Assembly: GCF_964204865.1 (NCBI RefSeq) | Contig: NC_135257.1 | Location: 15,686,001 to 15,750,000 of the forward strand | Direction: 5' to 3' | Source: Styela clava | Lineage: Eukaryota | DNA: 64,000 nt | Shown: in pieces, positions 1-64,000 of the stretch | Layout: each line of letters begins with the position of its first letter | Numbering within the stretch: the first letter of the stretch is position 1 | Program-made: the position numbers and the translations under genes | The notes under the pieces: model-generated | Database searches by the model: none | What the model was told of the DNA's origin: nothing | What the model saw: only the letters and a program-made list of their open reading frames with translations

Positions 1-296
1 CTGAAGTCTATTCTCCTTACTCCACGTCGCCCACTTACGGCTTGTTGGAATTAGAAACAACAGGCGATTATCGACGTTAGCTTTTGGACGGACTTGATGA
101 CATTCATTTTAGACTTTTAGCAAAAATTAGTAAAATTTACTATTTTTCCCTACTGAAGTAAAAAGTTCAGAACTTCTGGAAAAATAGAAAATCGTCATTT
201 ATCAGCTTGAAACATGGATTTTCCATTGCCCAGACTTCCCAAATATCTCCCAATAACCATTGAACAACCAGTTGTATTGCCCAAGCCTAAAAAATT
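1..296. repeat. Direct copy of 5918-6213 (continues beyond the window start)
   Basis: Sequence from ctgaagtctattctcc to ccaagcctaaaaaatt matches 5918-6213 with no difference seen by eye, then diverges. Confidence 0.95.
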
Positions 297-371
297 ATTA
301 TTATTATTTTTACTACGAGGTTGTATGGAATTTTAATATAACAGAGCGTTTTCCTTATCAATGGTGTTAAA

Positions 372-1312
372 GTTGCAAACGTCTATGAGAGATGCTTGGA
401 GTACCTGTGCAAATGGATGAAACCAATGGAAGAGTTTACTTGTTTCAAATGGATAACCTTGAACGAGATACCAAGGCCGGCGAAGCTTCACTGGATTATA
501 GTAACAAAACAGCTGTTTTAACGATTATATTCTTTACGTAACAGAATTAATTTTGCGACACGCGTAGGCTAAATTATGTTATAACCTAACAAGTATATAA
601 TTCACAATTGCGCGTTTAATGACCCTATAATTTAATTATAATTACACAAATGGAACAAAACGCAGAAAAGTTGATGCTTAGCGCAAATGGTTTAATGGTG
701 CAGAAAATATTCAAATGGTCAGTCTTCGTGCGCTGCTCTAAATTTAACTTCTGATCTGTGTGAAAAAGTGTGATTCATCGGCTATCCGTTCGGTTTTCAA
801 CATTCTAAAAATATGAGGCCCGCCAATGACTTGCAACCTTTGGTTTTGGCCCGCGAGCGACAAAATGTTGCCGACCCCGATGTAAAGCCTTGCCTGGAAC
901 ATCTGATTAGTAAACGGGTTGATGTGTACGATGATAAATGCTTTGACCGATTCTGTAACTTGAAGCAGTTTGTTGAAAGTTACCTACAAGACGAAGAATT
1001 TATTAAACTGCCAACGCATAAGAAATGGTGCAAATATTTCGATCAGTCTACGAACATCACATGCCACGCCGAAATTTTAAGGATTGAACTGTTTTTCTTT
1101 GCTGTTACATCCCACAATGCCAATGTAGAGAGAGTCTTTTCACTGATGCAAAGTCAGTGGACTAAAGAGAGAAACAAGTTGCGACTATAAAAGGCATGTT
1201 GACTCTCCAATATAATTTCAAAGATATGCACTGCAGTGAATTGTTTTCATTTTTGAAATCAGACAAGAAGAGAATTAGATCTTCAGAAAAATATGCATGG
1301 TCAGAAGAGTAA
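372..1312 (+). pseudogene. hAT transposase C-terminal remnant, interrupted and frameshifted
   Basis: VYERCLEYLCKWM...LNEIP (372-473) resumes at DVKPCLEHL (879). The hAT dimerization motif SHNANVERVFSLMQSQWTKERNKL follows, then after a frameshift GMLTLQYNFK...SSEKY. Confidence 0.8.
474..880. mobile_element. hAT MITE-like insertion inside the transposase remnant
   Basis: Non-coding block interrupting the transposase frame. The right end (ggcccgcgagcgacaaaatgttgccgacccc) resembles a hAT TIR; the left TIR is not recognisable. Confidence 0.55.
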
Positions 1313-1525
1313 ATTTGTAGTGATTGATTGTCTTTTATTTGTTTTAAGCATGTAATTGCTGTTCTTCCGTTTCGGCACAATCTAATTCTTATTCTTATTT
1401 TTCACTCTGAAGTTGAGATTTTTTCAGTCGACGGCCCGTAGCTATATTTAGAGTGTGCCTAGCTGCCTGGTGTGAGATTCTGCTTGTGACTGAAGACAAT
1501 ACTTTTCATTTCGGTAGCTGGCGCT

Positions 1526-1569
1526 TTAGCATGAGTATCGTACAACGTTAGCATGAGTATCGTACAACG
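1526..1569. repeat. 22-bp tandem duplication
   Basis: ttagcatgagtatcgtacaacg x2, exact. Confidence 0.9.
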
Positions 1570-2232
1570 TTTGCAGCCTTAGCATTTCGGTAGCGCATAT
1601 ATATGGTATCATGAAAATAGGGACCTCCAGAAAGAAGTATGCTCACCAATATGGCGCACAACCTGAGCATAGTTTTTGTGTACCGGTTAGGACTAAGGTT
1701 GTGCGACATAGTCATGCACTGTCCGGAATTTTGCTTTTTGAAATATGGTAACCCTAAGATAGAGTAATCAAACTTTGGGTGTTTTTGCACGGTGTGATAA
1801 TTTCTTCTGTGTACCAATCAGATTATCCCTTAGATCGTCTAACTATCACTATATAATGACAATTTCTCCCAAAAGCATTTTGTAATTATTAGTTCAGCAT
1901 GTTCCCCTTCATCCAATCATTGAAACATCTACACGCAGATTTATTCTTAGTTTTTCAGGTTACGTCACAATGATTAAATTAAAAAAAGACTCTCATGAAG
2001 TGATCCTGTGAAATAACAATCTTATCCCTACATCTCTGTCTAACGCCAATATCTAAGAATGGAAAAAAAATTACTTACACGCTTGGTAACCAATTTATTC
2101 TCATACCCTATTGTCCTACTTTGCTTTAATTATAGTAACTTATACTGTTACCGGTAACTTTAAGTATTTATTCAAACTGGACTATAATTTGGCAATAATT
2201 GGCTCTAATTTGGTAAATGAAGTGATCTAGCC

Positions 2233-2556
2233 CAGTGGTTCCCAACCTTTCTACCCTGGCGGACCGGTAAAATTAAATAAAATGTACTCGCGGAACGGCA
2301 AAAAATTAAAATACGTGGAAAATAACATTTATTTGCGTAATATAATGCAATGTCGGGCACTTGATATGGTTCTAGATAAATAAAAAAGGTGTGTTTTTTG
2401 AGCGTTGAAAGTTGAGAATTACACAAAGACTCTCGATATTTTATTTACTCAAATCCAATGAATTTGGGTTTAATAGAGCAAGCAACGCCGTTTATTTTAA
2501 TTCTATTATCATTCGTCTCAACATTTTTTGTGTAATTTTGTTTTAGCAAAGTATAA
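2233..2556. mobile_element. Truncated hAT element end
   Basis: Begins with CAGTGGTTCCCAACC, the same TIR class as other hAT MITEs in the window. No matching second TIR found, so the end coordinate is approximate. Confidence 0.45.
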
Positions 2557-5500
2557 GTATATATATGAGGGTATTTGTGTTCAGTCGATCACTTGACGGC
2601 CAAGGTGTAGAGTAGATAGAGTAGGGTTGCCATACCGTCTAAAAAACACACTTGAAAACATTTCACATGAAGGAAAAATATCAAAAGAGGATCTATTCTC
2701 CTCGTTCTTATTAAAAAATATCAAAATGCTTTGTTGGTTAACTGATCTCATATTAATCGTATTATATCATAATGCATCGTATCATATTAAATTATCCTAT
2801 TGCAGTTGTTCGACGCCTCAAACATAATGAATTTACATTACAATGACAAAGTCGTCGGTAACTTGGCATCATGCTCAAAATCCTGCTGTGCGTCACCTGA
2901 AAAAGATCTCTGCGGCCCATGCTTTTGTTGCGCATCTCGTGACCACCTGCAGAGTCGCAATAAGTCCATATCTCATTGGATATGAGACGAAGCCCTGGAA
3001 TATTTTAAGTATAAGTTTATTTTGATTTCCCGAGAAAAAAAAAAACATACACAAAACAACGAACACACAAAAGTTTGGGAAAATCGGGAAAAGTTTGGAA
3101 AAATCGGGAAAACTGGTGAAACGTTTAACAAAGTTCAAAACATGTAGAAATGCATGTGCCAGTTTACCCATCTAACACAGCAGTTCTCGAACTTTTGTTA
3201 TTGCGGAGCCCGGAAAAATGTTGACTATTATTCACGGAGCCCCAAAATAAATTTAAAATTGTTACTTTCCGATTAATATTCCTGAGTAAGTTAAAGGGTT
3301 TTTACTTAATTTAAATGCTAAACCCTTTTTAATATGATAATTACAAGTCATAAATAAATCCAAATTTTAAAGATAAGTTATATATATTAAGGCTGTAAAT
3401 TTGACGCAAACATATTAATGAATTAGGGGTCGAATCATTTTCCTTTCGATATTTTTGGAAGACTTGAAAGGTCGCTGATAACGTGCGCGATTGCATTTTG
3501 TAAAATCGCCGAATGTTTTCGTCAGCGAGACGTGATTTTTAAACCTTAATTAAACATCTTTACGTAGGTTTTTATTCCCCTGAATCAAAAATTTTCTTCG
3601 GCATATACGTGGATTGTTCTACAATGACGACGAGGATTGCTTTTTTGTTGAGTTCAATGTGAAAAACATGTTACCATATTATAGTCATCGGCGACGAGAT
3701 GCTAAAAATAATTAATAAAGAGGTAAATCCGCAACTCAAATTTCCTAAGTGATTCAAGAGTCTTGCTGTACACTAACACAAATATATTTCTGTAACGTTG
3801 TTAGTCTCGCAGAAACCAAATCATTAGCACAAATTTCCTGAAAAGCGGCATTATGAAATATTAGGATTAAAACGGGAGATAACACTACAAGTTTACGACG
3901 ATTAAAAACGTATTTCTAGACATTGTAAATCACGAAATTGCAATTAGTCATGATTACGAAAATTGATTGAGGTAAACAACTGCGAAATAATGTGATAGGT
4001 GAAAACAGTGTCAGCAAAACTAATCAATAAATTCTGAACGTCTCCGCATAGAATTCTTCATTATGAATAAAATCCAACGTGGGTGTTATGTTGTTCTAGT
4101 TTTCTTCGTATGGAATTCCTCATTGTGAATATAATTCGAGGTGAGTGCTGTGTTGTAGGTGTAACCTTTACCAAGACGTATCCGGGCCATTAATACCACA
4201 AACAGTAATATGTCGGCAGAAGAGAAATTGCGTAATAAACCAATGCAACGTCGTTATTTCTGCTTCGGATTAAGACGACAAAAAACGAAGTTTTTAACGA
4301 ACCGGCATCTTACTGGATGTCAAGGCGAATCCCTTGAATATTATATACTGTTTTCTGGTTTAAACAAGAAATATTCATAACCTTTTATTTGGATGTTCAT
4401 ATTAAGCAGGAAATGAATCGAGTAAGACGATTCATTTTCTATATATATATCACATATACCACTTATCGCGATAAACTTCCATTTATCATTTCTACTGCCT
4501 ATTTGATGGCATTAGCATATTAAAAAAATAAAAATAAAAAAATGCCGTCTTATCGAGATTTTACGCTTCTGGTGGAGCGTTAACAGCTTAATCCATTATA
4601 TCCGCTTCACCTTTTGCTACTATTTGTGGTAATTGGAAATTGGATTTTAAAACACAAGGTTGTTCATTACCTAGTCTTAGTTGATTCCGACAGTCCACAT
4701 CGAACGGATTGGTTTAAATTTTCTAATTGCTGATCACACTCACACGGAAGCCAATATTATACACTGATTATAAGATGCCACATGATTTACAACTATTTAT
4801 AGGATGATTCATGTACACTGAAAGTAACTGATATGAATACCCCTGATTTTCATATTGTCCACTGTGTTTACTTCCAATTGGGTAAAAACAAATTAACGCC
4901 GACAGCGAGTGGTAGGATAAAGTAATCAAGTTTCTCCTTAGCATATGATACCATGGTATCGTTAGAAGGATTACAGAGATCACTTGAAAATATAGATTTC
5001 ATCAGGCGAATAAGAGGAAGAAACACAGTTACAATTTGGTATATTATTTGAATCCTTCAAATGACGGACCTATAAAAATTCAAACAGATACGAGCATTAT
5101 AAGTATCTGCAAAAATATTAAGGAATTGAGGTGATATTTGCAAAATATGCAGCATGACGAAGGTAAACGACAAGGTTTTGAGCCATTCTGTCATTTATAA
5201 AAATGGTCAACAATATTTTGTCTTTTCTTTGTCAAACAATTTGTCTTTTTTGAATTTTTTTTTTCATCAGTGATGAAATTCTTGACGCTTTCGGTTTTTT
5301 ATTTACAAGCAACTCGAACATACGTCGGTATTTTGGCAATCTTTTTCCGAACAATAATGCCGAATGATGATTTTGAAGTAATATGGTTATCATAAAAACG
5401 AGTGAGTTTTTTCTCTATGATTCTTTATATAAGCTGCAAAACCCTATGTACGACAGGCGGTCTTGTAGTTATATACATACAATACCATATAAGTACAACT

Positions 5501-5753
5501 GGTGTCCGAAGTCGAGTGGCGGTTTCCAGTAACGAAAACACAGGAAAATGCATCGTCTTCAGGGATTGAAGTTTGCGTGAAAACGCTTCAACCGTTTACC
5601 AAATTTTGACTGGTTGATTAGTTAATCGCTGTTGGTGCCAAAGGCGCCGCTTATATCAAAGTCGTCACATTTGACGTATAATAATGGGAAATCACAACTT
5701 GTTTCGTTGTGATTCGAACGTTCGGCACTACTTCCCCAAAATAATGGCTAACC

Positions 5754-6938
5754 CAGGGGTGGCCAACCTATGGCGCATGCGCCAAACGTGGCGCATTGCA
5801 TGATTAGAGGTGGCGCATTGCATCTTTAACCCTTTCATGCCAATATTGTTAATTGCACTTGGCTTCTCCACGCCAAGCCGTTTTTTTTGCGATTTACATG
5901 GTGACTTTTGATTGTACCTGAAGTCTATTCTCCTTACTCCACGTCGCCCACTTACGGCTTGTTGGAATTAGAAACAACAGGCGATTATCGACGTTAGCTT
6001 TTGGACGGACTTGATGACATTCATTTTAGACTTTTAGCAAAAATTAGTAAAATTTACTATTTTTCCCTACTGAAGTAAAAAGTTCAGAACTTCTGGAAAA
6101 ATAGAAAATCGTCATTTATCAGCTTGAAACATGGATTTTCCATTGCCCAGACTTCCCAAATATCTCCCAATAACCATTGAACAACCAGTTGTATTGCCCA
6201 AGCCTAAAAAATTTATTATAAATCAACCCACAACATGCTGAAAATGACCCCTAAATACCACCTTTTCCATCCAAACTTCGAATGACCGTTGTCAACAACA
6301 GCGAAGCGTAAAATCGCTTGCTGTGACTAACCATAATGAAGATGCCAAGCAATATACAATTGGAACTAATTGACTTGAAAACTCATCCATCATTGAAAAT
6401 TAAATTTGATGAGCTTTCTTTAGTCCCAAGTGCATTTGACATGATCAAGTTCTGGCAATCGTTACCCCGTGAAAATTTTCCAGAACTGAGAAAATTTGCC
6501 CAGGGTTTCATATGTCGTTTCGGAACGACATATAGATGTGAACAAACATTTTCTGCCATGAAACTAATTAAAAGCAAAGCGAGGTCAAGACTTACAGATT
6601 TAAATTTAAAGAATGCACTGCTCTTCTCAGTAACAAACTTAACTCCAAGAATAAAAAAAACTGACGAAAGTAAAACAGCAGCAAAAGTCTCAAAAAGGCG
6701 GTACTCAAATAAAATTGATCAGTTTTATTTATTATACTTCCTTGCTTAATTTCTACTCATGTGAAGTTGTAAATTGTAAAAACTATATATACGTGTGTAT
6801 ATATGTGTGTGTATTATAAATTTATATAATTTCAACAAGAAGCGGACATTAGGCGTGGGAATACAAGAGATTTACGGCGCATCTGAAACATTATGTTTAA
6901 AACGTGGCGCATGGTATGTGAAAGGTTGGCCACCCCTG
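5754..6938 (+). mobile_element. Non-autonomous hAT (Buster/SPIN-like) element
   Basis: TIRs CAGGGGTGGCCAACCT / AGGTTGGCCACCCCTG; perfect 8-bp TSD GGCTAACC (5746-5753, 6939-6946) with central TA; internal transposase C-terminus. Confidence 0.93.
6336..6749 (+). pseudogene. hAT Buster/SPIN (GTF2IRD2-like) transposase C-terminal fragment
   Basis: QLELIDL...FW..LP.ENFPELRKFA...FGTTYRCEQTFSAMKLIKSKARSRLTD is the hAT dimerization-domain signature. The N-terminal part is absent. Confidence 0.88.
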
Positions 6939-8587
6939 GGCTAACCCATAGTCTTTTGACAGAATTTGTTGAATAACATTCAATAGCCGTTTTTACAATT
7001 TGTGTCACGCCAATTTGAAATCATGGGCACTGTATTGTGATCGGTAACTGTGGGTAATTTGTATTGACACAGTTCTAACGCTAGCAGTCACAGTGTTTAA
7101 AGTTATTCCTTGTATTTTCTTATCGTAGTTTAATCAATGAATTCAGATCACCAGATAAAAATACGCGTCATTAATTTTTATTGGGAGAACTCACATGGAA
7201 AATGCAGTCTTACTAGGATCACTGTTAAGGCAAAAATTAATTGTAACTGTTAACCGTCCAAAAACGGTTAACCGGATGGAATCTTACTTTTGCCTTGGCC
7301 AAATGGAAAAATAAGGAAATCGTCGACTTGGTATTATTCATTGTAGCAGCGTCTATTGAATGCCAGTCGGGTGCGCTACTGTTTGTTGGCGTCCATGAAA
7401 TTGCCATAACATTGAGTCATATTACACTGCTTGTATCAATTCGAGTCAGTGATTATTTATATATATATATATGCTAAGCAGCACAATACACAATGATAGG
7501 AACTCATTGCCTGGTGTGAGTCATCCTTGATGGAGAATAGCCTAACAGGATATCCCGATGTGATCGTGTATAAAATAGGCCCTTTGCTTTTACCTATTCA
7601 TTCAGCATCAAAGGTATATGAATGCCAAGTGAGTGCATAGGTGAGAAAAAACAAGCTCACAGACAAAATTTTGTACAAAATTCTGGATTACAGATTTTAC
7701 AGGTAGATAAATGATGCTCCGCTGTGGCATATTCTTCGTTGGCAATAGCGCAAAGAAAAGTATTACACCGAATGTAGCTTTATGTGGCGTGTAATTATGA
7801 GTCCCACAACCCGAAAAGGCATATAAACGACCATATGTTATGTGAATGCGTGATATCGGTCTATCCAACGCGATTATCCTACCCTGATAATAATGCAACA
7901 CATGGTTGTTTGTGTCTGATGTATATACCGGTATTCAATATAGGATGGTGCGGCTACCATTTTATTGTTACACAATGCACTGATTCCACATATTTCCTCT
8001 GCAACCTAAACAAATACATCTACTCTTTTCTCAATATTGGTTGCGCATTGTCCACCCACAGCATTGACATCCGCTCAAGTGTCACATCACGAATCATCAC
8101 ACAGGGTATAGTGTTAAGTCAAGTGTGTGTCACTGATAGATTATATGATATATCTATGGCCTTAGTTTGTGGTGACATGAAAACCAGCTGCATTTTAGTA
8201 TTGTTTCAATGTAAAATTGCAAAACAGCAAGCGCCAATACATTATGCAGAATATGGATTTTCTGTAACAGGATGTTGTATTAAGAATGAATCATATATCT
8301 GAACAAGGTAAACATATCAGCAGCAGATCCTTCCGTTTTGACTGGCAAACTTATACCAGCAGATGGACGATGTGGGAAATATAAAATAGGAGAAGCGTAT
8401 ACTGTGCACAATTTGAATTCGTTTTATTTCAGATAATCCGTATGGAAAGTACAGATTTGAAGAATAGGATATAACGCATATATATATTGTTTGCTATTAT
8501 CTTTTGTTCACTAATATGCAAATTTCATTAATCATGATTCATACTATTACTATAGTGACGATAATGATTTGATACAAGTTGATCAAA

Positions 8588-10824
8588 ATGCCAATCGGAG
8601 CAAAGTCGTTTGCAACCTCAGCCGCCAAAAGCTTGACACAATTCAAGGGTACAGCCCTAAATACTGGCATAGCGGTTCTCACAGTGGTTCTCGAAGAAGT
8701 CTTGAACCGTGCGGTTTATTACTGCCCTTGCGTAACTCCAAGTGAACTAGGTGATTGCTTCAGCACGAGTAACAGCATCAATTCTTCGTTTAAGTGCACA
8801 GCCGAAATTAATCACACATACGGACTATCATATATTTTTGGACCTGCCATCGCTCTGTTCTTCTTTATGGCAGCTTCTTCACCAAGGTTATGGAAGACAT
8901 TAACTGGATGTTGCAACAAGGACAAAGACTCGAGGCGACGGAAAGATCGGGTGCTGTGGACTTTTATTGAAATATTTGGCAGAGCACTCATAGCCCCGGT
9001 AACGTGGGTATGCTTTGCGTTATTAGATGGAAGGTATTATGCTTGCGCAGTTACTCCACTGCCATATGATATCGGGAAAACTGGCCACCAATACACCTCT
9101 TGTACAGAGGTAAGTTGAATTTTAAATTTACAGAACTAAGGTTGTCCTTAGCGCTAGATACATTGAAGTAGGTGAAACCATTTTTGTTTCATAAATTATA
9201 CAAGCAATCTGGCGCCTGCAAATGGCCGCAAACTTCACACTTCGTCGCGTCATATCGAATCAAAGAATTTGCAAGTTGCAGTGGCGAATGTTTGTAGGCA
9301 ACAACAGAAGCTTCGAAGATATATTTTGCAGCTGGTTAGAGACAGGGTGTCGCAATTTCGAATTTACGTCCAACATATAGGATTGTAAAACATACTTACT
9401 TGGAATAGTAATTTGTTGCTATGATTAATCAATAAAGAAATTGTGAAATCAAACAAAAACGGGAAGAACTAAGCTAATCGAATTTACTCAAACATGGCGT
9501 TCTTATTTTTTACTACTCCGTGTTTTTCTGAATACTAATCTACCGAAGTACAATTGTTTTGAACGAACGTTAATCAAAATTCATTTTAAATTTAGGTCGC
9601 AAAGGCTGTTAAACCTGCGTATTCGGATGCATACAGTGATAATAGAAGTTATTCACAAATCTGGGGATGGGTATCTATAGCATCGTGTGTCGCCTTCGCT
9701 TTTGTCATTTATTCGATTTCCCGTTGCGGGTATCCGTTGACGTATTATCACGCAAAATATTTCGATTTGTACCGAAGGTTTGAAGAAGAGGAATTTGACG
9801 ATGAAATGAAGATTAAGGTAATGCCATTTTTGATAACACGAGAACTTACTTCACGTATTCATTTAAGTGAGTAAATCTGATTACGTATAGTTGTTTCCCA
9901 TGAGATCTGGCATCGGGCGTGGTGGCTTCTATTAGAATTCTACTCGGACACTGAGTTTACATATTGATATTTTTGCTGAATTGTTGTTGTCGCTGTTTTT
10001 ATGGTTGCTGTTGTTATTAAGAAAAATCTGTCTTTTCTGTAAATAATAACCGTGATCAATCGACTTTAAATTTTCAGTACTCAAAGATGAAAGGAGTCGC
10101 AATAAGGATTTTACTTTTTGTTTAGTTTTAAATCCTCCCTACGGGTACTAGGCCTATAAGACGCGATATGTCACCTAACATTCACGAAAATAGCATTATA
10201 GTATTTTTATATTACTTCACAAAATTTTTTATAGACATATATATATTATTCTTTTACGTTTTGTTGCTTTTGAGTGAAAGCTTGGCCATGACCAATGTTT
10301 CCCAACGTAAATCGTACTTAGCTTTCTTTGCCATATTGGGGATTTCAAAATGTCGTTCAGCCTATCACCAATCGGTGCCGATCGTCAACACTATAAATAG
10401 GTATAATTAAACTTTAATAATTTCCCTAGAAAATTTGCTGACGGCAGCTGACCCGAATAGAATACAATTTATCGTCATTTTATGATTTGCGGCATGATTA
10501 AAATCCCGTTTACACAAAAAAAAACGCTCAGTGAACTCTATTTCTCGTTTTATTTACATTGTTTTATTTACAATTTAGGCCCAGAAAGAAGCTGAAAGCA
10601 ACATTCGGAAATTCATGTCAAAAAATCGAGAAAAAGCTTTATGGGACCGAATTTCTACTGTATTTTCATTCCATAGAAATCCTAAAAATATTGCATTATA
10701 TTCCTATCTGCATGAGTTCATAATTGAAGAAGAAAAAAACAAGCCGCTGTTAGAGATAGAGGCCGGGGTCGTAGAGACAACAACGACGGTTTCGACAGAT
10801 GGAGAAGTAGAAGACGAAGTTTAG
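8588..10824 (+). CDS. CALHM (FAM26)-family large-pore channel, 3 coding exons, ~329 aa
   Basis: Exons 8588-9109, 9596-9817, 10579-10824 with GT-AG phase-0 introns. Motifs YCPC...N..YG...GP, APVTWVCFALLDGRYYACA, SQILGW and YSYLH; four hydrophobic segments. Paralog identity cannot be assigned. Confidence 0.9.
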
Positions 10825-11563
10825 ATTATTTTATAATTATATATAGGGTGAACAAAACGTCCTGCTTTTGCCAAAAAGTCTGATCTGATGATTGAATGTT
10901 TGTTTGTTCACGCACCGCTCCAGGTAACTTATTCGCTTTTTTACACAATTCGGGCTGCCTAAAATAATCAAACGACGACTTGAATCAACTGAAATATCAG
11001 TGACTGCAAAAGAGACAATTGACTTATTAAAGTTGTCTATACAATTTTAGTTTCGTTTTATGTTTCAAACGTTAAAGCAGTGGATGCGATTCTCAAGATA
11101 GAATTCTATTTATCACAGTGCTATCTCCGACACCGCGCAAATCAATAAATTATTGAATGTCAAAATCTCAACCTCATATATATTGAACGATCAGATCAAC
11201 AAAACTTTTTTTTTAATTTGCTAACAACTTCATACTTAATTTTACCAATCTGTACCAAAATACATTTCTGCTAGTCTAAAATTACATTCAGCACATTTTA
11301 TGGAATTTTTCAATGCCCCTAATATTCATATAAACTGTATATATGTATATTTCAACATAATTGTTTGTTTTCTAGAGAAACGCCTTGTTTTCCATACAGC
11401 GTAATAATTGTAAAAGAAGTTATTTTATGACTATGTTATTCAGTACTAGTGTATTTATATTTTTTTATATTGTTGCAATTCTACTAGTGCTTTTGTAAAA
11501 AGGAACCATGCGGTTACAAGTTTTGAAGAGCATAATCCCCACCCTCCAGTGATTAGTCGTATA

Positions 11564-11929
11564 ACGTGTTTCCCCGAAAGTAAGACTGGTCTCATCTCAC
11601 TTTTTTGCGGAAAATAACACTAAGGCTTATTTTCGGGGGATGTCTTATATTTTCATTTATCTAAACAAAATAACAAAGTAGAGAATTACGAGATTTTCAA
11701 ATATACAAAATATAAAAACCGATATCCATTTACTTTTAAGTAACACACTTTCGTTCAAAATAACTGCAAAACATAGATTATCAATCATTTCAAACGTGTA
11801 GGGGAGATTTCTTGCTATTGACTAGGTCAAAAAAAATCGTGTTATTCACTACGTCTTATTTTAAAGGGAGGGCTTATATTAAAATCATTTTTAAAATTCA
11901 GACTATGTCTTATTTTCGGGGAAACACGG
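11564..11929. mobile_element. Tc1/mariner-pogo type MITE
   Basis: TIRs (A/C)CGTGTTTCCCCGAAA(G/A)TAAGAC flanked by TA on both sides. Its right part is duplicated at 14660-14741. Confidence 0.85.
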
Positions 11930-12333
11930 TATATATTCCGATGAAAGATTTATAAACTTGTTAAAGATTGCAAAGAATGGCTCAACCGCCATACCTTCAT
12001 GACTATTTAAATACAATTTATTCAAGATATTTCAAACATTTCACTGATTTAATTCTTATTCATGTAATACTAAATTTTTAATATGACACCAGGTTGATTC
12101 GTTTCGTTCTTGGGTACGACCACGTCGCCCATGCAGTTGTGTAAAACCTTAAAAGTGTAAGTATTTATTTCGATTTTCCGAACAGAAAGCACACAACAAA
12201 AACAACAATACCAGGCAGTAAAATGTAAGAAAGCTCTCCCTCAGACACAAAACACCCAAAGTCCAACCGAAACAACCACACTCAGACAACTGCATCCTGC
12301 CAACCCAACAGGCGCCAACAGGACACCCTAAAA

Positions 12334-13259
12334 CAGTGGTTCTCAACCTGTGGTACGCGTACCACTGGTGGTACGCGGGAGCTTTTCAAGTGGTACGCGA
12401 GCAGATTTAAATTATTGCAACAATTAACCTTTCAGTTGGCTAAGATGTGTCGGCAACGCTTTATCTTCCTTGCTGTATATATTCGCTGAACAGCGTTTAT
12501 GGATGTTTCCCCAAGCATCAGTTTTCTCGTTTATTTCCGTAACTATAACCAATCAGCAATAAGTCAATAATGACGCAACACGTAACAAATGCAATTTCTG
12601 CACTCAGCCGCTCAGACACTTCTGTCGCTCAAACAGATATTCAAGTATGGTTGCAAACATTGCCTCGTTTTTGTAGTTTTGAGTGATATTTGTCAGTTTT
12701 CAGTTGTGTTTCAAGAAAATAATAGTGAATTAATTAAGTTAATTGTCATTAAGTCTTCCGCGGAGCTTTACTTTAGTTGCAGTGATCGAAATTGAATCTC
12801 GCAAATGCTGCGATGGCCAAGGCTAAACTTAGTTATATCAGTACCTGCAAACGGCACATGGTTGATTAATTGTAATAAAAATTATGGTTTCAAACACGTA
12901 AACCAGTTTATATGCGCCAACATACCGAAACACTCTCAGAATAAGCATAAAGTTTGCAATAGTAAAGTATAAGAGTAATTTTTCCGGGGTCAATGGTCGG
13001 GGAAACGTCCATGGCACTTTGCGCTATCGGTCCTTGTCTTTAGAGATCGCCCTCGCCCGCTATTGCCCACCTTAAATGAAGCGATATGGGCATGTTTCTT
13101 GTTTGTTTTGCGTGTTACGCCACAAAGGATGTAGTGCCACATTATAAAATACACCTTGCGTCTTTTTCCCCAGGCCAAAAAAGGAGCTTTGTCGATGGTA
13201 CGCGGCCATAATAAAAACAGTAAAGTGGTACGCGTTCAGTAAAAGGTTGAGAACCACTG
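12334..13259. mobile_element. hAT MITE (copy 1)
   Basis: TIRs CAGTGGTTCTCAACCT / AGGTTGAGAACCACTG; perfect 8-bp TSD CCCTAAAA; subterminal GGTACGCG repeats. Confidence 0.93.
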
Positions 13260-13685
13260 CCCTAAAAGAACAGATCGACAGTGTTACAGCGCCCCCCAGT
13301 GTCCGCAATGCCAAAATACCAAATATGGAAACAATATCACATGACATCATTTAACATAGACTTACCCTAATTTCTTGGGCATAATCCGAGACAAACTCAA
13401 AACTATGAATGAAAGGCCGAAGGCTTGAGCTTGGCAATTTTTTTCCATATTTATATTTATAAACTTTAACATTGCATGGTAAAGTATTCTACTTAGATTA
13501 AATAAAAAAAATTATTACTATATTTAAAGGAAAATAGATGTTAATTTAAGCAACACCAAGTCACAAATCAGACATGTATAAGAAAAAATGAAAGAATAAA
13601 CACCGAGAACAAAGAAATAACAGTATCTCACAAATCAAACATTTATACGGGAATGCAATCAGAAACCATTGGCTTTTTTGTTTGA

Positions 13686-14025
13686 CCTTTCGTATTTTTC
13701 ACTTGAGTGAACTGTATTCAGAAACTGTTTATTATTTCTAATTTTTTGTGTAAAACTCGTTACAGCTCAAGCCAATATTGAGTTTGCAAATCAATAAACC
13801 CTCTACTGTTGACTTCTTCATCGTACTCCTTTCATCTGACTAAATAGTTTTCATCATAGAAAAAGCTCTTTCAGCAAAAGCCGACGTGCCTGGTAGACAA
13901 AATATATATTCCATTACTTTTCTAAGATTAGCCACACTAAAGTGAAATTCCGGGACATTTTGCTAACCGGGACAGACGTTCAAACCGGGACTGTCCCGGC
14001 CAAACCGGGACGTATGGTAGGTCTG
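13686..14025 (-). mobile_element. hAT (Blackjack-like) remnant with degraded transposase (copy 1)
   Basis: Minus-strand NLRKVMEYIFCLPGTSAFAERAFSMMKTI*SDER...SSEKY with a stop and frameshift; terminal CCGGGAC repeats ending ...CGTATGGTAGGTCTG. Confidence 0.75.
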
Positions 14026-14143
14026 ATTTAACAGATAAAACAAGGGTCGTCACATATGATATCGAAATCCATTGTGTGGTCTGGAAGTTTGAATCCTTCA
14101 CTGATCTTTTTATGCATGCGCTACCTGTACCTGGTAGCGCCTC

Positions 14144-14664
14144 TATGGTGGCCCATCGTTGTCACGCGTAAAATTGAAAATAAAAATAAAAAAACGAAAA
14201 TAAAAAAATTGTNNNNNNNNNNNNNNNNNNNNNNNNNNNNNNNNNNNNNNNNNNNNNNNNNNNNNNNNNNNNNNNNNNNNNNNNNNNNNNNNNNNNNNNN
14301 NNNNNNNNNNNNNNNNNNNNNNNNNNNNNNNNNNNNNNNNNNNNNNNNNNNNNNNNNNNNGGTCCGCCTCGTGGCCCATCGTTGTCACGCGTTTTTATTT
14401 TTAAAAATTTGCTTCTGCTTGGGACCAACATTGTCAGGCATAATCCTACGCGCACAAATGTGTTCCCTGGGTTTCAAACTCACTACTGATTTTCTTGAGC
14501 AATATTCAATATGAAAATGTTCTATAAATTCTCCATGCTACAAGTTCAACAAGAAGTAATATATTTATAATAATGATAAGAGAATATAGAATTGAATACG
14601 AAAATTCGGAAAATTTGTTTTTACGTGTATAAGGTAATTTAATTGGAGAATGCTGCTTAACTAC
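14144..14664. mobile_element. Truncated left arm of the fold-back element, produced by the tandem duplication
   Basis: Matches 16956-17476, including the N-run at 14213-14360, and is fused to the pogo MITE fragment at ACTAC. Confidence 0.88.
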
Positions 14665-15145
14665 GTCTTATTTTAAAGGGAGGGCTTATATTAAAATCAT
14701 TTTTAAAATTCAGACTATGTCTTATTTTCGGGGAAACACGGTATATATTCCGATGAAAGATTTATAAACTTGTTAAAGATTGCAAAGAATGGCTCAACCG
14801 CCATACCTTCATGACTATTTAAATACAATTTATTCAAGATATTTCAAACATTTCACTGATTTAATTCTTATTCATGTAATACTAAATTTTTAATATGACA
14901 CCAGGTTGATTCGTTTCGTTCTTGGGTACGACCACGTCGCCCATGCAGTTGTGTAAAACCTTAAAAGTGTAAGTATTTATTTCGATTTTCCGAACAGAAA
15001 GCACACAACAAAAACAACAATACCAGGCAGTAAAATGTAAGAAAGCTCTCCCTCAGACACAAAACACCCAAAGTCCAACCGAAACAACCACACTCAGACA
15101 ACTGCATCCTGCCAACCCAACAGGCGCCAACAGGACACCCTAAAA

Positions 15146-16071
15146 CAGTGGTTCTCAACCTGTGGTACGCGTACCACTGGTGGTACGCGGGAGCTTTTCA
15201 AGTGGTACGCGAGCAGATTTAAATTATTGCAACAATTAACCTTTCAGTTGGCTAAGATGTGTCGGCAACGCTTTATCTTCCTTGCTGTATATATTCGCTG
15301 AACAGCGTTTATGGATGTTTCCCCAAGCATCAGTTTTCTCGTTTATTTCCGTAACTATAACCAATCAGCAATAAGTCAATAATGACGCAACACGTAACAA
15401 ATGCAATTTCTGCACTCAGCCGCTCAGACACTTCTGTCGCTCAAACAGATATTCAAGTATGGTTGCAAACATTGCCTCGTTTTTGTAGTTTTGAGTGATA
15501 TTTGTCAGTTTTCAGTTGTGTTTCAAGAAAATAATAGTGAATTAATTAAGTTAATTGTCATTAAGTCTTCCGCGGAGCTTTACTTTAGTTGCAGTGATCG
15601 AAATTGAATCTCGCAAATGCTGCGATGGCCAAGGCTAAACTTAGTTATATCAGTACCTGCAAACGGCACATGGTTGATTAATTGTAATAAAAATTATGGT
15701 TTCAAACACGTAAACCAGTTTATATGCGCCAACATACCGAAACACTCTCAGAATAAGCATAAAGTTTGCAATAGTAAAGTATAAGAGTAATTTTTCCGGG
15801 GTCAATGGTCGGGGAAACGTCCATGGCACTTTGCGCTATCGGTCCTTGTCTTTAGAGATCGCCCTCGCCCGCTATTGCCCACCTTAAATGAAGCGATATG
15901 GGCATGTTTCTTGTTTGTTTTGCGTGTTACGCCACAAAGGATGTAGTGCCACATTATAAAATACACCTTGCGTCTTTTTCCCCAGGCCAAAAAAGGAGCT
16001 TTGTCGATGGTACGCGGCCATAATAAAAACAGTAAAGTGGTACGCGTTCAGTAAAAGGTTGAGAACCACTG
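15146..16071. mobile_element. hAT MITE (copy 2, from the tandem duplication)
   Basis: Matches 12334-13259 with the same TSD CCCTAAAA. Confidence 0.93.
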
Positions 16072-16497
16072 CCCTAAAAGAACAGATCGACAGTGTTACA
16101 GCGCCCCCCAGTGTCCGCAATGCCAAAATACCAAATATGGAAACAATATCACATGACATCATTTAACATAGACTTACCCTAATTTCTTGGGCATAATCCG
16201 AGACAAACTCAAAACTATGAATGAAAGGCCGAAGGCTTGAGCTTGGCAATTTTTTTCCATATTTATATTTATAAACTTTAACATTGCATGGTAAAGTATT
16301 CTACTTAGATTAAATAAAAAAAATTATTACTATATTTAAAGGAAAATAGATGTTAATTTAAGCAACACCAAGTCACAAATCAGACATGTATAAGAAAAAA
16401 TGAAAGAATAAACACCGAGAACAAAGAAATAACAGTATCTCACAAATCAAACATTTATACGGGAATGCAATCAGAAACCATTGGCTTTTTTGTTTGA

Positions 16498-16837
16498 CCT
16501 TTCGTATTTTTCACTTGAGTGAACTGTATTCAGAAACTGTTTATTATTTCTAATTTTTTGTGTAAAACTCGTTACAGCTCAAGCCAATATTGAGTTTGCA
16601 AATCAATAAACCCTCTACTGTTGACTTCTTCATCGTACTCCTTTCATCTGACTAAATAGTTTTCATCATAGAAAAAGCTCTTTCAGCAAAAGCCGACGTG
16701 CCTGGTAGACAAAATATATATTCCATTACTTTTCTAAGATTAGCCACACTAAAGTGAAATTCCGGGACATTTTGCTAACCGGGACAGACGTTCAAACCGG
16801 GACTGTCCCGGCCAAACCGGGACGTATGGTAGGTCTG
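16498..16837 (-). mobile_element. hAT (Blackjack-like) remnant (copy 2)
   Basis: Matches 13686-14025. Confidence 0.75.
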
Positions 16838-16955
16838 ATTTAACAGATAAAACAAGGGTCGTCACATATGATATCGAAATCCATTGTGTGGTCTGGAAGT
16901 TTGAATCCTTCACTGATCTTTTTATGCATGCGCTACCTGTACCTGGTAGCGCCTC

Positions 16956-18521
16956 TATGGTGGCCCATCGTTGTCACGCGTAAAATTGAAAATAAAAATA
17001 AAAAAACGAAAATAAAAAAATTGTNNNNNNNNNNNNNNNNNNNNNNNNNNNNNNNNNNNNNNNNNNNNNNNNNNNNNNNNNNNNNNNNNNNNNNNNNNNN
17101 NNNNNNNNNNNNNNNNNNNNNNNNNNNNNNNNNNNNNNNNNNNNNNNNNNNNNNNNNNNNNNNNNNNNNNNNGGTCCGCCTCGTGGCCCATCGTTGTCAC
17201 GCGTTTTTATTTTTAAAAATTTGCTTCTGCTTGGGACCAACATTGTCAGGCATAATCCTACGCGCACAAATGTGTTCCCTGGGTTTCAAACTCACTACTG
17301 ATTTTCTTGAGCAATATTCAATATGAAAATGTTCTATAAATTCTCCATGCTACAAGTTCAACAAGAAGTAATATATTTATAATAATGATAAGAGAATATA
17401 GAATTGAATACGAAAATTCGGAAAATTTGTTTTTACGTGTATAAGGTAATTTAATTGGAGAATGCTGCTTAACTACTCAGTTGTCTGGACACTCGCGATG
17501 CCGGTACCGTCTTACCAAATACCGGTAGTCGGTTATAGTCGCTTTGCGTCTGACCGTACCGGTAGCCATACAATCACTCATGAAAGAATGGGAGATACGG
17601 ATAGTCTCGTAGAATATAGACTACTGAAACACTCTCTGCGCCTGCCCCATACCGTACAGCCGTAACGTACCGATCCAGACAAATGATAAATCGCCCGTGC
17701 TCAACCATTTATTTCAATCCATACCTCGATCCTAGTAGAATATAGTGAGTCGAGGTATGGATTGAAATAAATGATTGAGCACGGGCGATTTATCATTTGT
17801 CTGGATCGGTACGTTACGGCTGTACGGTATGGGGCAGGCGCAGAGAGTGTTTCAGTAGACTATATTCTACGAGACTATCCGTATCTCCCATTCTTTCACG
17901 AGTGATTGCATGGGTACCGGTACGGTCAGACGGTACCGTACCGGCATCGCACGAGTGTCTGAGCAGTTAAGCAGCATTTTCCAATTAAATTATCTTCTAC
18001 ACGTAAAAACAAATTTTCGTATCCAATTCTATATTCTCTTATCATTATTATAAATATATTGCTTGTGGTTGAACTTGTAGCATGGAGAATTTATAGAACA
18101 TTTTCATGTTGAATTTATTGGATATTGCTCATGAAAATCAGTAGTGAGTTAGAAACCCAGGAAACACATTTGTGCGTGTAGGATTAAGCCTGACAACGTT
18201 GGTCCCAAGCAGCATCAAATTTTCCAAAAATAAAAACGCGTGACAACGATGGGCCACGAGGCGGACCATCGTTGTCAACCTTTTTATTNNNNNNNNNNNN
18301 NNNNNNNNNNNNNNNNNNNNNNNNNNNNNNNNNNNNNNNNNNNNNNNNNNNNNNNNNNNNNNNNNNNNNNNNNNNNNNNNNNNNNNNNNNNNNNNNNNNN
18401 NNNNNNNNNNNNNNNNNNNNNNNNNNNNNNNNNNNTTTTATGTTTTTTCACAACTATTTTTTTATTTTCGCTTTTTCATTTTTTTTTTAAATTTTACACG
18501 TGACAACGATGGGCCACCATA
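16956..18521. mobile_element. Fold-back (near fully palindromic) non-autonomous DNA transposon, IS3EU-like termini
   Basis: Ends TATGGTGGCCCATCGTTGTCAC / GTGACAACGATGGGCCACCATA; 6-bp TSD CGCCTC (16950-16955, 18522-18527). The arms pair up to a 20-nt loop at 17730-17749. Confidence 0.88.
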
Positions 18522-18580
18522 CGCCTCCACGAGAGACGAATTATTTCGAATTCCGCCTCCTCATGGCGTAGTCTGCGGCA

Positions 18581-19320
18581 GGGGGGCTGACAACTCGACT
18601 GCACAGACCAAAGCCCGTATGTACCTGACACAGACAACTCTTCAGAGACAATTCAGCTACAGAGAGGCCTGGTAGGTTGTCCGTCTTTTCGCATTTTCTA
18701 CAGCGAGCTTTTAATACCATAGGAGTGTAATTTCGATTTTTTTCAGGGCTCCAGTGGCAAGAAAAACACATTACTGTAGTATTCTCGAGAAGAGCGATTG
18801 CTCGACTGGTGGGTGAGTTGTCTGCCTCTCGACATTGTATCTTCGCGTAGCGATTGTTTGGCACGGTACCTAGGCGAGTTGAGACGCAGGATACCGTAGG
18901 CTACGAAGATCACATTCGTGAATATCTATGTGTTACTGTCATATATAAAGGTTTAAATATGTTTAAAAATGCACATTGAAAACATCCAATATCAACAAAT
19001 TTCAAACCCACGCGGCACGCAGTCCTATACCGTCAGCAGTCTAACATCACTAACGTTACAACAGACCCAAGTTTTTTTTGTAGACTATAGATATATTTGT
19101 GTAACTTGAACAAGGTATGTCACTCATGCACATAAAAATGCCTTCTCGGGAATACTAATCTGTTTTTCTCACCATTGGAGCCATAAAAAAATCGAAATTA
19201 CATATCTGTAGTCTTGAAAGGTCGCCTTAGAAAATGCGGAAAGACGGACAACCTACCAGTCCTTTCTGTAGTCGAGTTGTCTTTGGTGAGTTGTCCGTGT
19301 AGTCGAGTTGTCCGCCTCCC
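18581..19320. mobile_element. MITE with long imperfect TIRs (~200 bp)
   Basis: GGGGGGCTGACAACTCGACT versus the reverse complement of AGTCGAGTTGTCCGCCTCCC. Inverted similarity extends through ctggtaggttgtccgtctt and gtattctcgagaag. No TSD seen. Confidence 0.75.
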
Positions 19321-19375
19321 GTACAGGCTGACCTAGTAGTATATATTTACGGGCTGACGGACATATCAATTAGGG

Positions 19376-19812
19376 GGGTCTGGTATAGTTTAGTACCACA
19401 TGCACTTATAGTTGGCCTGGCTCAGCAATTTTTGCATATGCCATTCCTAACCCTAATTACGTCCTACGACGCCACAGTGGCGTAATAAATACCTCCCAAG
19501 TGTAAGGACGGTCGTCCAAAACGCACATACAATCACCCGAAATCGAGCAAGCTATTTCTCTCGTTTTCTCTTCGTAACGATCCCGATATGAGAGAGACCG
19601 CTGGCGTTAGGGAGTTTGATATCGTCGGCGCAGATGCCATTTCGGACGATGGTACCTGTACTTGGCAAGCTCTATGACGTCGTAGTGACGTAATTTTTGG
19701 ATGACATACGGTACCGGTAGTTAGGTGGGGGTTAGGAATAACATACCGGTATACTAATATTGTTATGCTACGCCCACCGGAAGTACATGTGGTACTAAAC
19801 TATACTGGACCC
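19376..19812. mobile_element. MITE with ~32-bp TIRs
   Basis: GGGTCTGGTATAGTTTAGTACCACATGCACTT / AAGTACATGTGGTACTAAACTATACTGGACCC, plus inner inverted ttcctaaccc / gggttaggaa. No TSD seen. Confidence 0.78.
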
Positions 19813-20394
19813 GTTACACAACTTGATGGGTCGCGGCCCATAGCCTGATGGGCCGAGGCCTAATTCCATGCGCCGTGGCCCCGGCCCATGGGCCTTAGAG
19901 GAGTCACCACTTCCACTCCACATTCCAGGCCTTACTGTATCAAAATGTTGACCAATACGGTAGCTGAATAGACTAGACAGCTAGAGAATGAAGGTTTCAT
20001 TTATCACACAAACTTGCCCTTGCCTTGGAGTGTATAGTAATCAAATACGACATCAATATATTTTATTCTGATCTCTCCGGCATAAACAAAACACAACTAA
20101 CGGTCAAACGAAATGCTGAAATTGTGGTACGTGGAAGGCAAGCATAACTAAGGATAAAAGTGAAAACGTACAACTACCTGCATGACCTGTGACAATATAA
20201 AACACAGTCAATATTGCACCACTACAGTGCTACCCTATGCACGGGGTCTCATATAAAATTGTTACGACACGCCCACTAGAAGTTATTCAGGTAAGAAAGT
20301 ACATGAGACCCCACAAATCAAGAGCGTCAAATGAATTATATTTCAATTGCTCAAACTCTGTCTTACATACAGACATAAGCAGATCTAGACGATA

Positions 20395-22913
20395 ATGTTA
20401 TACTTAGAAGATTACGTTGAATTAATTGAGCACCTTCCGGTGGATGTGAGAGATAGATTTACTGATATGCGTGAAATGGATTTACAGGTACCGTGACGAA
20501 ACAGTAATGCATTTCCAATTTTCTTATGTTTATTCTGTCTATTAGTGCCACTCAAAAATGGCCACCGATTCAATAATTAATTTTTTCTATGCTGATATTT
20601 CCAGTGAAATATAACTTCTGGATTTTTATAGTAACAAAATGAGTAGTTGAACACTGCAATTTGGTACATTGATAAAGGAAATTTACAATAAAACGTATCG
20701 GAATATTATTTTTATTCAATCATATTCTATGGCATTGATCTATGTTTATTTTTCAAGCAGTTCGATTTATTGGCTCATGCATATTGTCGAAATAAAACTA
20801 TCCAGGCAGCCATATCCGTATTACAAAGTTGAGAGTGATCTTGACGGCTATTTTTTCTAATTCTTCAGGTTCAAAATACTGTAGATGATTTGAATGGAAG
20901 AGTTAAGTCATTATTTCGTGCATGCCTTGCGAAGAAAGGAAAGATTGATAATGCCGATGAAACCTTCGATGACATTCGAGCAACTTATCGCAAGGCATTG
21001 GATGACGCTGATGAGAAAGTAAATAACATCGAAACATAGTTATATTTTAATCTGTTTTCAATTTTGCATTTGGAAGTTGAGTATTCTACAATCAGAGATT
21101 ATTTTATCATTAAACTTTCACAAATTAAATTATATTTACTGTTTTCACAAATGGGTTTCATTTTTTGTTTAATATAACATAAATTTAGGTACAATTGGCA
21201 AATCAAATATATGATTTGGTGGACCGACATCTTCGCAAACTAGATCAGGAACTTGCAAAATTTAAGATGGAATTAGAAGCAGACAATGGAGGGATTACTG
21301 AAATTCTGGAAAGAAGATCATTGGAGCTGGATAACCATGTATCTCAAACTGGCCACTCGGTAAATTGCTACTTTCATTTCCTGTTGTCTCTGAATATAAC
21401 TTTGCGAATGAAATTTGAGAATAATAAATTGATAGATTCTTTGAACAGATGAACAAAATAAATTGATTGTCCAACTTTTATCTTGTAACATATTAATATT
21501 TTACTGAAAGTTTATATATATAAGTATATGGCATTAGGTATAATTTATTTTAAAAAACATTTGCAGAGTAGAAAACGGCTTGCACATGCCACCACAGTAG
21601 CTTCAAGTTCTGCTGCCATTTTGCCTGGAACATCAAATGGACCTGTGGATAAAAAATCGAGATTAGATGGTGCTTTTGATTTGTTGTATTCTCATTCCGA
21701 ATCGGCACCACCTTCGGTATTATCACCAGATTTCTCAACAATAACTTCAGGGAATGATGTAGAAAGAAGTAACAGTCGGCCTCCATCAAGAAATTCTACT
21801 ACGGGTTAGTTATATGGCTATTTTATTTTTGAATACGCAATTAATTTACAGTCCATGTCAATCATAGCTAGTGTTAAAATTTGTCAAGTTGCTGATTTCT
21901 GTAGCAAAAAGAAGAAATGGGGTCATGAAATGCATTTTGTGAATACCTAAAAAAGCAAGAGAACAGTGCTCGTATATATGGACATGAGTGTGAAATGACT
22001 AACATGGCTATAGCATTGTCCGCAAAATCAGGCCAAATGGTAAAAGAATTGCACTGTATTTCATATGAAGATGTGCCCATGATATATGAAACCAGCAGAA
22101 TTTGGAGTGAAATATTGGACTCCAAAGATTGTGCGAAATTATAATAGCCTTTCATCTACTTCCAACTTGAAGATATGTTCTCACAACAACTGCTCTGTGT
22201 CTGAAATTTAGTAATCAGTGTTGCATATGTGTTAGTTTGACATTGTTATGAGACTAGTTTGCTGTATACATCATATGAACTAAAATCTATTTTCAGGTAC
22301 CGGTCAATCTATCATTAGTGCTCTCCAGACTCCAGTTGCTACAGAGGGACAGTCAGTAAGGCATCCAGGAGGTTTGAAAACAAATAACATTGGAATTAAA
22401 CTGTCAGAAACTACTATCAAACAGGAGGATTTCCAACAAGGATTACCCCCAGATTTTGTTGATTGTAAATTGCCTCTTAGTGAGGACATGATGGATGAAG
22501 ACTCTTGCCATTCCACTCAGGATGGTCTATTAATGTCACCCACAGGTTCAAGACCATCTAGAACGAAAAAACAAACTTCACGTGCAGCTGCTTGGACTCA
22601 AGAGCGCATGCAGGCTGAGGCTAGGCGTGGTCATGCGCGAGAAAAAGATCATATTTCACCAAACAGCTCTATGGTTGAACTCGTCGGAGAAAGCAGTAAT
22701 GCTTCTTCTGATTGGACACTCGATCCTAATGAGCCGCGGTATTGCATCTGTAACCAAGTGTCGTATGGTGAAATGGTTGGGTGTGATAATAGTAAATGCA
22801 CAGTGGAATGGTTCCATTATGGCTGTGTTAATCTCACTGAAGCACCAAAAGGAAAGTGGTATTGTCCACAGTGCACTCAAACGATGAAAAGGCGAAATAA
22901 AAACAAACAATGA
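20395..22913 (+). CDS. ING3: Inhibitor of growth protein 3 (ING domain + C-terminal PHD), 5 coding exons, ~422 aa
   Basis: Exons 20395-20487, 20869-21018, 21189-21359, 21567-21804, 22297-22913, phase-consistent [19 protein letters not shown]...; [25 protein letters not shown]; [23 protein letters not shown]...WFHYGCV...[10 protein letters not shown]. Confidence 0.96.
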
Positions 22914-23773
22914 TAGTGGGCCAAAAAAATCTCTAGTTATTACAAATTCTTCTATTATATTGTGATTATCTTCGAATAAACCTGCCAATCTTTAGAGTAT
23001 GTTACCGCTGCATGCGTGAAGCGACTACGCCCTCGGTAACTAAATAAAAATAAAATTGTTCACTTTATATCAAATTCGGTCATGCATGTCCCACTCAAGA
23101 TTGTAACAGTCAGGATGTGCTTGCATTATTTTATTTTCAATAGTTTACGAGCTTGTTTGGGATCGCTACTGTGTGAAGTTCTGTTCTATCTGCAATTCAC
23201 CATATTGATTGTTTGCTATAAATAATCTTTGTGTTGCTATTCTAGGATGAACCCTAAATCCTGCTATTCTACTAACTAGCCCTCTCAAAATGAAGCGACA
23301 TGTCTGGGCCAATTGGACAAGTCATATATGGTAAGTACCCGCAGCGTCCCATGCCATGTGTGAGAATGGAAATCAGTTCTCCAGTTACATGGGCTTAAAG
23401 AGCAGTTTAATCCTTTCATATGCTCAAAACGTGATGAACAATATAGACAAGTGTGATATTCAAACGACTGATGTCTACTCCAGCAGTGGCCAGAATATCA
23501 AGTTAGCCTTAATATTCAAGACATTTTCATGCTATTGAACTTTAAAATAAATAGAATTTTTAACCCAGTCATTTATTAAAATTTCCAATGGTTGAAAAAT
23601 TCCAGTATTTTATGACATGGTCCATAGTGTTGTGTACAGTGCAGTGGAAATAAATATTAGGTGAGGGTTATGTACAAAAACAGACAGTTGAAAAAATATC
23701 AATCAAAAAAGATGACATGTACCATTGCTGTTCAGAACTGAACATTTGGGGAAAATAGTAATGTCCCATATAC

Positions 23774-24288
23774 CAGTGGTTCTCAACTGCCGGACCGCCA
23801 AATATATTATATGCAAAGTACTGACTGACGTCCATTAATTTTAACTCTTATTGATGTATTCATCTAACAACTAAACTTGGTGAGAGGTCCTCTGCCCATT
23901 CCAATACCTGAACGGCTGGATGTTCGTTAAGTTTATGACCTCATAACGGCGGCTAACATTACACATGAGTCTGATAGCACATACATAGTACGGTACCCGA
24001 TTGTTAAGTTTGCTAGTTCCGTAATTTGACAGTAGGCCTATAATTTAGCGAGTTTGATAGTAGTATAGAAGCAAACAAACTGTATTATCCAGTTCAAACA
24101 GCTCTACTTCGCCTTGCAGAAACTTCATTAGAACCAAGTTTAACACGTATATATTAAAAAGACAGCAGCAAATTTCTCATTAAATTGTCTTCTTTGGCAC
24201 GGCCTACTTTTGTCATAATTGCATTTTTTTGATTACGTTTTCTGTTAATTTTGAAATTTCACCGATTGAAAAAGGTTGGGAACCACTG
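23774..24288. mobile_element. hAT MITE, deletion derivative related to 55928-56732
   Basis: TIRs CAGTGGTTCTCAAC / GTTGGGAACCACTG; perfect 8-bp TSD CCATATAC; internal sequence shared with 55928-56732. Confidence 0.92.
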
Positions 24289-25276
24289 CCATATACGGAA
24301 AACACCAGAAAATTTTTTAAAACACAATAATTAAGTGTAAATATATATAAAAGAAAGTGTTTTTGTGCAGAGATAGAGGCTATTAGAACTATATCGTCCA
24401 TGGGAGGACAAAGTCCAACTCTTTATTGATAACTTCCAACCGTGTACAATAAATCATAAATAAGGCTACCGAACAAAGAAAATGATATTATGTAAAAAAA
24501 AATCTAGGATTAAAGTGTAGTGCTTAGTGCAAAATGAGGAGAGAATAAAAATAACTGCAGGATAAATATACATAATGCAACTACAATATAAAGTAAGACA
24601 ACATTCCCATTTCATATAGTCAAAAGGTGTCAGTCTCTCTATCTAATTCTAATGGTTGATGTTGAAATCACTTGGAATGGCATGATAATTAGCTTGAAAA
24701 TGTTGCCACCCAGTAAGTTAAATCATTATTTCAAAACAACTAATAAATGATCAATGGTTCATTACATCAGTTAAGTCTTGCTTTTCTGTACACATAAATG
24801 ATTAAAATTCAGAGTCGCAGCTGAGTATTTCAATAACTGAACCAAATTGTACTTGGTATTTTGGTCACAATCTGTAGCAGTTAAAATCACTGCATGGAGA
24901 TAATAGCAACACTGAATTCAATTATCAAATATTTTCCAGTCATAAGTAATGACCAAAAATCCTCATTTTGTTTAACAGCCGAGCAACAGAATGTAAAACA
25001 GAATCTTCTAGTAAAGGTTAAATCCTTCTCTAATTTGGCACTTGAGTGTGTAATATCTGAAGAAATAAAACATTAAATCAGGTTGAGACTTGAAGAATTA
25101 CTCAATAGAGCAATAACTTCAAGGGCTGTCTACTTATACAAATGTTGTTTTACTACCATAAATTTCACTATTAAATCAAAATAAAAACTTCCCATGTGGC
25201 TGAATTTTTTTATAAGGACCACTTAATGAAAGCAAAGTAAATAATAGTTGCGATCAAAGCCTACCTGTCATTCTTT

Positions 25277-31568
<6,292 letters not shown>

Positions 31569-34500
31569 CAACGAAATTGAACAATATAAGCATTACAAAT
31601 GCCAGTATAAAAAATTTTCAACATTTTGTTTTCGTAGAAAACAGTAAGAATAGTACTGAAAAATGATAACATAAACATAAAAATCGAAATATTGACAGAA
31701 ACTATGTATGTCTCAGTTGTACTCCGACCAACTCTGGTGTGATCTAAGTTGGGCAGGAGATAAATGATGAAGTATTGGCAAGCACAATTTCTCAAGTAGA
31801 AAGTGTTACTCCAGAATTGTCATACAATAAAAATGTATAGACTATATTGTTGATTGAGTAAAACAACAAACTTTGGTTCTAGTGAAGTAATCGCATAACT
31901 GCTTAAAAAACGCCAAACATGTTTTTTAACAAAAAGTCTGTCTCTAGCAGAACCAAATTCTTCACAAATATGTTTAGTCAAAATCAAACCTTCTCGCTTT
32001 TCAACTAAGCAGGTATGTCCCTTGCCAAATAGAGTATAGCATCAGGCGCGAGACATAGGTACTTTTATATAAAAAAATATTAATTTGAGCTGTATTTTAA
32101 CACCACATTTTTGTTTGATGTTATTTAAGCGGTTACGATGTTTACCCAACTTCAATGAGAGTATCGATTCCTCAGTCCTCAAGAGCAAAAAATTTAGCAA
32201 TTCCAATTTTACAATCTCCTAGCATGAACCCTTTCCAAAGTACAGCTCAAACACACACGCCAATGAATGATGGAAGCGGTATTTTATTTAAAAAAAAATT
32301 ATTTATTTAAACATTTAATTGCTTTTTTTTCAAATTTATTTCCGTATTTATATTGAGAAATGTTTATTTCTCCATACAGCCATATGGGACATTAATTTCA
32401 TTGTAAACAGAAGCAAGACTCATCCTTAAAACATATTAACAATGACATAGCCTCTGATGCAAAACATTCATTGAAATATTCATATATTTATTTTGTTCAC
32501 ACATAAAATTCGGATGTCAGGATATTTTAAATATGGTTGTACAATGTAATATTCTGTACATCCCTCATACAGTCATAATAAATATCCAAAGAAAAGAGAG
32601 TGCCAGTCAAAATAAACACAAGCAATGATTAAAAGCTGTTCCTCTATCAGTGAAACCTTAACAATATTTTTCATTCCCATTAATGAATAATGAAATACAT
32701 AGCAGAATGATCACCACTCTGCCACTGCTTTATATTTCACAGCCCAATCTTATCCATTGTTATTTTTGAATTCTCATTTATATTTTTTTAGTTTCATATT
32801 ATACGGTACTGCTATAGGCCTAATCTTGATCCTATTCTATCATCTAACATGAGAGGAAAGTCATTTTGTTATTACTTGTTTTGTTATTGTGATGACTGTT
32901 TTCATCTGTCTGACAGAATTTTATGACAGTATGATGACTAAGTTTACTACAATCTCTCTAAATATTTACAATATATGTACGCAGATGTAATATTAAAGAT
33001 TGCTACTTCAACACTTATGTCATATTACTAACTATACGTAGCTTTTCTCAGAATTTCACAACTAAAAACCACGCCATAACTTTAATAAAACCACACTGCT
33101 AAAGCAAATTGATATATAATAATGGCTTTATTCGAGTCGTAAATATAGACTCACAATCGTATCTTTGTTCACTATACATAACAATTTACCGACAAACCAG
33201 TTGCCACATTTTTCAGCGCCCCAATCAAACAACCTCAAACCGAAGTATGATGCAAAACACACAGGCTAAACTACACACAAATCGGCTCAGGTACTTGCGC
33301 AACCACAAACACACAATTTGATGATAAAATGCTTTGATCGGACATGCGATCCATTATGTGCTTGCCGAAAAACAAACGGAACGTATGTGCTGCGAGTAAT
33401 TTGAGCGTGCGAACGAATTATTTGCGAGAGTGACGACGAAAAAGGCAAAGTGGAAAGAATCCAGAGTGCGGTGGCTTTGATCATTCCACGTGACTACAAA
33501 GGCCCGCCACACCGCGTCTAAATTTGATAGTCTTTGTGGGGTTGACAGGGTTTCGATAACACTGACGCGGGTCCCGATTTAACTTATTGAAAATGGCTGA
33601 GGCAAAATTATTCAACGGCGTCGAAAAAACAACCCAATGCGCTTGATTATTATTTCGACAACGGCGTTTTAAACACTCACAAAATTTTGTTTCGAGCGGG
33701 CGATTCTTTTATGGGCTACATTTTGATGGAATTTATCGAAATGAATACCCGCAATAACAAGCAATTTTATTATTTTTTCTAAGCCACTTTTGTGAATTGT
33801 GGTGGTTATCTTGTTGTTATCAGTTCAATTATACAACCTTCCTTCTGAAGGACTGCAGAAATCGAACGAAATTGTCAAAAGTGGATAAGTTAGGTAAATT
33901 GTTCAGAGAAAGAAAAATAAACGTAAGAACTATCAAGTGCGCGAAATTTCGTCAAATAATTTTCAATGCGTCATCAGTGGAATCGTTGAATTCACTGGTG
34001 AAATTGGAATAATAGTTTTTGATTGTACCAACGATATCAAGACGAATTATAATTTTGGAAATTCGATCCTAAAAGGAACCTTCAGCAAGAAATGGTTTAA
34101 TGATGACGCTGTCTGGTGCAAACCTCGATAAATTCATTTAGTTGTCCAACTTTGTACCCCTAGAAAATTATATTATAGTTACAAAAGTAGTGATTGCCAT
34201 CCGTTGCTGTATATATACGATAAGTTGCCGTTTGCAAGGCTGTGGCGCCGAAAGCTTGCGCTTTTTGCTCGCGTTGACCTCCACCTGTACTTGGACCTTG
34301 AAGTTTTTTAATTCTAATTATTCACTGGAATATGTTAACGGCTTTGGACTGATTATTGAGTCGAAATGAAGTTATACTTACGGTATATACTTTGAGCCGC
34401 ATGCAAAATATCTCAAACCGAACGACTCTGGTTTTTCTAGTAAATAATTGCTCTGGACAAGGTCAAGCACACTCACTCAGAGGTCAAAGAGACTGATTTC

Positions 34501-36441
34501 TCAGCAAAGTTATGAACGATGATCAAAGCGCCAAGAACTACTGGAAGTCTGGGACTATGAAAAAGTTGGGAATCATTGAGAATGAAGCTGACACCCACCT
34601 CAGACTATGCAGAACATTTACAAGAGTTGTGCTACATTGGTGTATTTAAATGAACTCGCATTGTACAAAATTGTATCTGTAGGAACATCATATAACAATT
34701 GATTTTTTGAAAATGACACAATCTACGTATCACACTAGAAATGCAACACAAAAAATCATTACTTAATGACATAATTTTACCTATGACCATTGCTGAGAGG
34801 CTGGAGTCATTGACTCAAGGTCCAACCAACTTGAAGGTCTAGTTTAACAAAAATAGAAATCCCACTACCTATTTGAGCCTTATAGATCTCAATATGCAAA
34901 TCAAAAAAAAAATGTTTTCAGGAGATGCAAATCTTTTAATAAATCAAATCTAAGCGAATAGTGCCCACAGGCTGTTGAAAGTATTCCGAAGAAAATTAAA
35001 TTGATCAAATGTGTGACAAAATTGAGTAATACACAAAATGGTAGTTTGCATACTTCAATATAAATTGGATAACCATCACTGAAAATAGGAATCGCACAAT
35101 ACCGCATCAATTAGATATGGACGTGTTTTGTACTAAGTATACTAAATCAGTTCTAAAATGGACAGACTGTGGGAATAACAGATCTGAATAATCACAGAAG
35201 GCATTAATATATTTGAATCAAAATGAGAAAATTGGCAGTACTTAATCACAATATTACAAGGCGACACTTGATGACTCTACAGAAAGATTTGGAATAAATG
35301 AACCTTGTAGTAAAACAAAACCATCTAGCTATAAACCACGCTACCACTGCAGTCGCTCAGGCAGTTTCTGTGTCCATTTGTTAAAGAGGGCTGGTTTATT
35401 AAAGGAGGAGGTAAACTTTCATGCAAATTATTAAACGATTTGGAACCATTGGCTACCCTTATCTCTATAAGTTGCTTGATGTATATATAACTAAATTATA
35501 TAGCAGAGAAAATCAGCAACTCGATGGCTGTCAAAGGTATTATTTCCTCATAGCAAATGACTATTATCACACAGACTTCTTGTAAGTCATATCCTAAGTA
35601 TAAAGTACAAAATAAAAAGGTAAAATAACATTGGAAAGATATTAATTGTAAAATTATTAAACTGGCTCAACCAACAATATAACGATTTAAAAACACTGAA
35701 ATTTGCGGAGAGTTGAATTGACAGGAACCCACGAGGTTAGCAAACTTTAGATACCCATGCTAAGCGAAAAGAATGATTAGGGCAAATTTTGTTACCCGAA
35801 AACAATGTACCGAAAGTCAATTAATTATACGGTCATGATAATCTTAAAAGTGGTCCAAGCAGAGATGTGGAGTCAGACTTTGGCATGTTTTTTTATTGAC
35901 AATGGAGTTGGTGACATATTTCGAACTCCCAAAAACCTTGAATTCTCCAAAATCAAAATTACAGACTTTTAATGGTGTTAACCGAATTCAAATTTTCCAA
36001 CAAAAACTCTTAAGCATCAAGTTTCTCAAGCATTTCCGGAAAGCAATTAAAAGAGGCTAACATATTCCAAATTTTTTGTTATTAAATTTTATTTTTCGAG
36101 TTCAGAGTTGACGTTGAACTCAAAATTTTCTCTAACCTGGAGTCAGTAATCGGGTTATCTTTCAAATGACTCAGAATATGTATTCTGATGTAAATAGCCC
36201 TAAATCCAAGGCAGTATTAAATTGAGTAAACCAAAAAACTATTTTCACATGATAGATTATTTGAGCAAAATATATGAACTGAGTGAGAATTGCGTGAGTT
36301 GTCTGTTACGTTACTCGGCTTTATGTCGCCTTCGATATTATATTGACACAAATATTTGATATCAAACATACCGGTAATGCAATTAGTCTAATCAACTAAT
36401 AACTGTTCTTCACATTAGGATTTACAAATTGAAAATTGCTT

Positions 36442-39400
36442 TTAATTATCATTTGGGTTTGCAAATATTTTCAGCCTTTTTGTTAATCTTACGGAATGAC
36501 GGAAATTATCAAGAAAACAGCGGCAAAAAGCAGATCTTAATTTTGTGGCTTGTTTCCACACGAACGAATCTTTTCCGTTATACATTTCCGCATTATCCAA
36601 TAAAAGCATGACGTCATCCAGAAGTTGGTCAGGTGTATATGTTTGTGGCACAACTGGTCGGGTCGCGCTTCGTGTTCGAGAGTTACTCGGTCTTTCGGCA
36701 CTTCCATTGGCTTTCTCAATTTTGTCTTTAATATCTGTTATACTAATTGGATTCTCTACAATTTCGTAATAATCTGGAACATCTTCTTCTTCTACTCGAT
36801 ATCTGAAGGAAAAATATGGGAGCATTAGTTTGATTTCTATATATCTAGGATAGGATTTTCATATTTATTCTGAGGTAAACTAGAGTCCATAAGGCGGCTT
36901 AATCATATTACACAGTCCATGAGGGTGGTTCACATAACTGCTGGTCAGTGACGGCTTCGTCCACCATCAAGTCCATGCATCTGAAAACAAATAACTGGCT
37001 TAACTAATCCCATACCCGACATGAGGCCGTGATTACCATATATGCGTAAGCTGTATTATCAACTTTCCTCTCCCCTGGGATAAATATCTAAATCCTATCT
37101 TGTTTGGTACCGGCAATTAACCAGTGTTTGTTTCAGATACATGGAAGGTGAAGGAAACCGTAACCGACTAGCTACATGATGACAAGCATTTTCCTAACGC
37201 CAAGCACAATGCACCAACAGTCATTAGCTTGTGACATTGCTTTGACCAACATAAATAATTTCATTACTTGAATAAATTAGAGCATTTGTATTGTAGAAGA
37301 CGATTGATCACTGCTGAACATTTCTCAAGATCTTCGTTTTCATCTTCCTCTCCTTCACTCGCTTCATCTAAGCTTCCTTCTTCCTCCTCAACTTCACTCT
37401 CCTCTTCTTCATCATTCTCCTCTTCTTGAGATTCAGAATCCTCCTCTTCTTCTTCCTCATCATCATCATCACTCGATTCCTCAATCTTTTTACGCTGTAC
37501 TTTTCTTCTTGAGCGTCGAGTAGCGACAACTTTAAAATAAACAATTATGATAATAAAAGAAAAAAATTCAAACCATAACAAGACGTTACTCCAGCACCCT
37601 TGAAAATTAGTCCAAAACTAAAAAAGATGGGAATTCAGGGTTTTTGTTGAATTAACAAAGCTAAGACACACGAAACTTCGCGATTGAACATTTACTATGG
37701 AAATAAACAAGCTATACTTGAAAAGACATCTACCAGCACAAATTTTTACATAAAAATATATGTCATGAAAAATTACATTACTATATTCATTTTCAAAGTG
37801 GTTGAAATGTGATTTTGAAGCTAACCTGTTTCTTCTTCTTCCGCTTCTTCACTCGAGTCTTGACTTCTCTTACGTTTACCGATATTTCTTTTGGATCTAC
37901 GAGTTCCCGTTCCTAAAATGAAGGGGATTTCATTCATCCATATATAAGTCACATAATGATTTCTGAAAACACTATTTCATTTGTGAGTAATTCAATATAT
38001 AAAATTATTTTTGTTATAAATCAACAATTGATAACCAATGACATTGTTACAAACCATCAGACTCGAAAATAATTAATAAATATAACCTGTATTTGACAAG
38101 CAATCTCAAACAAATATTTTCATTTTTCCTGGATTCAGAATAAAAAACAATTTCAATCCAATAGTATATATCATTCGCAAGCCTTAAATTAAAAATTAGA
38201 GGGTATTTCCGTAGTGTGTGTACCAGGTTGAGGTTAGGCCATAATTTTATTCAGAGTTTCCTTATTTTAGCTCTATTACGAGTTCGGGGACTGTTTGTGT
38301 TAGCCAAGTGAATATACCCCCTGCCCATAGGCTTTCATCCCTTTACATAACTTGATGAAAAGTAGGCGAACATAATTAGTTACCTCTGTATTGGTACACA
38401 CACTTCTGGAGCGACAATTAGAAAACTAGAATTTGCAGTAGCCACACTTCTACCAGACCAAATAAATACCAATGTTGAAGAACAGTACAAGTCACCGATT
38501 GCCATTATGAAATCTAATATCTAAATGATATTACCTTCATCTTCACTTGAGTCTTCTGTCTTGTTTCGTTTCAAATATCTTCTTGATCTACTGCTGCTCT
38601 TGATTACTGTAAAAGTGATTATGAATACGAGTGTGAAATTCAAATTCAATAATAACAAGCCAAACAAAATAGAAAATTTAAGAAATAACTATCAAGAGTA
38701 TTTGTTTCGTAAAAAATTTACTTGCAATCAATGTCTACTATATTCAGGCCTATGCCAAACGAAAAACGTATAATGTTATAATTCTGACTCTGTATAAGGC
38801 GTCTGCATTTGTCATATTGTTTTTGACATGAATTGAGTTTGAGCCAAATTTAGAATTTGTTGTCGAAGTTAGAATTTCAGAATTCTTATGATGGAACTCA
38901 AAATCTTGAAAGAAACTAATAAATATCATATCATAAGGCAAGTATTTGTGGTGAGTTGAAAATGAAAGTTGATTTTAAATGGCTTGGATTTTAGAGTCTA
39001 TCCCCCGTAAAATCCTGCTTGATAGACTGTTTGTTTAGGAATGGGAAAAAGCTTTGCAACCTTCTTCCTCCTCTTCTTCTTCATCTTCCTCCTCATCCTC
39101 TTCTTCTTCTTGAGATTCTTGAACCATTTCCGCATAATTTTTTATGCGAGAAGATGATCTTGATGATTTTCTATAAATTATAAGAATTATCGAGTAAAGA
39201 ATATGAAAAGTAAACGAAATAAACGAACTCATGGTTCTATGTTACAAACTGTGAAAAAAATCTTACGGTCTGACATATTTGTACATTTCCCACATCACAC
39301 TGGAATGTAGAATGGTCAAAAGAAAAGATAATCTGGAATATTGGGAAGCCCCTTGAACCGCTTTCATCCATTTTTCCCTTCGTAAATCTGCTTTTGCCTA

Positions 39401-42400
39401 AAAACGAAGTTGATTTTGTATTACTTATACAACAGTTTTTCGCGCCCATCGCTACAAACAAAGGTGAGGTAGCGAAGATGAGATTCGAATGTGGATCCAT
39501 ATACAAGGCCTTGCTTGGAGCAGAAGTCATCAATAAACTGACATTAATAGTTGATCATAATTTTTGCACAATTGCACAATGAAAGTATAAAAAATTTGTT
39601 TATTCAAACAATTCATTTTAAATTCTAATATTCAATGTAAAATTCGAAATCCAATTGAAGTTAATTTGCCTAAATTCGACATTATTATAAAATTTTCTCA
39701 CTTACAATTTTTTTTGGATTTTCAAATTTTTCTTTTTCTTCATAAGGCAATAATTCTTCTCTTGACTGATTTTTCTTGGTTGTGATACCGCTCATATATT
39801 CACGGAAATACCTGAAAAAAAATTAAAATTGATATCATGAAGATATTATCTTATAGGGATGAGAGTAAAAATGTCCAATTTCTCAAAGATGTCCAATACA
39901 AATCAAATATTCGAACCGATTCAAAATTACTAATTACATTTGATATTTTAAATTCTTGATTTTAGGAACAATCAGAAATAGTTTCATTTGAAATTTTATT
40001 TTGAGATATTGAAGACTTGGAAGTCTCACAATATTGCCAAAAAAAATGTATTTATTTAAATTCTTAAACTGCACAAAACAAAACAAATCAAATCACTGAT
40101 ATAAATATACTTGATATTTCATATTTGAAATATTTATTACAAAATGTATTCGGAATAGTATATTATTCGATTTTGACCTTCCCTGTAACATTCATTTCTA
40201 AACTATTGTTAAACTTTATATAAAGCACATTTAAAATGAGAATAACAGAAACAAAACTATTAAGTAGCAAAAACAGTCAAATTTTACAGTAAATCAAAAA
40301 GGCCAACAAAGTTCAATCGAAGATTTTGGTGAAAAAACTATTTTTGACTTCACGAAATATATATATATATATATAAAGAAATTCAAGTTGTTATATTGTC
40401 CAACAGACAGTGATATTCGAGATTAGAATGTCAACTTGTTCCTGCAACAGCATTTCATACAAAGGACAAGGAGGACCCTTAAATGTACCAATTCAAAGAT
40501 ATCCAAAAGAAATCGAATATTCAAATTTATTATATTCAATATAGGAAAAATTTAGAACATTGTTATTGAAAACATAGGCATTTTGAGCAGTCAGACAAGT
40601 GACCTACAATATCTCAACTGGTAACAAACAACATAGAGAAAACACAATGACCTTTATATTCACCGGTACGTCAATTTCAGATATGATCAACATGATCATA
40701 ATACTGATTTATGTAATTTTTCATGTGAACTTGCCACCAATTTAGAATGTATTCAAATTCAATATTACTTATTTGAAAATATCTTATCAGAATGTATTCA
40801 GAATAGTAAAATCATTGGTTTTGGGTAGCCCTGTGTACCATTTAATTTTAATATAATATATACATAATACATTTATAATTTACATTTTTGCAGTAAAATT
40901 TTTTTAAAAACAGAACGTGTTACAAACAAACCTCATGTCAATAGCATTGAAAATATCAATCATCAATGTACTGAATTCAGATATATCTTGAGCACTTTCA
41001 ACACGAGCAATGAATATGTCTGATTCCTCCTGAACAGTTGAAAATTGAGAAAATTTGAGAATAAACAAAATTCAAAACGAATGCATACACTTTGACGTCA
41101 ATAAAATTAAATGTATTAGTTACTTGTTTAATACCTATTTGATTTCGGGTTTTTCTGGCCGAACTTTCATACTTGAAGCCAAAAAAATTATATTTTAATA
41201 CCAACGTTATATTGTTACCTCAATATTAGATAATCCTCCTCTAGTTAAATCATTGATTATTGTGTTCAAACGCTTTTGTAGAGACTTTTTACAATCTTCT
41301 TCTGCATCTTTGACAGTTAACGATTTTCTGGTGACTACAGTTGGTGTTATTTCTTTTTCTTCCACAACTGGTGGTTTGGGTAAGTTTTCTTCGTATTTTG
41401 CGATAGATCTGAGTATAAAAATTAAGTTGATAGATCAGTCAACGGCAACAACAGGGCTACGTCCATGTGAATAATTAATTACAGTCATATACTTTTCCAG
41501 ATAAAAATTATACGACGACAGAACATGATTTTAGTCAACATCATATGAAAAGGAATCTTGAATGTCAGAATTTTTGAAATCTTGTGATGCTCACATGAAT
41601 ACAGTCAGTCAACCAAGGGTGGCGAGCTGAATAAAAATAACGTTAAAATGGTCAAGTGGTTAAATTGTTGGACCTACTATGTTGGCAAACCTGAAACATT
41701 CCGTTGCTCTGCACCTGCTCGTACACAGCCGTATTAAAAGTGAAAATATAGAAACAGTGTATAAAAAACTCTATTTCATTTATATTACAAAACGCTATAC
41801 ATCTCCACCTAATAATATGGTTATATTTCTTCTCCAATGATTTCTTCAGCTGATGTTCTCGAATTCCCTCTGAACAAAGACTTTTAATCAGCTCATCGAG
41901 TTTTTCTTTGGTATCCACGACAAACCAAAGGTTTTGACCAACATGAGGAATAGATGTTTCACTAGGTCCTGCAAAAAAAATGTAGATTATAAAATTCATG
42001 AAATATGACATGAGAGATTGCATATGAATCTGATCTCAAATCAAAAGCAGAAATTGGAATACTTAGTACGAATATTTGAGAATGAAATTATTTCAAATGT
42101 CATAAATTCAAATGCACTGAGCATTACTTGTGTCTGTCTCTATAATATACCATAAAAATATACCTGAATCATTTGTAATGTCCATTTCATCATCTTTTAT
42201 ATCTTTCGCTTCTAGAAATCACAGAAATAGATTTTATTATTCGGGAAGTAAATAGTATAATTTTTGAAAACTAGAATCTCATAGCATGGCCTAATTTCTA
42301 AAAGCTGGAGAGCCAATCAAATCATCGTTCATCATATGAATCTTTTTATATTTGCAAATTCTAAATGATTTAATATACAATTGTGAACTGTATATTTATT

Positions 42401-45400
42401 GTATTTCCGGAAACTAGCATTTTCTCAGAAGGTGCTCAGCCACTGTTAATCAATAAAATTAGGGTCGATTACGCATAACTCACTTGTGCAATAGTGGATG
42501 TAATCTTGAATCCATCCTTTCTCAACATACAAGCCTGGAGTATTGTCAGAAAACAACCAGTATCTGAAGAAAAAAATGATCAACAAAATAAGAATCGAGA
42601 ATATCGGTCAGTGACCGAGGCTTATCGATCGAAAGTTAGGGGATTCCCCAAAACAGCGCTCTTACTCCATAGTGACACCTTGTGTCCCATCACTTATTAA
42701 TTAATAACTCGCTAATTATACGACATAATTCATCCAAAATCAATAGGCTTCTGGTACGACATATGATGAATGCACATGCAATCTGGAGCAGATTCAATCT
42801 CGCTTTCGTGACATATCGCATGCATCTAACAGACAAACAAACAGACAAATACCTATCAACGTTGATAAGTAATTATTAAAATTTTATCTGCTAATATTAA
42901 AATATTAGGAAGTTTATTTTCATGGGCACTTTACTCAAGTAAGGTAAGTCTATTGATAAGCAGCCTTTTATGTTCGAAGAAAATGAAATTTTCTCGTCTG
43001 CGTATTCACTACCTAATTTAATCAGGACCTGAATAAGATTACTCAACTCGAGTTAGATTTACATTCATTAAAATCTCAAACTGACCTAGAGAATGACTTT
43101 AACCAGTCATAAAGTCGATTCATTGTTTGAGGATTTCTGCCCAGCACTGGCTGAAAGAGCACAGGTTCTGAACCCAAGACCTTTTATAAGGGGATGCATA
43201 TGTAACAACATCTCCATAATAAATAAACATTATACTCAAGATGGGAAAAACATGTGCAAGACCTTGCTTACCTAAGACACAAATGTGTGACAAGTATATA
43301 TTGCCACTATATGTATAATAACTAAGCAAATATACTTCACCTGTTATGATTCCTATCTGTTCCGAGAGGATCAAGACGAGATGATTTTGTGGCCGCAATT
43401 TCAGCATCACGAAGTTGTTTGTGCACCTTGTTATGTTCTGCTTCTTTTTCTTGTTCTTCAAATAATCTTTGTCTTTCTTCTTCCCATTTAATTCTCTCCT
43501 TTTCTTCTTGTTCTCTCCTTTCTGCAGCCTCTATCCTTCTTCGCTTCACCCTGAAGGAATAGAATTATTTAAATACAAAACATGACGCTCCAGAAGTATG
43601 TGTACCGATATGGAGGTAACTAATTTTGTTCGCCTATTTCACATCAAGTTGTGTAAAGGGACTGAAACCTATGGGCCGGGGGTGTATTCACTTGGCTAAC
43701 AAAGACAGTCCCCACTCGTAATAGAACTAAAATAAGGAAAATCAGAAACTTGGTACTACGGGAGTACCCAAAGCGTATGCAAGAGCTTCATCCCAAACAA
43801 GACCCTGTACTTTTTAACTATGTGCAGATCTATTATTTTTGAAATAACCAGAATCTACCCAATTTATTACACACTGGGTGTAACCGAACCATTTTGATGA
43901 ATATCAGGAAATTAGTTAATAGAGATTTTGAATGTCATCCAACCTGCTAATCAAATCTTGACTATTTCCGCTTTTACTATTTTCCGATTCAAGTGTTACC
44001 TTCTCTGGAGTTACAGCATCTGTACGTGAGCTCTGAAAATATATGTTAGTGCTGTATATCAATAATGTATTTGGAAATTTTCTGCGTTGCCTGAATAGTG
44101 AACCTTCATTATAGAAATGAAAATTCATTAAAGCTTTAAACGAGAATATCGATCAGAGACCGAACACTTATCGAACGAAAGTTAGGGGATCCCCAAAACA
44201 GTGCTCTTACTCCATAGTGACACCTTGTGGCCCATCACTAATTAATTAATAACTTGCTAATCATACGACATAATTCGCCCAAAATTAATAGGCTTCTGGT
44301 CCGAGATATGATGAATGCACATGAAAAATCTGGAGCAGATTCAATCTCGTTTTCGTGAGATATCGCGTGCATCTAACAGACAGACAGACAAATACCTATC
44401 AACATACTTACCGATTAGAATCGATAAGTAACAAAATCAGAACTAAAGTCTTTGGCTAAAATCATGAAACTTGTTGTTAGACTGTAAATAAAACATGCAG
44501 ACATGTCTCTCCCAGACAATCAGACAAGTAGAAAATGAGAATGCCGTTTTTGAAATAACCAAGATCATCGAAATATCTAACGTAGCCCAAAAAATTTCAA
44601 TACATTCTTTGTCAGATATTTGCGGACACAAATCCTTTCAGACATAAGTCTGATATATCGAAACTGCAACCTCACAACAGTGTTTCCCGACCTATGGTCG
44701 CGACCCAAAACTGGGCTGCCTGCCAATTTTCTTGGGGCGCTTATTATTTCAACAAAAACCTAATTACTAATTTTTTTTTTCTAGTAAATTTTTTTGTTTA
44801 TTTTATATTTGGTACTGAAGTGGTAAGTAAACTTTACGCAAAATTTATTTTTTTATATTAGTCATTAAGTTTGCGACCATAAAAGTACCACATACGGTTT
44901 AGTATTTGCACATGTCCTTGGGTCGCGAGATTTTACAAAATTTATTTAAAAAAAATTTGGTTCGCAAAAAAGGTTGGGAACAACTGCATTACAACAATCA
45001 AACCATGTAAAATTCATAGAACACTCGTACGTTTTAATAGAAACCTAAATAAAAAAATGTGGCTAAACACAAACCTCTTCCTCCATTTTCTGTTTCTTTT
45101 TCTCTTTTCTCAATTGTTTGTTTTCGCATCTCATTTTGTTTAATTTTTTCCAAGCATTGCGAAGTTTGTCCTTAGCTTCATCTCTGTAATTTTGAGCGGT
45201 GTATGTATTCAAAAATCGATAAGTGAGAGCACATAGAACTTCAAGCTGATCAGATGGTTCAAGTTCATACATTTCATTTTCGAGCAATCTTGAAAATACC
45301 TACGAGATGTAAAAGTTGATGTAAATTTATATAAAAACAAGAGTAATGATCAATATATGGACATGAACACAAAAGTAGGTCATGCAATTGATATAGTCAC

Positions 45401-48400
45401 TGCAATATTATCAATATTCCCTCAAAGTGTTACAAGAATTGTACTAAATGTCATATAAAGGTGTGCCCATGAATTTAAAAAAAAAGAGTGAAGTTTTGTT
45501 TGAAATATCAAGCCCTGATTTCAGAACAACATTTTATAAGCTTTACACTCCAAATAAGGCTTTATGCAAGCAGTCACCGCTAGATTAGGAGCAATCAGAT
45601 TTTTGAATTGCCAGAATCTTTCATTTATCGTCTTTCTTCTCTGGTAGTGAGAATTTGAAACTGTTTGGTAAGTTGTGAAAAGAGACGATGTTTCCAAAAA
45701 CCCAACAAAAATATAACCAAACAGTCTCTATATGCACTTCGTGTCCAATAAAAACATTTCACTGACAAAACAACAATCACCTCTTCACTGATTCCAGTGC
45801 CAGTAATTTTAGCTGAGTCATCTTCAACTTCATTACCTTCTTCTAAATCATCGTCAAGTTGCCGTAAACATATTCTGGCAAGTTCTGAACATACTTCTGC
45901 AGTGATGGGAACCTGGTATGGAGAAACACCCAAAATTATTTTTAAGAAATCCAGATAAGCCTTTTCAAGAAAAATCCTGCAAACTATACACCAGGTTTTA
46001 TGCTATGAACCCAAAAGCTTTTCATCAATTATCATAATATGTTTAAACAATTTTATTTTTCTCTTATAAAATTCCATTTATGTGAAAACCTCGTACCTTG
46101 TTGATATTGAAATCAAGTTCCTTGTAATCTCTAGCAATATCATCTGACAGTAATACATAAAGAATGTGTATCATGATGTGGCTGATCGAGTCGTATCTGA
46201 ATAACAAACAGTAGATAGTTGATTTTTAATTTAAGATCAGTCAAATTGTTCAAAATTTTGCTCTAACTGTGGTTCACAAATTTGCATGACCCATGACCCT
46301 CTTTTAAAGGATCTCTCTCTCTCTGGATAAAGCATTAGACCTAACATTGTAGGTTAAAAATCTTAGGTTCAAATCTCGATCATGTCGATCACCTTACTCA
46401 ATTTTACGGGCGTAGCCAGGAATTTTCAAAGTAGCGGTTCTGAAATTTCTAATTGCCAAGGAAAGCATGAATAAAAAAAGCATTTTTCTGTATCATACAC
46501 AGCAATTTTCCATAGCTTGCCTTAAATGCTTTTTGGACCCTTAAAGGATACATCCCTGGCCAAGATTACACTCCTTATTCATCGCCCATGTTCGGAACGA
46601 AAGACGTGAATATGAGACACATACAAAAAGTAATAATCATTCACAACTTCTCATCCTTACCCTTTCTTTCCAGCAGATAGAGCTTCTGCTAAGGCCCAAT
46701 GATTTGATAGTTTGACTTCTCGAGAAGAAGCAAAAAGAATTGATTTGTAGGAATTAAGAAACTCTGTCACCAATGCAATATCCCCAAACATGGTGTTGGG
46801 TAAATTTCCTGGTATCACGGCAGGTTCAAACATTGGTAGCGGCCTGGAAAAAGGATAAAGTTTAAAAAACTGGATAATATCAGAAAATGGTAATTTGATT
46901 TCTATAATTATCAATAATTTCAAAGTTAGAGCATTATATTATGTGTTCGACTCCTAAAGTCTGCAACTAAAAGACCTCAAGTTTAAATATCAATTATTCC
47001 AATTGGCAAGATCGCCCAGCAGTTGAAGCGTTAGACTTAATAATTGTGTTGGAATCACCTGTTACACATCTTGGGTTAAAATCCCACGCTCATTGTCTCA
47101 CCCAGGGTGTAATTAATTGGGTAGGCAATGCTGAATCGGCAAGATTCCGGTCCTAATAATCATATCTCTTCGCATATTGCTAGATATCAGTGTTTACTTG
47201 TACTTGGCCTTGTTTGAAGCAAAAGGAGGAAATAACAGTTGTATAAAGATGGGCGCTCCAGCCTCCAGACGTATGCACACCAATATGGAGGTAACTAATT
47301 TTGTTTGCCTACTTTACATCAAGTTGTGTAAAGGGACGGAAGCCTACGGGTAGAGGGTATGTATATTCACTTGGCTAACACAGACAGCCCTTGAACTAAA
47401 ATATAGAAAATCGGAATGAAATTGTGGACTTCCCTAACTTGGTACACACGACACACTATGGGAGTACATAAAAATGATTTCTTACTCAGCTTTTCCTTTT
47501 TCAACAATATCCATATCTTCAAATTTTTTATTCTTTTCCTCTCTCTCAGCTGCTCGAAATTGTTTTCTTTCTTCAATCGTCATGCTGTCCCACTTCTTTT
47601 TCCATTCCAACATTTCCCATTTCGATAAAATATCTTGCTTGACGAGTTCAGGAAGATTCTGTCTCTGCTTCTCCGTTAGCATTTTCGCGGCACTATAGAT
47701 ATAAACAGTAAAATAAATAATTTGCTTGTTTACAAGTAGACGAATACAGAGACGTTTAAAATAAATCAAATTTTCACAATAATATAAATCTTTTTATTTG
47801 AAAAAATCCTCCTTCGTTATGCTTGAACTAATTGAGCCAACCATATTGAAAAATATCAATTTTAGAATATGTCCGTAATACTAAATTATCAAATATGGCC
47901 CTCCCTGCATACATGATTGAATTTAGATACGAATATTCTTACTTAGTAGTACAAATAGCGGGGAATATATTTAAAAATTAACCTACTTGATTACAAGTTT
48001 TCTGTATTTGGCTAATGGAGATGTCTTCGCTCTCTTTAGTCGCAGCAACATGTAAACAATGGGAGGTTGTCTCGGAGCTCGCTTTTTGGCAGGAGAGCTT
48101 CCGAGTGCATGCGATTTCTTTGACGTCATCAACATTGTGCCACCTTTTTTCCTAGTAAGTTCAAGTAAAGTTGCTTGTCTTTTCTTTTTTGGACTTGTAT
48201 TTTTACGAGACGATGCTTTGCTCGCTGTTGCCGCTTTCAACAAGGATAAAGGCTTATCATCGTCTTCATCTGACATGTCAATATCTTTTGAAGATGATTT
48301 TTTAATCTTTTTTGTTGTAGTCTTTTCGCTATCTTTTTGTTTTCGCTTACTCCCTCCTTTTTCTTTATGTGTACTTTGTTTTTTACTCTCAGATTTAGGT

Positions 48401-51400
48401 GGAGTTGATGAAATATATTCCAATCCATTTGTTTTTACTATATGAGGAGAATCCCGAAATTTAACTTTAAAAATTGGGGCCACTTTAACAATTCGACTCG
48501 ATGAATTCGGATTATCTCCACTGTTTTCTGGTGAATTTAAATTTTTATGGTGCATGGTTGGTTTTTCATCGGAAGATGATTCCGTATGAGAAACGCCATT
48601 TGTAAGTGGTTGGTGTTGATAGTCAATTGAATCACAAGATTCAACAGAATATGTTGTTGCATTTATGAACTTCTTTTCTTCTTCCGCAGTTAATCTTCCA
48701 CTGAGATTGTACTTTTCGACCTTTATTTTTAAAATGGATATGGATGGATAATATCGAATTTATAGAATCTTCCGGTTAAAACGGCGAGTCAAGTTTGGCA
48801 TGTCAAAGTCAGAGATAAAGTCGAATTTTCAAACTGCCTGGAATTGGGAGTCGAAATTTTGAATTTTCTCAGAGTCGGGAGTCGAAGTTTCATACAGATT
48901 ATTTGACTACTACAAGCTTGTTAAATAGTCCACCCTTGAGATGGCCAACAAGCAGGAAATTGCACCACTGTCAAGTTGCATATTTCAACGACTCTGGTAT
49001 TATCTGGTTAAAATGCTCGGATTCGAGGTATACTGAATTGGAAAGTCAATGCCAAGCCCAGAAGAATGGGTCCCTTCAAACTATAGTCACTTCTTGCCTA
49101 GCTGTTTGTACAGAGACTTATTCAGAGCAGGAGATTACAAATATTTTGTATAGGTAGAAGATTATGAACACCATAAACTAAAAAAAATGATTCGCACCAT
49201 TGCTTTGTTAACGATCCAAATTTTTTGTTTTTTGTATTCATGTCCAATAGCATTAGATCGAATAAAAAGTTTGAGACAAAGTCTTGTCGGACGTTTGGTG
49301 ATGCTCCGTAATGTTTTCGTTGGAACTCCACGAACAATCTAAAATAAAATACGCTAATAGTTGAATTACTGCGTATACATGTTTCAAGCGTTAAATTGGC
49401 AGAGAAATGCTGCAATTTGAAAAAGAAAACAAACTATATCTCAATAAATTTGAATCGAAAAATGCTGACCGACTTATAATATCCCAACTCTAAGCTAAGA
49501 TGCGGATATTCATAAGTATACCTTGTTTTCGTTTGTCAACAAAATATCATATTTCATTCGGTTCATTTCTAGAGATTGACTCGATGAATCTTCCGATGAT
49601 GATTCCATTAATTTTTGACTGTGGTCTGGCGACTTTTCTAAAAAAGATATAAGATCTTAAAATTTTACCAACACTTATTCTGCCTGAGACAAGCTTTCAC
49701 AACAGATTTGTGAGAGACAAGCAAGGTGAGACCATATTCCTTCTAAAATGTGGTTTCATTGTCTCAATGAAGTTTGCTCATATAGGCATAGATTCGTCTT
49801 ACCATTATTTGCATAGAAGTTAATTGCCATGACATTCACATTGTTAACAACTCGAGGATTATTTGCTAAATCATTTTTCAGTGGGCAAAGTAGCCAATTG
49901 GATAATTATGATGTAACAGCAGGTTGAAAGCCGGGTTCGAAATGTCCACCACTTCACCTTGGGCAGGGTGTAATGAATAATGTAGGCAACGGCAAACCGA
50001 ATAATTCTGGTCCTTCCTAACTACGGAAGTCCCTTACCCAGCAGTGACAGGTTGTACAAATCCTTGATTGGAATGAAAGCATATGTCATATAGAAAAAGC
50101 TACCAATATGTTATGTAATTCAGTGTTATATTGGCAGGCAAATATTAAAAAAACTGGAATCAAGATAAAACAAAGTGATCAAAAATAAAGCATCACAAAA
50201 CTAAAAAGTAAAAGTTCAAGGTTCTTTTAGCAGCATTGAAAATGAACTTATTAGTCTGATAGATTGATAAGATAAAATTTATTTATTTATTTTTTCAAAT
50301 CAAATTTGTAGAAGACACTGAAAAACATGAAACATAAGGACATGGTTTATAAATTATCAACTTGACTGAAGATAATACAAAATTGGTAAGAGAAAAATTA
50401 AACAGTGAAAAAGTAAGATATCATTCCATATTTCCAATAAGTCTAATAAATATCTTGGTAGAATTCCAATGTTACCAACGTCACAAAATCTTGACAAAAT
50501 TAACCTTATTAATAACAAAGCATGACCTGTTTTATTAAACATATCTGTTATGAGAGACTGTTTGGATGAATTGTTTTCCTTATCACTAGAAGGTGAACCA
50601 GTACCAGCTGTATTTGAAACATCCTCGTATACTTTGACCACTTTTGCCTCATGTTTCTTTCCAGCCATGGCCTGAAAAATATACGTTACAGATTGAATAG
50701 CCTGTGGTTCCAACATTGTGATTTCAAAGATGTGGTGATAGGCCTCTTAGGTCAAAGTTTAGCACTCACAGGTGTTAATACGGTATTCTTTCAGAAAGAG
50801 TTATGTGATATCATTTGTTATATTCCGATATCAAAAATGAAAAATTCCTGAATTTCCACTATTATCCATTTGAAAGAAAATGTCGAAATATCGATAACTA
50901 GCCCAGTTAGTTATTGATTGGCAAATGGCAACAAAAATTGTACCATAGCATTTTTGATCAAAAATAGAAATGGTATCAGAGTAAGTATAACTAATTGTGG
51001 ATTACAGCATTGTTTCATTCTAATTAGAATCCATATGGATTGAGGATGAAATCATTCGCTTATTTTCGTTATTTCGTATGATGCTTTGATCGATAATTCA
51101 AAAGGTACAGAGTTTTTAATCGAGGTGTCTTACGGTCTGATGCGACTCTGGTAGTAGTTGCCTTCGTGATTGACCGATTTTGATTTTTGAGTTTTTAATT
51201 TGTTTATTAATAAAGAAAATACAATTTCTTACTTCAAATACAACTGTTTCATTGACGAACAATTGAGATCGAAGCAATTTGTAAGATTTATTGACAATTT
51301 TATCAAGAACATCAGATGAATGATGAGTTATTCGCAGGACGTCCTCTTCGTAGATATCAGAAAATGACTTTGACAACCTGGGAGTGAAAAGGAAGATTAA

Positions 51401-52550
51401 ACCAACCAATAAGCCTAAATTGGTATTGCGAATTGTTAAAAAATAGGTTCTAACTTTATTAACTGTTATAAAATGGTACTGGGACAGTGTCTATATGACA
51501 TGTTTTTTTGTCTCTACAGTTATAATCGGTGCAGTAAAACCAAAGTAGCCTGTGTCACATTTTTTAGAAATGGAATTCATTCATCTCCTGTCATTAAGGA
51601 CCTGGGACCATCTTTTGGTCTGTGTTTCGAAGATGTACATTTTTTAGTTTAAATTTCAGGTACTCCCTTAGCTGTACAAATTTGAATATTACAAAATGCG
51701 TTTTTCTCGAAACCTTAAAATGTGACGATATCTCGTTTTGCTTAAAGAAGTTGAACTGTGACGGAACAAAAACATTAGACCAAATCTGATCTAAAAATAA
51801 ATGAATTCAATACATTTCTCTTGTGCTTTTTTCGGATTCTAAAGCCTCTTTATGAGTGAGATTGATATGTCCTGTGCATTGACAAGTCCATAGTTTTCTG
51901 TTATATAACTGAACTCTGTCATCATATTGTCTGAATTTATGACGTAATTAGGGAAAATTCAATCAAAACAAGAAGTTGAATACTCATGAACACAAAGAAA
52001 TTCCAAACCTATCAGAGATGATGTTACGCGAGAAGCTCTATATTTGCATATAATGCAAGGCTATCGTAGTGAAATAAAGAATACTTAAAAATGTGTTTGA
52101 TCACAAAGTAGACCCATTCCTTGCTGCTCTTTAGAAATCCTCTTTTTCACATGTACATATTATTTCCAGTAATTTTACTCATTGCATAAAAACATTTGAC
52201 AAAAGATTTTACAATACAGAAATAGCAATATCAGAATATTCAGATATGATAAATTCAGATAATAGTATTACTGTAATAAATTTTGCCGAAACTGGAAGTT
52301 TTTGAATTGAATACTTGAAAATCATAATTCATTTAGTCATTGTTTATGAAATTCAATAGCATTTCTGTGCACACATAAATATTTAGTTTATTACAGTATT
52401 ATAATATTTTGCTAATGGAATAATTTGAAAAGGATACTCTTTGGATGTGAAGAATTCTCCTGTATGTGGAATTGTATAGGTTTCTGCTGCAGTGTCCAAT
52501 TCCACATTTTCAACTGGACCATTGAAAATATGTCTGCCAAACAATGGCAT
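36442..52550 (-). CDS. BAZ1B: BAZ1B/WSTF (WAC, DDT, WHIM/WSD, bromodomain; no PHD found), roughly 26 coding exons
   Basis: ATG at 52550: MPLFGR...YTIPHTGEFF, then WTCQCTGHINLTHKEA (WAC), LPNTMFGDIALVTEFL (DDT), LGTDRNHNR|YW, SEGIREHQLK, and bromodomain PDYYEIVENP...NAEMYN. Checked exons include 52550-52438, 51930-51814, 51377-51233, 39811-39706, 39397-39267, 39170-39061 and 36802-36442. Some internal boundaries are approximate. Confidence 0.93.
36917..37099 (+). mobile_element. 5'-truncated, diverged copy of the tRNA-derived SINE
   Basis: gggtggttcacataactgctggtc...taatcccatacccgac...ctttcctctcccctgggataaatatctaaatcctatc matches the 3' half of the SINE at 52679-53027. Confidence 0.85.
38201..38415 (-). 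mobile_element. ~200-bp interspersed MITE-like repeat, copy A
   Basis: Reverse complement of 43584-43769 and 47251-47467; short imperfect GGG(C/T)..TCC terminal inverted repeats. Confidence 0.8.
42594..42872 (-). mobile_element. DINE-1/Helentron-like non-autonomous element (HINE), copy 1
   Basis: Homologous to 44139-44431; stem-loop TCGGTCA-G-TGACCGA (42604-42618); subterminal inverted CTTATC / GATAAG; (CAGA/CAAA)n microsatellite. Confidence 0.72.
43584..43769 (+). mobile_element. ~200-bp MITE-like repeat, copy B
   Basis: gacgctccagaagtatgtgtaccgatatggaggtaactaattttgttcgcc...actacgggagtaccc, shared with copies A and C. Confidence 0.8.
44139..44431 (-). mobile_element. DINE-1/Helentron-like non-autonomous element (HINE), copy 2
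   Basis: ACTTATCGA (44166) is inverted with TCGATAAGT (44421); adjacent hairpin TACTTACCGAT..ATCGATAAGTA; (CAGA)n; flanked by AA; no TSD. Confidence 0.75.
44678..44986. mobile_element. hAT MITE (family shared with 57383-57767)
   Basis: CAGTGTTTCCCGACCT / AGGTTGGGAACAACTG; degenerate 8-bp TSD CCTCACAA / CATTACAA. Confidence 0.78.
47251..47467 (+). mobile_element. ~200-bp MITE-like repeat, copy C
   Basis: gggcgctcca...caatatggaggtaactaattttgtttgcctactttacatcaagttgtgtaaaggga...actatgggagtac. Confidence 0.8.
51931..52437 (-). other. U12-type (minor spliceosome) GT-AG intron of BAZ1B
   Basis: 5' splice site GTATCCTTTT; branch-point-like TTCCCTAAT (51955-51947) close to the 3' AG; no strong polypyrimidine tract; the reading frame joins correctly (phase 2). 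Confidence 0.85.
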
Positions 52551-52678
52551 GACTGGCAAGCTGTTGTGAACCAATACTATCCCAAAATTAAATTATATAC
52601 TTATTCAGTTACCGGTATTCAACCATACATATTAATGCTATATCTGTATGAGCAGCAAAAACAGATGTTATAATTACT

Positions 52679-53027
52679 GGATAGGATAGGATAGGATTTA
52701 CATATTTATCCCGGGGGAGAGGAAAGCCGATAAGACGGCTTATCCATATGGCGAACCACGGCCTCTCGTCCGGTTACCATTCCAAGTCGGGTATGGGATT
52801 AATTTTACTGTATTGTTTGTTTTCGGAAGCCTGGACTTGGTGGTGGAGGAAGCCGTAACCGACCAGCGGTTACGTGAACCACCCAACGACGGCGAGGAGT
52901 CCAGCAATCCTCTCGCACATAACCATCCCTGCATGGGATTCGAACCTGCGAGCCCACGCAGAGTAATTAGAGGTGCGGTGGCGAGCGTATTCCTAACGCT
53001 TAGCCCGTTGAGCCACACCGCCGCGCC
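52679..53027 (-). mobile_element. Full-length tRNA-derived SINE
   Basis: Head GGCGCGGCGGTGTGGCTCAACGGG (A box) ... GGTTCGAATCCC (B box), ~250-nt body and (CCTAT)n tail. Diverged copies at 36917-37099 and a tail fragment near 60405-60440. Confidence 0.9.
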
Positions 53028-53289
53028 TGAATTGATTGATAATAAGGCTGTACATAATTATAAAATATTGCCAGTGCTTACGACCAAGCAGCCTTAATTT
53101 TAAAATGTTACATGATTTAACACTTTTAATTCAGGGACTATAGACGTAAAAACAATACTGCAATCCAGAAATATCCGAATAGGCTATAACGAACAAAAAC
53201 AGGTTACCTTGTTGTCGTGATATCAATGGCGCCACAAATTTAACAGACTTATTATTGGAATAGTTGTAATATCCCTTACATAAGGTATC

Positions 53290-53460
53290 GAACGCGTCAT
53301 TCGCGAATGCGCGCACGACAAAAAATTAACGCCACGAAAATGTCAAGAATATCAAGTCGAGGCGCGGGCTCCATTCTCTATAAAGTAACTATTGAGTGAG
53401 TTCATCCCGCCACAACCGATCATGTGTTTCATTCACTGTGACGTATGTAGCATTGACACA
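53290..53460. promoter_or_regulatory. Putative shared (bidirectional) promoter of BAZ1B and RASA1
   Basis: Local CpG-rich patch (GCGAATGCGCGCACG, GGCGCGGG, TCCCGCC) between two divergently oriented genes. A minus-strand donor-like AG|GTAAC near 53207 fits a non-coding BAZ1B first exon. Inference only. Confidence 0.4.
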
Positions 53461-55927
53461 GCTGATTTTAGAAAGACTGTAAAATCACAGTTAAATTAAA
53501 CTGTTGCTTTCTTTTATTATATTTAATACAATTTGTGGTGATTATGAAAATGGAAATTAACAAATACGTAAATGGTGTTGACTAAATGCGTATGTTTCAA
53601 CGATAATCCGTTCCTGTAAAAATGTGTTGCCAAGCATTGTAAATTGTATTTAAAAAAAATTAGCATAACTTTTATTGTTCAACGAATTGTTGTTCATTGT
53701 ATGTGTTTTGTGTATGATTTTTTTGCTGGACAAATCAAAAATATAATTATACTTATTTTAGTAGGGCCACGGAGTATACATGTAGTTCATTCGGGACATA
53801 AGGATAGCATCTTACTTGATACTTTTGTGTCGCACGTTTTAACCTTCATTTGAAGTTTTGACAGTTTTTCTAAATTTTTGTTCTGTGAGTTTGTTTGTAA
53901 TTTTTTTTTTGTATTATTGCATAGTACAAAATAAATTACCATATCATATAGCGTACATAACCGTATTAGCAGCTTATGTACACTGTACAAATACATAAAC
54001 AGTATTGTCGCGGATAGCTCCGTAGCTAGATGGGTTGTTATGTAAAATCTATGATGGGATGGGAAAATTAATGTCGAATTTTGACAGACAAAATTTTCTT
54101 ATTGATGAAATAGTGGATGACATCCTAACAAATTCCATAATGAGTTGAAATTTTTTTTCAATTTAATTAAATACATGTGAAATGTTTAATGTTGCATGTT
54201 TTTTATAGGATATTATTAGTTGGGTTTTTGCTAAATTCTGTTGAATATTAGATATGAATAATACGTTTTACATAGACAGGAAATAGGAAAATCCTATTGG
54301 CATGATAGTTATTCATATTTTCCGTCTAATCTTTATAAATTTTGTTATTCCATGCTAATATAAAATATACCTATTTATTTTCACCATGATGACATTTGGG
54401 ACATCGATCATCTGCATTGTAACTACGATGAATTGCTGATATAGAATATGTGAAATATGATGTAATCTGTGTATGGGTATTGTCTACTTATTTTTCTCCA
54501 CCTAAACGAAATTCAAATAATGCAATTGTATTCCGAACTCGATATTCCACTTGACGAAAAAAAATACATATTCAAAATGTAACATTTGGCTTCTAAATTC
54601 TCGATACAAAAATTCCGTTTTGGTATCGGAATTTATTTGGCAAAAAAAAAGCAACATCTGTGATTGGAGTCTGCTGTTTCGTTGTGGCCACCGTAGTCGC
54701 ATGGTGTCATCATAGAGAGTTGTTCTGTAAAGGTTGTCCGTTTTTAGTATTGTCGTTTTATATTTCAGTATTTCTCAATAGTCGCAGGGTCAGCTTGGGA
54801 TATTTAATAGGCTGAGTGGGTGGATAATGAGAATAATTTATTTGGCCTTAGCCTAGTTTTAGTTTGACACAAAGATCTGCAGTTTAAACAGTTCTATATA
54901 TTGTACTGGTATTACTGGATTAAGTATTTGATTCTGTGTATTGTCAATTGTGGATCAGTCTACTGACATTGGTTAGGGGCTGTAGGGGAGGATTGCATGA
55001 AATTTTTTTTTTAATACTGACTGAAATGAGTGTAGACTATATATATATATATATTTATAAATGTCGGAACAGCCCTAGCTATAATAAATTCTACTGAAAT
55101 GGCAGAATAGGAAATTCCCCTTCCAGCAGTTGGTTTAGTCTTAATGCAATCTCAAGAAACTAACTATCCATATTAAGCGATGTAAGACAGTAAATTAGAT
55201 ATTTAAACCTTGTGTGTCGCTGCTTGATAACCAGCTTCGGTTCCTCGCGACTTTCCTTCCCCAGTAAAACTGTAATTTTCATTTCTTTTCCTCGTTTTTT
55301 CTGTGTTCAATTTTTCTTATTTATATTTATTCACTGGATGGAAAAAATAAACTTGACTTGGACGAGATGCTTACATACAGACATATCCAGATATCACCAT
55401 AGCCTACAGGCATACCGTAATAAATTCAATGGTATTTAGCTCAGACAGCCAGAAGGGTTAATTAATATATGTTAAATGTATTCCTTTATTTGTAGACTAC
55501 AAAATCTGAATATCAATTTTTCATCTTTGTACCTGTATATTTCAACTACACTGCTACAGAAATATGAGAAAATGAAACTTCCTGCCGATGAATAGTCTAT
55601 ATGGATATCAAAATGGATTTACAAGATTGTGACATTATTCTGGATATATAAAGTTTGTAGTTACATGCGGACAATTTTTGATACTGCATCATTGAATTGA
55701 AAAATTGTTCATTGGTATATCTTATTATCTCACTACACGAGTATCTGCTGTTCAAGTATGTCATCTGTTCTGCCTCAACAATTCGTAAGATTTTTTTCAA
55801 TCTTTTGTGCTTTTTGACTGACAAATATTGACTTATTTTCTGTGTAAAAATTTGGCCAAAAATTGGCATGTATAATTAATAGCTCATACTTGTGTTTTTT
55901 TTCTCTATGACAATTTATATACTAGAG

Positions 55928-56732
55928 CAGTGGTTCTCAACCGCCGGTCACTGGTCCGCGGCAAACTTGCTGCTGGTCCGCCAGATATATTCCAATATTA
56001 ACATATTATAAGCAAATTGTAAAATACAACGTATTGACGGCATGTCCCTTAATTTCGTGATTTTTTTCAACTCTTATTGATTTGTAGCACCGGTATTCTA
56101 ACAACAAACTTGGCGAGAGGTCCTCTGCCCATTTCAAGGCTTGAACGGCTGGATGTTCGTTAAGTCTATGATCTCATAACGGCGGCTAACATCATAACGG
56201 AGGAGTTTGATAGCTTATAGTACGGTGCCTAATTGAAAATTTCGCAGTTTGCACGCTCCGTAATTTGACAGTAGGCCTATAATTTAGCGAGGTTTGATAG
56301 TAAAATGGAGGCAAACAAACAGCAAAGTATTAACCAGTTTTACAAAAGAAACCCAAGTTAATAAGAAGTATTTGGAGCTAGGTTTCACTATTGCTCCCAG
56401 CAGACTAAAATTACCACTTCCCATGTGCCTAGTCTGCGCTAGAATTCTTTCAAACGACGCAATGAAACCCGCAAAGTCAACGCTCTACTTCGCCTTACAG
56501 AAACTTCATTAGAACCGCGTTTAACATGTATACTATTAGAAAGGCAGCAAATATTTCATTGAATTGGATTGTCTTCTTCTGCACCTTTGCACCATACTTT
56601 TGTCGCAATTGCATTCTTTTGATTAAGTTTTGTGTTCATGACATTTTTAGTTTATTTTGAAGGTCCGCCGGTCCGCAAAATTTGTTTTGAAATTTGACCG
56701 GTCCGCAAACTGAAAAAGGTTGAGAACCACTG
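55928..56732 (+). mobile_element. Non-autonomous hAT (Buster/Charlie-like) element with transposase N-terminal remnant
   Basis: TIRs CAGTGGTTCTCAACC / GGTTGAGAACCACTG; perfect 8-bp TSD TACTAGAG; YLELGFT...PMCLVCARILSNDAMKPAK (BED-finger region). Confidence 0.93.
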
Positions 56733-57134
56733 TACTAGAGGTTTTTTATTTATATTACATTCATATTTGGATAAATTTTAATTTTATTGTAAAATAATTT
56801 TCCTATTTTTCATACTTTCATGGACTTGGGCAAATTGGTATTTTATTTTTAGACATTTAGGAGTTGCGATAATGGCAGAAATATTACACACTCTATTTAG
56901 ATTGATATAGCAGTTGTCGATAGGTCACGAAAAACCTGTCATTGAGTCCGGAAAGGTAGTTGCTGAATTACAACAGCAAATATAGTCAGAGAAACAATCT
57001 TATAGGGATTGTTTGATCCTTCTGTACACTGTGTGTCCGACAATATGAGTAAATTAAATAATTTATAATAAATAAACTACTTTCAGGGTGGTAGCCATCA
57101 TTCATATTTTCTCAATCAACCCGCAATTGCCAGT

Positions 57135-60100
57135 ATGGATGAATCGGTTTACATGAATGAAGAAATTCATGAAGATGATCTCATTGATATGATGGATGGC
57201 AGTTATGATGTTACAAGACAGGAAGAAGCTGACACTCCGCCACCAAATCAGTGAGGATAGCACTTCTGACTCACACTTGAAACATGTTCATTCTAAACAG
57301 TTTTCTAATTATTTTTGTGAGGAACATAACTCTCTGAATAGAGAACATGACATGAATAGAGTTCGTGCATGATTATCTAAACCAGTGTTTCCCAACCTTT
57401 GGGTGGCGACCCGATATTGTTTCTTGAATTGCTTGTTTCTTCATTAAAATCCTAAAAGTTACTAATTTTATTTTATATTTGGATGTTGCTCAATAGTAAT
57501 TATAATTGTATAGTATAGTCTATGTGGGAAGTATCACAGTTTAAAACTTGGCAGCATTTATTTTGCTCAAGTAAAGTCACAGCTGATGGCAAACTTTTAA
57601 ACTTCGCACATTGAAATGAACGCTATGTAAAAATGTTTGTTTCAGATTGGTCATTTATTTTGCGACCATAAAAGTATTACAGTACATACGGCCATTTAGT
57701 AATTGAGCATATCTTTGGGTCGTGAGATTTTACAAAATGAATCTTGAAAAATGGTTGGGAAACACTGCTCTAACAAAAAGGGACAATTCCGCATATATTT
57801 AGTTTGTCTTGAGATATCTATACAGTGTGATTAGTTTCTTACTGGCAATGGTATTTTGAATGAATTTCTGTGAAACATGAATTGAATGGAAGAAAAATAA
57901 TTTGTTATTACTATATTACTACAATATAGTAAACTAATCAATTTTTTAATTAGGACTATTTAATTACGGTACTCTGCAAATTCAGTGATTATTTGTAATT
58001 TTCCAATTTATTAGGTGATATCTATATATAAAAAACTCCTAAAGTAGCTATTGAGTTATTCAAATGAGATTGGCTATTAAGTGTCTTCTGTTATTTCAAT
58101 TCCTTGTGTTTAAGCTTTCTATAGTTTAAATACTTATTTTGATAAACTTGCAGATGGTATCATGGTAAACTTGATAGAAATATGGCGGAGGAAAGACTGG
58201 TGGAAGCCGGATTACAAGGTGGATATCTTGTGAGAGAAAGTGATAGAAGACCTGGTTCCTATGTTTTATCTTTTTTCAGTATTACTGGAATCACTCATTT
58301 TAGGTATGCTGTTTATTGTTGTTACTTATTAATTAAGATAATCATAAATTATTGTTTGTTAATTATATATTACAGTTGCATTGCAAGCATTGTTTAATAT
58401 GTTTGAATATGTTAATTTATCAAATAAAAAATTAGAAAATTTTTGTTTGGTTAAAAAATGACTGTAAAATTTAATATATCCTTTATGAGCGAATTTCTGA
58501 AAGAAAAAGAAAAATATAATATAAGACTTAGGTTGAACAATGTGAGATATCTAACTCTTTGAAAACATCTAGTTATGCCTATGTTTACAACTCCACATTT
58601 ACTCTTTTTAAAATATACCAAGATCAAAATTATCTTTAAAGTTAAACACCATTGTAGAGATATTATAAAAATACCATAATAATTCTTAGATTGGAAGTTT
58701 AACCTTTATTTTATCTTGGTAGGATACTTGCGGTGTGTGGTGATTTCTACATTGGCGGGCGACAGTTTGATTCATTATCACAGCTTATTGCCTATTATTC
58801 ATTCAAGTCTTGCTTGTTGCAGGTAATTTTATTTATAATTATTAATATTTTAGTAGTTTTGTTAATTTGCTGTTAATTTCGCTTTGTGGATGTGGTGAAT
58901 TGTTTAAAAATATTGGAAATTCTTTGGCATTGTTGTCTTAGTAAAGTAATCTTTAGGTAAATTCGAAAGACTGGTAATTGAAACTTTCGGGGAAGCCAGC
59001 ATTAAAATGCATCCCCATATCACTTTAGGTAAGTGAATTGGAAATCTTTAAAAAAATTTCTACTAGTTGGGAAGAGGAATATAACTCAGTTCCTAGTACT
59101 CTGTTTTCTACTATTTATTAAATAGGAATCGCAGGATATGAGCTTCCGATTCATTCTCTGCATGAATTTCTAAAACTTTTTTCTAGGATGAAATGTTGGA
59201 AGCTCCTGTCGCACCACCAGAACCTGTTGATGATAGGAAAAGAGTAAAAGCTATTTTACCTTATCAAGCTATACCCGGCACTGACAACGATGAATTATCG
59301 TAAGATCTTAAGTCAACTATATCATATAATACTTTCCTGATATATCTGCTTAGCCTTAATAACTGTCAAATGCACATCCATTGGGTCTTGGATTTAGCTC
59401 AGACCACTTTTATGTTTTATTATTCTAGGGAATAATTTTAATTTGCATAACATAGCTCTTTTCTCCAAACTTTTGAAAATTGATGTGATTTACCTTCATC
59501 TATAATTTTCTGCAGTCTCTTGTTGAAATAATAAATCTACAAATAATTTTTTTTACATCTCACGCCACTACCAAATCCATTACTGATATATTCTATGTGA
59601 GAATCTTGTAGAAAACATCTGCTGAAGCTTTTTAACGACTTTTGACATTTTTTGTTTTTTTCAAATAATGCAGATTTGAAAAGAATGATGTTTTCATTGT
59701 ACAAAATGAAATGGGCGGGGAATGGATATGGGTAACATCACTAAGAACAAATGAAAGCGGTTGCGTTTTCAAAGGTAAGTCCTTAAAAAAAATTTCTGAA
59801 TACCCTGTTGGGAACACTTTTAAGCTGAATAGCGAATTGTAACTTACTGGCCTTATTGAATGACCAAATAAACACTTCATGCTGCCGAAGACAATCAGCG
59901 ATTATACTAAATCAACCATGTGAAAACCAATCCCTTGTTAGCGCCTCAAAACATTTTTAAAAGATGGGTCGTCCCCTAAAGCACCCATACAGCTGCATCA
60001 CTCCCCCAATAATTTTGTCTCAAATTTAATATTCTAATGAAATGCAAACTGTCAATAACTAAGTGTCATTATTTAACTGATTATATGGTATGTATACGAT

Positions 60101-63100
60101 GTATAGTTATATTTAATAGTAGTTAAATACTTCATATTATTTAAATAATATATTTATAAAATAACTACAACTTTGTTGCTCAGGTCTTGTTAAAGATCTC
60201 GATCACACTGTGGATCCTCATGAAGGAAAGGAATGGTTTCATTCGATCATCACAAAAGAGCAAGCTTACAATTTACTTATGGCATGTGAGTATTATTATT
60301 GGGAATAAAATTTAATTTTTAATCACATTCAGAGACATTACATTAAGAGAGATTAAAAATATTTTTTACATGCGATTTGAGGCTTCAAATGACTATCGAA
60401 GAATGATAGGATAGGATTAGGGAGAGAGAAGTCGATGAGCTTTCATTATCATACTGCAAACCTTTGTTCTTTGTTATCTGTCCAAGATATTTAACCTCTT
60501 ATCATTTCAAATTCAGTTTATACAACGTTAGGGGATGACACAGCAATGGCTGTATGTTAAATACTTTTTTGCTTCAGTGAAAAATCATATTGAAATATCT
60601 AATATAACATTTTACCTTGTTGAAAAAATGTGAAGTATTGTTTTGCCCCTTTTTCCAACTTTTTTATTAGTTGAGAGAAAATATGCTTGTCTATCTGATA
60701 CTCATTGCACAGATTCTCAAATGAACGATGATTTTGAATAGGTGTAATCGAGTGCTTCATCCATCATTTTGCCTCTCATTGAATAGGCCTATAGCAATTA
60801 TTTTCAATTTTACATCTGAATGGTCATGTATAAATATATATGGATTAAAAAAAAATTTAAAATATTTTTGCTCGACTGATGTTGTTTGATTGAATTATTG
60901 TTAATAAGAAAATCTGGCGGTAATGACTAATATTTTACCGACTTTGTTCAGATGACAGGGTTGGCAGTTACCTCATACGACCCAGTGATTCAACACCTGG
61001 TGATTATGTCTTATACTTTTATACTGGGAAAAGTATTCAACGATTTAAAATTCACAGAAAACATTATAATCGATTTGAAATGGGTGGAAGATTGTATAAC
61101 AGGTTGGAAAAATTTCTATTTAATACACATTATAGCAAGTCATCTGTACGTATTCTGTCTTTATTCTTCAAGGTTGTCTAAAAAAACAAATTTTTTCTTT
61201 TATTCTGACACTGCTTTTGTCAAAGATATTATTACTATTATTTATAAACTCATGCTGTACAACAATTAAAACGAAATGACAATGTGATGTTATCATTTAC
61301 CAATAAGTTTTTGTGGGGTGTAATTCAGGGGTAGTTATTGGATAGTCATCATACAGTCACTTTTTCACTTTTTTTATGGGGTTTTACTCCAGACATAGCT
61401 CTGTATAAGCAGTTACTGATATGTTCCGTTTGGTGTCTTTCTGGTTCAGCGTTTCGAGTTTCTCATATCTTGATGATCTTTTTATGTCATATGCTTCATC
61501 CAAGAATTTCATTATTTTAAGTTCACTTCTGTCTAGTACCGTATTTTAAGTACTATAAAGCGAGCCAGTTCATAAGGCGCACTGTCAATAAATTGCTTAT
61601 ATTGGGATTTGATCGCACATAAGGTGCACCAGGCTAAAAGGCGCAACCGGTACTGGGTTTCAGTGTAGGCAATAAGTATAAATCACTACCTGATTCATAC
61701 ATTAGTAGGTGCGCCAGCTTTTAGGTGCTCGATCGATTTTTGAGAAAACAAAGTATTTAAGGCCCGCAAATTATGGTATTTGTTGTTTTCTTTATTTTGT
61801 GGATTTAAACGCTTCAAGTTTAGATCAACTGATGATAACTGGCATATTTTTCAGAAATAAATTTTTAATGAATTAATGTAGCCTACATAATTGTCGCTTG
61901 TACATATTACACATAATTTGTACACATTAATGTACATAACTCTTTTATTGATAGATATTTCCATGTTCAGTGTCGGTAATTTCAAGAAATTTTACTTGAA
62001 ATACAAAACTTTACATGAATTCGAATTTAGTCTATTTAAAATAATAAAAAAATCACATATCAGCCTAACGTAAAAAAAATATATTCTACAGCATTGATGA
62101 GATTGTTCAACATTATAAAAACGAGCAAATTGTACAAGACCTTTATCTTCAACATGCCGTCGCACAAACTGCAGATGTAAGTCGGGAATGCACAAATGAT
62201 ATTTATCAAACTATCCAGAGAGAAGGACAAGTCGGAAGAGGATTGTTTGATTACAGTAACGTGGTGAAAAGAGGATTTTTATATCGAAAAGGTAGAATTT
62301 TATTCCATTGTATCTCCAGTATTCGGGAGAGTCAATGAATTAAATAAAACTTGAGTTGGACCAGAGTCATTATTTAACAAAGAGCAGGGCGGACTCTAAT
62401 TTGCTGAATGGAATTACTGGAACTCATCGTCAATTATCTGCCAGTGGGACTTTACTTAGTGATTGGCTCGGCAACTCGACTTGACTCAAGATTTTGGGTT
62501 TGGGATCTTCTGAACAACACTGTATATTATCATGTGTATATATGACATTTCTATATCTGAAAAGTTCAAAATCTTAAGAGTTCAGACTTTAGTTCGAATA
62601 TTCACAATCACAACAAACAGATGTTGCATAATTTATAGCACACATTTACCAGTACTTAATTAAAGCGGTTTAACTTGAACTGTTATATAAATGACAAAAT
62701 CATACAGAAAACAAAACATATTATTATTTTTAATTATGAAAAAGAATTTTTTTAAATCAAAATTGAGCTTCAATTACATATACACAAATATTTTTTACAA
62801 ACCTCCTCATGGTTCTGAAATAATATGTGTTTCTTTACTTAAAGGTATTATCAGTACCACCCAGAATTAAATTTATACACTCCCACTTAAAATGCATACA
62901 CCATACCAGTTGTGTGTCAGATTTTATGGGTTTAACATAAAAAAGTCCAATTTAGCAATAGTGAATACCATAGGGATATTTTTTGTGAAACCGAAGAGTA
63001 ATAAATTCCGCTGAACTTCATGAGTTTGTATTTTTTTGTCAATGAAAATTGGTAAAAAGATCACCATATTTGATATTCATTTTCATAACTGTGACTTCTG

Positions 63101-63291
63101 CTACTTTTTCTTGATCTAGGTGTAGGAAAACGTGGATATGAGACTAAAAAATGGAAGCACATGTTTTTCGTATTAGATGGTCAAAAACAACATCTTTATT
63201 ATTTTGAACATGACAAGAAAACAAAACCTAAAGGATTGGTGGATTTGAGCTACGGAGCAGTTTACCCCATACATGACAGCTACTTTGGAAG
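57135..63291 (+). CDS. RASA1: Ras GTPase-activating protein 1 (p120GAP), 5' part: SH2-SH3-SH2-PH; continues beyond the window
   Basis: Exons 57135-57250, 58154-58303, 58723-58822, 59187-59299, 59674-59774, 60184-60285, 60952-61102, 62092-62291, 63120-63291, phase-consistent. PPNQWYHGKLDR...RESDRRPGSYVLSF; PVAPPEPVDDRKRVKAILPY; DPHEGKEWFH; TKPKGLVDLS...HDSYFGR. The start codon is tentative. Confidence 0.95.
57383..57767. mobile_element. hAT MITE (family shared with 44678-44986)
   Basis: CAGTGTTTCCCAACC / GGTTGGGAAACACTG; shared internal tgcgaccataaaagta...gagattttacaaaat. Confidence 0.82.
61539..61776. mobile_element. Degenerate pogo/Tigger-like MITE
   Basis: TA|CCGTATTTT start, repeated TAAGGCGCAC-like subterminal motifs, and a degenerate right end (aaattatgg|TA). 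Confidence 0.45.
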
Positions 63292-64000
63292 GTATGTTTT
63301 TGTTGCTTATAGTGATTTTTTGTTAGTGAAATTGTTTTACATTCGGATTTACTCTGGAGAACAAGGTTTTGTAAAAACCTTCGCAGATATATAAAGAGCT
63401 ATTATTTTTAGAAGGATGGTAAGAGGCCGATTTAGCTTCTAGTAGAATTGATAACTGTTTACATGATTCATTGCTTACTCTCTTGGTTAGGTTGTTGACG
63501 TTGGATTTAATATTATAGGATTATATATTGGAATATTAGTAATACATCAAGATACAAAATTCCCCACTCAAGAAGGACAAAATTACCCTTTAGGAAGAAA
63601 TTTTTCCCTGGTTAGAAAACATGGCACTCAGACATCATATTAGCTTGAATTTTAAATTTAATATTCGAATATTCATTTAAATTGAAAAGAGGGAACAATA
63701 AAAACAGAAATAGTATACCCTTGTAAGTTTGGGCTCAATATTGTATATTTGCAAATTGCAATGTATTGGACTATTGGTGTTGATGAGCTATTCTGAGCGC
63801 TTATATTAATGATATATCACAATGCTTCAAAAGTGAAAGTTTAATATTTTATCTGTTTTGAAATTTTGTGGGACCAATGCACAAAGTGCAATCTCGAATC
63901 ATAGATATTCTGTTGACTCAAGTCCTTCCAAAACTAGATTTTTGCTTATCAGTGGTGCATGAAAGGCATAAAAATGACTCATAAAAAACAGGCATTTTTA

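Follow-up and report, generated by a model that had tools for sequence, protein, structure and literature searches.

The window analysed here, a stretch of 64,000 nucleotides of Styela clava, carries on its minus strand what is very probably an expressed, single-copy ascidian ortholog of BAZ1B/WSTF without a PHD finger, the finger having likely been deleted once and the protein likely still serving as an ISWI (WICH-type) accessory subunit. Judged by sequence comparison, the gene descends from BAZ1B but departs from the canonical BAZ architecture (bromodomain adjacent to zinc finger), after which the family is named and in which a Cys4-His-Cys3 PHD stands before the bromodomain; the Styela protein has no such finger there.

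Gene model, transcript and DNA contigs at the locus

The frame of the gene model is open throughout its 26 coding exons (52550-36440, minus strand), and the 1453-aa product agrees with the stored protein P0001 in all 1453 residues and is identical at every residue to the database entry XP_039270961.2, which is listed as 'tyrosine-protein kinase BAZ1B-like' from Styela clava. Pfam recognized WAC, WSD and bromodomain in this protein and no PHD at E 0.1. DDT and WHIM1 are likewise without a Pfam match at that threshold, and both aligned gap-free to the cetacean ortholog with 26 of 65 and 14 of 50 residues identical, respectively; the WAKZ helix matched a helix profile, in which Styela BAZ1B was itself included, with an E value of 4e-15. 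The features of the locus are as follows.

36440..52550, minus strand: BAZ1B/WSTF ortholog, 26 coding exons, 1453 aa (gene model; identity to P0001)
51233..52550, minus strand: exons 1-3, WAC domain, aa 23-122 (Pfam PF10537, E 5e-26)
48166..48180, minus strand: RQATL, PCNA-binding-type motif, aa 440-444, counterpart of human KQMTL 436-440 (sequence comparison; PMC11615311, available part)
46828..46839, minus strand: LPMF, aa 575-578, corresponding to the SMARCA5-binding motif S5BM1 of human BAZ1B and lying directly ahead of the DDT region (sequence comparison; PMC11615311, available part)
41809..43550, minus strand: exons of the WSD (WHIM2/3) region, aa 874-977 (Pfam PF15613, E 3.6e-21)
39267..39397, minus strand: WAKZ end-helix exon (131 nt), with GASQYSR at aa 1129-1135 and S1134, L1139 and W1149; the PHD deletion starts immediately after it (gene model; RNA-like contig)
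39171..39266, minus strand: 96-nt phase-2 GT-AG intron near the site of the missing PHD (gene model; DNA contigs of two samples)
39061..39170, minus strand: exon with the post-PHD basic/NY motif (Ser/Arg stretch) and the first acidic tract (gene model, alignment)
38535..38606, minus strand: low-complexity linker exon, 72 nt (gene model; in the 269-nt sum given below)
37826..37912, minus strand: low-complexity linker exon, 87 nt (gene model; in the 269-nt sum)
37268..37529, minus strand: exon with the long acidic tract and the start of the bromodomain (RNA-like contig, gene model, Pfam)
36440..36802, minus strand: final exon, encoding the bromodomain with Asn1409 as anchor, Val1415 as gatekeeper and an inserted segment of about 20 aa (PF00439, E 1.9e-13; alignment)

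The bromodomain insert lies at 36620-36720 of the window (minus strand), and inserts of variable length are found here in most tunicate-type rows. High-copy repeats, seen as very high contig depth, occupy introns of the gene at about 38210-38413 and 40507-40840.

An earlier note on this DNA had described an exon at 39397-39267 spliced across a 96-nt intron (39266-39171) to an exon at 39170-39061, with both flanks of the finger present and no Cys-rich exon ahead of the bromodomain, and had taken this as a true absence of the PHD. The exons and the intron were recovered exactly so on the minus strand, with GT..AG borders and phase 2; the WAKZ helix stands on one side and the Ser/Arg-NY motif with its acidic tract on the other, and no Cys occurs between residues 1022 and 1316 of the 1453-aa protein. 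The absence was borne out by the gene model, by the length of a spliced contig, by DNA contigs and by PHD profile scans.

For the transcript across the helix-to-bromodomain stretch, four runs were mapped on 37000-42000, one of which (X2), having spliced contigs, was for that reason taken as RNA, none of the runs being recorded as such. In a spliced contig of this run (record 24), the exon at 39267-39396 was found at record positions 116-245 and the exon at 37268-37529 at positions 515-788, which leaves 269 nt between exon ends 39267 and 37529. The three predicted intervening exons (110, 72 and 87 nt) also sum to 269 nt, the PHD-free prediction, so that a finger, which takes up about 140 nt, could not be accommodated; the 39267-to-39170 splice joint is read from length in this one RNA-like contig, in which letters are skipped at repeats. 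A gap in the assembly at the 96-nt intron was checked with DNA contigs from two samples, and those of the first (X10 record 6 and X11 record 14; 38859-40335) and of the second (X12 record 21; 39132-39479) cross it essentially unchanged, each with at most one letter change and one gap. A profile built from 111 PHDs found no PHD-coding sequence in 36000-53000 (best E 3.4, on the wrong strand) and none in 36802-41809 with stops read through. As positive controls, the same profile recovered the BAZ1A PHD with an E value of 1.4e-11 and, with an E value of 0.0057, the PHD finger of an ING-family gene that lies 14 kb away in the window (21189-22910, plus strand). The absence of the PHD rests on these local scans, since a genome-wide PF00628 search missed the PHD of the window's ING gene.

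The scan of the window for other genes covered 91 of its 118 open frames, and showed a hAT transposase fragment (6327-6746, plus strand), a CALHM-family gene (8573-9871, plus strand), a ZNRF3/RNF43-type ectodomain exon (29050-29337, minus strand) and an SH2-SH2-PH gene (58146-63391, plus strand).

Orthology and breadth of the loss

The assignment to BAZ1B, also made by the earlier note, agrees with the tree, the AU test, the Pfam architecture and the presence of a distinct BAZ1A elsewhere in the genome. Only two WAC loci were found in the Styela genome, and the second (G000:C4:148421-196873) matches BAZ1A/ACF1 proteins end to end and has an intact PHD straight after the WAKZ helix. The tree was built from 35 rows chosen for length and spread, with 729 columns and the PHDs cut out, by a quick search without bootstrap. 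Styela BAZ1B and five other PHD-less rows formed one clade (SH-aLRT 100), which was sister to vertebrate BAZ1B (87) and nested in BAZ1B (99), and forcing the PHD-less rows into the BAZ1A clade was rejected (p-AU 0.002). The protein thus falls with BAZ1B in the tree and not with BAZ1A or BAZ2, which are separate genomic loci, and its best full-length database matches are named BAZ1B.

To follow the finger across the family, 207 proteins were compared, in 101 of which the WAKZ helix is present. PHD1 is absent at one shared boundary in all seven tunicate-type BAZ1B proteins (Styela, Phallusia, two Ciona entries, P0006, P0061 and P0074), the deletion amounting to about 47 aa, and it starts after the helix in 57 of the 59 other BAZ1B-class proteins that could be scored (five more were too short to score) and in 23 of 23 BAZ1A-class proteins. 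The two exceptions are P0110 of the sponge Oscarella and one of four Oratosquilla isoforms, in which PHD1 is skipped. In 6 of 6 tunicate-type rows, 16-19 aa separate the end of the helix from the downstream Tyr; among 12 outgroup rows the motif was found in seven, where the distance is 63-69 aa, and not in the other five. A short aromatic junction motif is common to the tunicate-type proteins; it aligned best to the His strand of the PHD, but its reading as a PHD vestige was rejected, as an equally good score was reached by 255 of 300 random tunicate windows.

Two explanations which would do away with the finding can be weighed on these data. That the assembly omits a PHD exon, or that the model skips one, is scarcely credible: the 39267-to-39170 joint is inferred from length in a single RNA-like run, but independent DNA contigs span the intron, the transcript length matches exactly, none of the introns holds PHD-coding DNA, and the identical deletion recurs in independent sequences from other species. 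That the gene is instead a divergent BAZ1A/ACF1, or a paralog in decay, would fit the WAC-DDT-WHIM-bromodomain layout, which BAZ1A shares, and yet is just as improbable: against it stand the tree and its AU test, the BAZ1B names of the top full-length matches, the separate intact BAZ1A on C4 and a frame that is open and spliced and has been conserved among species.

The loss is not particular to the Styela lineage, as the earlier note had supposed, for Phallusia, Ciona, P0006, P0061 and P0074 have the same deletion boundary; the absence itself stood, and absence across the clade, which that note had allowed would reduce the novelty, is what was found among the sampled orthologs. Two PHDs are present in the named amphioxus, hemichordate, crinoid, mollusc, nemertean and crustacean BAZ1B proteins (one annelid model stops inside the first PHD), and one in the named vertebrate proteins, so that the count of one missing finger holds relative to vertebrates but becomes two relative to the invertebrate outgroups. 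With mostly two PHDs in these outgroups, one in vertebrates and none in tunicates, the series runs from 2 to 1 to 0. On the simplest reading the second PHD would have been lost in or near the ancestor of vertebrates and tunicates and the first before the stolidobranch/phlebobranch split of ascidians, the loss having likely happened once, in the common ancestor of the sampled ascidians. This date is a minimum, as the named tunicates sampled belong to three genera and include no named appendicularian, thaliacean or aplousobranch; a metagenome scan for further tunicate loci gave 43 loci, which match only the bromodomain region.

The BAZ1B-class protein of the sponge Oscarella pearsei (P0110) is without any PHD and has a different junction, probably through an independent loss. 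It lies far from the tunicate clade in the tree, and an AU test on a sponge-plus-tunicate grouping gave p 0.059, which does not formally reject the grouping; the two losses were taken as independent on account of animal phylogeny and the differing junction sequence. The teleost isoforms P0009, P0030 and P0031 and the Oratosquilla protein P0083 have an insert within the PHD or skip PHD1.

Kept motifs, related systems and the reading of the loss

Function was transferred to the ascidian protein from human BAZ1B via motif conservation. According to the available part of PMC11615311, human BAZ1B requires LPAF 590-593 and EAQTFSR 1158-1164 for SMARCA5 binding and KQMTL 436-440 for PCNA binding, and by sequence comparison the Styela counterparts are LPMF 575-578 (S5BM1), GASQYSR 1129-1135 (S5BM2) and RQATL 440-444 (PCNA). 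The partner-binding motifs mapped in the human protein lie outside the deleted stretch and are all kept in Styela, where the motif set of a WICH subunit (S5BM1, S5BM2 and the PCNA motif) is present in the form of sequence counterparts. The only columns invariant in 33 BAZ1B proteins, S1134, L1139 and W1149 in Styela numbering, are all in the WAKZ helix, and GASQYSR sits in this helix, exactly where the deletion stops. The same part of PMC11615311 delimits the human SMARCA5-binding region as 1027-1214, which covers the first half of the PHD, and the PHD may thus contribute to SMARCA5 contact. Asn1409 and Val1415 of the Styela bromodomain align, via the cetacean ortholog, with human N1419 and V1425, and mutation of the Asn anchor or the Val gatekeeper impairs human BAZ1B (PMC5636791, available part). 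The human BAZ1B PHD, unlike that of BAZ1A, did not bind DNA in the one test consulted, from the same part of that source, which is consistent with its dispensability. An altered reading of chromatin by WICH, which the earlier note had proposed as a result of the loss, is hypothetical. Asp and Glu make up 25-43% of the helix-to-bromodomain linker in six tunicate-type rows and, with the PHD removed, 14-28% in 11 PHD-bearing rows (one row being unmeasurable), ranges that overlap; that the acidic linker binds histones is conjecture. A search of solved structures returned bromodomains only.

Vertebrate BAZ1B/WSTF, the subunit which forms WICH with SMARCA5/SNF2H and the sister clade in the tree, has the same order of WAC, DDT region, WSD, WAKZ helix and bromodomain and has in common with Styela the SMARCA5 and PCNA motifs, the bromodomain Asn anchor and the Val gatekeeper, whereas Styela has no PHD (a net of about 47 aa shorter there), a more acidic linker and the bromodomain insert. 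Cys338 of mammalian BAZ1B, which has a role in kinase activity, has no matching residue in Styela, nor in fish and invertebrates. The invertebrate proteins (amphioxus, hemichordate, crinoid, molluscs, nemertean, crustaceans) belong to the same ortholog group and have the same N-terminal and central architecture, but carry two PHDs between helix and bromodomain where Styela has none. Those of Phallusia mammillata and Ciona intestinalis have the deletion boundary, the aromatic junction motif and the WAC-WSD-bromodomain Pfam architecture of Styela, and no architectural difference was found even though they are only 35-38% identical to it. The fungal ISWI accessory subunits P0023 and P0025, of a type which we take to be Itc1 of ISW2, are PHD-less like Styela and have a WAC-DDT-WSD layout, but they also lack the bromodomain, are not placed as BAZ1B orthologs and were left out of the tree.

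Elsewhere in the Styela genome, the BAZ2 ortholog P0040 (MBD, DDT, WHIM1, WSD, bromodomain) is also without a PHD after the WAKZ helix, an observation from one species; amphioxus BAZ2 has two PHDs. No PHD remnant was found at the BAZ2 locus (G000:C3:4697773-4714427, minus strand; L010-L012), introns included. On C17, a WSD-linked gene that we label BPTF-like from its position keeps its PHDs. Regarding the 'tyrosine kinase' label, its substrate, Tyr142 of H2A.X, was not found in the Styela genome: the pattern of an H2A tail ending SQ[DE][YF]-stop gave one genome match (G000:C4:12384963-12385025, plus strand; L034), which ends SQDF and so, in contrast to the vertebrate WSTF system, has no Tyr142 equivalent. 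Nine loci of 94 matches were translated in this survey, in which a tail interrupted by an intron would be missed; the H2A.X-like gene itself contains an intron, and other H2A variants end SQA, SQSI and SQQ. A link between the Phe-ending H2A.X and the PHD loss was rejected, since mussel H2A.X also ends SQEF (PMC3256202, available part), yet the sampled molluscan BAZ1B proteins keep two PHDs. One ISWI/SMARCA5 gene was found, on C14 (L036:1218-4292, minus strand), as a single uninterrupted frame of 1024 aa, and it may be a retrocopy that replaced its parent gene.

These wider observations bear on an adaptive explanation, by which ascidians stripped the H3-tail readers from both BAZ1B and BAZ2, the acidic linker took over histone contact and WICH- and NoRC-type targeting was altered. 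We regard this as unlikely, though worth weighing: Styela BAZ2 has no PHD, and no remnant of one at its locus, where amphioxus BAZ2 has two PHDs, the tunicate-type rows have the more acidic linker, and the PHD of human BAZ2B binds unmodified H3K4 (PMC8567610, available part), but the BAZ2 loss is known from Styela only, BAZ1A and the BPTF-like gene on C17 retain PHDs, and the acidity ranges overlap. Moreover, PHD1 is gone in Oscarella and skipped in one of four Oratosquilla isoforms, which fits a general dispensability of PHD1. Its widest form, that tunicates rebuilt their ISWI remodellers, with the PHD gone from BAZ1B (WICH) and BAZ2 (NoRC-type), an acidic histone-binding tract instead in BAZ1B and no WSTF-H2A.X Tyr142 arm, is equally doubtful; if true, it would be a clade-wide natural knockout of reader and kinase functions.

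On the preferred reading of a PHD-less BAZ1B that still partners ISWI, the Styela protein would bind the one ISWI of its genome via LPMF and GASQYSR, would reach replication forks via RQATL, and would contact chromatin via WAC and the bromodomain, perhaps also via the enlarged acidic linker. A need for the WAKZ helix in ISWI binding would explain why the deletion stops exactly there, and the PHD would have become dispensable, the second finger having presumably already gone in or near the ancestor of vertebrates and tunicates. With the ISWI and PCNA motifs and the bromodomain residues kept and one ISWI gene found, a WICH-type complex is likely still formed, and the protein can likely do without the PHD in its central role as partner of ISWI, the motor that slides nucleosomes.

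Significance of a PHD-less BAZ1B

No report of a PHD-less tunicate BAZ1B was found in the full-text literature searched, though a domain-architecture figure in supplements or subscription literature may show the loss. The architecture can already be read from the Pfam annotation that is public for the proteins of Styela, Phallusia and Ciona, and the impact is limited by this and by the finding being one of domain architecture rather than of functional consequence. BAZ1B is a well-known chromatin gene, and the loss of its domain described here is real, ancient and clade-wide and has apparently drawn no comment in the literature searched; the same holds for the evolutionary history given by the 2-to-1-to-0 series and the parallel BAZ2 loss, which was not found there.

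Human BAZ1B is a Williams-syndrome gene, and its PHD has no shown ligand in the literature consulted. A chordate lineage which is without the PHD but retains the ISWI and PCNA motifs would therefore provide natural-deletion evidence that the finger is dispensable in core WICH function, and the boundary of the tunicate deletion may mark the minimal ISWI-binding module. Ciona is a tractable system in which the dispensability of the PHD could be tested.
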